Shown here: one piece after another, positions 1 to 55,085 of the stretch
How the letters are laid out: the number at the start of each line of letters is the position of its first letter
How positions within the stretch are numbered: position 1 is the first letter of the stretch
DNA from: an uncultured Candidatus Bathyarchaeia archaeon
GTDB lineage: Archaea > Thermoproteota > Bathyarchaeia > Bathyarchaeales > DTEX01
Direction of reading: 5' to 3'
Length of the DNA stretch: 55,085 bases
NCBI GenBank assembly: GCA_964512445.1
Contig: CAZEGS010000002.1
Coordinates: 1 to 55,085, forward strand
The notes under the pieces: generated by a model
What the model was told of the DNA's origin: nothing
Databases searched by the model: none
The model's input: only the letters and a program-made list of their open reading frames with translations
Position numbers and translations under genes: made by a program

Positions 1-127
1 GCCAAGGCTGACGGTTCCCAGCTGAAGGAGCCAACCTAGCAGCCTCAAGTATATTGGTAAGGACATCTTCTGGAACTGGAGTAGGCTTATAACGTCGTAT
101 GCTCCTCCTCTTTCTGATAACATCCAT
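1..127 (-). CDS. Nitroreductase-family protein, N-terminal 42 codons only (gene continues beyond the 5' edge of the window)
   Basis: Reverse-strand translation from the ATG at 127..125 gives MDVIRKRRSIRRYKPTPVPEDVLTNILEAARLAPSAGNRQPW. This is the classic nitroreductase N-terminus (RRSIRxY...P-V...ILEAAR-APSAGN-QPW). It is absent from the ORF track because no stop lies inside the window. Confidence 0.8.
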   Translation of the reverse strand, partial: MDVIRKRRSIRRYKPTPVPEDVLTNILEAARLAPSAGNRQPW

Positions 128-285
128 AAAATCCAATCTATAACCTCCTAAAGGATCGATAACATAGTTATTTTAGGCCGCTTTTAAAATAGTTTTGGTA
201 CAATCCCTCTTCGTCACAACCGGAAATCACATTACCACGCGCATTTTCCATAGGTTCGGGGTCAAGCGTGACGACAATATTCTTT

Positions 286-330
286 TTCTTTTTGCATGCA
301 GAAAAAAACTTCTTTAAATAGTTTATATAG
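286..330 (+). repeat. Copy A of a ~45-nt intergenic element (short hairpin, A-run, then TTCTTTAAATAGTTTATA core)
   Basis: TTCTTTTTGCATGCAGAAAAAAACTTCTTTAAATAGTTTATATAG. The 18-nt core TTCTTTAAATAGTTTATA is identical in copies at 49910..49954 (same orientation) and 39450..39493 (inverted). Flanking DNA is unrelated. Confidence 0.8.
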
Positions 331-890
331 GGCTTAATCAAGCCGCCGTCATACTGTTTGCTGACTGGGCGGAAGCATTATTTTAGGGGATCGTAGGGTC
401 TCTTGGAGATGATCAGGGACTAGACGCAGATGGGTTCGCTACTATAGGGCTGGAGAATCACTGGAGCGGATGGCTGAGGAAGAGGCATATGGAGTATCTC
501 GGCTTCAAATCATCAGATTCATTCACTGTATCGCATAAGACTAAGCACACATGTGAACGCTTCAAGATCCATCTTATGTGGCTTCCAAACAAAAGCGACA
601 GACCGCCAACGTGAAAAAATCAAAACTCCTACGAAGCATAGGTTTCTGTACGGCGCATCCACTCTATCACCCACAAAGCATAAAAATAGAAGAAATACTT
701 CGGTAAATCCAATAATTTTCTCTTATACCTTAATCTTAAGGCAATAAGAACAACTACATCTTGTAGATGCGTCGGGGAGAAAGATACTGACGAAAGCATC
801 GAGAAAATAAGAAGGGATATTTTGCCGCTCTCCATGGAGAATGCCGTAAAAAAGGGCAGCAGTATGTAGAGCGCACAGTTATTTTAAGAT

Positions 891-2798
891 CTACTCTCTA
901 CGACGCCAATATATGAGGAAGGCTACTGCTGAAACTGCTCCTCCAATAGCTGTTGCAATGTACATCATGAATCGATTTACGAATGTTAGGAGCATGTGTA
1001 TCAAAGTATCATTCACGACGAGCTCCTCCACCCTGCTGCTTGCTGGGAGGTAAATCTCATCTCCTCCAAAGACTGCCTGTAAGCTCCATTTCCCAACCAT
1101 CGATGCTGTAAGCTCTAATGTAAAGTTTCCACCAGCCTCTGTGTAGACTGTCTTCTTAACCGTAGAGCTATTCGGCATTAAAATACTGATCTCAACAGCT
1201 TTGCCCCCTACGGCTGGACTTATCCTCCCCAAAACATTGACTTTTCCGCCAATATCGATGACGCTGCTGCTTAATTCTAGGCTGAGCGATGTGGGAATCT
1301 TCTCGACTCTAAACGACTTCTCCTCTGAGACCGCTTCGAAATGACCTTCGTCTCCCTGATAGATCGCCTTAACAGTCCATGTTCCAAGCGAATCAGGCTT
1401 ATACTCATATCTGAAGGATCCGTCCTCACCGATCTGAACAGAATCTGAGAAGTTTTTATCATCTGATGTGAAGTTAAGGATAACGAATCCTCTTCCATGC
1501 GGGATCTTCCCAGTCACCACTATCTTCTCATCGGGATGAATAACCGTTCTAGACAGTTCTAGAGAGATCGTTGTTTTATCCTTGACCAAGTAGTGACCGG
1601 GGGCCTCCGCTTCGTTTCCAGCCATGTCAACGGCGACAACCTTATACTCCACTCTGCTGCCCTTGGGATGAGCAGGTATAGTTCCTGCATAAATCCCCGG
1701 AGAAACCTCGTTCATCTCGATCACGTACGAGGAGACCCAAGAATCATTTGTGTAGTAGAGAAGGACGGATCTCAAAGCGTCTTGGTCAGAGATCTCCGCC
1801 CTTATCGTCGTTTCACTTCCGGCCTGAACCTCACTAAAATTTGCTTTTAGACTGATTAATGGAGGTTCAAAATCCGTCTTAATCATGAATCTAATTGTGC
1901 CCTTTCCATTCTCACCTATGAAGACTAGATGATACAGAACCGTCTCTCCCTTGAAAGGCGACGTATAGTTTATCAGCATATCCTCCCCGAAGAACTCGCA
2001 GCTTGCAAAGGCATCCTCATGCTTGAAGCCCTCATCATCCAAGTTGTATCCGCCGTAATATCCAGAGGAATCAACCTCACCGTATAATCCAGGTTCCCAC
2101 GGCAGAGGATAATCATTTAAAACATCGCCGACTCCTCTAGATGGGTTAGCCATAAGATATAGCCTCGCCTCATACATGTCAAGAGTCTCTGGAACATCGA
2201 TCCAAACCTCGATTCTCTCACTATCAGTTGCAAATTCATAAGCCCATGTAGTCTGAGGCGTATTAACGAAGTTAACCTTTCCGCGAATATACTTCTCATA
2301 CCATCTATTGCATTCTAGATGCTCAATAGCCATGAATGTTGCTGCATTCTCACCTTGACTTTCACGCGGATCATTAAGTATGACAAAGTAATAGTTTCCA
2401 CTCATCTCGGGAGTGAAAAACGGATTGTCAACAGTATCTCCCAGATGCTCAGGAAGCCCCGCGGCTTCTGTATGAACCGATTGAAGATTCCCCTTCGGAT
2501 CAAAGACATAGACGTCATAATCTGTTTTTGTGCCTATCCAATCCCCCATGAAATATATGTGATATCGGGAGCCCTTATTCAGCTGATAAATGAATGTCCA
2601 AGTTTCTCCTACTGGAATCTGGGAAGCATTAATTCTCATCGGGTAAATAGGCCTATCCACATATGTTCTATTTCCCATCATAGAGAAGAGTGACAAGCCG
2701 CTTGTCGTATTGACCTCTACAAATGATAGAATCCATAATAGAATGATCAATGAGGATAAAAGCAAAAGGCCGCGTAGAAGATTCTCAGTTCTCACCAT
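891..2798 (-). CDS. Cell-surface protein: N-terminal signal/anchor, tandem Ig-like beta-sandwich repeats, C-terminal TM anchor
   Basis: 635-aa ORF. Hydrophobic N-terminus LLRGLLLLSSLIILLWILSF. Two ~95-aa internal repeats (TTISLELSRTVIHPDEKIVVTGKI... and PTSLSLELSSSVIDIGGKVNVLGRI...). C-terminal hydrophobic helix followed by a basic tail (IATAIGGAVSAVAFLIYWRRRE). Confidence 0.6.
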   Translation of the reverse strand: MVRTENLLRGLLLLSSLIILLWILSFVEVNTTSGLSLFSMMGNRTYVDRPIYPMRINASQIPVGETWTFIYQLNKGSRYHIYFMGDWIGTKTDYDVYVFDPKGNLQSVHTEAAGLPEHLGDTVDNPFFTPEMSGNYYFVILNDPRESQGENAATFMAIEHLECNRWYEKYIRGKVNFVNTPQTTWAYEFATDSERIEVWIDVPETLDMYEARLYLMANPSRGVGDVLNDYPLPWEPGLYGEVDSSGYYGGYNLDDEGFKHEDAFASCEFFGEDMLINYTSPFKGETVLYHLVFIGENGKGTIRFMIKTDFEPPLISLKANFSEVQAGSETTIRAEISDQDALRSVLLYYTNDSWVSSYVIEMNEVSPGIYAGTIPAHPKGSRVEYKVVAVDMAGNEAEAPGHYLVKDKTTISLELSRTVIHPDEKIVVTGKIPHGRGFVILNFTSDDKNFSDSVQIGEDGSFRYEYKPDSLGTWTVKAIYQGDEGHFEAVSEEKSFRVEKIPTSLSLELSSSVIDIGGKVNVLGRISPAVGGKAVEISILMPNSSTVKKTVYTEAGGNFTLELTASMVGKWSLQAVFGGDEIYLPASSRVEELVVNDTLIHMLLTFVNRFMMYIATAIGGAVSAVAFLIYWRRRE

Positions 2799-3227
2799 AT
2801 ATTCAAGCTCCTCTAGTGATCACTGGAGATTTACCTCCCAGTCGAAATGCACTTTTCAAAATGTTAAATCGCTTATGAATCGATGATCTGAACCCTAAAT
2901 CATCCTAAACATGAAGTTTACATGTCTACACGCATACATGGAGACTTAAAAAAGCCGATGCCTAAATGAAATACAGATTCCAAGGAATGAAGGGAAGCGG
3001 CAGATTCTCCAAGAAATTTTAGGCTATATACCATAATCTTTATATAAAACTGGCTATTTACACCGTAACCTAATGGTGATGGAAATGAGGGATAGCTTTT
3101 GCCCTTAGATTTGATGGGCAAATAATCAAACTTAAATTTTCAGTATTCTCCATCACCAATATTCCAGACAATTATTCTTTAAACAAATATCCCACTTCGC
3201 TATTGAAAAGAACATATTTAATTTTAT

Positions 3228-3302
3228 GCCGGGATGGCCGAGTGGCTTAGGCAAGCGGCTGCAGACCGCTCTACGAGGGTTCAATTCCCTCTCCCGGCTC
3301 CA
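3228..3302 (+). tRNA. tRNA-Cys (anticodon GCA) with genomically encoded CCA
   Basis: Cloverleaf folded by hand. Acceptor GCCGGGA/TCCCGGC. Anticodon stem AGCGG/CCGCT with loop CTGCAGA (anticodon GCA). 4-nt variable loop. T arm GAGGG-TTCAATT-CCCTC. Discriminator T, then CCA at 3300..3302. Confidence 0.9.
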
Positions 3303-3763
3303 TCCTAAAAAGGGATTTTAGCCAAAATCTTATCGATTCAATCTTTATAACGGCGGCTTTATCCGCCACCCACCCAGGGGAAGAATCGATATGACGTCTC
3401 TATTCTTCAGCTTAGTTCTGACGCTTTAAAGTAGAAAGATGTTCTGGCCGTTCAGAAGCAATCCACAAAGCCTTCTCCCTCTCCCTTTTAGAAAAGGTAG
3501 AAGACCTCAGTAAATTGGTGAAGATTCATTTTCTATAAAATACTTTTGGTTTAATGCATATGCGTGATTATGCAGAGTAATGTGACGGGGGAAAAGGAAG
3601 AATTAGATTATTCTAAAACCAAAAATCGATGCAGAGAGCGTGACTAGATGAAATAAAAGCGAAGTCTGACGGGCAATAAGTAGGCGGCCATACCCGATCC
3701 CGACTCAACCACAAGAAGGCTGAGGCGCCATTAAAGATGAGCGGGAAGCCGAAAAGGCCTTCA

Positions 3764-5179
3764 CTACTCATCCTTCAGAATCGCTGGTTTAATAGTCCAG
3801 GATTGAAGTAGAGTTAGCTCCTCGATACGTTCAGATCTAAACTCCTCTGGAAAGATTATCCATCTCCACTGTCTATTAACCCTCTCAGTAAGGCTCCACC
3901 TCTCCACAACTTCAGGATACTCTGAAAGGCAGCATATCTCAACGCTTTCCGGCAGCTCTCCATGCAGAGAATAATATGAGATTGTCTTGGCAGCCGCCTC
4001 TAATAGATCGCTTGGTCCAGCGTTAACCTCGCCTATAGATACTTTAGACGGCAGTCTACCATGATTATCCATGAAATTCTTTGCGTAACGAAGCATCTCT
4101 AAAAGATCATTCATGCCTATTTTTCCAGAAAGCTGGTTCTCTCCGAGTCTCGATGTCGGTCCAAGCGTAAAATGTAAAGGTGCAGATCTAGGCTCAAAGC
4201 CCTCCTGCAAATAATCTACAATTACATCCGTAAAGAGCCGAAGCATCTCAGCTGGAGAGACAGATACTCCATCGATAACTTGCCAATCATTGCATTTAGA
4301 TGTCCTCCTCGCCAACTCAAAGATCTCCTCTAATCTCAGCCTTCGTTCCCTGGGCCTACGATATAGATCCGTAACCTCCCTGAAAGTAACTATCTTAACG
4401 TTCGGATGCTCAAGAATGAAGCCTAAAAACTTTTGAAAGACCTGAAGAGACTCCTCAACTTCTTCTCTATCTCTTAAAGGAGCTGGCGCAAGCCTATCCA
4501 TCGGCGGATTCCTTCCATGAGAAAAGTTCACTGCATCCCAGAACTTTTCAGTAACAAACTTACATGGATGCATAACAATAGTGATTAATCCACCGTCGAT
4601 CTTAGACCTATAAATCTCCTCAAATCTAGATTTCAACGCGTCTAGACAGGCGAAGGTTGAATCCTCAGGGAAACTCATAGCCGCCCTAAAACATAGAGCT
4701 CCACAAAACCATACAGGAGTATCATGGAAGATTCCATCTACATAAGTCGGCACTCCCATCAGCGTTGAGGCATAGGGGGTCTGGGGAGCCCAGCTTCCAC
4801 CAGGCTGAATGAAGGCGGAAGGCTTCACACCGAAAGTCTCTTCAATACATTTTATTCCCGGCGATTCTCGCCTCTTAACCTCCTCAACACCGTCGTCCCA
4901 TCCTTTATCCCTAAGATACTCTGATATAACCGGATGAACTGAATGGAAATCAGATTGATATGCGACGTCATGTCTTTTAAGAGCCTCCAGAACATCAGAT
5001 CTCCCCCTTCTCTTCAAAGCTCTTAATTTTTCGCCGACTATGCAAAAGGACCCTTTAACATCGAACTGATCCAAAATTTTTATTAGATCCAACAGAACAT
5101 CGTCAGCCTCTGGAGTTATAAAATCTTCAGTATCGAATTGAAAGGCAACATAGATCCTTCTCATTCCATACAGCCTCAC
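3764..5179 (-). CDS. Polysaccharide deacetylase-like (NodB/CE4-type fold) protein with a C-terminal extension
   Basis: 471-aa ORF. N-terminal motif order resembles the deacetylase superfamily: VAFQFDTEDF, KGSFCIVGEK, HDVAYQSDFHSVHP. Assignment is by eye only. Confidence 0.4.
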   Translation of the reverse strand: MRLYGMRRIYVAFQFDTEDFITPEADDVLLDLIKILDQFDVKGSFCIVGEKLRALKRRGRSDVLEALKRHDVAYQSDFHSVHPVISEYLRDKGWDDGVEEVKRRESPGIKCIEETFGVKPSAFIQPGGSWAPQTPYASTLMGVPTYVDGIFHDTPVWFCGALCFRAAMSFPEDSTFACLDALKSRFEEIYRSKIDGGLITIVMHPCKFVTEKFWDAVNFSHGRNPPMDRLAPAPLRDREEVEESLQVFQKFLGFILEHPNVKIVTFREVTDLYRRPRERRLRLEEIFELARRTSKCNDWQVIDGVSVSPAEMLRLFTDVIVDYLQEGFEPRSAPLHFTLGPTSRLGENQLSGKIGMNDLLEMLRYAKNFMDNHGRLPSKVSIGEVNAGPSDLLEAAAKTISYYSLHGELPESVEICCLSEYPEVVERWSLTERVNRQWRWIIFPEEFRSERIEELTLLQSWTIKPAILKDE

Positions 5180-5319
5180 TTCTCGATATGCATGAAATTC
5201 TTTCGTATATATGCGCTCCCATCAAATAAGACTTGAAGAGTCTATCCTTCGGCTCTCCATACAATCATGATAAAGACTATGCTGCTCTGAAAGATACGGT
5301 GACAAAAGAGATCGGGAAG

Positions 5320-5730
5320 CTATCTCGAAATTCTCTTTAAATACTCCTCAAACTCCTCGATGCTCCCCAATAGAACATCGGAATGAGCCACAATCCACGG
5401 GCTTGGATCCTCAATCTCACAGATAGCTATCGTCTTCTTCCCAATCTGCTTCGCATAGAAGAGCTCCATACACGTTCCCGCTGAGAGCCGAGGCAAATAC
5501 GCTACAAAGATGTCGCAGTCCTCAATATCTTCAAGATCTCTTTTGATAAAGCCGAAATAGTCGCTCTTACGCTCCTGAGGAGTCCCGCTTTTCCTATATA
5601 TGATCTTCTCTCTGACCCAGGGATCCACAGGTTTAAAACCATGCCGTCTACAAATCTTCCGAAGGAGATCCCGGTAAGACTGTTCCTCCTCCATGCCTTG
5701 AATCGGACCTGAAATGAAGATCTTCTTCAT
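5320..5730 (-). CDS. Nucleoside 2-deoxyribosyltransferase-like protein
   Basis: 136 aa. MKKIFISGPIQG start, then DIFVAYLPRLSAGTCMELFYAKQIGKKTIAI, the typical Rossmann-like deoxyribosyltransferase-superfamily pattern. Confidence 0.6.
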   Translation of the reverse strand: MKKIFISGPIQGMEEEQSYRDLLRKICRRHGFKPVDPWVREKIIYRKSGTPQERKSDYFGFIKRDLEDIEDCDIFVAYLPRLSAGTCMELFYAKQIGKKTIAICEIEDPSPWIVAHSDVLLGSIEEFEEYLKRISR

Positions 5731-5762
5731 AGCGAGCTCCCTTTTAAAAGGCAGGTTAATCT

Positions 5763-6458
5763 CTATAAGACTGTGAATTCAGCGTATCCCCATACGCGGA
5801 TGATCCCGTCTTCATTCTCTACCCATCCCTTTGATACAACTCGATATTTCCTGGGATGGAACAAACCTGCATCTAACTTATAGGTTATTCTTTCTTCTCC
5901 CGGATTAAGATCGGTGATCACGAGTAAGCCTACCATTCCAGCATGAAACCTCCATTCCTTCCCATCCCACCTCTCAAAATAAGCGCCATAGACGGAATTT
6001 CCAAAGGTGAAGGTCTCATTTGATAGGTTCTGAACCACGATAGTCAAGGTTTCATTTGCCTGAAAAACATCCTTATCAACCGTAACTTTCAGGAGGCGAA
6101 AATAATAATTGCGGATTATCATCTTCTCCTTCTCAAGATCACTTGCCTCATCAAATCTTCTAATGTATGTTTTAAATTCGCCCAGTCGATCGGGTAACGA
6201 TTCTCCGTTGACTACATCATCTACATAAATAGATATTCCAATAATCCTGTTGCTTTCATCCCTAGCTATCCCGGCTCCGACAACGCCGGTGATGCCTAAA
6301 AGTCTCCCCTTATTCTCCTCTAGGGTCTCAACTATTCTCACATCAACGGGCTTAACGCTGATTTGACTGATGTATATCAGCACAAGAGCCGCTATGATCG
6401 CTATAATCCCCAAGACCTTTAGAATCTTCTTGTCAATCTTTTCCCACATGCATATCAA
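5763..6458 (-). CDS. Membrane-anchored hypothetical protein (single N-terminal TM, extracytoplasmic beta-rich domain)
   Basis: 231-aa ORF. TM segment VLGIIAIIAALVLIYI. No recognisable catalytic motif. Confidence 0.5.
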   Translation of the reverse strand: MICMWEKIDKKILKVLGIIAIIAALVLIYISQISVKPVDVRIVETLEENKGRLLGITGVVGAGIARDESNRIIGISIYVDDVVNGESLPDRLGEFKTYIRRFDEASDLEKEKMIIRNYYFRLLKVTVDKDVFQANETLTIVVQNLSNETFTFGNSVYGAYFERWDGKEWRFHAGMVGLLVITDLNPGEERITYKLDAGLFHPRKYRVVSKGWVENEDGIIRVWGYAEFTVL

Positions 6459-6482
6459 TCCTTTAATAAAATCCGGGACTCT

Positions 6483-7913
6483 TCATGTGGATGCCCTCTC
6501 AAATGACCATCTTGTTCCCTTGGGAGTATCCTCAAGAATCACTCCTATGCTCTTCAGTCTCTCACGTATATCATCAGCTATCTTCCACTCCTTCCTTCTC
6601 CGCATCTCATCCCTCACGTCTACAAGCATCTCTATGAGATCCCTAACCATCTCGATCTGGGGGGTCTCCACGCTTTTTTCGCTCCATTCTATCCCAAGCA
6701 CATCTAGAAGACTGGTAAAGATTTTTGAGACTTTCTGCTTAACGAGTCTCCCAATATTCTCATGCGTATCTACATAGTTATTTATCGACTTCGCAATGCT
6801 GAATAACGAGGCGATTGCTAATGGCGTGTTAAAGTCGTCATCCATCGCCGCCTCAAACTTTCTCCTACCCTCCTCAACCTCAAAGAGCAGCTTCTCATCT
6901 TCGGATGTATGCAAATCCGTCTCGGAAAGACCGTTAAGCCTCTCCAGAGTTCTAAGCAGCCTCTCAAGCCTCCTCTCCGAAGCCTCTAAGGCCTCGCTGT
7001 TAAAATCGAGAGGACTCCGATAATGAGCTGAGATTAAAAAGAATCTTAAAACGGAGGGTTTGCAGATCTTTAAGGCGTCCCTGACCGTTACAAAGTTTCC
7101 AAGAGACTTAGACATCTTCTCTCCCTCAACAGTAAGCCACTCATTATGAAGCCAGTACCTCACAAAGGGCTTCCCAGTGATAGCCTCCGCCTGGGCAATC
7201 TCATTTTCATGGTGAGGAAAGATCAGATCCTTTCCACCCATGTGAATATCTAAAGTCTCACCTAGATACTTCTGAGCCATAGTGGAACACTCAATATGCC
7301 ATCCCGGCCTCCCCTTCCCCCATGGACTATGCCATCCCGGCTCCCCAGGCTTCCACCCCTTCCACAAAGCAAAATCAGCAGGGTTTCTCTTCTTCGGATT
7401 TACCTCTATCCTCGCCCCCATCTTTAGAGCTTCAGCCTTATTACCTGAGAGCTTACCATACTCCTCAAATCTCGACACGTCAAAGTATACGTCTCCATCA
7501 GCGACGTAGGCATATCCCTTCTCAACGAGTTTTTCAATAGCCTCAATAATTTCAGGAATATGCTGAGTAGCACGAGGCGTAACATTAGGCCTCTTAACAT
7601 TCAGCTTAGCGATATCCTCAAAGTAGGCGTCGCTATAAAATTCGCCGAGTTCCTGAACGCTGATCTTCAATTCACCTGCTCTTTTTATAATCTTATCATC
7701 AATATCGGTGATGTTGCTTACATGTTTGACCTCAAATCCCTTATATTCCAAGTATCGACGGACGACGTCAGCCACGACGAAGGCTCTAGCATTTCCGATG
7801 TGGATATAATCATAAACGGTCGGTCCGCATACATACATGCGGGCCTCTCCTGGATGAAGAGGAACAAACTCTTCTTTACGTCTGCCAAGAGTATTAAACA
7901 CTTTCAACGTCAT
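6483..7913 (-). CDS. cysS: Cysteine--tRNA ligase
   Basis: 476 aa. Class-I HIGH motif (CGPTVYDYIHIGNARAF), KMSKS motif (GEKMSKSLGNF), and the WHIEC zinc/cysteine-binding region. Confidence 0.95.
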   Translation of the reverse strand: MTLKVFNTLGRRKEEFVPLHPGEARMYVCGPTVYDYIHIGNARAFVVADVVRRYLEYKGFEVKHVSNITDIDDKIIKRAGELKISVQELGEFYSDAYFEDIAKLNVKRPNVTPRATQHIPEIIEAIEKLVEKGYAYVADGDVYFDVSRFEEYGKLSGNKAEALKMGARIEVNPKKRNPADFALWKGWKPGEPGWHSPWGKGRPGWHIECSTMAQKYLGETLDIHMGGKDLIFPHHENEIAQAEAITGKPFVRYWLHNEWLTVEGEKMSKSLGNFVTVRDALKICKPSVLRFFLISAHYRSPLDFNSEALEASERRLERLLRTLERLNGLSETDLHTSEDEKLLFEVEEGRRKFEAAMDDDFNTPLAIASLFSIAKSINNYVDTHENIGRLVKQKVSKIFTSLLDVLGIEWSEKSVETPQIEMVRDLIEMLVDVRDEMRRRKEWKIADDIRERLKSIGVILEDTPKGTRWSFERAST

Positions 7914-7994
7914 CTTAATATCAGCCTAGCAGCCGCTAATCGAAAAAATGGGTAGCAATACTATATAAGTTGCTTGTAGAAGGGGTGGAGACTG

Positions 7995-9185
7995 CTAAGC
8001 TCTTTTCTTCCCAAAGAAGATCCTGTAGGAGATGCCGTTCAAAGCGACTATGACTCCGCCTATCATGAAGGGTAGGGACATGCTGAGGCTCTGCATTATG
8101 TATCCTCCTATTGCAGGTGCAAAGGATCTAAAGCTCATTCTTGCGAGATTGCTGAATCCGACGGCTGAGGCTCTTTCAGAGGGATCAACGATGCTTACTA
8201 TGAAGGCCTGCCTAATAGGCATGGTTATCGTTGCGGAGACCCTATACACTACGAGAAGAAATGAAAAACCAAGATAGTTAGGCATGAAGGGTATGAGAAG
8301 CATAGAGGCAGCTGTGACCATCCTATTAAAAGCAATTATCCTTATTTCATCCAGATCCTCTGAGGCCCTAAAGATTAAGAAGTACAGAAGCATGACTATG
8401 AATCTAGAAATAGCATAGACGGGGCCTAGAACTTCCTCACCCATCGAGAATCGAATCTTAAACCATGGTCCTATAAGATCCTCAGTCATGCCGAAGCCGA
8501 ATCCTCCAATCGCCCTAACAAATGAGAATCGAGATATAGTTGCAGATGATCTTCTTGGAAGCAACGTGCTTCTCTTATCTATGCGGATTTCAGACGGCTC
8601 CTCCTTGATTGGGAGAACAAAGATGAATGAGATGAAGGAGAGGAGCGAGCAGAATAAAAATAGCAATCTGAAAGATTCAGCCTCTCCAACAGAAAGTATT
8701 GATTGGAGCGGTTTTGGGAGGCTTCCAAGCAGCGAGCCGAGAATGCCCACGAACGAGTTTGTCAATGCAAAGATTGTGAAGACCTTTGTCCGAGTCTTCT
8801 TCTTACTCTTATCCGCTATAATTCCCGAGACGGAAGGCTGTCCAGCACCCGCGCCCTCCCCCATAGCCCCTATTACCTGAGCTAAAATAAGCATCGCATA
8901 GTCCGTAAAGAATGCGTAGATTAAAAGTCTAATAGTGTAGAAGACTCCGCCTAGAATAATGAAGGGTTTTCTTCCATACCTGTCCGCTAAGATGCCTACT
9001 GATACGGAACGTATCGCGCCTACTATCGTCGCTATCATGGAAAGCAGGCCGATGGCTAGAAGATCATATCCTATAATATATAAGTAAAGAGTTCTGATAA
9101 CCTGTAGGCATCCTAGAACTATTCTCCTTAGGCTCATCGATAAGATCAGCAAACGAAGATCAGTGTTGAGAATGCTTTTCGGCAT
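7995..9185 (-). CDS. MFS transporter
   Basis: 396 aa with about 12 hydrophobic segments. MFS signature between TM2 and TM3: GILADRYGRKP. Confidence 0.85.
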   Translation of the reverse strand: MPKSILNTDLRLLILSMSLRRIVLGCLQVIRTLYLYIIGYDLLAIGLLSMIATIVGAIRSVSVGILADRYGRKPFIILGGVFYTIRLLIYAFFTDYAMLILAQVIGAMGEGAGAGQPSVSGIIADKSKKKTRTKVFTIFALTNSFVGILGSLLGSLPKPLQSILSVGEAESFRLLFLFCSLLSFISFIFVLPIKEEPSEIRIDKRSTLLPRRSSATISRFSFVRAIGGFGFGMTEDLIGPWFKIRFSMGEEVLGPVYAISRFIVMLLYFLIFRASEDLDEIRIIAFNRMVTAASMLLIPFMPNYLGFSFLLVVYRVSATITMPIRQAFIVSIVDPSERASAVGFSNLARMSFRSFAPAIGGYIMQSLSMSLPFMIGGVIVALNGISYRIFFGKKRA

Positions 9186-9249
9186 AGGCTAAACGTTCCC
9201 TTACAAGAGTCTTAGAAAGAATAGAGGGGAGAGCCTCCTTATTTCTTTT

Positions 9250-9927
9250 TTACTTTCCAGATGCTCCTCCACGTAACCCGCGATAAGCCCCCTCAAAGAC
9301 TCCTATAATCTTATCCCGGGTTTTCCCCCACGAGATTGTTACGCAGATGATAATCGAGGATAAGACTACTATAAGCGAGAGGAGCCATTCATCAATAGCT
9401 CCCGTTAAAGATTGAAAGATTATTCCTCCTACAGATGCGCCTACAGAATAATATGCGCTTTTACCTACAGCCTCAACTAGAAGGAACTTCTTCAGCGAGA
9501 AACGGGCTGATCCCGCCAAAAGCGCAATCGGCACATCAGGCAATGGGGAGGCTGCGACAAGCAAAATGACGAGAAGCCCGTACTTCTCAATCCATCTATA
9601 AATGACATTCTTCTCGCCGCTGCCTCGAAAAGCCTCTCTGATGCCGAGGCCCCAATAGTAAGCGGTGACCTCTCCTATTGCTCCTCCTATGCCGGCTGAG
9701 AGCCCAAGCAGAGCTGGATGATAATTCCTTATTAAGGCGATAAATGCGGGTGTAAAAAGGTCTCGTCCAACAACTGTTAGATGACTAAACATCGAAACTA
9801 GAAAGATTCCCAGAAGCCCCTCTTCCTCAAGCATTCTTCCGACAAACAATATCTGATACAATATTGCACCTGAGATTGCGGCGGTTAGGATCGCGGCTGA
9901 AACGTTTAGGAGGGCCTTTCGGTTCAA
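9250..9927 (-). CDS. DedA/VTT (SNARE-associated) family membrane protein
   Basis: 225-aa polytopic ORF with a TTG start. Motif GIGGAIGEVTAYYWG parallels GAGSALGEFFGYFLGYYG in the paralogue at 51833..52495. Confidence 0.65.
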   Translation of the reverse strand: MNRKALLNVSAAILTAAISGAILYQILFVGRMLEEEGLLGIFLVSMFSHLTVVGRDLFTPAFIALIRNYHPALLGLSAGIGGAIGEVTAYYWGLGIREAFRGSGEKNVIYRWIEKYGLLVILLVAASPLPDVPIALLAGSARFSLKKFLLVEAVGKSAYYSVGASVGGIIFQSLTGAIDEWLLSLIVVLSSIIICVTISWGKTRDKIIGVFEGAYRGLRGGASGK

Positions 9928-10136
9928 GGCGATTCTCGTTTTCCTATTATTCTTTCCAGAATCAGCTTTCCTAAGATGTTGGAGAGCTCCGGTTAAAAAT
10001 GTTTCGGATCGCCTTTATATAGACAAAATATAGATGTGCCCCCTAAAGCCTTTTATGTCTATACATCCACGTCGCCTCTTGAAGTTAAAAGCAGAACCAT
10101 TATCTGAGTCTATCTACAAATTTTAACCGAAATAAA

Positions 10137-10853
10137 TTGAGGTGTGAAGCAACAGGAATATTTCAGATACGCAACGTGAAAGAATGCATTATTATAGAGA
10201 GAATCAACAAATTTGCGGCTAAAATAATCCTAGACGGAAAGATACAGACAGCATACATCAATAATACCGGCAGGCTTCTAAATTATCTATCTAGGGGACA
10301 AAAAGGCTTCTGCATCATGCATGAGAGAGATTTAAAGACCGACTGCAGACTATTCGCTGTTAAAGAGGACAGTCTCGCAGCAATCATAGATACCCATCTT
10401 CAAATGAAAGCTCTAGAAAGAATCATAATGTTGAACCTTCTGCCATGGATGAGGGGATGCCGCATTCTAAAAAGAAACGCTAAGCTAAACGTCTCCTACA
10501 TCGACTATCTACTGGAATGTGAAGAAGAAAAAACCTATTTAGAAGTTAAAAGCGCGGTTTTGAGAAGCAACAAGTATGCGATGTATCCGGACTGTCCATC
10601 ACCGCGGGGAAGAAGACACATTATGGAGCTAACAGACTATGCTAAAAGAGGAGGATGCGGAATAATACTCTTCATTGCCGCCCTACCTAATGTAGAAGCC
10701 TTCAAACCTAACAGTTCAGCTGATCCGAAGATAGCTCAGCTTCTCCTAGAAGCAGAGAAGGCTGGAGTTGAGATTCGAGCTCTCGAGATGTATTATAACC
10801 CGGAGGATAACTATTTCTACTTATCTAAACCCGATCTTCCAGTCGAGTTTTAA
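10137..10853 (+). CDS. sfsA: Sugar fermentation stimulation protein A homologue (SfsA, nuclease-fold DNA-binding protein)
   Basis: 238 aa. RINKFAA...AYINNTGRL, YLEVKSAVL and PDCPSPRGRRHIMEL match the SfsA family pattern. TTG start; the true start may be slightly downstream. Confidence 0.8.
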   Translation: MRCEATGIFQIRNVKECIIIERINKFAAKIILDGKIQTAYINNTGRLLNYLSRGQKGFCIMHERDLKTDCRLFAVKEDSLAAIIDTHLQMKALERIIMLNLLPWMRGCRILKRNAKLNVSYIDYLLECEEEKTYLEVKSAVLRSNKYAMYPDCPSPRGRRHIMELTDYAKRGGCGIILFIAALPNVEAFKPNSSADPKIAQLLLEAEKAGVEIRALEMYYNPEDNYFYLSKPDLPVEF

Positions 10854-10931
10854 CCGGAAAAGATTGAGTAAAGATGAATAAAGAGTCTTATAATAACGAT
10901 ATGATTAAACTGGTGGAAGAATGGCTGTCTG

Positions 10932-11573
10932 ATGATCTTGAACAGGGCTGAAGAGCTGATTAGATCGATAGGAAAGCTCAAAAAGACTCATGTAAGGACA
11001 CTTGTGAAACGGAGAGTCTTGGAATTTAAAGAACTTGGAGAAGGAGAAAGCAGGGAGATCTTCAAAGAATTATGCTTCTGCATTCTATGCGCGAATTATT
11101 CGGCTGAACGCGCTATAAAAATCCAGAGGCAGATAAATGATGGATTCCTAACCTTATCAAAACAGCAGCTAGTGGAAAAGTTGAAGGAGCTGGGACACCG
11201 CTTTCCAAAAACACGTGCAGAATATATTGTCTCGGCTAGGAAATACAGCGATTCCATTAAGAGAATCATAAAAGAATCTGAGAATTCAAAAGAGCTGCGA
11301 AATTGGCTGGTTGAGAATATACATGGAATAGGAATGAAAGAAGCCAGCCACTTCCTTAGAAACATAGGATATACAGATCTCGCCATCCTAGATTTCCATA
11401 TACTTGACTTGTTAGCCAAGTATGGAATCATCGAGAAGCCTAAGAGATTAACGAAGTCAATATATTTACAGATTGAGAAAGAGCTGAGAAGAATAGCTGA
11501 ACTTGCAGGTCTTAACATGGCGGAGCTAGACCTGTATCTATGGTACATGGAGACGGGAAAGATTCTAAAGTAG
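10932..11573 (+). CDS. ogg: Archaeal-type 8-oxoguanine DNA glycosylase/AP lyase (Ogg2-like, HhH-GPD)
   Basis: 213 aa. CFCILCANYSAERA, then the helix-hairpin-helix HGIGMKEASHFLRNIGYTDLAILDFHI. Confidence 0.8.
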   Translation: MILNRAEELIRSIGKLKKTHVRTLVKRRVLEFKELGEGESREIFKELCFCILCANYSAERAIKIQRQINDGFLTLSKQQLVEKLKELGHRFPKTRAEYIVSARKYSDSIKRIIKESENSKELRNWLVENIHGIGMKEASHFLRNIGYTDLAILDFHILDLLAKYGIIEKPKRLTKSIYLQIEKELRRIAELAGLNMAELDLYLWYMETGKILK

Positions 11574-11619
11574 TCTGGCCTATCAAAGACATGTATAGTC
11601 CTAGCTGAGAAGGAGATGA

Positions 11620-12051
11620 ATGATGAACGTTTATTCCCGAGATATAAGGATCTCAACGAGGAAGAAGATAGAGATCCTAGATGTAACTAGAGAAGTACAG
11701 CGTATAGTCGAGGAAAGCGGAATAAAGAACGGTCTAGTTAACATATGGGTTCCCCACTCCACAGCGGCCATAGCTGTGAATGAGCATGACACTGACCTCT
11801 GGGAAGACATAATAGATGTTCTACAAAAGATCGCTCCTGTTAGAGGAGATTATCGACACAATGCAAAGTATAGTTGGAGCATAGGGGAACAGAACGCCCA
11901 CGCCCATATTCTGAGTTCTCTGATAAACTCTGGAGTCTCGATCCCTCTAGAAAACGGAAAGGTGCATCTTGGAACTTGGCAGTCAATCCTCTTTATTGAG
12001 ATGGACGGTTCAAGATCACGTAGAGTTCACGTGCAGATCATAGGTGAATAG
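11620..12051 (+). CDS. YjbQ/UPF0047 family protein (secondary thiamine-phosphate synthase-like)
   Basis: 143 aa. VPHSTAAIAVNEHDTDLWEDI, NAHAHILSSL and GTWQSILFIEMDG are typical YjbQ motifs. Confidence 0.8.
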   Translation: MMNVYSRDIRISTRKKIEILDVTREVQRIVEESGIKNGLVNIWVPHSTAAIAVNEHDTDLWEDIIDVLQKIAPVRGDYRHNAKYSWSIGEQNAHAHILSSLINSGVSIPLENGKVHLGTWQSILFIEMDGSRSRRVHVQIIGE

Positions 12052-12063
12052 AAGAGCCCTAAC

Positions 12064-12759
12064 TTAATTCTTGCTTGTCCTTCTCTCAACAACCTTAAGG
12101 AACCGCTCAACGTCAGAGTATGTCCTCTCATAAATATGCGCGCTATTCGAGAAATCGAGATAGACGCCTACTTCCAAATCTAGCTGCTGAGCTATGCTCC
12201 TCTGCAGCTCCGTCATAGCAAGCATATTCATATGCATCGCTCTAAAGACGTCGCGGCTCCGCCAAGTTGTATGCATGACTAGACGATTATCCCTAACCGT
12301 ACACCAGATTCTTTGGAGGCATGGAGGAGATTCAACCCACATGTCCTTCTTGGGAACCCACGTTATTGCCTGAGCTCTTCGAGAGAAGCTCTTCTTCTTT
12401 AATTTCTCAACGATATATCTTATCTGGTCTATTGATTCAGGTGGATACTTGAAGAGCCTCTCATGATATGTATAATGAAATTTGCGTTCCTCTACGGCCC
12501 AATCTAAAGAGCCATGGAGAACCTCTTCATAATATCTCTGGAGAGCTCCCCTTACTGCAATATTAATATCTCCCCTATGAATCCGAGGTTCCTCAAACGG
12601 ATCCTCAACGACCACCAACAATCCCAAGATCTCCTTGGACATCTCGCCATATTCTGTTGGAACCTCTGCTCCATTCCTCCAGCATTCAAGAACAGATCTC
12701 TCCCAAGCTTCCGAAATAGTCCTCGCCGATACTACAACCCCAACAGACTTTCTATCCAA
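12064..12759 (-). CDS. thyA: Thymidylate synthase (short archaeal ThyA-like form)
   Basis: 231 aa. SRRAQAITWVP and the catalytic-Cys loop PPCLQRIWC resemble ThyA RRxxxxxWNP and PPCH. Followed by TTWRSRD. Confidence 0.7.
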   Translation of the reverse strand: MDRKSVGVVVSARTISEAWERSVLECWRNGAEVPTEYGEMSKEILGLLVVVEDPFEEPRIHRGDINIAVRGALQRYYEEVLHGSLDWAVEERKFHYTYHERLFKYPPESIDQIRYIVEKLKKKSFSRRAQAITWVPKKDMWVESPPCLQRIWCTVRDNRLVMHTTWRSRDVFRAMHMNMLAMTELQRSIAQQLDLEVGVYLDFSNSAHIYERTYSDVERFLKVVERRTSKN

Positions 12760-12841
12760 GGCTTGATACTCCCACCGGATAAATTAAAATCGCTGAACTC
12801 GGATAAAATCTTTAGGGCAAACTTATCACGGATCCTAAAGC

Positions 12842-13240
12842 ATGTTTAAAGATGAGATGATGAAATATCCATTGAAGAGCGGCATACTATGCATAAAACA
12901 TAGATGTAATGTATGCTGTGTAGAGACCAGGATGCCCCTCTCAAAGGATGACATAAAGCGGATCCAGAAATTAGGATACAGCCTAAAGGATTTTGCAGTA
13001 AAAACTGTGGATGGATGGCGGCTGAAAAACCGCGCTGGCAGATGCGTTTTTCTCGAGGAAGGCTGTAAAATATATCCGTATAGGCCTGAAGGCTGCAGAG
13101 TATATCCTCTCGTCTATGACGAAACTCTAGGGATCATGAGGCTCGATGATATATGCCCACACAATTACGAGTTTAAAATAACCAGTGAGGATATCCAGAG
13201 ATTAAACAGGCTGCTAATTAAATTATCGAAGGAAGAATGA
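12842..13240 (+). CDS. YkgJ-family cysteine-cluster (Zn/Fe-chelating) protein
   Basis: 132 aa. CNVCCVETRMPL and GRCVFLEEGCKIYPYRPEGCRVYP match the YkgJ/UPF0153 pattern. Confidence 0.7.
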   Translation: MFKDEMMKYPLKSGILCIKHRCNVCCVETRMPLSKDDIKRIQKLGYSLKDFAVKTVDGWRLKNRAGRCVFLEEGCKIYPYRPEGCRVYPLVYDETLGIMRLDDICPHNYEFKITSEDIQRLNRLLIKLSKEE

Positions 13241-13329
13241 TTTTGTCTTGCAAGTTATGCCTGAAGGAGTTCTCAGCCCAAAGGCCTTATAAATAGAGAA
13301 GGAAAGGTTTCTACTGAACTTGAAATTTA

Positions 13330-14340
13330 TTGGGGATGCGGATCGTCTTGCTTAGGCTTATACAAATAGGCGTAGGCGGATTTGGAAGAGGCTGGACAGA
13401 TATAGTTGAGTCGTCAAAGTTCTGGAAGCCTGTGGCATACGTCGATATAGATGAGAAAGCTTTGAAGGAAGCAGCGGAAGCGCATAAGATGCCTAAGGAG
13501 AGATGTTTCAATGATTTAGAAAGCGCATTAGCGGAGGTTGAGGCCGACGCCGCCTTAATCGTAGTCCCTCCAAATGTGCATATGGAAATAGCATTGCAAT
13601 CATTAAAGGCTGGTCTTCATGTATTGATTGAAAAGCCTCTGGCTGATGCTTTGGAGAACGCTAAGAGAATAGTTCTTGAAGCTGAGAAACGAGGTCTAAA
13701 ATTGATGGTCAGCCAGAATTATCGTTTTAGAAGGGGAGCGCGGACGGTTCGAAGACTTATTGAAAGAATGAAGGTTGGAAAGCCGAGCTATGCTATAGTT
13801 AACTTTCATAAGGCTCCTAAATTCAGAGGGTTCCGTCTAGAGATGGAATATCCCCTTCTCATAGACATGGCAATTCACCATTTCGATCTGATGAGATACA
13901 TATTTGCTTCGGATCCGCAGAGCATATACTGCGAAACGTGGAGGCCGGAGTGGAGCTGGTTTAAAGGCGATCCTTGCGTCACGGTTACGGTAAAGATGAG
14001 AAGCCAGATTCGCATCACGTATGTTGGAAGCTGGGTCTCCTTAGGCTGGGAGACGACATGGGATGGAGATTGGAGAATAGAATGTTCAGAAGGCGGGATA
14101 CACTGGAACGAAACCGTCAAGGTGAAGCCGAAAGATTCTGCTGAGGAAGTGACTGAAAAGCTTGTTTCGATGCCCTATGAAGATCGAGCCTACTCTCTAT
14201 ATGAATTCGCGGAGGCCATCAGAAAGAATAGGGAGCCGGAGACCAGCGGAAAAGACAATTTGAAGAGCCTAGTTATGGTATCTGCATCTCTAGATTCGGT
14301 GAAAAAAGGCAAACCCGTGCCTATCAGCAGATATCTTTAA
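13330..14340 (+). CDS. Gfo/Idh/MocA-family NAD(P)-dependent oxidoreductase
   Basis: N-terminal Rossmann IGVGGFGRGW and the EKP motif (LIEKPLA). The likely true start is the ATG at 13336. Confidence 0.85.
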   Translation: MGMRIVLLRLIQIGVGGFGRGWTDIVESSKFWKPVAYVDIDEKALKEAAEAHKMPKERCFNDLESALAEVEADAALIVVPPNVHMEIALQSLKAGLHVLIEKPLADALENAKRIVLEAEKRGLKLMVSQNYRFRRGARTVRRLIERMKVGKPSYAIVNFHKAPKFRGFRLEMEYPLLIDMAIHHFDLMRYIFASDPQSIYCETWRPEWSWFKGDPCVTVTVKMRSQIRITYVGSWVSLGWETTWDGDWRIECSEGGIHWNETVKVKPKDSAEEVTEKLVSMPYEDRAYSLYEFAEAIRKNREPETSGKDNLKSLVMVSASLDSVKKGKPVPISRYL

Positions 14341-14447
14341 GATCTTATATCAAAAAGGCTCGGTCCTTTCAGTTGCTGCTAAAAAAACATTAATTTAAAT
14401 GCGAAGACTAATTCATATTGGATTTCGGTTCTTAAGGGTCGAAAATA

Positions 14448-15803
14448 GTGAAGTTTCCACTTCCCAAAAAATCAATAAAGAAGCTTAAGAGAAGGGTCCC
14501 CTGGATAGGGCATGTTATAAATGAGGAAACAGCTGGAGACCTAAATCTATCCAGTCCAGAATTAGAGATTCATTTTAGGGAGGGAAGCCTATGCCTCGTC
14601 TGTAGGGGAAGCCGAAGACTATGCGGAAAACCCAGATGTCCAGCTATTCTGAAGCTATACTCCTTCATAAGAACGAGAAACGCGGTAAGATCGAATCAGA
14701 TGGTTGGGTCTTCTCCTCCCGGAATCTTTGTTGGACGAATCGGGTACCCCTACGTTTACGCCGGGCCTTTAGTCCCTCCAGTTGTAGGCGATACTTCCCT
14801 CTATGACTTTCCGGAGAAGTGGCTGGGCAGAACAGCAGACGATATAATAGAGTTTAGAACAAGCCTCGTTCGAGGCAAATTTAGAGTAAACGTGAAGAAG
14901 CCTTGGAAGAATGAACGTTTTATAAGCAAAACTCTGGAGGTCGCTCTGTCTAGAAATTCTGTTGATACTGAGGTGACTTTTCGTAAAAAGCCGTCTGGAA
15001 AGCTCCTGCTAGACGGTACGCTTCAACCTATGGGTCCCTCAGCCGTATTGGAGAAGATGGATGTTGGAAGCCCTAAGACTGACTTTAAGATCGAGGAAGC
15101 CTATAGTGACGGCGACTTAAAAGCGGAAGAAGCCATTACGAATCTATACCTGGATGGGGTTCCCGTCTCGAGGCTTCAAAGAGCATTCAGTGTAGGGGCA
15201 TTTGGACTTAAAGATCAGAGACGGATGGTCCCTACAAGATGGAGCATAACGGCTGTCGATTCGATTGTATCGAAAAATTTGATTGAGAAGGGGATCAAAG
15301 GTAAAAAGCCGATTAATGAGTACAGAGTATACGAATTCAGCTATCTTGGAAATCGATTCATAATCCTCATGACTCCCTCATCATGGAAATATGAGTGGAT
15401 TGAAGCTTGGTATCCTGGAACCGTCTGGAATCCGGGCGGTCAGAAAATCGCTATGGGAGGCGACTGGGAAGGATACAAAGGAAGAACAACTTACGCTTCA
15501 ATAGGCGGATGCTATTATGCGGTAAGATTAGCAGTTGCAGAGTTTCTGGCAAAAGAAGGGAGACAAGCCGGCGTCATAGCGATGAGGGAGATCTATCCGA
15601 GCTTCATAACGCCGTTAGGAGTATGGATAAATAGGGAAAGCGTGAGGGAGGCGCTGCGGAGGAGACCGGTAAAGTTCGACAGCCTCGATGACGCTATAAA
15701 CCATATAGGCAAAAGATTCTCGATAGGAATAGACGAGTGGATAAGAACAAGCGTCCTACTAAAAGAGTCTCTATATCAGGAGAAGCTCACCAAGTATATC
15801 TGA
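14448..15803 (+). CDS. Nre-family (archaeal DNA-repair-associated) protein with a C-terminal PIP-like box
   Basis: 451 aa, GTG start. N-terminal Cys cluster CLVCRGSRRLCGKPRCP. VPTRWSITAVD motif. C-terminus QEKLTKYI fits the PCNA-interacting pattern Qxx[LIM]xx[FY][FYLI]. Confidence 0.6.
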   Translation: MKFPLPKKSIKKLKRRVPWIGHVINEETAGDLNLSSPELEIHFREGSLCLVCRGSRRLCGKPRCPAILKLYSFIRTRNAVRSNQMVGSSPPGIFVGRIGYPYVYAGPLVPPVVGDTSLYDFPEKWLGRTADDIIEFRTSLVRGKFRVNVKKPWKNERFISKTLEVALSRNSVDTEVTFRKKPSGKLLLDGTLQPMGPSAVLEKMDVGSPKTDFKIEEAYSDGDLKAEEAITNLYLDGVPVSRLQRAFSVGAFGLKDQRRMVPTRWSITAVDSIVSKNLIEKGIKGKKPINEYRVYEFSYLGNRFIILMTPSSWKYEWIEAWYPGTVWNPGGQKIAMGGDWEGYKGRTTYASIGGCYYAVRLAVAEFLAKEGRQAGVIAMREIYPSFITPLGVWINRESVREALRRRPVKFDSLDDAINHIGKRFSIGIDEWIRTSVLLKESLYQEKLTKYI

Positions 15804-15838
15804 AAAATAAAAATTAGAGGCTATTAGAAAGGAAACCT

Positions 15839-17077
15839 TCATATTCTGCTTATTCCCTTCAAGAGCTCCTTCAGAAGCACGTCGGAAGCGTTTCTTCCCT
15901 CCCTCTCTCTAATTTCCTCGGCATACTTCTTGAATTCCTCAAGAGTAACAGGTCTCTTTCCCTTCTTCTGGGATAGGTATGCAGACTGCACAATCGCTGT
16001 GGTTTCAGCTCCAATCTTTTCGTCGCATAGCGGCTTAACACCATTCAGTATGCAATTACACATGTTCCTTATCTCTCCCTCAAAGCTCTGAGTCCATGTG
16101 ACCTCGCCTAAGTTGAACTCTCTCTTCCCCCCAGCTGCATCAGTTATCTCAAGAAGAGTCTCCTTCTCCCTTTGAACAGGTTTAATTATGCCATTCGTTC
16201 CGATCACGCAGGTATCTAGAGAGTCTCTGTAGGACCATGATCCCTCGACATGAGCAGTAGACCATGATCCATCATCCCCCTCAAACCGGATTATTACATG
16301 CGCATCATCCTCAACCTCGAATCGTTTAAACCTGCCCTGTAGAATTCGCGTCTTCATCCTAATGCAGATGCCGTATGGCTCAGCGGCCTTAACAACGGTA
16401 GGTCTCCTATCAAATCCGCTTAGGAACCAGGAGCACGTTATTGCATGAACACCATTATCGAGGAGAGATCCGCCGCCAGCGATTTCCGGATCCCAGAACC
16501 ATGATGCCCATTCAGGGCCTCCATGAGCCGTAGCTAGAAAAGTTAATTGAAGCTCCCCTATAACTCCACTCTCAATAAACTTCCTCATATTATACCATAC
16601 TGGACTGTAAAGCCAGTTCTCATTATGCTGATAGAGCTTTCCACTGTCCTCAACAGCCTCCACAACCTCGAGGCATTCGAGATATGTTCTAGCCATAGGC
16701 TTCTCAGCCATTACATTCACATCATGCTTTAAGGCTTTAATAGCAAGTACGCTGTGAAACTTAGTTGGAGTACAAATATCAACCAGATCAAGATCCTCCT
16801 TAGAAAGCATCTCATCAACATCATTGTAGATTCTTAGAGATTCCGCATCCTCCTTTAGTCTCTCATAAAGATCCTCATCACCATCCTCCTCAGCCCTTCT
16901 AGCCCTATCAAGGTAAACCTTCCTGGTAATCCTCTGCGCTTCTCTTAATGCGCTCTCCGAAACGTCGCAAAGAGAGACAAGCTCAGCTTCCCTTATGTTT
17001 GGATACGCTGGGAGATGAGCTCCACGAAAAATGCCGCCAGCGCCTATAACTCCTACTTTCACCCTCTTCATCTTCAT
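15839..17077 (-). CDS. Gfo/Idh/MocA-family oxidoreductase
   Basis: 412 aa. VGVIGAGGIFRGAH Rossmann motif and MAEKPMA. Confidence 0.85.
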   Translation of the reverse strand: MKMKRVKVGVIGAGGIFRGAHLPAYPNIREAELVSLCDVSESALREAQRITRKVYLDRARRAEEDGDEDLYERLKEDAESLRIYNDVDEMLSKEDLDLVDICTPTKFHSVLAIKALKHDVNVMAEKPMARTYLECLEVVEAVEDSGKLYQHNENWLYSPVWYNMRKFIESGVIGELQLTFLATAHGGPEWASWFWDPEIAGGGSLLDNGVHAITCSWFLSGFDRRPTVVKAAEPYGICIRMKTRILQGRFKRFEVEDDAHVIIRFEGDDGSWSTAHVEGSWSYRDSLDTCVIGTNGIIKPVQREKETLLEITDAAGGKREFNLGEVTWTQSFEGEIRNMCNCILNGVKPLCDEKIGAETTAIVQSAYLSQKKGKRPVTLEEFKKYAEEIREREGRNASDVLLKELLKGISRI

Positions 17078-17336
17078 TCACATCCACATTAAAAGATGTT
17101 TAAACTTCCTCTGAAGCATATTAAAGAATTTCGAAGAACCCTCTCAAGAGGCCTTACATCGAATTTTTTGAAAAGGAATAGAGGATGCTATTCACAGCTC
17201 TTCTAGACTTTAATTTAATTCCAAATTAACTTTTATAAGTCAGTTCATAGTATTAAGGTCACGTAGATCAGGGGAGGAATGGGAAATCAGCTTTGAATAT
17301 GTAGTTGAGACTGAGGATCTCGCTAAATATTATCAG

Positions 17337-18005
17337 ATGGGCCCGGTAACCGTTAAGGCTCTAGATGGAGTCAATCTGAAAGTCAGACGTGGCGAGTATC
17401 TTTCCATCATGGGTCCCTCAGGCTCTGGGAAGACAACGCTCTTCAACATGGTTGGAGGAATAGATAGACCTACAAGAGGAAGGGTCTTTATAGATGGAGT
17501 GGATATAGCGAAGCTGGACGCTTACGAGCTCGCCTGGCTTAGATGCAGAAAGATCGGCTATATATTTCAGACATTCAACCTGATACCCGTCCTAACCGCC
17601 CTTGAAAACGTCACGTTGCCGATGATATTCGCAGGCGTGGAGCGTGAAGAACGTCTAAGACGAGGCCGCGAAATATTAGAATCCGTCGGTCTCGGCGACA
17701 GGCTTGATCACAAACCTGCAGAGCTGAGCGGCGGCCAGCAGCAGAGAGTAGCTATTGCAAGGGCCCTAGCTAATAATCCAGTCATCATTCTTGCAGATGA
17801 GCCTACTGGAAACCTGGATCTACATACAGGACTGGAAATAATCACGCTGCTTCGGGAGATGAACAAAGAGAAAGGCGTAACGATAATCGCTGCAACGCAC
17901 GACTTAAAGATGATTGACGTCAGCGACAGAATAGTCTATCTGCGAGATGGACTTATCGACCGATACGAGACGAGAGCTGAAGTCTACATTAGAGCAGAAA
18001 GATAA
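17337..18005 (+). CDS. ABC transporter ATP-binding protein (MacB/LolD-like). The coding sequence clearly extends upstream of the first ATG, so the start is unresolved.
   Basis: Walker [11 protein letters not shown]-loop, signature [15 protein letters not shown], Walker [13 protein letters not shown]-loop ATHD. In-frame upstream codons 17298..17336 encode YVVETEDLAKYYQ, the conserved beta-1/A-loop region. No ATG, GTG or TTG lies in frame back to the stop at 17211. Confidence 0.8.
17411..17612 (+). repeat. 202-bp tract 100% identical to the reverse complement of 34119..34320
   Basis: Base-by-base comparison of the two ABC ATPase genes. Identity is perfect across 202 bp and falls to roughly 70% on both sides. 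Confidence 0.95.
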
Positions 18006-18139
18006 ATCTTCATCAATAGCAAGATACCAACGAATCTTTTATTTCTAACAATGAAATGGTAAATGCTGATCGTTCAATCCTCTATGATACGAATTACCAG
18101 TCTCTAATTATTCTGCCAGAGTATGAAGATTACGCGACT

Positions 18140-20005
18140 CTAGTCAGGTAGTTTTCCGAGATTCTCTAGTTTATCAGCTACATCTTTAAGGCCATGTTTT
18201 TCTAATGTTTCTCTCTTCGGCCACCCAGTCTCTCGATCCCAACCTCTAAGATCATAAAACTCATCCATCAACGCTCGAAACTTCTCCACGTCAAGTCTTA
18301 TCCCAGCTCTATCAGGCTTCTCAAAGTATGGTATGACGCTTTCATCATCCTTTCTTGTTCTACCTTCAAGCACCATGATCGCCCTTTCGAGATTATAGAT
18401 CCTGCTGCCGATATGGTCGAGCTCCTCCTCGCTGAGATTGATCCCGGTGGCTGCAGAGAAGAGTTTAGCTTCTATAGATGTATCGCCAAAGCCGTCGGGA
18501 GAATCTTCACTATAAATTACTGGAAAGAAAGTTTCGCATACCGGAATCGAGTCGTGGACCGCAAGCCGATTTTGATGCCATATTGTAGGCTGAGCCTTAC
18601 ATTCATAATTGCTATTCGGATCTACCGAAAGTTCAGAGCCATATAGACGTTTACCGATTGCCTTAAGCTTATCCACAGATATTGAGGCTCCAGGCCTAGA
18701 AGTCCAATAAGTTATCTGACTAGCATAGCCGTGCACTAGGGGATCTCTGGAGTCCATTGCCCATTGAAGGGCAGCAACGATCCAGTATGGATAACGCGGC
18801 CCGCCGAAGAAGTGTCCATCCCAATGAGTTTCAAATCCATGAGCAACATGTGGCAAATATTCATGGCCCTTACCGAGAATATCAGCGGTTCTAGGCACTC
18901 CCTCGGCAAAGATCTTTCCAATCCCCTCTTTATAAGCGATTTTTCTGAGAAGCTTGCTCCAGAAAACTCCGCTTTCCAAGTCTATAGGCATCCCTAAATC
19001 CTTCTCTGTTATTAGGCCCTTCTCAACGCATCTGTTAAGCCACCGACCTGTTCCGGTAAAGCCTAAAACGATCTCCCAATGATTTATCCCATACATGTCG
19101 GCGAGCTGAGCAGCTTCAAACCCGGCCTGCCAAGGCTTAAACTTTAGATATGCTGGTGAACAGCAATGCACGGCGCCCGTATATAGTCTGGAATAAAATC
19201 TGCCTTTAATCCCCTTGTAGATCTTCAATCCGCATCCAGATATGTTGCATGATATTGTGCAGGCCTTAGATTCACGGATGTGCGCTTCACGTGAAAACCT
19301 TAAAGCGTATCTGCATACTTCTATGAATTCTTTAGGCTTAGCTATCGATACGCCTCCGCTTCCCTTAACCGTGATTGCTTTAAGATTTTTCGATCCCATC
19401 ACTGCTCCGAAGCCGCCTTGTCCAGCCGCGTTTTCTATTCCATGATGAACCGCAGCTATTCGCACCAGATTCTCCCCTGCGGGACCGATGCATACGGTCT
19501 GAGAATCCTCTTCATGCTCCTTCATCAGCTTCTTCTGAGTTTCGAATGTGTCGAGGCCCCAAAGCTTCTCTGCACCTCTAATCTCAGCCTTCCCATCGCT
19601 TATCCATATATAGACGGGGTAAGCCGCTCTTCCCTTGATGATCACTCCGTCGTAACCAGCATATTTCAGCTCGGCTCCCCAATATCCCCCCATGCTTGAC
19701 CTTGTATAATGAGGCTTCGGATATGCTTGAGGCGCTATACCCGCAAATGTTATCCTACCGCCAGAAGTAGGCGCCAAAGTTCCAGTTAACGGCCCGGTCA
19801 TGATGATCAATCGATTATCAGGATCAAAGGCGTCGATTCCGAAGGGGATCTCGTCCCAAGCAATCGCTGCGGCTAAGCCTCTCCCACCTATGAATCTCCC
19901 CGCGTATCTCATCGTATCTATCTCATCTATCCTCTCATTCGTCAAGTCTACGCGTAAAATTTTACCTACCCAGCCGTGGAGAGGCATCTTTTTTATTTCC
20001 GTCAT
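18140..20005 (-). CDS. aor: Aldehyde:ferredoxin oxidoreductase family (tungstopterin enzyme)
   Basis: 621 aa. N-terminus GWVGKILRVDLTNERIDEIDT...YAGRFIGGRGLAAAIAWDEI and the overall length are typical of the AOR family. Confidence 0.9.
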   Translation of the reverse strand: MTEIKKMPLHGWVGKILRVDLTNERIDEIDTMRYAGRFIGGRGLAAAIAWDEIPFGIDAFDPDNRLIIMTGPLTGTLAPTSGGRITFAGIAPQAYPKPHYTRSSMGGYWGAELKYAGYDGVIIKGRAAYPVYIWISDGKAEIRGAEKLWGLDTFETQKKLMKEHEEDSQTVCIGPAGENLVRIAAVHHGIENAAGQGGFGAVMGSKNLKAITVKGSGGVSIAKPKEFIEVCRYALRFSREAHIRESKACTISCNISGCGLKIYKGIKGRFYSRLYTGAVHCCSPAYLKFKPWQAGFEAAQLADMYGINHWEIVLGFTGTGRWLNRCVEKGLITEKDLGMPIDLESGVFWSKLLRKIAYKEGIGKIFAEGVPRTADILGKGHEYLPHVAHGFETHWDGHFFGGPRYPYWIVAALQWAMDSRDPLVHGYASQITYWTSRPGASISVDKLKAIGKRLYGSELSVDPNSNYECKAQPTIWHQNRLAVHDSIPVCETFFPVIYSEDSPDGFGDTSIEAKLFSAATGINLSEEELDHIGSRIYNLERAIMVLEGRTRKDDESVIPYFEKPDRAGIRLDVEKFRALMDEFYDLRGWDRETGWPKRETLEKHGLKDVADKLENLGKLPD

Positions 20006-20042
20006 TAAATCATTCGGTTAGTACGCATATCTTTAGCATCTT

Positions 20043-20067
20043 CGAATTTAAGAATTTCTTAAAAATT
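20043..20067. promoter_or_regulatory. Imperfect 25-bp palindrome in the divergent AOR / giant-FtsX-gene promoter region
   Basis: GAATTT-AAGAA-T-TTCTT-AA-AAATTC. The outer 6-bp and inner 5-bp arms are complementary, with a 2-nt bulge. It lies 37 nt from the AOR start and about 90 nt upstream of the ATG at 20156. Confidence 0.3.
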
Positions 20068-20155
20068 CTCTGTTCCGTAATGATTTCTGTTGCGAGACTG
20101 TTAAAAAAATATTTAGGAAAATCTTAAATATTTTTTACCAAGAGTATATAATACA

Positions 20156-23100
20156 ATGAGCTTTAAACGTCTTAGCTCCTTGATTCTTTTGGTTATGCTT
20201 TTTGTGATTCTCAATCAAGGAAACACCATAAAGATTCTTAGTGCATCTGAAAAATCATCCGTCTTGAGAGCGGATGGGGATCTCTCTCCTATACTTACTG
20301 CTCCTCGCGATTTAGCATCTTACGCCAAGCAAGTTGCCGAAAGAATAGATATGAACCGGATAAAGGAGCATATTCGTTATCTCTCCAATCTTGGAACAAG
20401 ATGTCCCGGAACAGACGGTTATTATAAAGCTGCTGAGTATATTAAAGAAAAGTTTGAGGAGTATGGGCTGCTTAACGTTTCTTATCAGAATTTTGAAATG
20501 GCCATGCCCGTATCTCATGGAGCTTGGTTGGAGGTTGTATCGCCTAAAATCGATGAGAAGATAGTTCTTGAGCCGTTCCTTCCGAACGTCGTTGCACCCT
20601 CAACTGGAGATTATGAAGGTAGACTAATCTATGCCGGCTTTGGAACCTACAAGGAGTTTGAGAAGCTCGGCATGAACGTCTCAGGCGCCATAGCTATGCT
20701 TGAGTATGCTTCTGGACGGAACTGGGTGAATGCCTTCGCCCTAGGATGCCAAGCTGTTCTCTTCATAGAGTCTAACTCCACAACGATCTATGGTAACATG
20801 ATGAAGACGGTCAGCGCGGCTATAAATCTGCCCAGATACTACATAAGGTATGAAGATGCCTCTAAGCTCCGTAAGCTCATCTCTGAAGAGCCTGCTTTTG
20901 TCCGCATCAAATCTAAAGTAACCTGGGAAGAAATCCCCGCGATGAATGTTCTAGGCTTCATAAAGGGTACGACATATCCTGATCAAATACTTCTTCTAAT
21001 CGCACACTTCGATAGCTTCTCAGTCGTTCCGGGGATTGCTCCGGGCGCAAATGAGGCTCAAGGCATAGCTGCACTTCTCGAATTAGCCCGATTCTACTCC
21101 GAGAATCCTCCAGCCAGAACAGTCATGTTTCTAGCAGTTTCAGGACACTGGCAATCCTATTATGGCATGAGAGAATTTATGGAGGAGTACTTCTTTGGAA
21201 ACTCAACTAATATTGGTTCAAAGATTAGAATGTCCTTTTACTTGGACTTTTACACTCTCGATAGCGACAGCATAGTGGTGCAGGCTACAGGACCCGTCCA
21301 TTCATTCACGGGGCCACGGTATGCGAAATATACCGATTACGTAGCTAAGCTTATCTTTACTTTAGGTTCGCCATCATTCAAATCCTATGTTGATCCATCC
21401 GCGCCAATTATGAAGTATGAGTACGGCGTTGACTCCATCTCATCCATACTGCAGGAGGTCTTCGGTGATGGAAAGAATATACGCTTCAAGGTGGGAGACC
21501 AGATATATGGCGCGCAGGCTCCCTGGGTTACAGCGGGAGGAACAACTTGGGGCGCAGGCTCATCCGTCTTCATCTGGGACGGAGAGCTTCTAATGGGGAC
21601 AGGTGGGATATGTTTAGCTATAACCTCGGGCGCTACAAGCCGTATTATGGAGCGTACCCCTCTAGACACTTTTGATAAGGTTAACTTCAAAAATCTGAAT
21701 CATGTTCTAAAATATGCATTTAACGTGATCTTCTTCTTCGCAAATGCTGATGAGAACATATATGAGAATATTCCAAGATTCCGCATAAGCCGTTATGATC
21801 CTAACAGCGGAGTTGCCTTCATCAAGCTTCATGTCCAAGTTCTTGAGTATGACAAGACTAAAACTGGATGGTACAAGCCTGTTCCAAAAGCATTAGTGCT
21901 GCTTTATCAGGGAGCTTCCGGCTATGGAACATACGTTCTAGGCCAGGTTCCAAATACACAGATGGTTGAGATCGCTGACGAAAACGGCGTTGCGACGTTT
22001 ATAGGCCTAAAAAGCGCCTTCATCGTTCTAGGCGCAATGTTCAGCTATAACATTGAAGGATACATGGTAGATGAAGAGACTGGGAATCTCATCTACGCTC
22101 CGAACCAAGGAACCTTTGGACTTGCCCAGTTTGTCAGCGCCTACACCCCCAATAAGGCTGAAGAACACGTCTCTATAAGCGTCCTTAAAGCTGGCACAAT
22201 CGCCCTCTTCGAAGTCTACACCCCACTGGAGCTTCCAAGCGGAGGCTGGAGAACGCCTGTTGGGCAGACAACGGTCTCGCCTTTAGAGGCTCAGTCACTA
22301 AGCGTACCATTCTTCTATGGCGCCAAGAGCGATGTGACATTAGCCGTCTCAGCCATCTACGTAGAGCCTGATACGCCAGTAATAATAGAGTATAACTTTC
22401 CAGGAAAGCTTGTTGGAATTCTAAGAAACGCCTCTGAAACTTCCCCGTTGGGTGAAGGCTTCAAAGTGGGAGTAGGAGAAAAACTTGTTATACCCTACAC
22501 CTCATATAGAGTGGCCCTAGACACATGGATCTTGGATGAGAGTAGACTCAGCAATCTTGGGAGATATCACGTCTACAGCGCTGGTGGAAGAGCAGAATAC
22601 TATCATTCAGAGGCTGCTAAGCACCTAAAGGCGGCTGAGAAGGCCCTACGCAATTACAGATACGATGAGCTCTTCGGAGAGGCTTGGAGAGCCTGGTCCT
22701 ACGAGGCTATGGCGTATGATCTTGTTAAGAAAACAACGATCGACGCTGTCGTCACCGCTTGTTTCTTCATAGCGTTAGCAGTACCCTTCGCTTTCTTATT
22801 TGAAAGACTAGCCTTCAGCTTCGAGAATGGATGGAAGAGGCTTGGAGCAATATTAGGAATATCAACAGTGCTACTAGTTTCCCTCTCAATTATACATCCA
22901 GGCTTCATACTCGCTTCAAACATAATAATGGTTGTGTTAGGAACAGCGATAATCTTTCTACTCCTCCCAGTTATTATCGTAATCTTCTCAGACGTCAGAG
23001 ATCAGCTTAAAAAGATGAGAGAGAGCATGTCTGGAATTCATGCTGCAGAGATAAGCATGTCAAGCGCTATAATGATGGCTTTCTCAGTTGCAGTCTCACA

Positions 23101-24862
23101 TCAGAGGAAGCGTAGATTTAGAACAGTATTATCCCAGATCACGGTTATTCTGATAACATTCGCCCTTGTAAGCATGGTCTCCATCTCAACATTCTCTGCA
23201 GTTATACGTGTACCCCAACCCCTCACATACAAACCATTATATGAGGGTCTCTTAGTCCGGGATAAGGAATGGCAAGAACTATCTCAAGACCAGTTTAACA
23301 CGATCTCCGCAGCATATAGCGATATCGCAACTGTGGTTCCAAGAGTCTGGTGGTTCCCGCCCTACATGCTTGGACAATCCCAAAGCATACTCTTCTGGGT
23401 CTCTCAACAGCAAGTTATGTGGAACATAGATGTAGCGAAGACCCTCAGCAAGACGCTTGGCCTAAAAGGCCGTAACGGCACGGTTCCAATATATGCTGTC
23501 TGGGGGCTCTCACCAGATGAGCCTAAACTAACTGGATTAAAGGTTGTTGAAGGAAAATGGATCGAGCCTGGAGATACTTGGGTTTGTCTCTTAACGGTTA
23601 AGGATGCGAAATCAATAGGAGTCTCGGTAGGAGACACCGTGGAATATTACGGCTCAATCTTCACAGTTAAAGGATTAGTAGATGCTAATGAGACTTACGT
23701 CACAGATATTGACGGCGAGCCGATCACTCCCCTATCCTATGAAGACGTCTATTACGAGCTTCAGACTAAACGTCAAGTTGAAAATTACGCTCCCCTCCAT
23801 CTTAAGCCATGGTCCTACGGGAGATTCGTCATAGTTCCCTATCAGATAGCCCTTGATATGGGCGGCAGCCTCATAAGCATAGCTTTAAAGTTTAAGCCTG
23901 GAATGACCGAAATAGAAAAAGTCATAGCGGTAGAACTTGCCGACAAGCTCGGAATGGACGTCTATATGTCTTCAGGAGGATCAACAATCGTTTACAGAAA
24001 AGGAGCAGGATACTCCCAAAGAGGCTTCGAAGCGATAGTATTTCCACTGATCATTGGAGCCCTAACGATAGCCACAACATTATATGGAGGTATCATGGAA
24101 AGGATCGGTGAGATGTCGATCTTCAGCTCTCTCGGAATGACACCCATGCAGATAGCAGGCGTATTCCTAGCTGAATGTCTCGTTACATCCCTAATAGGAG
24201 CCGTCTTAGGCTATCTACTCGGCATCCTAAACATTTACATTGGCAGCGCATTTGGAGCTGTAGGGGAAGCTGTTTCACCCAACTATTCCTCAAGCTATGT
24301 ATTGACCGCTCTAAGCATCGCTATGATTGCGACGCTAGGTGTAAGCGCTTATCCACTCTATAAGGCAGCGAAGCTCGTTACGCCCTCTCTAGAACGGAAA
24401 TGGAGAATACCCAAACCTAAAGGTGACAGATGGGAGGTCCCCCTGCCCTTCCTATGCAAGTCGGAAGCCGAAGTTTTAGGCATCTTCGAATACTTGAAGG
24501 AGTATCTGAATCAGTTTAGAACCGAAAGGGTAGGCACATTCATGATTGGAGAAATCCAATATTCGGAGAGTCTAAAGGAGGGCTCTCCAGTTATGGATCT
24601 ATCATTTAACGTAACGTTGGCTCCCTACGAGCAGGGAGTCACCGAAAAAGCTATAATCAGATCTAGCTGGTCTAGTAGGGTAAAGGCATATTCATTCCAG
24701 CTTCTTATGAATAGGTTATCTGGATCCGGAAGTGTATGGCGGATCTCTAACCCCAGATTTATTGATGCCGTAAGGAAACAGCTTCTAACTTGGCGGTTAT
24801 TGTCCGCTGAGAAGCGGGATATGTACATTAAAAAAGCCAAGCCGATTAAAGAAGCGGAGTAG
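20156..24862 (+). CDS. Giant membrane protein: signal anchor, PA/M28 peptidase-like ectodomain (catalytic motifs degenerate), 3 TM, MacB/FtsX-type permease module (TM1, extracytoplasmic domain, FtsX TM2-4), ~115-aa cytoplasmic tail
   Basis: 1,568 aa. M28-like motifs: RYLSNLGTRCPGTDGYYKAAEYI, NVLGFIKG, IAHFDSFS (~21002), PGANEAQGIAALLE (~21041). The expected EE motif reads FLAVSGHWQSYYG (~21127). FtsX module: HQRKRRFRTVLSQITVILITFALV (~23098); PCD-like VWGLSPDEPKLTGLKVVEGKW...VGDTVEYYGSIFTVKGLVD; MERIGEMSIFSSLGMTPMQIAGVFLAECLVTSLIGAVLGYLLG (~24095); YPLYKAAKLVTPSLERKW. Confidence 0.75.
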   Translation: MSFKRLSSLILLVMLFVILNQGNTIKILSASEKSSVLRADGDLSPILTAPRDLASYAKQVAERIDMNRIKEHIRYLSNLGTRCPGTDGYYKAAEYIKEKFEEYGLLNVSYQNFEMAMPVSHGAWLEVVSPKIDEKIVLEPFLPNVVAPSTGDYEGRLIYAGFGTYKEFEKLGMNVSGAIAMLEYASGRNWVNAFALGCQAVLFIESNSTTIYGNMMKTVSAAINLPRYYIRYEDASKLRKLISEEPAFVRIKSKVTWEEIPAMNVLGFIKGTTYPDQILLLIAHFDSFSVVPGIAPGANEAQGIAALLELARFYSENPPARTVMFLAVSGHWQSYYGMREFMEEYFFGNSTNIGSKIRMSFYLDFYTLDSDSIVVQATGPVHSFTGPRYAKYTDYVAKLIFTLGSPSFKSYVDPSAPIMKYEYGVDSISSILQEVFGDGKNIRFKVGDQIYGAQAPWVTAGGTTWGAGSSVFIWDGELLMGTGGICLAITSGATSRIMERTPLDTFDKVNFKNLNHVLKYAFNVIFFFANADENIYENIPRFRISRYDPNSGVAFIKLHVQVLEYDKTKTGWYKPVPKALVLLYQGASGYGTYVLGQVPNTQMVEIADENGVATFIGLKSAFIVLGAMFSYNIEGYMVDEETGNLIYAPNQGTFGLAQFVSAYTPNKAEEHVSISVLKAGTIALFEVYTPLELPSGGWRTPVGQTTVSPLEAQSLSVPFFYGAKSDVTLAVSAIYVEPDTPVIIEYNFPGKLVGILRNASETSPLGEGFKVGVGEKLVIPYTSYRVALDTWILDESRLSNLGRYHVYSAGGRAEYYHSEAAKHLKAAEKALRNYRYDELFGEAWRAWSYEAMAYDLVKKTTIDAVVTACFFIALAVPFAFLFERLAFSFENGWKRLGAILGISTVLLVSLSIIHPGFILASNIIMVVLGTAIIFLLLPVIIVIFSDVRDQLKKMRESMSGIHAAEISMSSAIMMAFSVAVSHQRKRRFRTVLSQITVILITFALVSMVSISTFSAVIRVPQPLTYKPLYEGLLVRDKEWQELSQDQFNTISAAYSDIATVVPRVWWFPPYMLGQSQSILFWVSQQQVMWNIDVAKTLSKTLGLKGRNGTVPIYAVWGLSPDEPKLTGLKVVEGKWIEPGDTWVCLLTVKDAKSIGVSVGDTVEYYGSIFTVKGLVDANETYVTDIDGEPITPLSYEDVYYELQTKRQVENYAPLHLKPWSYGRFVIVPYQIALDMGGSLISIALKFKPGMTEIEKVIAVELADKLGMDVYMSSGGSTIVYRKGAGYSQRGFEAIVFPLIIGALTIATTLYGGIMERIGEMSIFSSLGMTPMQIAGVFLAECLVTSLIGAVLGYLLGILNIYIGSAFGAVGEAVSPNYSSSYVLTALSIAMIATLGVSAYPLYKAAKLVTPSLERKWRIPKPKGDRWEVPLPFLCKSEAEVLGIFEYLKEYLNQFRTERVGTFMIGEIQYSESLKEGSPVMDLSFNVTLAPYEQGVTEKAIIRSSWSSRVKAYSFQLLMNRLSGSGSVWRISNPRFIDAVRKQLLTWRLLSAEKRDMYIKKAKPIKEAE

Positions 24863-24869
24863 ATTATGA

Positions 24870-26813
24870 ATGACGGAAAGACGTAATCGAAGATTAGCTC
24901 TCGAAGAAGGATTAACGATAAACTCTATTCTCGCCATTATATATGCCGCTGTTGTGCTTCAGCCAGCCGCCATCTACCTAACAATGACGGCTGGCGTAAC
25001 TATAGGAGCAGGCTACGTAGCTGTTCTCCTATTTGTTGAGCTCGCCCGGTTGCTCGGCCGCCCCCTGAGACGAGCTGAAGTATTCATTATCTATGCCATG
25101 AGCGGTATGGCTGCAATGTCAAACTATTTCATGGCGATGCCCTGGAACGCCTATATAAGGACAAGCCCAATATCCCACAGTTTCTATATTGAAGGAAAAA
25201 CGGTGGCGGAGCTCGTTCCCGTATGGATGGCTCCTCCAGCGGGCTCCGAGGCAATAACAAAACGACTAATATTTCATCCAGACTGGATTCCGAACCTGCT
25301 TGTCTGGCCGATCACATCCTTCATAATAATCCCCATAATGGATATCATGCTTGGTTTCCTAGCCGCCCAGCTATACATCGAAGTTGAGAAGCTTCCATTC
25401 CCCATGCAGCAAGTCGACGCTGCTGTGGTTGAAACGCTCAGCGTAAGAGAACCTAGAAGAATGAGAGCATTCACAATCGCAGCTGCGCTTGGCATGGCCT
25501 ACGGATTCGTCCTCTACGGACTGCCAATCATAACTGAAACCTTTATGGGAATCAGATTGACAATTATCCCCTGGCTCTGGCTGGATCTCACCTCAGGTAT
25601 CGAACGGTATCTGCCCGGCTCCACCCTAGGCGTCGCAACGGACCTCACAACCTTCCTAATGGGATGGATCATCCCATTCAATGTAGTAGTCTCGATGCTA
25701 ATAGGATCCATAGCCCTAAATTTTGTGGGGAACCATCTCCTAGTAAGATTTAACATTCTAAAGAGAGGGATAGATTGGTTCCCAAACATGGGAATATCAG
25801 GCATAACCCTTAGATTCCAAATGAAGTTCTGGGCAAGCGTCTTTGTAGGTCTATCAATAGCTACGGCTCTGATTCCCCTGATAAGGAGAAGAGAATATAT
25901 AACCTCAACCTTCAGAAGCCTCTCAAAACTTTCTAAAGCCTCAAGAGAAGCTGGATATCTCCCCTTAAAGGTGATAATTATAGGCTACCTAGCAGCCTCA
26001 TTCGCTTCAATAGCGATCTTCTATATCCTCGTATCACCAGAGTTCCGAACAACCTATTGGTGGTTCCCACTTCTACTCGGGCCAGGATGGACCTTCATTG
26101 TAACTCTAGTAGCGGCAAGATCGATAGGATTAACCGGCTACAACCTCTTCGCCGCCACAGGATACGGCTACACGGCGTCCCCAGCATATGTTAAAGAGGG
26201 CATACTCCTCTCAATTCCATATCAGGGACTTGACGCTTGGGCTGCTCCTCTAGCTATAAGTCAGGGCGGCGCCAGCTGGTGTGCAGCCTTTAAGCTATGC
26301 CAGCTAACCGGAACAAAGCCGATAAGCTATATAAAAGCATGGTTCTTAACGATCTTCATATCCTTCATAACAAGTATGCTATACATGCAGATGTTCTGGG
26401 CGCTGGCTCCCATACCATCAGCCTCCTATCCCTTCCTCTCATTCCAGTGGCCCATAACCTTAATGTTCTGGAATCTATGGGTAACAAAATCTATAGTCAT
26501 GTTCCAGCCTATTGTGATCATAGCATCCTTCATAATTGGAGCCCTCATGGATATCATCCCAGCGGTCATGCATCTGCCCTTCTCTCTAATAGGCTTCGTC
26601 GTCGGAGCCTCGACGCCGATGCCGAACTCACTCTCCATGTTCATAGGCGCCTTAATTGGAAGATTCATGATTCGTAGAAGGCTGGGTGAAGATTGGTGGA
26701 GAAACTACAGATACGTTATGCTGGCAGGGGTCTTTCTAGGAGAAGCATTAATGGTTGGAATATCCGCTACCCTGATGTTGATGAGTAAAGCAGCCTGGAT
26801 ACTTCCATTTTAA
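24870..26813 (+). CDS. Polytopic membrane protein (about 14 or more TM), distantly OPT (oligopeptide transporter) superfamily-like
   Basis: 647 aa. Starts 7 nt after the preceding stop. The N-terminus LTINSILAIIYAAVVLQPAAIYLTMTAGVTIGAGY and the motif QLYIEVEKLPFPMQQVDAAV resemble the OPT LxFPSGTATA region. Paralogue of 26997..29015. Confidence 0.5.
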   Translation: MTERRNRRLALEEGLTINSILAIIYAAVVLQPAAIYLTMTAGVTIGAGYVAVLLFVELARLLGRPLRRAEVFIIYAMSGMAAMSNYFMAMPWNAYIRTSPISHSFYIEGKTVAELVPVWMAPPAGSEAITKRLIFHPDWIPNLLVWPITSFIIIPIMDIMLGFLAAQLYIEVEKLPFPMQQVDAAVVETLSVREPRRMRAFTIAAALGMAYGFVLYGLPIITETFMGIRLTIIPWLWLDLTSGIERYLPGSTLGVATDLTTFLMGWIIPFNVVVSMLIGSIALNFVGNHLLVRFNILKRGIDWFPNMGISGITLRFQMKFWASVFVGLSIATALIPLIRRREYITSTFRSLSKLSKASREAGYLPLKVIIIGYLAASFASIAIFYILVSPEFRTTYWWFPLLLGPGWTFIVTLVAARSIGLTGYNLFAATGYGYTASPAYVKEGILLSIPYQGLDAWAAPLAISQGGASWCAAFKLCQLTGTKPISYIKAWFLTIFISFITSMLYMQMFWALAPIPSASYPFLSFQWPITLMFWNLWVTKSIVMFQPIVIIASFIIGALMDIIPAVMHLPFSLIGFVVGASTPMPNSLSMFIGALIGRFMIRRRLGEDWWRNYRYVMLAGVFLGEALMVGISATLMLMSKAAWILPF

Positions 26814-26996
26814 AAATTTAAAATAATTCTATATAAAATTATTATTTTTGTTCTTGATATTTCACAGATATTTTACATCTTTACTGATAGATTAATAGTT
26901 TAAAAACAGATAGAAAATCTTATTAACTTTCAATAGATACTAACATTTACTCTGTAAAAACTTGTCGTATCAAAGAGGAAAATAAGAGGGACACAC

Positions 26997-29015
26997 ATGT
27001 CTGAAAGTCTCTCGGAACTTCGATCTGGCTTAACACCACGTGCACTTGCCTTCGGCATTTTGTGGGTATTCATCGCTACGCTATGGCAGACAGTCTTCTG
27101 GGGTCTATCAACAGTTCCAATCGGAAACATGCCAGGCGCAGAGCAGTTAACCGGTATGCCGACAGTCGCAGTATTCTTCGCCTTCGTCACAATAATGATA
27201 GGAAATGTACTCTTGTCTAAGATGCGATTCACCGTGCAGGAGCATACGGTAGTATATGCTATGATGCTTCTGGCAGGGGCGCCCGTAGGATTTTATCAGG
27301 GATGGTTCTACCTAACCGCGCTTTTCGGATGGCGAAGACCAGCAAACAATGAAGTTTTAGCCTGGGTTCCAAGCCACCTCATTCCTCCAAAGGAGGTTGT
27401 TGACCCAGCATTAACTGGCGGCGTAGCAGTGCCTTGGGGTGAAGTCTCAGGCTTCATGACAACATTCGTTGTTATGTATCTCTTATGGGGCTTCTACGGT
27501 CTCTTCAGCGCATTAATATTGAGAAGGCAGCTAATTGAGGTTGAAAGGGCGCCCTTCCCCTACGCAACGCCTGGTATAGAGCTGATCAGACAATCTGAGG
27601 AAGCGGATGGAAAACCGCGGATAATAAACTTCAGCATAAGGGGAACAAAGGTTCTCTGGGTCGGCATACTCGTCGGCTTCATCTGCTATCTCCCCTGGCT
27701 TCTAAACGCGTTAGCTCCAGAAATCTTCGTTGTCCCTTGGAGCTACACTTGGGAAGGAGGCTTCTTCTTCAACCTAGACGGCGCTCCGATAAATCTCTGG
27801 ACGATCCTACCGCAAGTTATGGGTTGTTTCTGGCTTAACCCAGAGCTCATCGCCTTCGCCTATATGGTTCCAGCCGACATATTATTATCTGCCGGATGGG
27901 GATGGTTCATATTCACATGGATCGTCCCGATAATTGAAGATGCCTTGGCAATCACGCCTAAGGCTGCAGGTTGGAGCCACTGCTACAGCCCATACTGGTT
28001 CTACGGGATGTCACATGGAATCAGACATGCCCTTGCCTTCGACTGGGGAGGCGTGCTAGGTCTAGGTGTAGCGATGGTCTTCCTAAATGCAAGATACCTT
28101 TCAAACACAATAAAGCGTATCTTCGCTCCGGAAGCTGGAGAAGCTGAAAGAAACGGAATGACCTACAGAGCCATGTGGATAGCGCTCATCATCACTTTCG
28201 TGTTATTCTTCATCTTCCTCACTTCATGGGCCTCCTGGAGTCCCATAATGGCGCTCTTCGTCCTAATCTACATGCAGATTTACTTCTTCGGTCAGACATA
28301 CATGAAGGCTGAAGCCGGTCCACAGGAATGGTACTGGTACTGGTATACCGACGACTTTGTAAGCGCCGCCGTCGTCTTCGGCACCGCGAAATTCCCACTA
28401 TCACCTGGACCTCAAAGCGCACTTTACGAGTTCGCACTCTACCCATACATGTTTGGATACCCAAGCAGCTGCGCAATTCAATGTACATCCCTAGAAGGCT
28501 TTAAGGTTGCAGATGCCACAAAAACAAGGCCTAGAGACCTAATAATCGCTTACGGAATAACAATGCCGATCGTATACATACTAACAATAGTCTTCTGCGT
28601 CTGGATGGCATATACATTCGGCATAACCAGGCTGAGAACTCCCAACTGGGGAGGCTTCGGAAACACGGCTGCAAGCTTCTATGATCGGCCAGCCGGCTAT
28701 CTACCGGACGCCGAAAAGATACAGTTCTTCGCATGGGGCTTCATAGCTACGATACTTCTGCTAATACTTAGGATGCGGTTCGTCTGGTTTCCAGTGCATC
28801 CGGCAGGTATAGTCGTAGGTGTAGGAGCAGACGTCAAGGCAGGCCCAGCCTTCTGGGTAGCATGGTTCCTGAAGTACATAACACTTAAGGTAGGTGGAAC
28901 AGCCCTCTACGAGCGAGTTGTCCCATTCGCCGTGGGAGTAGGCGTAGGCGCTGTGCTGCTGAGAATAATACACGCTGCGGTGGTAACAGGCATAACACTG
29001 TCGATAGGCCTATAA
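26997..29015 (+). CDS. Polytopic membrane protein, paralogue of 24870..26813 (OPT-superfamily-like)
   Basis: 672 aa. LTPRALAFGILWVFIAT... and RRQLIEVERAPFPYATPGIELI parallel the upstream paralogue. Confidence 0.5.
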   Translation: MSESLSELRSGLTPRALAFGILWVFIATLWQTVFWGLSTVPIGNMPGAEQLTGMPTVAVFFAFVTIMIGNVLLSKMRFTVQEHTVVYAMMLLAGAPVGFYQGWFYLTALFGWRRPANNEVLAWVPSHLIPPKEVVDPALTGGVAVPWGEVSGFMTTFVVMYLLWGFYGLFSALILRRQLIEVERAPFPYATPGIELIRQSEEADGKPRIINFSIRGTKVLWVGILVGFICYLPWLLNALAPEIFVVPWSYTWEGGFFFNLDGAPINLWTILPQVMGCFWLNPELIAFAYMVPADILLSAGWGWFIFTWIVPIIEDALAITPKAAGWSHCYSPYWFYGMSHGIRHALAFDWGGVLGLGVAMVFLNARYLSNTIKRIFAPEAGEAERNGMTYRAMWIALIITFVLFFIFLTSWASWSPIMALFVLIYMQIYFFGQTYMKAEAGPQEWYWYWYTDDFVSAAVVFGTAKFPLSPGPQSALYEFALYPYMFGYPSSCAIQCTSLEGFKVADATKTRPRDLIIAYGITMPIVYILTIVFCVWMAYTFGITRLRTPNWGGFGNTAASFYDRPAGYLPDAEKIQFFAWGFIATILLLILRMRFVWFPVHPAGIVVGVGADVKAGPAFWVAWFLKYITLKVGGTALYERVVPFAVGVGVGAVLLRIIHAAVVTGITLSIGL

Positions 29016-29023
29016 ACCCCCCA

Positions 29024-29031
29024 TTTTTTTT
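29024..29031 (+). terminator. Oligo-T tract (T8) 9 nt after the stop of 26997..29015; candidate archaeal terminator
   Basis: TAAACCCCCCATTTTTTTTATAC. Archaeal RNA polymerase terminates at oligo-T stretches. Confidence 0.35.
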
Positions 29032-29067
29032 ATACTTTATATTATAGAGGATAAAAGAGACTCTAAA

Positions 29068-29745
29068 ATGTCTACTCAGCCCAGAACCGAAGGAAATAAG
29101 GATAATCTCAAAAAGAAGATTTTCCAGGGAGTCCCCTTCATTATAAAAGTTTTTGAGAAGTATGTTGAGAGCTGGTCCTCAGTTGCAGACTCCCTCTATG
29201 TGAAGCCTAAAAATGTAAAGTTTAACCATCTCTTATTAAGGCCTAAAGCTTTCCTTTTTGAGACTAAATGGCAGATTACCGCCTTTTGTGAGATTGCAGA
29301 ACATCTGGAAAGGGATGTTCCTCCTGAGAGACTCTACGAAAGATTAAGAGGTATGAGCTGCATCCTCGAGTCTAAGGGGCTTCTAGGCAGAAAGAAGTAC
29401 TTTGTACCCGGTAGCTCCGTTGACGGCGTCGAAGCGTCAGATGAGCTCTCAAGAGCCTTGAATGAGAACAGGGAGATAATGAAGCTTGTTAGGTCTGTTA
29501 TGCCCGACGAGATGACGATAGCTCCCTCATCTATTATGAGGAAGTATCCGTCAAACAGGGCGGAGACGCCGACGCATGACATGGATTCATTACATGAAGG
29601 GCCTGGCAGAATCATGTGGATCATAAGATTGACGAGGGGGATCCAGAGGGGTCTTGGAACGTCGCGAAAAGCCGATCAGATCATAGAGCTTCTAGACAAG
29701 ATCACGGAGTTTCTGATCGAGAAGACAAGAGAGCTTCTATATTAG
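29068..29745 (+). CDS. Hypothetical soluble protein
   Basis: 225-aa ORF on the same strand as the transporter genes, 52 nt downstream. No recognisable motif. Confidence 0.5.
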   Translation: MSTQPRTEGNKDNLKKKIFQGVPFIIKVFEKYVESWSSVADSLYVKPKNVKFNHLLLRPKAFLFETKWQITAFCEIAEHLERDVPPERLYERLRGMSCILESKGLLGRKKYFVPGSSVDGVEASDELSRALNENREIMKLVRSVMPDEMTIAPSSIMRKYPSNRAETPTHDMDSLHEGPGRIMWIIRLTRGIQRGLGTSRKADQIIELLDKITEFLIEKTRELLY

Positions 29746-29887
29746 CCTAAACTCTTTTGCTGCGCACTGCCGGAGAAGATGCAACTTTAAATCTTCCCCG
29801 CAGATATTCTTTAATTAGTCTTGAAGCTCCCCTGAGGATGAAGCCGATAAGACGCTGTGGGGATATAATGCTTAGTGGGAGATTTAG

Positions 29888-31090
29888 ATGATAAAGATTG
29901 CCAGCTGGATTTCTCTCCTCCTAATCTTATCGCTGCTTCCATCACCAATAGCTTACAGCGGCTCTACTAAAATTCACATCTACGCATACGAGTCTCCCGC
30001 TACAGAATCGCTTTTAGAATATATCTCCAAGACGGGTTGCGAAGTGATATTTTATAGCCTCAACGAGTCTTCTGCAGTATCATCTGTAAACAAGATTGTT
30101 GTGATACTTGACCTGATCGGCGTTGAAGCGGCTCCGGGAATAGATGCTAACGTAACGTCCTGTAGACGATGCGAAATTCCACAATCCTTCTATGCAGGTG
30201 TGCCCATGCGGCTGGTCTCGCCCCTCATAGGTTTTTTCCGGAATGGAAGGCTAACAGCAATCACCATCGGAATCTCTAAACCTGAGATTCTAGATGAAGC
30301 GTTCAAGACTGCAGGTGATGACTACATGAAGGTGTTCACTCCCCAGAAGGAATACTCCATAACCGATGAGAATGCCAGAGCCCTACTTGAAGAATTGTTC
30401 CTTGAAGAATACGAGTCAAAAATAGAAACTCTAAATATCCCCTTAACAGTCACTCTGCTTGCAGTTGCAGACTCTATAAATCCATGTACCTTCACGGTCT
30501 TTACAGCCCTACTATTCATCACGCTATACTCGCTTGGCAAATCAAAGACCGTTTTGACAGGCCTCTCATTCATCACAGCTATCTTCTTATCATACTATGC
30601 CCTCGGCTTAGGCCTCATCCATCTGCTAGTAGCAATCCCATACATGGATAAGATTGTAGCGGCGGCTGGATTTGCAATCGGTCTCCTCAGCATCACTCGA
30701 GGTTTAAAGCCGAGTTTCAAATCTCCCATTCCACGACGGATAAGAAGATTCTTGGAGCGGCATATAGAGAAGTCGTATGCCAGCCCAATATTATCCTTCG
30801 CTTTAGGAATAATCGTCAGCTTCACGTTACTGCCATGCAGCTCAGGTCCCTACATAGTAAGTTTAGGTCTCCTATCACTTCTGAAGGATCATGTACAGGC
30901 ACGTCTCCTATTAGCCCTATACAATCTGCTATTTGTAACGCCGCTTATGCTGGTTCTCCTAGCGGTTCTAGCCTCACGTTTAGTAGCGAGAAAAATAAAG
31001 ATGCTGAAGAGCAGAAGGCTCGGAGTTATGGAATTGATTAACGGATCAATCCTCACGGCTATATGCATATATATAATCTTTTCGTCTTGA
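29888..31090 (+). CDS. CcdA/DsbD-like thiol:disulfide transmembrane protein fused to an N-terminal extracytoplasmic CxxC domain
   Basis: 400 aa. Signal peptide. Ectodomain with SCRRCE (CxxC). The membrane domain has DSINPCTFTVFTALLF and LLPCSSGPYIV, the two conserved membrane Cys motifs of the DsbD/CcdA type. Confidence 0.55.
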   Translation: MIKIASWISLLLILSLLPSPIAYSGSTKIHIYAYESPATESLLEYISKTGCEVIFYSLNESSAVSSVNKIVVILDLIGVEAAPGIDANVTSCRRCEIPQSFYAGVPMRLVSPLIGFFRNGRLTAITIGISKPEILDEAFKTAGDDYMKVFTPQKEYSITDENARALLEELFLEEYESKIETLNIPLTVTLLAVADSINPCTFTVFTALLFITLYSLGKSKTVLTGLSFITAIFLSYYALGLGLIHLLVAIPYMDKIVAAAGFAIGLLSITRGLKPSFKSPIPRRIRRFLERHIEKSYASPILSFALGIIVSFTLLPCSSGPYIVSLGLLSLLKDHVQARLLLALYNLLFVTPLMLVLLAVLASRLVARKIKMLKSRRLGVMELINGSILTAICIYIIFSS

Positions 31091-31154
31091 AGGCATCCCA
31101 GAGTAGAGGATAAAAGTTAATAAGGCTTAGGATTATTCTTGATGGGGTTCAAAA

Positions 31155-32192
31155 ATGAAGATTACGAGAGTTGAGACTTTCACTGTGGCAGTTCCATTTG
31201 TCCCTAAAATGGAAGTTTTAAATGACAACCTCGCCAAGGTGCCGAAGGTCATCATTAAGGTTCATACTGATGAAGGATTAATTGGTATAGGTGAGACTTA
31301 CAGAGGCATACCAGAAAGCATGGTGCGTGAAGAAGCATCAAAGCTTATAGGTAAAGATCCAATGGATATGAACCTGCAAGATCTAGAAGTCTCTCCGAGG
31401 CTGAAGCATGTCTTTGAGCAGGCATTTTATGACTTGGCTGGGAAGGCCCTCGGCGTTCCAGTCTACAAGCTACTGGGGGGAGCCTACAGAACCGAAGTAC
31501 CCGTCTCCGCATGGTCTCCCCATCATGGACCTAAGAATCCGGAGAAGACCGCTGCGATCGCGGAATTAGCCGTAGAGTTGGGATACAGCGTGATTAAGCT
31601 GAAAGCGAGACCTTGGGATATTGTAGAGACGGTTAAAGCTATAGAGAAGGTTGCAGGGCCAGATATGGGTATAGTCTGCGATCCAAACACCATGTTTAAT
31701 CAGCCTTCAATCGCGGTTAAGCTCGCCAGAAAACTTGAAGGGCACAATATAGTCTGCTTTGAAGATCCTGTTCCAAAGGAGAATCTCTACTGGTACGTCC
31801 TTCTAAGACATAAGATTGATATTCCTATCGCCCTCCATATAGGAGGAGCCGATATCATTAGAGCCATAAAGGCTGAGGCATGCGACATAATAAATACGAG
31901 TGGAACAATGTGGGAGTTTAAAAGGAACGCTGCCATCGCGGAGTTGGCGGGCATACCAGTATGGCATGGATCTGGAAACGATCTTGGAATATTAGAGGCA
32001 AGCTACCTGCATGCCTGCGCAGCAACGAAGAATGCTACTCTCACCAGCGATATATTCGGCGAGTTCTGCCGCGAGAACGATCTTCTAGTGGAGCCTATAG
32101 AGATAAAGAACGGATACGCTAAGGTGCCGGATAAGCCGGGGCTCGGCGTTGAATTAGATGAGAAGGCCATAGAAAAATACAGAATAAAATGA
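31155..32192 (+). CDS. Enolase-superfamily enzyme (mandelate racemase/muconate lactonizing enzyme family)
   Basis: 345 aa. MKITRVETFTVAVPF...IKVHTDEGLIGIGE capping domain, KxK motif VIKLKA, and barrel ligand motifs CDPN and FEDP. Confidence 0.85.
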   Translation: MKITRVETFTVAVPFVPKMEVLNDNLAKVPKVIIKVHTDEGLIGIGETYRGIPESMVREEASKLIGKDPMDMNLQDLEVSPRLKHVFEQAFYDLAGKALGVPVYKLLGGAYRTEVPVSAWSPHHGPKNPEKTAAIAELAVELGYSVIKLKARPWDIVETVKAIEKVAGPDMGIVCDPNTMFNQPSIAVKLARKLEGHNIVCFEDPVPKENLYWYVLLRHKIDIPIALHIGGADIIRAIKAEACDIINTSGTMWEFKRNAAIAELAGIPVWHGSGNDLGILEASYLHACAATKNATLTSDIFGEFCRENDLLVEPIEIKNGYAKVPDKPGLGVELDEKAIEKYRIK

Positions 32193-32388
32193 CATTCATT
32201 CTTTTCGAAATCTAAGAAATTAGAGAATCCTTTGAGAAGCAAATTGTTCAGGTGTAGGCTGCCTCCCTCTCCCTTTTTTATTATCTTCTATCAAGAAATT
32301 ATGTTGGCTGCTCTCAAGGCGACATAGAGAGTAGTGTATAACTAACTAAAAATATAAAAATAGATCGGTGAGATCCTCGGCTTACGGT

Positions 32389-33048
32389 TTAAACCTCGTA
32401 TCTTAGGGCCTCTGCTGGATGTAGCCTAGACGCGTAGAAGGCGGGATAAGCAGCTGCAGCGACGCTTAATAACGCGGAGATTCCTATCCCCTCAGATATA
32501 TATCTTAAATATTGAAACATGACGATTCCTATCTTATCTGCGGGGAAGACCCCTCCAATACCATATTGGACGCCATATATGCCGATCGCTGCGATCCAGC
32601 CTGCAAAGGATCCTATGACTCCGCCAAGCAATCCCAGCAATAGCGCCTCAATAAGGAATATCTCTAGAACGCTTGTATCCGTCGCTCCTAGACATTTAAT
32701 TGTGCCTATCTCCTTGTATCTCTCGGTGACGGACATGAGCATGGAGTTTATGATTCCCACGCCGCAGACGAGAAGGGCTATTATAGCCATCATCAGCTGG
32801 TATGCTTGAGGTGGCTGTTGACCGACATTTGGCAATATAACGTTCATTGAACGAATAGTTACATAGAATGCTATTCCTAAAAGGATCGAGACTGCAGTTA
32901 TAAGAGCTCTTGTAAATCGTTTCTTTATGCTTTCAAGACAGTAACGGAAGGCTTCTGTGAAGGGGAAGGTTATCGTCCCTATCTCCATCGAAGAAGCTTC
33001 AGAAGTCTGCTCTACTTTACTCTCCGAGCTCATAGCGTTATTCCTCAC
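32389..33048 (-). CDS. Minimal FtsX-family ABC permease (4 TM, about 20-aa external loop, no large extracytoplasmic domain)
   Basis: 219 aa. KRFTRALITAVSILLGIAFYV (TM1), SVTERYKEIGTIKCLGATDTSVLEIFLIEALLLGLLGGVIGSFAGW, and YPAFYASRLHPAEALRYEV. Confidence 0.85.
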   Translation of the reverse strand: MRNNAMSSESKVEQTSEASSMEIGTITFPFTEAFRYCLESIKKRFTRALITAVSILLGIAFYVTIRSMNVILPNVGQQPPQAYQLMMAIIALLVCGVGIINSMLMSVTERYKEIGTIKCLGATDTSVLEIFLIEALLLGLLGGVIGSFAGWIAAIGIYGVQYGIGGVFPADKIGIVMFQYLRYISEGIGISALLSVAAAAYPAFYASRLHPAEALRYEV

Positions 33049-33169
33049 GCATAAATTTAATGATGAACTATCACATTTAAAGATTTTCCAATTTTTCTAT
33101 GAGGAATCTTCAACCGTCCCTTTATGGACCCTACAAAAATAGGATTGAAAGTGATGCTGGAGGAGACCG

Positions 33170-33325
33170 TTATTTCTTCTTCTCTTCCTGTTCGATTTCC
33201 TTAAGTGCCTTCTGAAGCTCCTCAATCAAGGCCTTAATCTCTTCCGCTCCGCCGATTGTAACGGTTGTTCCATAAGCATCTGAGATGCACCATTCCCCTG
33301 TGACGGCGCGCCAAAGCGTCCACAC
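33170..33325 (-). CDS. Unannotated 51-codon ORF (GTG start) between the Cys4 protein gene and the FtsX permease gene
   Basis: Hand translation: (M)WTLWRAVTGEWCISDAYGTTVTIGGAEEIKALIEELQKALKEIEQEEKKK*. A purine-rich GGGAGAGAGAAATCG lies immediately upstream. The ORF fills an otherwise 300-nt gap inside a same-strand operon. It is below the ORF-track size cut-off. Confidence 0.35.
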   Translation of the reverse strand: MWTLWRAVTGEWCISDAYGTTVTIGGAEEIKALIEELQKALKEIEQEEKKK

Positions 33326-33350
33326 CGATTTCTCTCTCCCTCTAGCCGTC

Positions 33351-33695
33351 TTAAGACTCTTTCACTACCTCTTCTGATCTTCCCAGCCTCTCCCAATCCA
33401 CTCTCTTAGCGATCTTTTTAAGATGATCCTTAAGTAATTTCTCTGCCTTCTCTGCTCCTAAACGTCCAGAATTCCATGTGACGAAGGGCGGATAGAAGGA
33501 TGCCTCCTTGAATTTAGCCTTTCCATTTACTATATCAAATTTTATGTATCCTAGCTCTCTGAGGTAGCAGGAGTCATTTGGGCAGAGAATATCAATCTCT
33601 CTTAATTCATGCTTCAAATAAACTACCTTGTATTCTTCAGGGTCCTCTATTATTCTTCCACATGGACATTGAATACTCTCAATCTTTTCAGCCAT
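33351..33695 (-). CDS. Small Cys4 (zinc-ribbon-like) protein
   Basis: 114 aa. CPCGRII...(25 aa)...CPNDSC. Sits between the ABC ATPase and permease genes on the same strand. Confidence 0.55.
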   Translation of the reverse strand: MAEKIESIQCPCGRIIEDPEEYKVVYLKHELREIDILCPNDSCYLRELGYIKFDIVNGKAKFKEASFYPPFVTWNSGRLGAEKAEKLLKDHLKKIAKRVDWERLGRSEEVVKES

Positions 33696-33713
33696 ATTTC
33701 CACCACCATTAAA

Positions 33714-34460
33714 CTATTCGCTTTCAAACTCTTCAGCCGTTAACGTAAGTGCACGTCTCCTCTCTATATTCTCTATCATCCCATCTCGGAGGAAGACAAC
33801 CCTATCACTTATATCTATCATCTTTAGGTCGTGGGTGGCGCAGATAATCGTTGTTCCACGCTCAGCTTTTAGACGATACAAAAGCTGAACTATCGCGAAG
33901 CCAGTATTAAGATCCAAGTTTCCAGTAGGCTCATCTGCAAGGATAAGTGCAGGATCGTTAGCTAGTGCTCTGGCGATAGCTACTCTCTGCTGCTGGCCGC
34001 CGCTCAGCTCAGTTGGCCTATGATCAAGCCTTTCGCCTAAACCAACCATCCTCAGCAGCTCAGCCGCCCTCTTCCTCCTCTCCTCCTTGGGCACTCCCAA
34101 AAATATCATTGGCAAAGCGACGTTTTCAAGGGCGGTTAGGACGGGTATCAGGTTGAATGTCTGAAATATATAGCCGATCTTTCTGCATCTAAGCCAGGCG
34201 AGCTCGTAAGCGTCCAGCTTCGCTATATCCACTCCATCTATAAAGACCCTTCCTCTTGTAGGTCTATCTATTCCTCCAACCATGTTGAAGAGCGTTGTCT
34301 TCCCAGAGCCTGAGGGACCCATCACAGAAAGATATTCTCCATGAGGAACCTCCAGGTTTATCCCTCTCAGAGCGTGAACCTCTTCTCCCTTTAGATGATA
34401 AACCTTGTGAACATCGATAACCTTCACCGCTGGAACGGACTTCTCCATTGACAGATACAC
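33714..34460 (-). CDS. ABC transporter ATP-binding protein (MacB/LolD-like)
   Basis: 248 aa. Complete N-terminus ([12 protein letters not shown]), Walker [40 protein letters not shown]. Confidence 0.95.
34119..34320 (-). repeat. Partner of the 202-bp perfect inverted tract (see 17411..17612)
   Basis: The reverse complement is identical base for base to 17411..17612. Confidence 0.95.
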
Positions 34461-34542
34461 CTTCTTACGTCTGTTTTATTTGTAAGGAAACTTATATAGT
34501 TAATGCTAAGTAATCTCGTATTGCCAAGTTTGTAATGTCTAA

Positions 34543-34893
34543 TCAGCTTCCCCCTCTGAAAATATTCAGGATTAAATTCTCTATGCTGCTGGATAATGTT
34601 AAGAAGATTCTTGCTGCTTCCTTCCCCTTCAAAGTTAAGGTGTAAATCCTCTTCTTTCCATCCCAGTATCCCTTGATAAGTCCCTCCCTTTCAAGAGAGT
34701 AGAGTGTAGAGTATATGGATCCTGAACTTGGTAGAAATCCAAAGTCTTCGAAGATCTGTGTTATGACGTCGTATCCGCTCATCGGTTTTCTTTTAAGGTT
34801 AAACAGGATGAGTATATCTATGAAGTTTCTGATGGTTCTTCTTCTGAGTTCTTGAAGAAGATTTCCTCTCTTGAAATGTATAGTTTCCATCAT
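34543..34893 (-). CDS. PadR-family transcriptional regulator
   Basis: 116 aa. ILILFNLKRKPMSGYDVITQI...SSGSIYSTLYSLEREGLIKGYW...KRIYTLTLKGKE is the PadR winged-helix pattern. Confidence 0.9.
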   Translation of the reverse strand: MMETIHFKRGNLLQELRRRTIRNFIDILILFNLKRKPMSGYDVITQIFEDFGFLPSSGSIYSTLYSLEREGLIKGYWDGKKRIYTLTLKGKEAARIFLTLSSSIENLILNIFRGGS

Positions 34894-34915
34894 ATTTTTT
34901 CACAATATTTAAACT

Positions 34916-34949
34916 TGTATATACATATATAAATTTTTTCTTATAAGAA
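34916..34949. promoter_or_regulatory. Two perfect palindromes (TGTATATACA at 34916..34925; TTCTTATAAGAA at 34938..34949) in the divergent PadR / coiled-coil-gene promoter region
   Basis: Each is its own reverse complement. They lie 23 to 56 nt upstream of the PadR start at 34893. Both are also TATA-like, so operator and TATA functions cannot be separated from sequence. Confidence 0.35.
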
Positions 34950-35046
34950 TATTTATGAATAGACCTGAAAAATCCGAATGATCACTTATTATGTTGAGAT
35001 ATTCATGCGTATTGACAAAAGTTATCTTTAACAAGTCTCAAGAGGT

Positions 35047-35730
35047 TTGGCGGTGTTAAGTTTGAGCTTATGGAAATACTCATTTGAATTGATTAATAAA
35101 GAGCTTGAGATAACGAGGAAGAAGAAGCAGGCCCTTGATAATCTCTTCGCAGAGAGGAAGATCTCTCAGTCAACATATGACTATCTGCAGTCAGAACTTG
35201 AAAAGGCCATTTCCGAATTAGAAAATAATCTTAGAAAGCTGAAGGAGAGAATGGCGACGAGGGCTCAGGAGCTTGAGAGTCAACTGAGCTCGCTTGAACT
35301 GCTCTTGGCAAGTCTAGAGATTCATCATGCTGCGGGAGATGTGAGTGATGAAGTCTACGAGAAAGAGAATAAGGCGATTCTTCTCGGAATCGAAGCTACA
35401 AAGAGGGAACTGAATGATATTAGAAACGCTCTGGAGGCTCCATCTGCAGAGCCTGTTGCTGAGCAGCCTGCTGAGGCTGAAGGGTCTGTTGTGGAAGAAG
35501 CCGAAGTTGAGTCTGTGGAAGCTGAAAAACCATCCGTTGAGCCTGAGCAGGTGGCGGCTGGCTATGAGGAACTTCCTAGAGAAGAGCGGGAGGAATCAGT
35601 AGTAGAGGAACAGCCTTCAGAGAGTCCAGCGGTCTCTCAGGAATCGTCAGCGGAGGAATCTCCATCCACATATTCCGAGGAGTCTTCAAGCTTCTCTTCT
35701 TGGGAGACGGAGTCCTCGTCGGAGTATTAG
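35047..35730 (+). CDS. Coiled-coil protein with an acidic Glu/Ser/Pro-rich low-complexity tail
   Basis: 227 aa. Only TTG or GTG starts are available (35047, 35053, 35062). Heptad-like N-terminal 130 aa contain two G/K-ISxxxY-type motifs (ERKISQSTYDYLQSELE; AGDVSDEVYEKENKAIL). The tail is EAEGSVVEEAEVESVEAEKPSVEPEQ...SSEESPSTYSEESSSFSSWETESSSEY. Confidence 0.55.
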   Translation: MAVLSLSLWKYSFELINKELEITRKKKQALDNLFAERKISQSTYDYLQSELEKAISELENNLRKLKERMATRAQELESQLSSLELLLASLEIHHAAGDVSDEVYEKENKAILLGIEATKRELNDIRNALEAPSAEPVAEQPAEAEGSVVEEAEVESVEAEKPSVEPEQVAAGYEELPREEREESVVEEQPSESPAVSQESSAEESPSTYSEESSSFSSWETESSSEY

Positions 35731-35830
35731 ACCATTAATTCGCTGATGATTCTATATTCTTTGTCGAGATTCTAATCTCGATGGAGTCTCAGATGGAACC
35801 TTTTTTCTGGCTGTTATAATTCAAAGATTT

Positions 35831-36622
35831 CTAGTAGAGAACTGCTGAGTATAACTCAAGAATGTTATCTCCCCTCGCTAAGACTGTTCTCCCATCAACT
35901 CTTACAACATTTTTCTTTTGGGAGATTCTGTCAGCCCTCTCGCTGTTGTGATACTCAACCTTCAGCTCTATTGGAGCATCCGGCTTGTAAGGAACAAAAC
36001 TATCTATGCTCTCCACAGTTTTTCTAGCAGCATCTCGTATCAGCCTATGAGACACTTTGGGATGAAGACATCTCGCAGCGAATCTGCTTGTAGCCTCCTT
36101 AACTGCAACTGTGAAGACCCGTCCCAGAAGATGCTCAGCCTCCCGCGTAGCTGCCAAGTCTCCGGTGACGAGTCCAAGAGGCACATCGTAATGCCCAGCT
36201 AAGGCTGCCCAAAGACCTATCTCCCCCACAGGCTTATTGTTAAGCCAGATATTATCGATTCCGACGCTTGAGAGGGTATGCGTTAAAAGTCCATTTGGAG
36301 TGCCAGCCATCGCATGTGCACCGACAGCAAACATCAAATCGAATGTTTCGTCAAGCCCCTCGAGCTCTTGGAGCCTCCTTCCCCTTATGAGCTGAGCTCT
36401 AGGATCGAGCTCTTCAAGCAGTATGCTGAAGGCTGCTCCATGACCATCCAACACCACGACTTCTTTGGCGCCGGCTTCAAACGCGCCTTCAATAGCTGCA
36501 TTCACATCCCCCGTTAGGAATCTCCTCGCAGCCTCATGTTCTCTTCCTCCAGGATTAAAATCCGGCCAGTTTCCAGCGACGCCTGTGGCTCCTTCAAGAT
36601 CAGTCATTATAAATATTTTCAC
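35831..36622 (-). CDS. dppA: D-aminopeptidase DppA family (peptidase M55)
   Basis: 263 aa. MKIFIMTDLEGATGVAG start and overall M55 pattern. Confidence 0.8.
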   Translation of the reverse strand: MKIFIMTDLEGATGVAGNWPDFNPGGREHEAARRFLTGDVNAAIEGAFEAGAKEVVVLDGHGAAFSILLEELDPRAQLIRGRRLQELEGLDETFDLMFAVGAHAMAGTPNGLLTHTLSSVGIDNIWLNNKPVGEIGLWAALAGHYDVPLGLVTGDLAATREAEHLLGRVFTVAVKEATSRFAARCLHPKVSHRLIRDAARKTVESIDSFVPYKPDAPIELKVEYHNSERADRISQKKNVVRVDGRTVLARGDNILELYSAVLY

Positions 36623-36778
36623 ATGAATCCTCCTCCAATTAGAAGAGACTTACCCTTTTTCAGTCTCTTTCAGCGATAGCTCCTTATTAACTTAATTCGA
36701 AGATCTCTGATTCTCAGCCCTACTAGATTAGTGTTTAGCTCAAACCAGATGGGTCTCTCATTTCCCAAGCTCGTCCAT

Positions 36779-37693
36779 CTACTTGAAATATGGCTCTCTC
36801 CTTCTCACAGCCTCCAAAAATAGCTCCTTCAGCTCATCCTGAGATGCTCCTCTCCTCATAGGTCCGAGAATATCGACGAGATTATCATTTCTAAAGAGGC
36901 ATGGCTTAAGCTTTCCATCGGAGGTTACACGTATCCTGTTGCAGTGGCGGCAGAATTCCGTGTTATGCATAGGTTTCACAACCTCAACTTCCCCGCCGCC
37001 CCGTAGATGATACTTCCTTCTATGATGCATCCTCCTAACAATAATCTCTTCAGCCATGCCCTCCAAGAGAGCCTCGACAGAGTCCAGGCTTACATGATAT
37101 CTCCTGTATAGATCATCTTCTTTAGGAGCCTCGAGCTCTATGATCTGGAGGATTACCCCATTTCTCCTTGCGAAATCAATCATACTCATCACTTCGTTCT
37201 CGTTCAATCCCTTCAGCAAAACCATATTCACCTTCACTGGATGAAGCCCCGCATCCTTCGCTCTTTCTATTCCAAGAGTAACCGATCTCAAAGCATCCAT
37301 ACCCGTAATTCGTCTAAACAATTCTCTAACCAGCGTGTCTAAGCTCACATTAACCCTGGCCAGCCCTGCCTTCCTTAGTTCATATGCATAATCTGAGAGA
37401 AGAATGCCGTTAGTAGTCATTGAAACCTCCTCAATTCCTGGAGTATCATGGATCCTAGAGACTATCTCGAGTATATCCTCTCTCAGGAGAGGTTCTCCGC
37501 CAGTTATCTTTACCTTACTCAAACCAAAAGAGGCGGCGATTGAAACTATTCTTTGTATCTCCTCAGGCGTCATCTCGTCTCTATGCAGAGACGACTCTCC
37601 TTCCCTATGGCAATAGAAACAGTTCAAGTTGCATCTCTGAGTAACCGATATTCGAATGCTTTCAAGAGGCCTTCCATACGGGTCTTTAAGCAT
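36779..37693 (-). CDS. moaA: GTP 3',8-cyclase (molybdenum cofactor biosynthesis protein A), radical SAM
   Basis: 304 aa. SVTQRCNLNCFYCH radical-SAM cluster, KITGGEPLLR, and C-terminal CRHCNRIRVTSDGKLKPCLF second cluster. Confidence 0.95.
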   Translation of the reverse strand: MLKDPYGRPLESIRISVTQRCNLNCFYCHREGESSLHRDEMTPEEIQRIVSIAASFGLSKVKITGGEPLLREDILEIVSRIHDTPGIEEVSMTTNGILLSDYAYELRKAGLARVNVSLDTLVRELFRRITGMDALRSVTLGIERAKDAGLHPVKVNMVLLKGLNENEVMSMIDFARRNGVILQIIELEAPKEDDLYRRYHVSLDSVEALLEGMAEEIIVRRMHHRRKYHLRGGGEVEVVKPMHNTEFCRHCNRIRVTSDGKLKPCLFRNDNLVDILGPMRRGASQDELKELFLEAVRRREPYFK

Positions 37694-37878
37694 TACTTTC
37701 TCTTCCCATGTATTCTCAGCCTATATAGCCAGCCTCAGAAGATGCTTATTTATCAAAAAATGGCTGTTCTATGATATAAATCGTACTCGAAAAAGGCTGC
37801 TTTAAAGATTTATTTTGGAGATAAAAAGGGTAAGCCTAAGTTTCGGATCTTCAAATCACGGATGTCGGCTATCTATTT

Positions 37879-38601
37879 TTGTGTTTTCCGAAAATTTATT
37901 ATGTCTCATCTGTTGAAATTCTTCTACTCATGATATCGGTTGAAGAAGTGTTAGTGACTGTTCTCCTTATCGGTTGGGTAGTCTTTGTCATGACTATCTT
38001 AACGAAGGCTCTATATGATAAGATGCGGAGACGAGGTGTAGAGCATGAAGTTGCGGTTTATTATAACAGGAAAATTATACATTTCCTTGCAGGCGGAGTC
38101 TGCGCGGCTGCTGTTCCATTCTTCTTCCAAACGCCGATTTTGCCCGTCATGGTGGCTATGTTGATGGCGATCTTTGCATTTACAGCTCACAAGATGAAGA
38201 GATTAATGTATTGGTTTCAGACAGAAAAGAACAGATATGAAGTTTCATTCTGTATAATGTGGGCTGCAATTATAGTGATGGGATAGCTGGTTTCAGGAGA
38301 TCTCTGGTTCGGCGCCATACCGGTCCTTTTCATGTCCGTTGGAGACGCGGTTACAGGAATTGTTAGAACTCTCATCTATGGTAGGAGAACAAAGTCGTGG
38401 CTGGGAAACATATTCATGGCTGTCTTCTCAATGAGCATGGGCGCCGCGCTTGGATTTGCCGGCATTCTAGCAGGCGGGGTGGCTTCAATCTTTGAACATT
38501 TCGAGTTTAATCCTATAGATGACAATGTAGTTGTGCCGTTAGTCTCATTTGCAATTCTGGTATTTGCAAAGATCTATGCGCCGTGGACATTGAGTCTTTA
38601 A
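37879..38601 (+). pseudogene. Polyprenol (dolichol/phytol) kinase / CTP-transferase-1-family membrane protein interrupted by one in-frame TAG (38284..38286)
   Basis: ORFs 37879..38286 and 38332..38601 are in the same frame. The only stop between them is TAG at 38284, and the codons after it read on as LVSGDLWFGAIPVLFMSVGDAVTG. Family motifs are split across the stop: NRKIIHFLAGG upstream, GDAVTGIVRTLIYGRRTKSWLGN downstream. Confidence 0.5.
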
Positions 38602-38725
38602 GTCCCCGCCATCAATTCTAAATTGCAGATATACTTCTAAAAATGGCCTCGAGACCGACCTTTCAAAATTTAGAAAGATCAACATATATCTAAGAAGAAA
38701 ACGACAAATTACGATTGGCGATTAA

Positions 38726-39235
38726 ATGAGGAAAACAGCCGTCTTGCTTCTCAGCTTGATCTTCCTTTTAAGCATCATCGCTTCAATAAGTTTCATAGCC
38801 TCTGCTTACGCTATCAAACCTGACAATGTTCCACTGCAGCTTGAAAAGAGAGTCTTCATCCACTACAGAAAGGGTTATGGAAAACCAGACTGGACTACTG
38901 ACAAAGGGCCGTCACCAAAGGAAGAGGATCACTCTGGCCACTACGAACTTTTAGGTAAAGGTGTGAAGTGGAAGACAACAGCAATCATATACATAGATGA
39001 TGCGGATAACGTGCAATATCTCGACAGAAATTTCATATTCAAAGCGATCAAGATATCTGCTGAGGAGTGGGATGACGGGGCATACAGCGGATGGGGAGGC
39101 ATCGATTTTGATCTTTTTGGCGGCTACTACAATATTACCAACGCATCCTTCGATACTGATTCTCCTGACGGAAGGAATGAAATCTTATTTGGGGACTACC
39201 CGCAGGAAGGAGTTATAGCTGTGACCGTTGTATGA
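38726..39235 (+). pseudogene. Secreted matrixin-like metalloprotease, N-terminal fragment only (no HExxH region)
   Basis: 169 aa. Signal peptide (AVLLLSLIFLLSIIASISFIASAYA). ISAEEWDDGAYSGWGG and GRNEILFGDYPQEGVIAVTVV resemble the region preceding the zinc site in archaeal matrixin-like proteins. Ends at TGA; the in-frame continuation GYFSGDGWS hits TAA 10 codons later. tRNA-Pro follows. Confidence 0.35.
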
Positions 39236-39321
39236 GGATACTTCTCCGGAGACGGATGGAGTTAAAATTTTAGAAAGCCGAAAACCTCATATTTGATTTT
39301 TATCAACCATCAGTATATGGA

Positions 39322-39399
39322 GGGGTCGTCGGCTAGCTTGGTCTAGGCTCCGAGCTTCGGGCGTTCGGGACCCCGGTTCAAATCCGGGCGACCCCACCA
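39322..39399 (+). tRNA. tRNA-Pro (anticodon CGG) with encoded CCA
   Basis: Acceptor GGGGTCG/CGACCCC. Anticodon stem CGAGC/GTTCG (one G-T pair) with loop TTCGGGC (anticodon CGG, G37). T arm CCCGG-TTCAAAT-CCGGG. Discriminator A, then CCA at 39397..39399. Confidence 0.85.
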
Positions 39400-39449
39400 A
39401 CGAAGAATCAAAAATCTCACACCATCTTGAGAGTGTCATAGATAATGCC

Positions 39450-39493
39450 CTTTATAAACTATTTAAAGAAATTTTTCTCGGCGCTGAGAAGAA
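39450..39493 (-). repeat. Copy C (inverted) of the ~45-nt intergenic element
   Basis: CTTTATAAACTATTTAAAGAAATTTTTCTCGGCGCTGAGAAGAA matches the reverse complement of copy B at about 39 of 45 positions. It lies 50 nt downstream of tRNA-Pro. Confidence 0.8.
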
Positions 39494-39607
39494 AAATTTG
39501 ATTCTCCGAGATCTTTTAAAATTGCTGAATGCTGTCTTGAAGAATCTTTAGAGGCTTAGATAGATATCCCATTTATGGCCCTCATTTTTATGATGAACTC
39601 CTCAGCG

Positions 39608-40936
39608 TTATCGGGAAGTAACCTTCTTTATTACCAGAACCGCCACGACTATTCCTATGACGGCTGCAGCGGCTTCTATATAGGTCATCCATGACGTCTC
39701 TCCCAAAGGCGAGATCTTGAGATTCGGATATTCGATCTCTACAGATCGAATTGACGGTAGACAAGCTCCGAAGGAAGTCTCGAAGCTGCCGACGCCGCTC
39801 TTTGATCCTCGATGAACAAGCGTGAAGAGCACTGTTTTGTCCGCCTTAATCTTATGCACTCCAGTCGGCAACCGGAAGGTGCTGTTAGGTTCAAGGGAGT
39901 ACTCGACATCGTCGAGACTTAATATTGTCTGCGTATATGCGAATAGAAAGCTCTCATCTGATGGGACGTTAATGCATGCAACTTCGCCGGCTCTCAGACC
40001 GCCAACCAGCAAGCCGCCTCCATTAGCTATTGAGAACAGGGTTGCCGGTTTATTCGTCTCAAAGAATAAGTGATACTTTTGAAAACTGAATGATCCGTTC
40101 GTCCCAGCTTTAATTGCTTCTTCTCCAAATTTAGCTCGGCCATCGAGGTCATAGAATCCTATCTTAGCATCGCTGCTTGAAGAGAAGACGAAGTCGATGG
40201 GCGGTTCGGAGCCGCCGGAATAGTAGCCAGGATAGATGCATCTCTCATAGAAGTGTCTTCCCACGAAGGCTCCTTCAAGCGAGGGAACAGCATGCGACTT
40301 CCATACGCCGGAGCCATGTCCCAGATTCAGCACAAAGAACGATTGAAACATGACGTATCCTGTTGAGGAGATCCTATACACTTTTGAGGATTCAAGAACA
40401 AAGTCCTTGAATTCATGAGGGGCTAAATCAAAACTCATCACTTTGGCTCCTGAAGAGTCATAAACCGTTACTTCCGACTTCTCCAAAGCGTAGACAGTGT
40501 AGACTCCTCCGCTGCCCTCCTCCTTGTAGAAGGTTCTAAATATGAATTCGCGGCCTATGTATCCTCCTTCAACACTAGTGTAGAACGTGCTTATAGACGC
40601 ATTTACGGTTGCTATATCGCTTCCACCAGCCAAAATGACAGTTGCAGGTTTGCTGGAGACGATCTCCAACATTGATCCGCTGGGAACATTCACTTCTCTT
40701 TCTTCCATCCTGTCGACGACGAATTTGGCTATGATCTCCATTTCGGGCAGCGAGTATATGGTGATGCCGGTTGCATCGTGGTTCCCTACTATGTAGATAC
40801 GTGTATACTCTATGTTGAGGGGGACATAGCCAAAGTAGATATACTTACCTTCGACGTTTAGTCCGGCATTACTGAGTAAAACGAGGATGCAGAGGCTAAT
40901 GAGAATCGAGAATAGAGAGGTTCTTAAAAGTCTCAA
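39608..40936 (-). CDS. Cell-surface protein (signal peptide, beta-rich ectodomain, C-terminal TM anchor)
   Basis: 442 aa. N-terminus LFSILISLCILVLLSNAG. C-terminus AAAAVIGIVVAVLVIKKVTSR. Confidence 0.55.
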   Translation of the reverse strand: MRLLRTSLFSILISLCILVLLSNAGLNVEGKYIYFGYVPLNIEYTRIYIVGNHDATGITIYSLPEMEIIAKFVVDRMEEREVNVPSGSMLEIVSSKPATVILAGGSDIATVNASISTFYTSVEGGYIGREFIFRTFYKEEGSGGVYTVYALEKSEVTVYDSSGAKVMSFDLAPHEFKDFVLESSKVYRISSTGYVMFQSFFVLNLGHGSGVWKSHAVPSLEGAFVGRHFYERCIYPGYYSGGSEPPIDFVFSSSSDAKIGFYDLDGRAKFGEEAIKAGTNGSFSFQKYHLFFETNKPATLFSIANGGGLLVGGLRAGEVACINVPSDESFLFAYTQTILSLDDVEYSLEPNSTFRLPTGVHKIKADKTVLFTLVHRGSKSGVGSFETSFGACLPSIRSVEIEYPNLKISPLGETSWMTYIEAAAAVIGIVVAVLVIKKVTSR

Positions 40937-41184
40937 ATATTGAGACCCCTAAAAAAGTTATGTTGCTATATGATACTTAAGATTTTATCCTCAAACTGGC
41001 CCAAAGACCCCAGACTTTTTACCAAAAAGAACTAGTAGACAAACTGAGGGGATTGATGGCGGTTTAGACTGAGGATTTATCGTTTCAAAGCGTCTTTCAA
41101 ATTTAAGGCTCATATTTATCTGATGATGCTAAATTTTTATATGGAGTAATCTCTCAACTCTGAGATGGAGGCTTCCTTCATCTT

Positions 41185-41799
41185 ATGAGCGTTTTATGGA
41201 TACTTGGTGAGGCTAAATCGGGAAAGTCGGAGTTGGCGGAAGAGATCTTCGCTCGTCTTCCAGGAAAGAAGTTTTATATCGGCACTCTGCCTCGAACTCC
41301 GAAATGGATGAGCACGATTGAGAAGCATGCTGCTCGGAGACCTAAGAGCTGGAAGCTGATAGAGATTACGGATGATATGGATGTGGCCGCAGAGATTATC
41401 AGACGGAGCGGCGAGTGTGAGGTTGTTTCCGTCCTTCTAGATGGATGGGGAGTTTATCTGAGAAGACGTGCGTTAAGGTGGGGAGAGGAGAACGTTAACG
41501 CCACATTAGATGATGAGATGATATTTGTTAACGAGATGTATGAGGAGTATCGCCGGCTAGTTGACGTCTGCAATTATTTGATAGTTGTGGAGCATATATC
41601 AGCGGCTCCTCCAACCCCAGATGATTATGAGGCTGACTCTGCTACTTGGCGCGTGAGGGCTGTTGTAAGCCGCTGCCTCGCCGAAGCTGATAAGGTGATA
41701 TATCATGACATAGAGGATGTCAGTCATAAAGATAGAAGATTTGTGGAGAAAATGGCAAACGAAATGATGATGCATAGTAAGGTTCACATCCAACATTAA
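41185..41799 (+). CDS. cobU: CobU/CobP-like P-loop protein (adenosylcobinamide kinase / cobinamide-phosphate guanylyltransferase family) with a C-terminal extension
   Basis: 204 aa. Aligns by eye to CobU: GEAKSGKSELAE vs GGARSGKSRHAE; FYIGT...TIEKHAARRPKSWKLIE vs LYIAT...RIQHHKDGRPAHWRTAE (His retained); LIVVEHIS vs VVLVTNEVG. Confidence 0.5.
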   Translation: MSVLWILGEAKSGKSELAEEIFARLPGKKFYIGTLPRTPKWMSTIEKHAARRPKSWKLIEITDDMDVAAEIIRRSGECEVVSVLLDGWGVYLRRRALRWGEENVNATLDDEMIFVNEMYEEYRRLVDVCNYLIVVEHISAAPPTPDDYEADSATWRVRAVVSRCLAEADKVIYHDIEDVSHKDRRFVEKMANEMMMHSKVHIQH

Positions 41800-41838
41800 A
41801 TATTCAAGAAGGCTCCGTTTTGAGTAAAGACAAGAAAA

Positions 41839-44800
41839 TCAAGAGAGCCTTGTCACTTTTAGGTCTTTGAATGGATTTTTCATACGTTCCTCAGCTGTTC
41901 GATCGTCAATTACATGACATATAATCTTGTTTTGTTTAGCAGCTTCTATTGCTAGGGCTGAGCATAGAAATGCGTCTTCCCCTGAAATACAGACTATATC
42001 AGCTCTTGAAACTAAATCTTTGATGATCTCGGTTGTCCGCTCTAAATTCCCAATATCAACGTGGGATACGGCAAATTTTGGAGGTCTAATGCCTCTTGAA
42101 ATCAGGGATTCTCGAAACTCGTCTATCTTGTCCTGCACGTCCGGCTCAGCTGATATGATGTATAGCGTGGTGGGGGAATATGCATTGACCAGATTGTAGA
42201 ATCTGCTTAGATAGGGATCAAATGTTGCTAATACCTCGCATGTCGCCGCGCTCCATTCGAGGATTATCTTTCTAACATACGCAACTGTGGTTTGAACCAG
42301 GACTTTATGATAGGCAGATGAGCTTTCAACTATACGTACTATCAGTTTTAGTTGGTATCCTTCTTCTCCCTCTTGGATGATTATGTCACTTCTTGTTCTT
42401 CCCGCCTTCTCAACAAGATAATAGTCAAAGCTTATCTTTTTTAACGCTCCTTTCTCTGGAGGCTCCTCCACAAGCTTAACTCCGCCGACTCTTCTAACAT
42501 ATTCGCTTTCATCTTTCTGTAATCTCCTAACTATGAATGACGTGAAAGGCTCGATTTCTTTAGCGATGAGTCTGATGGGTAGATCGAAGATCCACGGCTC
42601 ATTGACTTCTCTTGGACGATCAACTTTTTTGACGCTCCATTTTCTTAATAGTGACGGAGTTATAACCGTTGATGACCTTGAAGCTGGAATCAAAGAAGCG
42701 ACAATTGCTGTAAGCACGGAGAAGAGAATGGATATGATTCCCCATTCGGCCGAAACCTTTTCTCGAACCTGAATTCCGGCTATGGAGGCGAAGTGATAAC
42801 CTGATATTCCGAGGAGATAGCCTAGTCCTCCCCCTATAAATCCGATTATTGATGCTTCCGCGATGAATAGGGCGGCTATATGAGTCGGGTTTAGCCCTAC
42901 CGAGGAGAGAGTGAATATCTCGTCATCCCGCTCGACAACCGTCGCAAACATTGAAAGTCCAATATTCAACATGACCAGAGCCATGAGTGGAAAAACCAGC
43001 TCTGTTCCTCTTTCCTCAAAATATTCACTTAAGGAATACATAGCTGCGGATCCTGGATGGGAGATGAAGACTTTGTATGCATAGGTCAAAACGATCAGTT
43101 GAGCCAACGATTCATAGTTTTCATCTTTCGAGAGCTGCACGACGACGCGTGAAGTATACACTTTGGGCAGAGCTAGAGCTTTTTCGTATGTGAGTATAAT
43201 GACGTTGTCGGCTGGGCAGGGAGCGATGTATGGGGGGCTTGGAAGATGATAATAGGGCAGATAGGCTTGATCATCGATATCGATGATTTTTGATAAAGAC
43301 TCTCCATCGAAGAAGCCTCTAATTATGAATTCTTGACCGAACCCGTAAAGTTTGTCTCCGACATTAACCTTTAATCTTTCTCGAAGAGATGAGCTTACAA
43401 GTATCCCTTTTGAATCATCATCTTCTAAAAATCCCTGTGTCACACGATCGAGACCGATGAATCTTGCCTCTCTACTTGGAATTATGCCTATAACTCCTAG
43501 GATGCTTATTCGCTCTCCAGATGTCGAATATAAATATCCTAGTGGATTTTCAAAACTAACCGGATTATTCACAGCCTTGGGAGAGACTAATGTAACGTTC
43601 TCTTGAGATTCTAACCAATCAATAAATGAGTCGGGTAAAGGTATGAATGAGCCGATATACCCATCAAACGGCATATCTTTTATCAATAATGCATCGACGG
43701 GCAAGACAGATCGGATAGATCTTTTTACAAGTCCATAGCCAGGTGAGATTGAGGTTAAAGTTATAAACCCGAAGATCAACACCATGACGCTTATTAGATT
43801 AAGCAGCGTTCTCATCTTTCTTCTACGTAGATTTCGGATGCCCATCGAGAATGCTATTGCAACTGCGCTTTTCAGCTGTATCGGACGGTCCTCGCTTCTC
43901 TTCTCACGTGCAAGTCTAGAAAAAACGTATATGATTATTTTTCCGACGAGAAAGATTGTGAGGGCCAATGAGACATAAACCGTCTGAGAGACTAGACGGG
44001 ACGCTGGGAATACAAAGTAAAATATCGTGAATAATAGGAAGAAGAGGGCTGCCTCTACAATTGAAGTAGCGGAGATCGAGAATCCTCTATTGCCGCTCGT
44101 TATCTCTAAATAGATGGATTTCTCCATTATGAGGTGGGCGGATGCGAAAGCGACGAATAGCAACAATAAGAGCAAAGGGAAAAGTGCTTGTGAGCTTGAT
44201 TCAAGCAGTCCTCTAAGCATATTTTCTGCTCTTGTAGCTAGTATGTAGGAGCTTCGAACCTTTGCGAAGGACTGATCGAAGAGCCCCTTCTTTAAGAGAA
44301 ATGCGGATTCTTCGATTGCTTCGTAAGCATTAGAGAGGTCTCGTCTTTCAGTCTCAACTAGAAAGCCTGCGGTTTGGCAGTTATCGAGTAGAGTGAAGCA
44401 GGAAGCTAGTATTCCCTTTACATATTCAATGTTTGATAGGATACTGTATTCTCTGATGTCAATGTGCAGAGACTCTCCTTGCGGCAGCTTGAAATGGCCA
44501 GTCTTTCCCGTGAGGATGAATTTTTGGGAGAGGCCTGCTGGGAAACTCGCTGTGACCTGAATCTTAACTTCAGTATCAGCTGGAATGATGATTAATCTCT
44601 CATCGAAGCCGAGAAACCTCACAATATATGAGGTACCGCCGTATTCTCTAACAGGCCCCGTCCACTGATCCTTCTCCTCATTTTTCGGCTCCAAAACTAT
44701 AAATTGGTATTTTACGGCAACCTTGTTAGTCTCGACGTGTCTTGCATCTCCATCTATGTGTATGGATGCTCCTCTCTTCAAAATGAATTGATGTGAAGAA

Positions 44801-45204
44801 ACCGAATTTTTTGAGACCCAGGTGCGCCACCTCTCTGGAACATAATCGATGCCTGGAGTCTTCTTATCGTCATATGCAACGTAGATTAGGTATGATCCTT
44901 CCCTGTTAACGGATAAATAGAATCTTCCTGAGGAGTCTGTTTTCGCAGTCTTCACTATGAATTGTCGATTGAAATCGAGTAGAGTTACGTTAGCTCCGCT
45001 GATGGGATTTCCATCCTGATCGGTGACAACTCCGGTTACTCCAGTATTCTCTTGAGCCTGAACATCCACTATGAAAGCTTTAGAAATGAGGAGAGAGAAC
45101 AAAAGGAGAAGTGCAAGGTTGCATGTGCCTATTTTGAGTCTTGCAATGGGGAATTCTGCATGTTTCATAAGGGACATCTTTATCATTCTTTCTGTAGCCT
45201 GCAA
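41839..45204 (-). CDS. Giant membrane protein: signal peptide, carboxypeptidase-regulatory-like Ig domain and ectodomain, 3 TM, MacB/FtsX permease module, ~270-aa cytoplasmic C-terminal region
   Basis: 1,121 aa. GVVTDQDGNPISGANVTLLD...TDSSGRFYL (CarboxypepD_reg-like). IRNLRRRKMRTLLNLISVMVLIFGFI (FtsX TM1, ~43796..43840). PCD-like LGVIGIIPSREARFIGLDRV...VGDKLYGFGQEFIIRGFFD. VVERDDEIFTLSSVGLNPTHIAALFIAEASIIGFIGGGLGYLLG (~42886..42940). The true start may be one of the internal Met codons at 45183, 45174 or 45165. Confidence 0.75.
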   Translation of the reverse strand: MQATERMIKMSLMKHAEFPIARLKIGTCNLALLLLFSLLISKAFIVDVQAQENTGVTGVVTDQDGNPISGANVTLLDFNRQFIVKTAKTDSSGRFYLSVNREGSYLIYVAYDDKKTPGIDYVPERWRTWVSKNSVSSHQFILKRGASIHIDGDARHVETNKVAVKYQFIVLEPKNEEKDQWTGPVREYGGTSYIVRFLGFDERLIIIPADTEVKIQVTASFPAGLSQKFILTGKTGHFKLPQGESLHIDIREYSILSNIEYVKGILASCFTLLDNCQTAGFLVETERRDLSNAYEAIEESAFLLKKGLFDQSFAKVRSSYILATRAENMLRGLLESSSQALFPLLLLLLFVAFASAHLIMEKSIYLEITSGNRGFSISATSIVEAALFFLLFTIFYFVFPASRLVSQTVYVSLALTIFLVGKIIIYVFSRLAREKRSEDRPIQLKSAVAIAFSMGIRNLRRRKMRTLLNLISVMVLIFGFITLTSISPGYGLVKRSIRSVLPVDALLIKDMPFDGYIGSFIPLPDSFIDWLESQENVTLVSPKAVNNPVSFENPLGYLYSTSGERISILGVIGIIPSREARFIGLDRVTQGFLEDDDSKGILVSSSLRERLKVNVGDKLYGFGQEFIIRGFFDGESLSKIIDIDDQAYLPYYHLPSPPYIAPCPADNVIILTYEKALALPKVYTSRVVVQLSKDENYESLAQLIVLTYAYKVFISHPGSAAMYSLSEYFEERGTELVFPLMALVMLNIGLSMFATVVERDDEIFTLSSVGLNPTHIAALFIAEASIIGFIGGGLGYLLGISGYHFASIAGIQVREKVSAEWGIISILFSVLTAIVASLIPASRSSTVITPSLLRKWSVKKVDRPREVNEPWIFDLPIRLIAKEIEPFTSFIVRRLQKDESEYVRRVGGVKLVEEPPEKGALKKISFDYYLVEKAGRTRSDIIIQEGEEGYQLKLIVRIVESSSAYHKVLVQTTVAYVRKIILEWSAATCEVLATFDPYLSRFYNLVNAYSPTTLYIISAEPDVQDKIDEFRESLISRGIRPPKFAVSHVDIGNLERTTEIIKDLVSRADIVCISGEDAFLCSALAIEAAKQNKIICHVIDDRTAEERMKNPFKDLKVTRLS

Positions 45205-45425
45205 TATGATATCTTATTCCAAACCTCTTCAATAGTTTTTCTTAATGAATGGAGTATTTTTGAAGATAAAAGTTTAAGCTTCTTCAAGGTTTTTGCTGCG
45301 GAGACCTCTTGTCTGAATGATCCCGGGGTTAAATCTGTATCTTCCATATTAGAGCGGAATAGACGTTGCAATTTCAGGATTTATGACTCTGGAAAAGAAA
45401 TTAAGGTGTAATGCTGCAAGTTTGA

Positions 45426-46238
45426 TTGGAGAGATTAGAGATGAGAAAGGTTATGTTGGATGAGATGACTTGGCGTGAAGTTGCGGAGCGCCTTAAAGAA
45501 TGCGATGTGGCTTTTATTCCGACAGGAACTTTAGAGGGACATGGGCCTATACCGCTTGGATGCGATTCCTATATTGCCACTGCTGTTGCAAAGATTATGG
45601 CTGAAAAATCTGGGGGCATAGTGCTTCCTCCGCTCATGTATAACTTCACTGGTGCTACATCGAGATTTCTAGGCACAGTGCCAGTCAGCTTCGATTCGCA
45701 GATATCTATGCTGAAAGATATAGTTCGGTCTCTATGGAGACAGGGCTTTAGGAGAATAATCATCGTAAGCATTCATGGACCGAACTTCATACCTATCGGG
45801 AAGGTTGTAAGGGAGCTCTTTGAGGAGGAGAGGATTCCAGTTGTCTATCTAAATCCGTTTCAGAGGGCTTTCAAAATAGTCCGTGAGATGGGATTGGATG
45901 TTGATGAGGCTTGGTTGGAGGCTACACTCGCCTTCGGATCGATGAAGATTATAGGTAAGGAACATGCCATACCTGACTTGAAGAATCTTAAGGATAGGTA
46001 TGCTGAAAAGGAGGGGAAGGATCTTCCCGAATTCTTAAAGGAGATTCAGAGATACGGCATGGTGGGATATCATTTCAGCCATGAGCTTCAACACCAGCCT
46101 CCTAGGAGCGGGCTTGATCCGGAGATCGGCGTGGATCTGCTGGAGAGGATCGCTATGGATCTTCTTCCGGTTATTGACCATCTTAAGAGATACGTCGATT
46201 ATGTCAGCGAGCCGTTCAGCTTCTTGGAGCCCGACTAA
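45426..46238 (+). CDS. Creatininase-family amidohydrolase
   Basis: EMTWREVAERLKECDVAFIPTGTLEGHGPIPLGCD is the family N-terminal motif. The likely start is the ATG at 45441. Confidence 0.85.
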   Translation: MERLEMRKVMLDEMTWREVAERLKECDVAFIPTGTLEGHGPIPLGCDSYIATAVAKIMAEKSGGIVLPPLMYNFTGATSRFLGTVPVSFDSQISMLKDIVRSLWRQGFRRIIIVSIHGPNFIPIGKVVRELFEEERIPVVYLNPFQRAFKIVREMGLDVDEAWLEATLAFGSMKIIGKEHAIPDLKNLKDRYAEKEGKDLPEFLKEIQRYGMVGYHFSHELQHQPPRSGLDPEIGVDLLERIAMDLLPVIDHLKRYVDYVSEPFSFLEPD

Positions 46239-46263
46239 AAGCGGGTAAATGCGTAGCTAAATT

Positions 46264-47298
46264 TTAGTTATTGCGATGCCTCGCCAGTTTAACGGCTACC
46301 TGTATAGCTTCGATTAGGCTCTGAGGATTAGCTGTTCCCTCTCTTCTTCCGGCTTTTCCATATGCGGTTCCATGATCAACCGAGGTTCTTATGATGGGTA
46401 GCCCTATCGTTATATTCACTCCTCCAACAGATTTCCATCTCTTCTCAGCCTCGTCCCATTCTAATCCGAGGAGCTTTATCGGTATATGTCCCTGATCATG
46501 ATACATTGCTACCACCACGTCGAACTCTCCTCCTCGAGCTCTTACAAAGACCGTGTCTGGAGGTATTGGGCCGGAAACGTTGTATCCTTCCCTCCTCGCC
46601 AGTTTAATCGCTGGGATTATTTCATCGATCTCTTCTCTGCCGAAGAGTCCTCCCTCGCCGCAGTGAGGATTTAACCCTGCAACTGCTATTCTGGGATCTT
46701 GAATTCCAAGTCTCCGCATAGCGTCATATGCCAGTTTTATTGTTCTGTAGACTCTTTCTTTCGTGATTAGATTGGGAACCTCGCTTAGCGAGACATGCGT
46801 GGTTACGTGTATTACTCTTAGGGGCCCCGCAATCAGCATCATGGCATAATCTTTCGTGTGGGTTAAGTGTGCGAGAAGTTCGGTGTGCCCCGCATATTCA
46901 TAGCCAGCCATATTTATTGCTTCTTTGCTTATCGGCGCCGTTGTGATGGCTTGGATCTCCCCCTTTAATGCCAGCTCAACGGCCTTTTCTATATATTCAA
47001 CTGAAGCCTTTCCAGCCATTGCTTGAGGCTTACCCATCACAAGCTCATCGAGATTTATATTTTTAAGATCTAGAACATCTATCGTTCCATGTTTGAATTG
47101 AGCTTCAGATATCTTTTCAATCGGGTTTATCTTCAAATGAACCTTTGCAACTTTTATTCCCTCCCTCATCGCGTCGGCATCGCCTATCACGAGAGGCCGG
47201 CAGATCTCGTAGATCCTCTTCAGGGAGAGAGCCTTAGCTATGATCTCAGGGCCGATTCCAGCAGCGTCACCCATAGTTATTCCTATCGTCGGCTTCAT
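46264..47298 (-). CDS. PdxA-family NAD-dependent 4-hydroxy-acid-phosphate dehydrogenase (PdxA/PdxA2-like)
   Basis: 344 aa. IGITMGDAAGIGPEII, YAGHTELLA, and SVDHGTAYGKAG. Confidence 0.85.
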   Translation of the reverse strand: MKPTIGITMGDAAGIGPEIIAKALSLKRIYEICRPLVIGDADAMREGIKVAKVHLKINPIEKISEAQFKHGTIDVLDLKNINLDELVMGKPQAMAGKASVEYIEKAVELALKGEIQAITTAPISKEAINMAGYEYAGHTELLAHLTHTKDYAMMLIAGPLRVIHVTTHVSLSEVPNLITKERVYRTIKLAYDAMRRLGIQDPRIAVAGLNPHCGEGGLFGREEIDEIIPAIKLARREGYNVSGPIPPDTVFVRARGGEFDVVVAMYHDQGHIPIKLLGLEWDEAEKRWKSVGGVNITIGLPIIRTSVDHGTAYGKAGRREGTANPQSLIEAIQVAVKLARHRNN

Positions 47299-47399
47299 CC
47301 CTAATCAACAGGTCCCTTTATGAACTATGCTATTTAGATGTTCCATCTTGAAAATGCATGATGTATGCTCGGATGATCCGGCGGGCTACCCTTAAATTT

Positions 47400-48392
47400 T
47401 TATAGTTTAATTGGATGTCCAGTCTCGGATGATTCTCTAGCTTTAAGAACTATCTCTGTCACTCTGAAGCAGTCTTCCGCTGAGACTTCGCATCTTTCAA
47501 ATCCCCTTATCGCGTTAACGAAGTTTAAGAATTCATCCACAGGCGGATCTAAAGATAATTCTTCCTCTTCTTTCTGGTGTGTTATCAGCCGCACCTTCGA
47601 GCCCTGCTCGAATGTTTCGATTACACCTTGATTTCCCGCTATTCTGAGGAGATCATCTCCGTGGGTTGGGGCTTTCAATGGTCTGCAATAGTCGAGGTGG
47701 ATGCATGCTGAGCCTCCATTATCCATCTTCAGTATCATGACCGCGTTATCTTCCATCTCATGAACTTCTGGATGGCCAACGTTTGATTGATACGCCATGA
47801 CCTCTGCGAATTCCCTTCCCGTACACCATCTTATCAGGTCGACGGCGTGGATTCCTATGAATGCGATTGTTGAACTGAAGGTTTCGTGACTCTGCTGCCA
47901 TTTCGGTCTCTCCCCAAGCTTATAGGATTTCTGGGCGTTTGCGAGACAGACTTCGCCTATGACTCCGGATCTCACAGTCTCCCTTATTTTTCGATATGAT
48001 GGCTGGAAACGCATTGTTAGAAGCATCGATAGGGTAATACTGGACGATTTATATGCCTTCATAACCTCATGGAGCTGATTAAGCGTCATCGTTAAAGGCT
48101 TCTCGCTCAGCACGTGTATGCCTCTATCTATGCATTCCAGAAGAACTCGAGCTCTTTCTCCATCTGTTCCGGATACACATGCAATATCGATCTCTTCTTC
48201 CTCTAGAAGCTTAAAGATGTCTCTGTAGAACTTCGTATCCGACGTTACTGCCGGATGCTCTTTTAATCGCGCTAAAGCCTCCTCAGATTCGTCAGCCACT
48301 GCAGATAGTACAACATCCTCAATCTTCGGTATGCTGTTCAACACTACGCTTTGATGCCCTTTCAGCCCAAGTATTCCAACACGATAAACCAT
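47400..48392 (-). CDS. Gfo/Idh/MocA-family oxidoreductase
   Basis: 330 aa. VGILGLKGHQ Rossmann motif and LSEKPLT. Confidence 0.85.
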   Translation of the reverse strand: MVYRVGILGLKGHQSVVLNSIPKIEDVVLSAVADESEEALARLKEHPAVTSDTKFYRDIFKLLEEEEIDIACVSGTDGERARVLLECIDRGIHVLSEKPLTMTLNQLHEVMKAYKSSSITLSMLLTMRFQPSYRKIRETVRSGVIGEVCLANAQKSYKLGERPKWQQSHETFSSTIAFIGIHAVDLIRWCTGREFAEVMAYQSNVGHPEVHEMEDNAVMILKMDNGGSACIHLDYCRPLKAPTHGDDLLRIAGNQGVIETFEQGSKVRLITHQKEEEELSLDPPVDEFLNFVNAIRGFERCEVSAEDCFRVTEIVLKARESSETGHPIKL

Positions 48393-48467
48393 AGAGGCAC
48401 CCTACGCTAATAAGAAGAGGTTTATGCTGAATATTTCAATTTCGGATCTGACGCTGATCTTTTCCGA

Positions 48468-49706
48468 TTATAGCTTCATGCTAAAGAAGTTATAGTCCTT
48501 AAGGTTAAAGTATCCAGTTGAATATGCCCATTCCACTCCTATGTCTGAGTATAGCTTCCGCTGTTTAGCGGCTTCCTCGATTATCTCAACTATATTGTTT
48601 ATCAGGGTTGAGATTGAGCCTTCCTCTTTCTTCCTCGTTAAGTATCGATCTGGAATATCCTTGATTCTTCCAGCGGATTCATATGCGCCATTAAGGGTTA
48701 GAACGAATGGTCTAGTCAATTCTAATGGGCAGTTGAGTTCGCTATCCAATCCTCTCAGGTATCTAGCGGCATTTCTGAAGACCTCGATTCTCTCGTCTAA
48801 TCCGTCGTCTCTTATGATCTCCGTTTTTCCATTGTTATATTTGATGTATGCGTCTTGTCCTTTAGTCCATTTCGCGTTTCCCTTTGAGCCTACGATCTCA
48901 TGTATAGGCATATTGTTTGAGGGGCCGCATAGAGTAGCATAGAAAAAGACTTTAGCTCCATTCTCAACCTCGACTTCGAGGCATGATGTGTCTTCTCCCT
49001 CGATTTTATGAGCTCTATAAAGTTCCGCTCTGACCCTTATGGGATCTGCAGCCTTGCCCCACTCTAAACTTGCAAAGTATAAGCCATTCAATAGGTAATG
49101 CGATAGGGGATTGGAGACTGTTCCGTCTAAAACGTATTTTCCATCATGAATGAATTTTCCAGCCCATTTGTTCCTTTCGTAGTATGAGTCAAGTCTCTTC
49201 CATACGCCTCTAACAATTACCTCTTTTATCTCTCCAAGCTTGCCTTCACATATACGTCTTTTTAGAGTCTGAACGGTATTCTTAGATTGTGATTGAAATC
49301 CTACGGCGCAGAATCCGCGGGATTTCTTCTCAGCCTCGATCATCTCGTCGAGGTCTTGAATCGTTACAGCTGGAGGTTTCTCAACTATAACGTTGAAATC
49401 TGCCTTCAAAGCCTTTATCGTCATGTCTTTGTGTTGATGAATAGCGACGGGTAGCGTGACTATCTCGACCATGCCAGCCTCATCTTCAAGCATATCCTCA
49501 TAACTTCTATAGATTTTTACATCCTTCTCCTTGAGGCGGACTGCCTGATCCTTATACTTATCCAGATTCCTTATTACTACTGATGAGAGTCTACCTAAGC
49601 CTTCCTTCTCCAAGGTTTCAACGGCGCGTAGATGCATCTGCGCATATCCGCCTACACCAACAACTCCAAATGAGACCGGCTTCATCCGCGGCGATCCCCA
49701 ATGCAA
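48468..49706 (-). CDS. Gfo/Idh/MocA-family oxidoreductase
   Basis: FGVVGVGGYAQMH Rossmann motif and IVEKPPA. The likely start is the ATG at 49685 (MKPVSFG). Confidence 0.85.
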   Translation of the reverse strand: MHWGSPRMKPVSFGVVGVGGYAQMHLRAVETLEKEGLGRLSSVVIRNLDKYKDQAVRLKEKDVKIYRSYEDMLEDEAGMVEIVTLPVAIHQHKDMTIKALKADFNVIVEKPPAVTIQDLDEMIEAEKKSRGFCAVGFQSQSKNTVQTLKRRICEGKLGEIKEVIVRGVWKRLDSYYERNKWAGKFIHDGKYVLDGTVSNPLSHYLLNGLYFASLEWGKAADPIRVRAELYRAHKIEGEDTSCLEVEVENGAKVFFYATLCGPSNNMPIHEIVGSKGNAKWTKGQDAYIKYNNGKTEIIRDDGLDERIEVFRNAARYLRGLDSELNCPLELTRPFVLTLNGAYESAGRIKDIPDRYLTRKKEEGSISTLINNIVEIIEEAAKQRKLYSDIGVEWAYSTGYFNLKDYNFFSMKL

Positions 49707-49909
49707 ATCTTCAATTCAGACCTAATATCTTATTTCTTCAGCAGCAATAAATAATTGACTAGAGAAGTAAAACGTGCAGAGGCTTTATTATTTTGAAACC
49801 CGCTGATCAGCGCCAATAATCTTTGATATCAGGAGATTAGAAAAGTTTAATCAATAAAGAGCTATCTGAAGAAACACGGAAGGCAGAAGGGCTATGGACT
49901 CAACTAATT

Positions 49910-49954
49910 TTCTTTCTTGCACCGAGAAAAAATTTCTTTAAATAGTTTATATAG
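49910..49954 (+). repeat. Copy B of the ~45-nt intergenic element
   Basis: TTCTTTCTTGCACCGAGAAAAAATTTCTTTAAATAGTTTATATAG. Lies between the creatininase gene end (50019) and the oxidoreductase gene start (49706). Confidence 0.8.
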
Positions 49955-50018
49955 TCGAGTTTTTCCGCTTGAAGGATATCTTTCATTCCTTTATTTCTCG
50001 AAGAATCTACTGTATCGT

Positions 50019-50753
50019 TCACTTAACCTTTGTGATGAAGTCCTTAAGCAAGGATACTAGGCCCTTCACGGCTGCATCGATGAGCTTCTCGCCTTTCTCC
50101 GCTGTGGCTAGTGAAGGATCGCCAACATATCCATTTCCAGTAGTCTCATTCGTGTCTGTTATTAATCCTGTGAGATGCCAAGGTGCCTTCACGGCATGCG
50201 GGATCTCCTTCGATACTAGCTCCGGATAAATCGCGAGGGCAAGTGATGTTTCAAACTCGCATGCATGGCCCGGAATGATCTTTGTATCCAAAATCGCGTC
50301 TGACACTTCCTTAGGAATTAGGGACCAATATGATATGAAGACCATCTTTAAGCCGAGAGCGTCCCGAGCTCTCCTCGCAGCTAGGTATCCCGGAGCAACA
50401 TTTCCTCCGTGGCCATTCACGATAGCTATCTTATTGATGCCGTGATGTTTCAAGCTTTGACACAAGTCCAGTATGAGATTTATGAAGGTTTCATGTCGGA
50501 GCGTTAAGCTTCCAGGGTAACAGAGATGATGAGGGGAAACTCCTACGGCTATTGGAGGAGTAACTACGACTTCAGGATAAAGTATCTCTGCGGCTCTCTT
50601 GACGATGTGAAGAGTGTTTGCAATATCTACTTTTAATGGAAGATGAGGACCGTGCTGTTCCGTGCTTCCCGTAGGAATTACTGCAACCTTCACTGTCTCC
50701 AGCATATTTTTAAATTCTTCCCGAGTCATCTCGTCAATAAAAATCTTCTTCAC
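50019..50753 (-). CDS. Creatininase-family amidohydrolase (second paralogue)
   Basis: 244 aa. MTREEFKNMLETVKVAVIPTGSTEQHGPHLPLKVD. Confidence 0.85.
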   Translation of the reverse strand: MKKIFIDEMTREEFKNMLETVKVAVIPTGSTEQHGPHLPLKVDIANTLHIVKRAAEILYPEVVVTPPIAVGVSPHHLCYPGSLTLRHETFINLILDLCQSLKHHGINKIAIVNGHGGNVAPGYLAARRARDALGLKMVFISYWSLIPKEVSDAILDTKIIPGHACEFETSLALAIYPELVSKEIPHAVKAPWHLTGLITDTNETTGNGYVGDPSLATAEKGEKLIDAAVKGLVSLLKDFITKVK

Positions 50754-50836
50754 GGTTAAATCATCCCAGAGACCTTAGAAGACTCTATAGCAGGTAAGGC
50801 TTAAAAGTTTTTAGGCAGCACTTCAGAAGCGTCAAA

Positions 50837-51712
50837 TCATGCTTGAATAATCTCAGTAGCGATTCTAAGACATCTCTCTGCAAGATAATCAGGATCTCCT
50901 CTTTCCTGAATCTCCATCATGAAGACTCCCTTATAATTAGCCTCTCTGAGAGTTCTGATCACCAAGCCCCAATCTATGTTTCCATCACCGGGAGGTAAGT
51001 GTTGATCCCTGCTTCCATCATTATCATGAATGTGAAGGGTCCACAAGTATTCTCCGGCATCGATTATCTCATCACGTATACTGATGTCTGAAGAGGCCGC
51101 CTGCAGATTAGCATGGCCAGAATCGAAGCATATGCCCAGATACGGCGATCCTATATTCATTATAATTTCCTTAAGATCCGAAATTCTGCTTCCGAACCTT
51201 TCCCCTCCCACATTAATCATGTTTTCAATAGCAATCTTCACTCCGAGATCCTCAGCCTTCTTAACGACGATCCTTAAATTCTCAATAGAGTTCTTCTTCA
51301 TGACTTCGCGGCCTAACGAGATGCTGTCAGAATGATTTGGATGGACAACCAGTATTGGACAATCTATAGCTCTGCAATACTCTAATGTTTTTACGAGAAG
51401 ATCTATGCTTCGATTTTTGATATCAACGTTCTGTGCGGATAAGTCAACTCCATCTATAGGAGCATGCGCAGAGTTTGGATGTAAACCGAGATCATTCAGG
51501 AGATTCTTTAGGCTAGAAAGTTCTGAACGTGGAAAAACCCTAGGATCCAAATGCGTCTTATCCGCGTTTATCTCCACCTCTGTAAAACCTGCATTTCTAA
51601 TATGTTTCAATGCTGATTTCAAAGGAAGACTGGCAAAAGACCAGGTGTGAAATCCTATCTTCCATCTTCCAGTTTGAAGGTTCCTCTCCATACAATGTCC
51701 TCCGCATATCAC
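50837..51712 (-). CDS. Sugar phosphate isomerase/epimerase (xylose isomerase-like TIM barrel)
   Basis: 291 aa. Pattern VEINA...AHAP...VVHP...IAIEN...CFDSGHA...HIHDN is typical of the AP endonuclease 2 / xylose-isomerase-like fold. The start is possibly at MERNL (51691). Confidence 0.8.
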   Translation of the reverse strand: MICGGHCMERNLQTGRWKIGFHTWSFASLPLKSALKHIRNAGFTEVEINADKTHLDPRVFPRSELSSLKNLLNDLGLHPNSAHAPIDGVDLSAQNVDIKNRSIDLLVKTLEYCRAIDCPILVVHPNHSDSISLGREVMKKNSIENLRIVVKKAEDLGVKIAIENMINVGGERFGSRISDLKEIIMNIGSPYLGICFDSGHANLQAASSDISIRDEIIDAGEYLWTLHIHDNDGSRDQHLPPGDGNIDWGLVIRTLREANYKGVFMMEIQERGDPDYLAERCLRIATEIIQA

Positions 51713-51832
51713 ATTTGTGAAACAGAAGTGAAATCTATCCTTTAAAGTCTTTCTTCCAAGAATTTCAACGTATTCGTAAAAGAAGCCTCTTTATTTTTTC
51801 AGAATGATAATTCCCATATTACAGCTGGATTC

Positions 51833-52495
51833 TCAAGAAGAATCAGAGCTTTTGGATTTTTCATTGTCTCTCTCTTCCAGGGGCAGAATTTTTTCCCAGT
51901 CTATTCTAATCATCAGAATTAGAATAACGATCAAGAGTATTGTGGAAACTATGATGCTTACGTAGCCGCCTTCTCCGCCCATGAGATCCTTTATAACCTC
52001 CGCGGATAGATATCCACCATAAGCCAAGATCAGACACATAAGGATCTTCCCGGCGAGGCTTGGTATAAACGCCTTTACAAAGGGGTACCGCATAACGCCT
52101 AAAGGTATGAATAGAAGATCGTCTGGAAGAGGAGTTAAGGCGAAGAGGAATATGGCGAGAGATCCATAACGGCTAAAGAATCTCGTAACATAATCTAATT
52201 TTCTCTGTCTCTCCTCACTTAAAACGGCTCTGCCGTAATATCCTAGGAAGTATCCGAAGAACTCTCCCAGGGCTGATCCGGCTCCTCCAGAGATCGCGAT
52301 TAAAAATGGATCGAAGATTCCTAGAGATCCAATATAAAAGATAACGATTGTGTATGGTATAGGGAAGACTATTGAAGCAGCCCCTATAAAGCTTAGAGCG
52401 AAGATTCCAAAATAGCCATATTGGAGAGCTAGGCTCTCAAGCCACCTGCTTAATTGCTGACTCCATTCCCCATTCTGCTGGATTTCCAGTATCAA
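51833..52495 (-). CDS. DedA/VTT family membrane protein (paralogue of 9250..9927)
   Basis: 220 aa. GYFGIFALSFIGAASIVFPIP and GGAGSALGEFFGYFLGYYG. Confidence 0.7.
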   Translation of the reverse strand: MILEIQQNGEWSQQLSRWLESLALQYGYFGIFALSFIGAASIVFPIPYTIVIFYIGSLGIFDPFLIAISGGAGSALGEFFGYFLGYYGRAVLSEERQRKLDYVTRFFSRYGSLAIFLFALTPLPDDLLFIPLGVMRYPFVKAFIPSLAGKILMCLILAYGGYLSAEVIKDLMGGEGGYVSIIVSTILLIVILILMIRIDWEKILPLEERDNEKSKSSDSS

Positions 52496-52627
52496 TCGGT
52501 TATCTAATCCTTCTTTAACTATTTAACAAAGTCAAATTTAATCAAAGCGCTTAAAAAGATTCTCTCCCCGCCTCAAGGAAGCCTTAAATCCCCTTCAATA
52601 TTATCTATTAATGGGATTTGAGACGCT

Positions 52628-55085
52628 ATGACGATTGCCCGCTTAGATGAGTACTTCCCAAAAGATAATGCTGCTCATACCAACTTGAAGGGGAACCCCG
52701 ATTCTAGCCAGAAAACTCTCCAGCCCCCTCAGGTTGATGCGAAGGAGAACCCTGCTGAAAAAGAGGTTCTCCAGAATCTCCCGCCATCATATTTTGTCTC
52801 CGCAACTTATGATGGTAATGCAAATCTGGCCTGTATAAAACTCTATGAGCCTGTCTCAAAGCGCATTTATAGATGGTATGATAATACTGGCCATAAACCA
52901 TACTGTCTGACAAACGTGACTCCGGAAGAGCTGGAGAAGATTCCTAGGGTAGTTAACCATCCGGGCTTTGATCACGCGGAGATCGTTGAAAAGTATGATG
53001 CAATCAACGACAAAATTATTAAAGTGACAAAGGTAGTGGCGAAGGATCCGCTCTCGATTGGAGGGCGACCGAAAGGCTGCCTAAGAGATATTATTCCAGA
53101 GGAATATCCGAAGATTTTCGGTTCAGAAAAAGAGCCGAAGGTGTGGGAGGCCGCAATCAAATATTATCAATGCTACATCTTCGACAGAAGACTTCTCCCA
53201 GGAATGCTTTACGAGATTAAAGACGGCGAACTTATTCCAGCAGTTAATGAGGAGGCTGAAAAGAACATAAAGGTGATACTTCAGACAGCCTTTAAGAATG
53301 AACCTGAGGATCTCCTTCCATTCCTTGAGTCTTGGATAAGGCTTCTCGAGTATCCAGCTCCAGATATGAAACGTGTCGCACTTGATATTGAAGTTTACTC
53401 TCCAGTTGCAACTAGGGTTCCAGATGCGGAGGAGGCCCCCTACCCAATCCTCTGCGCTTGTCTCGTTGACTCGGAGGGTAATAGGAGAGTCTTACTTCTC
53501 AGGAGAGAGGAAGGAGAAGAAGAGCTGAATCTCCCTAAAGATGTAAAGGTTGAGTTTTATAGTTCAGAAAGGGATATGCTGGCGGCGATCTTTAAGGCGA
53601 TAGATGAATATCCCTTCGTCATAACCTTCAATGGAGACGATTTCGACCTCCGATATCTCTATCATAGAGCGCAAAGAATGGGATTTCAAAGAGGAGAGAT
53701 CCCCATCGAGCCTGGAAGACGGGTATACCTGCTCAAAAATGGGATTCACATCGACCTATACAAGTTCTTCTTCAACAAGTCCATACAGATATATGCCTTC
53801 TCACAGAAATATCGGAATGTAACCTTAGATGAGGTTGCAACAGCGATACTTGGAAAGCCCAAGTTGGAGATATCTAAACCGATCTCGGAACTTACATACT
53901 CCGAACTTGCCAAGTACTGCCTCAACGATGCGGAGATAACGCTGGGGCTAACCTCCTTTGACGACGACCTAGTTATGAAGCTCCTGCTAGTCTTGACTCG
54001 TATAAGCAAGATGCCGATGGAGGACGTTAGCAGACAGGGAGTCTCACGTTGGATTAGAACCTTCATGGAGTATGAGCATCGGAAAAGAAACATGCTGATT
54101 CCAAATCAGGAAGATATAATCGCTGCGAAAGGAAAGACTGTGACTACGGCAATAATCAAAGGGAAGAAGTATAAGGGAGCTATAGTTGTTGAACCCGTTC
54201 CGGGAATCCACTTTAACGTTGCAGTGATGGACTTTCAAAGCCTATATCCCTCGATAATAAAAGTTCATAACTTGGGCTATCAATCCGTCAGATGTCCACA
54301 TGAGGAATGCAAGAAGAATATTGTTCCCGGAACGCCGCATTGGATCTGCACTAAACATAGAGCTCTTGAGAGCGCTCTCATAGGCTCACTTAGAGATCTG
54401 AGAGTCTACTGGTATAAGCCTAAGGCGAAAGATAAATCGCTTCCTGAGGCGAGAAGAAACTGGTACAGCGTCATTCAAAGCGCACTTAAGGTTATCCTTA
54501 ACGCTTCCTACGGAGTTTTTGGAGCTGAAACCTTCGATCTTTACTGTCCGCCAGTAGCTGAGACAACAGCGACTATCGGAAGAAACGTGATTACACAGAC
54601 GATTAATAAGGCGAAGGAACTGGGAATTCAGGTGCTATATGGAGATACGGACAGCCTCTTTCTGAAGAATCCGTCTCCTGAACAGGTTAAGGCGTTGTCT
54701 GAATGGGCTGAAAAAACGTTAGGCATGGAGCTTGACGTTGACAAGAAGTATCGTTACGCCGTGTTAAGCTCTAGAAAGAAGAATTATCTCGGAGTTTTTG
54801 AGGATGGAAGCGTAGATGTTAAAGGATTAACTGGAAAGAAGAGTCATATTCCACGCTTCATTAAGAGATACTTCGATGAGCTGGAGAGGAGACTTGCAAA
54901 AGTCGAGAATCCAGCGGATTTCGAAGTAGCAAAGGATGACATAAAAAAGATTGTGCAGGAATGCTATAATAAGCTGAAACGGCATGAATGGGAAGATATA
55001 AACGATCTTGCCTTCGAGGTTGTCCTAGGCAAGCCTCCCCGCGCATACACGAAGACGACTCCCCAACATGTGAAGGCTGCCCGTC
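52628..55085 (+). CDS. polB: Family-B DNA polymerase, 3'-truncated by the window edge
   Basis: Open frame from the ATG at 52628 (in-frame TGA at 52619) to the window end. Not in the ORF track because no stop lies in the window. Exo I ALDIEVYS, Exo II FNGDDFDLRYL, Exo III YCLNDAEIT, Pol A MDFQSLYPSII, Pol B KVILNASYGVFG, Pol C VLYGDTDSLF, then KKNY and KGLTGKKS. Confidence 0.95.
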   Translation, partial: MTIARLDEYFPKDNAAHTNLKGNPDSSQKTLQPPQVDAKENPAEKEVLQNLPPSYFVSATYDGNANLACIKLYEPVSKRIYRWYDNTGHKPYCLTNVTPEELEKIPRVVNHPGFDHAEIVEKYDAINDKIIKVTKVVAKDPLSIGGRPKGCLRDIIPEEYPKIFGSEKEPKVWEAAIKYYQCYIFDRRLLPGMLYEIKDGELIPAVNEEAEKNIKVILQTAFKNEPEDLLPFLESWIRLLEYPAPDMKRVALDIEVYSPVATRVPDAEEAPYPILCACLVDSEGNRRVLLLRREEGEEELNLPKDVKVEFYSSERDMLAAIFKAIDEYPFVITFNGDDFDLRYLYHRAQRMGFQRGEIPIEPGRRVYLLKNGIHIDLYKFFFNKSIQIYAFSQKYRNVTLDEVATAILGKPKLEISKPISELTYSELAKYCLNDAEITLGLTSFDDDLVMKLLLVLTRISKMPMEDVSRQGVSRWIRTFMEYEHRKRNMLIPNQEDIIAAKGKTVTTAIIKGKKYKGAIVVEPVPGIHFNVAVMDFQSLYPSIIKVHNLGYQSVRCPHEECKKNIVPGTPHWICTKHRALESALIGSLRDLRVYWYKPKAKDKSLPEARRNWYSVIQSALKVILNASYGVFGAETFDLYCPPVAETTATIGRNVITQTINKAKELGIQVLYGDTDSLFLKNPSPEQVKALSEWAEKTLGMELDVDKKYRYAVLSSRKKNYLGVFEDGSVDVKGLTGKKSHIPRFIKRYFDELERRLAKVENPADFEVAKDDIKKIVQECYNKLKRHEWEDINDLAFEVVLGKPPRAYTKTTPQHVKAAR

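Follow-up and report, generated by a model that had tools for sequence, protein, structure and literature searches.

The DNA analysed here (the window) is a stretch of 55,085 nt from contig CAZEGS010000002.1 of assembly GCA_964512445.1, belonging to an uncultured Candidatus Bathyarchaeia archaeon (DTEX01). It contains a giant gene with an ATG start and a product of 1568 aa, the parts of which are listed below.

20156 to 24862, plus strand: giant gene, comprising a PA/M28-like ectodomain, three TM helices, a MacB/FtsX permease module and a cytoplasmic tail (open reading frame, Pfam, full-length homologues)
20174 to 20230, plus strand: N-terminal hydrophobic segment, aa 7–25, probably a cleavable signal peptide (hydropathy; AxA-like sites in homologues)
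20327 to 21790, plus strand: PA and M28-like module, aa 58–545, without a canonical catalytic site (H284, D286, E300, G330, H331, D364, R500)
21791 to 22495, plus strand: β-rich external region, aa 546–780, modelled by AF2 at low confidence and without a Pfam match
22496 to 22744, plus strand: membrane-proximal helical region, aa 781–863 (AF2 helices)
22745 to 22987, plus strand: three extra TM helices, aa 864–944, with a conserved external-loop motif H914-P915-G-F
22988 to 23137, plus strand: cytoplasmic linker, aa 945–994, ending in a conserved RKRRFRT before FtsX TM1
23138 to 24349, plus strand: MacB/FtsX module, with TM1 at aa 995–1013, an external core domain at aa 1014–1290 and TM2–4 at aa 1291–1398
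24350 to 24862, plus strand: family-specific cytoplasmic tail, aa 1399–1568 (170 residues), an α/β domain with motifs VTPSLERKW and RKQLLxWR

Hydropathy and the AF2 models place the ectodomain at aa 26–863, the extra TM helices at aa 864–882, 896–914 and 926–944, and an external domain of 277 aa between FtsX TM1 and TM2. Pfam searches identified Peptidase_M28 at aa 264–379 (E 2.5e-11; 44 bits, cutoff 21), a match spanning only profile positions 1–108 of 193, and FtsX at aa 1294–1407 (E 6.7e-11). MacB_PCD matched aa 1088–1179 with 22.7 bits, under its cutoff of 27, and there was no Pfam call for a PA domain in the giant protein of the window, where this assignment rests on alignment with 2ek8. 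Together with structural comparison and topology, these searches bear out the order proposed in a first-pass annotation of this DNA, namely an M28-like region followed by three TM helices, a MacB/FtsX permease and a tail. That annotation had also read the N-terminus as a signal anchor. Since AxA-like sites follow the hydrophobic core in the giant protein of the window and in its homologues, the segment instead looks like a cleavable signal peptide.

The peptidase-like ectodomain

When a profile of the giant family was compared with solved structures, it matched the PA-M28 aminopeptidase 2ek8 (E 3.9e-27), and the same profile also matched YwaD, transferrin receptor (TfR), GCPII, nicalin and nicastrin. 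The AF2 model of aa 1–960 has pLDDT values of 85–95 over most of aa 60–330, with 64–77 near aa 140–150 and 200–220; values are below 80 beyond aa 330, and the ectodomain is poorly modelled past approximately aa 380. In Foldseek comparison it comes closest to 2ek8, NAALADL, TfR1 and GCPII, with E values of about 1e-21 to 1e-23, and the alignments to TfR1, GCPII and NAALADL cover 490–620 columns. An M28 fold is therefore recognised by Pfam, PDB profile search and Foldseek alike, and a PA insertion within it is seen from the alignment of aa 58–339 to 2ek8, which includes the PA domain of that enzyme.

The catalytic motifs are degenerate. Initial reading of the sequence had noted that HxD is kept (AHFDS), that the bridging-Asp motif is altered (PGANEAQG) and that GH stands in place of the EE pair, and each of these assignments holds. 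AHFDS provides H284 and D286, PGANEAQG places E300 at the bridging-Asp position in a loop that lacks one residue relative to active M28 enzymes, and in SGH the EE pair is replaced by G330 and H331. The final (S)DH motif, reported at that stage as not findable, is in fact present: MERTPLDT (aa 498–505) aligns to wyHTPNDT of 2ek8, with Arg500 in place of the His. The five M28 metal-ligand positions of the window protein thus read H284, E300, H331, D364 and R500.

Active-site positions were scored in 170 family members, and the degeneracy extends throughout. The general-base position is Gly in 162 members (95%) and Glu in none, the last His-ligand position is never His, and the canonical M28 site with its full ligand set is found in 0/170. 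The Glu-ligand position is His (H331) in 76% of members, and the position of H284 is Tyr in one third. On this alignment the canonical M28 catalytic machinery is lost in the giant family, which is a clear pseudo-enzyme case.

The vestigial cleft is nevertheless the most conserved part of the ectodomain. Across the same 170 members D286 is conserved in 100%, E/D300 in 89%, G330 in 95%, H331 in 76% and D364 in 86%, and 42 of the 57 ectodomain positions conserved at 85% or above fall in the PA/M28 core. Because the cleft is so well conserved, a ligand site or a one-metal site may survive there. The ectodomain may be a binding domain. Bacterial homologues carry insertions of 100–330 aa, rich in charged residues, within the M28-like domain.

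TfR, GCPII, NAALADase, nicastrin and nicalin give the best structural matches; they share the PA domain inserted in an M28 fold and are likewise membrane-tethered, and in TfR, nicastrin and nicalin catalysis is also lost. However, the giant family is prokaryotic and is tethered C-terminally to an ABC permease. Whereas the TfR type has an N-terminal (type II) anchor and a helical dimerisation domain at the C-terminus of its ectodomain, the giant protein is anchored on its C-terminal side, with the helical region of aa 781–863 preceding the membrane. Its vestigial site is also conserved, not eroded. The likeness to TfR-type relatives drawn in the first-pass annotation is accordingly correct as regards the loss of catalysis, but too strong as regards the cleft.

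The permease module and its fusion to the ectodomain

On its C-terminal side the family profile matches solved structures of MacB, LolC/E/F and YtrF, and it aligns to MacB residues 372–639. The AF2 model of aa 781–1568 (mean pLDDT 78) matches MacB, LolCDE, HrtB, YbbP, YtrF and BceB. Foldseek comparison of the permease module with MacB gave an E value of 2.8e-10, and the isolated MacB periplasmic region 5c59 was matched at E 5.5e-4 with a TM-score of 0.56. It can be seen that the module has the four-TM plan with a large external domain between TM1 and TM2. This domain is of the MacB core type by Foldseek and by homologues, six of which have PF12704 recorded, with the Pfam match of the window protein being sub-cutoff. 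The cytoplasmic loop between TM2 and TM3 has the consensus ERxxEIxxxSSxGLxP, in which E1315 is nearly invariant and R1316, G1327 and P1330 are invariant, and a small FtsX protein encoded elsewhere in the window has a similar stretch (TERYKEIGTIKCLGA). Going by the FtsX-family motif, this loop is a candidate coupling helix. The giant protein is a type VII (MacB/FtsX-type) ABC permease and, by analogy, may work by ATP-driven mechanotransmission and not by moving substrate through the bilayer.

The cytoplasmic tail had no sequence match in Pfam or the PDB at E values up to 10. Foldseek returned weak START/SRPBCC-like fold matches for it (E 0.01–0.03), which would suggest a lipid-like ligand more readily than a peptide.

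The family comprises 1370 representative clusters (50% identity, E ≤ 1e-30), and the best 150 of these match the profile of the ectodomain plus three TM helices in full. A length of at least 1400 aa was found for 146 of 151 retrieved representatives. Full-length collinear homologues are present in Bathyarchaeia at 62–96% identity and overall at 25–96% identity, in independent assemblies that include one complete genome, and the GC content is even along the giant gene. Judged from these sequences, the ectodomain–permease fusion is the rule in the giant family. The idea that separate peptidase and permease genes have been joined by misassembly or sequencing error, for which no supporting evidence was found, is refuted by this conservation and has a negligible probability; the covalent linkage originally proposed is genuine and not a chimera. 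The shortest strong match, considered as a candidate unfused ectodomain (P0019, 945 aa), proved to be truncated by a contig end. Automatic annotation labels the homologues either 'M28 family peptidase' or 'FtsX-like permease'.

Partner genes and the cassette

The first-pass annotation took the giant gene alone, and so missed the conserved cassette of which it is part and which also contains OPT-superfamily permeases, a small FtsX and an ATPase. Membership of this cassette changes the functional reading of the giant protein. The relevant genes of the window are as follows.

24870 to 26813, plus strand: OPT-superfamily polytopic partner 'O', 647 aa, starting 8 nt after the giant stop codon
26997 to 29015, plus strand: second OPT-superfamily partner 'D', 672 aa, DUF6785 and DUF6784
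17337 to 18005, plus strand: MacB/LolD/FtsE-type ABC ATPase 1, 222 aa, 2.1 kb upstream of the giant gene
32389 to 33048, minus strand: small FtsX, 219 aa, four TM helices, of which TM1 and TM2 are separated by only about 19 residues
33714 to 34460, minus strand: ABC ATPase 2, 248 aa, 76% identical to ATPase 1
41839 to 45204, minus strand: paralogue of the giant, 1121 aa, which shares its membrane plan and tail but not its ectodomain (here CarboxypepD_reg)

The following components make up a cassette, and all of them occur within the window: a small FtsX lacking the external domain, a MacB-type ATPase, the giant, and either one or two permeases of the OPT superfamily, each of about 650 aa. The ATPases score best against LolD, FtsE, MacB and YbbA models and are 62–72% identical to the ATPases of bacterial cassettes. 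Since ATPase 1 is 66–72% identical to the latter, it is the likelier cognate partner; ATPase 2 lies in the gene string PadR – ATPase – 114-aa ORF – small FtsX, and this small FtsX is the counterpart of the first gene in bacterial cassettes. The earlier statement that no ATPase gene is adjacent to the giant gene is only literally true: a cognate LolD/FtsE/MacB-type ATPase is available from two genes in the window, and in bacterial homologues the ATPase gene is immediately upstream of the giant gene.

Pfam analysis of D identified DUF6785 (E 9.6e-24), DUF6784 (E 4.9e-14) and OPT (E 6.8e-4), and two of eight members of the O family match OPT at 7e-17. Alignment of O with D by hhalign gave a probability of 97.3% (E 2.4e-11, 533 columns). 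These profile comparisons make O and D paralogues of each other within the OPT superfamily (Pfam OPT/DUF6785/DUF6784); they keep the region of the E-K-L-P-F-P motif, but form divergent prokaryotic branches without a studied member.

O adjoins the giant gene in all eight loci retrieved through the giant protein, and also in the window. In a reverse survey, with loci found using a five-sequence O-family alignment, the giant gene was upstream on the same strand in 47 of the 59 loci with enough upstream DNA. In Desulfobacterota the genes always run small FtsX – ATPase – giant – D – O. The small FtsX and ATPase genes are separated from the giant gene in archaeal loci and in many bacterial ones, and they lie upstream in only 20 of 37 loci. 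In some lineages O is found alone, without the ABC part, which suggests that O can act as a transporter by itself and that the ABC part is an add-on. Carriers of the cassette include Bathyarchaeia, other archaea, Desulfobacterota, Armatimonadota, Latescibacterota, Planctomycetota and others. Among the cultured strains that carry it are Halodesulfovibrio aestuarii DSM 17919, Desulfogranum marinum DSM 2058 and Maridesulfovibrio sp. FT414. A genome of Vermiphilus (Dependentiae; L043), a lineage with small genomes that is reliant on imported nutrients, retains the cassette.

Nine loci have a PqqD-type peptide-binding protein in linkage with the cassette, several loci have sugar-acid or glycan genes (MR_MLE dehydratase-like enzymes, GFO/IDH, GH130, BNR), and in Desulfovibrionales glycosyltransferase genes lie upstream. 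The MR_MLE neighbour was considered as a dipeptide epimerase, an identity that would have favoured peptide use, but its best models are muconate cycloisomerase and acid-sugar dehydratase and not L-Ala-D/L-Glu epimerase. Across phyla the cassette has no conserved biosynthetic genes or precursor peptide alongside it, and no hydrolase is present among the gene clusters that recur with it, although a target could be encoded elsewhere. There were no family matches for the 225-aa, 400-aa and 114-aa ORFs of the window cluster or for a protein of about 300 aa linked to the bacterial cassette, and no known RNA or riboswitch was found upstream of the cassette in the window or in three bacterial loci.

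The architecture had been suspected to be undescribed, and a literature search agrees, finding nothing on the giant arrangement, the cassette or the partner families DUF6785/DUF6784 (PF20581, PF20580). No paper was found that joins 'FtsX-like permease' and 'M28 family peptidase', searches with FtsX, M28 and Bathyarchaeia together gave unrelated papers only, and linkage of an ABC system to OPT transporters was not found described. A review of MacB-family arrangements likewise omits that of the giant (PMC5985334).

A proposed function and its alternatives

The giant protein marks out a type VII (MacB/FtsX-type) ABC system that is conserved and uncharacterised, and is its signature subunit. We tentatively favour, with a confidence that stops somewhat short of an even chance, a type VII mechanotransducer with a cis-fused effector that serves OPT-type permeases, probably in peptide capture or uptake. 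Going by gene linkage, the FtsX module of the giant and the small FtsX would form a heterodimer that has only one external core domain, as if the BceB plan had been split, and two copies of the ATPase would bind to it. ATP binding and hydrolysis would move the external core domain and hence the fused PA/M28-like module, the conserved cleft of which would bind a ligand without cutting it, most plausibly a free peptide end. The ligand would then be handed to the neighbouring OPT-type permeases, or its entry into them gated, and would so cross the membrane; overall, ATP would power a device that captures the ligand and delivers it to a secondary transporter. It is doubtful, on present evidence, that a hybrid machine exists in Archaea and Bacteria in which a pseudo-aminopeptidase receptor captures peptide-like substrates and loads or gates OPT-type permeases. 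If true, it would represent a new class of receptor-dependent secondary transport and the first demonstrated case of a type VII ABC system in uptake.

The type VII ABC systems known so far either drive substrates outward or control partners, and none is known to feed an importer. Hints of a peptide cargo and of uptake come from the PqqD-type linkage, the Vermiphilus cassette, the lineages in which O is found alone and the substrates of the OPT family, the characterised members of which carry peptides or iron-siderophores (PMC3061005). The gene neighbours give mixed signals, and those for sugar-acid and glycan functions count against the favoured reading.

The LytM domain of EnvC is an inactive M23-type peptidase fold, and the giant system might similarly be a regulatory adaptor like FtsEX-EnvC, with ATP-timed switching of a partner (the OPT-like proteins or an external enzyme) and no cargo handling. 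FtsEX controls amidases via the LytM domain by mechanotransmission (PMC7668044), BceAB acts with the membrane partner BceS (PDB 8g4c), and the charged insertions of the bacterial M28-like domains could be docking arms. We regard this explanation as unlikely, since the cassette has neither a linked hydrolase nor another conserved external enzyme, it is present in archaea without peptidoglycan, and the cleft, as the most conserved surface, is no less suited to ligand binding than to partner binding. Somewhat less probable is an outward extraction or export like that of MacB, LolCDE and YbbAP-TesA, in which the ABC part pulls a hydrophobic or lipid-linked molecule out of the membrane or expels a periplasmic product; O and D would bring this molecule out of the cytoplasm, with the M28-like domain as its acceptor. 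Every type VII system characterised so far works either in the outward direction or at the outer leaflet (PMC5985334, PMC12646458). The START/SRPBCC-like tail matches, the glycosyltransferase genes of Desulfovibrionales and the PqqD-like proteins, which usually serve peptide maturation, also point this way. However, the tail matches are weak and without sequence support, conserved biosynthetic genes or a precursor peptide are absent across phyla, O stands alone in some lineages, and the peptide and iron-siderophore transporters characterised in the OPT family act as importers.

It is more improbable again that the giant is still an enzyme, a membrane-tethered peptidase feeding the OPT permeases, with H/Y284, E/D300, H331 and D364 holding one metal for a non-canonical hydrolysis or another reaction. 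The conserved alternative residue set with its S-G-H motif would be consistent with this, as would the concentration of ectodomain constraint in the PA/M28 core. The replacement of the general base by Gly, the loss of the last His ligand in 170/170 members, the frequent Tyr at H284 and the shortened ligand loop all argue against it.

Comparison with studied systems shows what the favoured mechanotransducer would share with them. As in FtsEX-EnvC, a MacB/FtsX-type permease and ATPase are proposed, by analogy, to drive an extracytoplasmic domain, and the moved domain is of a metallopeptidase fold but is no peptidase. The fold is nevertheless LytM (M23) in one case and PA/M28 in the other, EnvC docks through a coiled coil whereas the giant ectodomain is fused in cis via extra TM helices, and in place of an amidase target the giant cassette has OPT-like permease partners, also in archaea, with no amidase or hydrolase linked. 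With MacB, LolCDE, BceAB and YbbAP-TesA the giant shares the four-TM FtsX plan, the external core domain between TM1 and TM2 and a separate LolD/FtsE-like ATPase. The permease is probably heterodimeric or asymmetric as in LolC/LolE, a single external domain per complex is proposed as in BceB, and, as with YbbAP-TesA, the partner is of an enzyme fold. In contrast to these other type VII systems, the giant adds an N-terminal ectodomain of about 840 aa, three TM helices and a 170-aa tail, its partner FtsX is encoded by a separate gene and lacks an external domain, and the cassette is without adaptor or outer-membrane duct genes.

The studied type VII systems are few and bacterial (MacB, LolCDE, FtsEX, BceAB, HrtBA and YbbAP), and the way in which they transmit motion to partners is under active study. 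The giant cassette, widespread across many bacterial and archaeal phyla and unstudied, ties an ABC motor to OPT-type permeases and has its effector within the same chain, so that coupling could be studied in one polypeptide, for which cultured carriers exist. The cassette occurs frequently among lineages of sediment and soil (Bathyarchaeia, Desulfobacterota, Latescibacterota, Armatimonadota, Planctomycetota) and, if it does serve peptide capture, would bear on how these organisms feed on detrital protein.

Anatomy and spread of the peptidase-permease fusion

The ORF at 20156-24862 (+) is uninterrupted, with even GC content along its length, and encodes a protein of 1568 aa (the giant). Pfam places Peptidase_M28 at aa 264-379 (E 2.5e-11), a match limited to profile positions 1-108 of 193. 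FtsX follows at aa 1294-1407 (E 6.7e-11) and MacB_PCD lies at aa 1088-1179 (22.7 bits, slightly below the cutoff of 27). NCBIfam gave only weak matches, to LolC, LolE, ADOP and DevC, all in the FtsX part. Hydropathy analysis revealed eight hydrophobic segments:

aa 7-25, N-terminal hydrophobic segment
aa 864-944, three hydrophobic segments
aa 995-1013, FtsX TM1
aa 1291-1398, FtsX TM2-4

The ectodomain is of about 840 residues, the external domain between TM1 and TM2 of 277 residues and the cytoplasmic tail of 170 residues, and four distant homologues share this membrane plan by hydropathy. Since Pfam, hydropathy and the homologues all agree, the first-pass annotation was correct in its anatomy, a PA/M28-like ectodomain followed by three TM helices and a complete MacB/FtsX permease module. 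The TM2-TM3 cytoplasmic loop is conserved, and we read it as a putative coupling helix; if this reading holds, the permease part has four of the five features listed for type VII ABC permeases, the fifth being a presumed ATP-driven motion.

Close relatives (62-96% identity) are found in other Bathyarchaeia assemblies. Bacteria carry full-length relatives that are more distant (25-31% identity) and 1447-1787 aa long; among them are Maridesulfovibrio sp. FT414, which has a complete genome, and a Planctomycetota MAG. In databases these homologues go under 'M28 family peptidase' or 'FtsX-like permease family protein'. A profile of the ectodomain plus the three TM helices, searched exhaustively, matched 1370 representative clusters at E<=1e-30; in the top 150 (E<1e-187) the match extends over the whole profile. 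The fusion noted in the first pass is no assembly artefact, given the independent full-length relatives and a length of at least 1400 aa in 146 of the 151 family proteins retrieved. The one short match checked (P0019) is cut by a contig end, and the few shorter matches are probably fragments.

A family profile built from 19 members matched, in its N-terminal part, the PA-M28 aminopeptidase 2ek8 (E 3.9e-27), YwaD, transferrin receptor 1, GCPII, nicalin and nicastrin, and in its C-terminal part MacB, LolC/E/F and YtrF. An AlphaFold2 model of aa 1-960 has pLDDT 85-95 across most of aa 60-330 (64-77 near aa 140-150 and 200-220), falls below 80 past aa 330 and is poor past about aa 380; its top Foldseek matches are 2ek8, NAALADase L, TfR1, GCPII and PaAP (E 1e-20 to 5e-23). 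The transferrin receptor, GCPII and nicalin are the nearest structural relatives of the ectodomain. The model of aa 781-1568 (mean pLDDT 78) resembles, by Foldseek, MacB, LolCDE, the Spr0694-0695 transporter, HrtB, YbbP, YtrF and BceB. Within it the tail (aa ~1420-1568) is a confidently modelled alpha/beta domain that found no match in Pfam and PDB sequence searches; weak Foldseek matches to the START/SRPBCC-type proteins 3lyd, 6bym, 2ns9 and 2d4r (E 0.01-0.03) give only a hint of such a fold.

The M28-like site

We aligned 170 members (151 proteins from the representative and profile searches, 18 homologues and the window protein) to the family HMM and compared the positions matching Aeromonas aminopeptidase residues. 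Motifs in the giant were assigned presumptively, from the known motifs of the M28 family together with a HMMER alignment to 2ek8.

Table. Active-site positions of Aeromonas aminopeptidase, the corresponding residues of the giant, and their occupancy (n=170).
His97: H284; His 54%, Tyr 34%
Asp99: D286; Asp 100%
Asp117 (bridging): E300; Glu 55%, Asp 34%
Glu151 (general base): G330; Gly 162/170, Glu 0/170
Glu152: H331; His 76%
Asp179: D364; Asp 86%
His256: R500; His 0/170

The loop at the bridging position is one residue shorter than in active enzymes. The last M28 motif, which the first-pass annotation had been unable to find, is MERTPLDT (aa 498-505), opposite wyHTPNDT in the 2ek8 alignment. The canonical residue set was present in none of the 170 members examined, and therefore none of them has a canonical M28 peptidase as its ectodomain. 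The domain keeps the M28 fold but not the residues that define an active enzyme of this family; the degenerate site proposed earlier is seen in all of these members, the general base never being Glu and the last ligand never His.

Loss of canonical catalysis is accompanied by a conserved cleft. The S-G-H motif and the acidic positions of the vestigial site are conserved, and of the 57 ectodomain positions with 85% conservation or higher, 42 fall in the PA/M28 core, so a putative site for a ligand, and perhaps for one metal ion, is likely still in use. The earlier likeness to the transferrin receptor therefore holds for the loss of catalysis and fails for the state of the site, which is eroded in the receptor whereas no such erosion is seen here.

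Most of the distant homologues (P0008, P0009, P0011, P0012, P0016, P0017 and P0018 in alignment A1), two of them named as bacterial, carry a charged-rich insertion of ~100-330 residues within the M28-like domain, after the S-G-H motif and before the D364 position. This insertion, which the window protein lacks, may be a coiled-coil arm.

The gene cassette

Gene context is the element missing from the first-pass account. The relevant genes in the window are:

17337-18005 (+), ATPase 1
20156-24862 (+), giant
24870-26813 (+), O, 647 aa
26997-29015 (+), D, 672 aa, DUF6785 + DUF6784
32389-33048 (-), small FtsX, 219 aa
33351-33695 (-), Cys-rich 114-aa ORF
33714-34460 (-), ATPase 2
34543-34893 (-), PadR-family regulator
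41839-45204 (-), second long FtsX protein, 1121 aa

O starts 8 nt past the stop codon of the giant, and D lies 184 nt further on. The two are paralogues (hhalign probability 97.3%, E 2.4e-11, 533 columns) and members of the OPT superfamily. ATPase 1 is 2.1 kb upstream of the giant on the same strand, with an aldehyde:ferredoxin oxidoreductase gene between them on the opposite strand. The regulator, ATPase 2, the 114-aa ORF (no match in a family search) and the small FtsX form a minus-strand string (32389-34893). The small FtsX has four TM helices, the first two of them separated by no more than about 19 residues. Besides this protein the window holds a pair of paralogous long FtsX proteins and two MacB/LolD-type ATPases that share 76% identity.

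In Maridesulfovibrio, and likewise on a metagenomic contig of 1.1 Mb, the cassette begins with a small FtsX (225-243 aa), followed by an ABC ATPase, the giant, a DUF6785/DUF6784 protein (~658 aa) and a second protein of ~652 aa. A third bacterial locus combines the same first three genes with one for a 664-aa protein, and at Bathyarchaeia and Planctomycetota loci the giant is followed by a ~650-aa protein, with a DUF6785 gene upstream in some. BLAST ties the window genes to these cassette counterparts: D, O at 26-30% identity over its full length, the small FtsX at 31-33% and both ATPases at 62-72% (against the bacterial ATPases, 66-72% for ATPase 1 versus 63-65% for ATPase 2).

A reverse scan of the O family against one genome per species gave at least 558 confirmed stretches. 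The matches listed include, among archaea, Bathyarchaeia, other Thermoproteota and an Asgard archaeon and, among bacteria, Omnitrophota, Gemmatimonadota, Latescibacterota, Armatimonadota, Planctomycetota, many Desulfobacterota and a Vermiphilus (Dependentiae) MAG. The giant lies upstream of O on the same strand in 47 of the 59 best O loci with sufficient upstream DNA, and the small FtsX and ATPase are both upstream of the giant at 20 of 37 loci with DNA there. Loci without the giant are mainly of Gemmatimonadota type and Fimbriimonadaceae, with O amid unrelated genes. In Desulfobacterota and Armatimonadota, O is followed at 14 loci by a ~300-aa protein without known family and at 9 loci by a PqqD-type peptide-binding protein. 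Both occur at L001 (19329-20619), and also at L046, L059, L066, L068, L070, L073 and L081. In the Vermiphilus MAG (L043, 847-7200) the giant is accompanied by an OPT-like gene; this lineage of Dependentiae has small, host-dependent genomes.

The 1121-aa paralogue has the giant's eight-segment membrane plan and distinctive cytoplasmic tail (25% identity across 640 residues, E 9e-33). Its ectodomain is different, of ~300 aa with a CarboxypepD_reg domain, and thus the chassis is modular. No OPT-like gene adjoins it.

Possible function and other genes in the window

The analyses establish the domain order, the lost canonical catalysis with its conserved cleft, the conserved TM2-TM3 loop and the gene linkage of the giant with OPT-type permeases, a MacB-type ATPase and a small FtsX. 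The nearest functional analogue is FtsEX-EnvC, and the following working model is inferred. The giant would pair with the small FtsX in a permease that is asymmetric, having a single external core domain; LolC/LolE heterodimers are comparable, as is BceB, where one external domain is missing (PMC5985334). ATP turnover might then shift this domain together with the fused PA/M28-like module, much as FtsEX moves EnvC (PMC7668044); the module would hold a ligand in its vestigial cleft and hand it on to O and D.

We favour a peptide-like cargo and uptake, because OPT-family members that have been characterised carry peptides or iron-siderophores (PMC3061005), the cleft is of aminopeptidase origin, a PqqD-type protein is sometimes linked and a Dependentiae genome has kept the cassette. 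This is the weak step of the model, since sugar-acid or glycan genes occur at several loci and the START-like hint of the tail points to a hydrophobic ligand. Moreover, type VII ABC systems are not known to serve uptake. On rival explanations the giant would act as a regulatory adaptor only, as part of a system extracting its substrate outward, or as a non-canonical enzyme.

A review of known arrangements (PMC5985334) lists neither the cis fusion, with its three extra TM helices and its tail peculiar to the family, nor a separately encoded small FtsX that lacks an external domain, nor a linkage with OPT-type permeases. We found no paper on any of these, in line with the first-pass view that the architecture is undescribed. 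The family is widespread, conserved and unstudied. It is testable in cultured hosts, with Desulfogranum marinum DSM 2058 and Halodesulfovibrio aestuarii DSM 17919 among the carriers listed.

The window also holds many sugar-acid-type catabolic genes (13330-17077, 31155-32192 and 46264-49706), among them four GFO/IDH/MocA oxidoreductases and a PdxA-family dehydrogenase. The closest models of its MR_MLE enzyme are muconate cycloisomerase and acid-sugar dehydratase. An MFS transporter lies at 7995-9185. ARAGORN calls a tRNA-Pro(CGG) at 39322-39399 (+); an Rfam scan at gathering threshold gave tRNA-Cys at 3228 and nothing else. A 471-aa protein (3764-5179 (-)) has a pseudomurein-binding repeat (PMBR, E 2.4e-10), here in an apparent Bathyarchaeia genome. 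A 400-aa membrane protein (29888-31090 (+)), without match in a family search, has the Pro-Cys motifs NPCTF and LPCSSGP, which we take to be reminiscent of DsbD/CcdA-type thiol-disulfide transporters.
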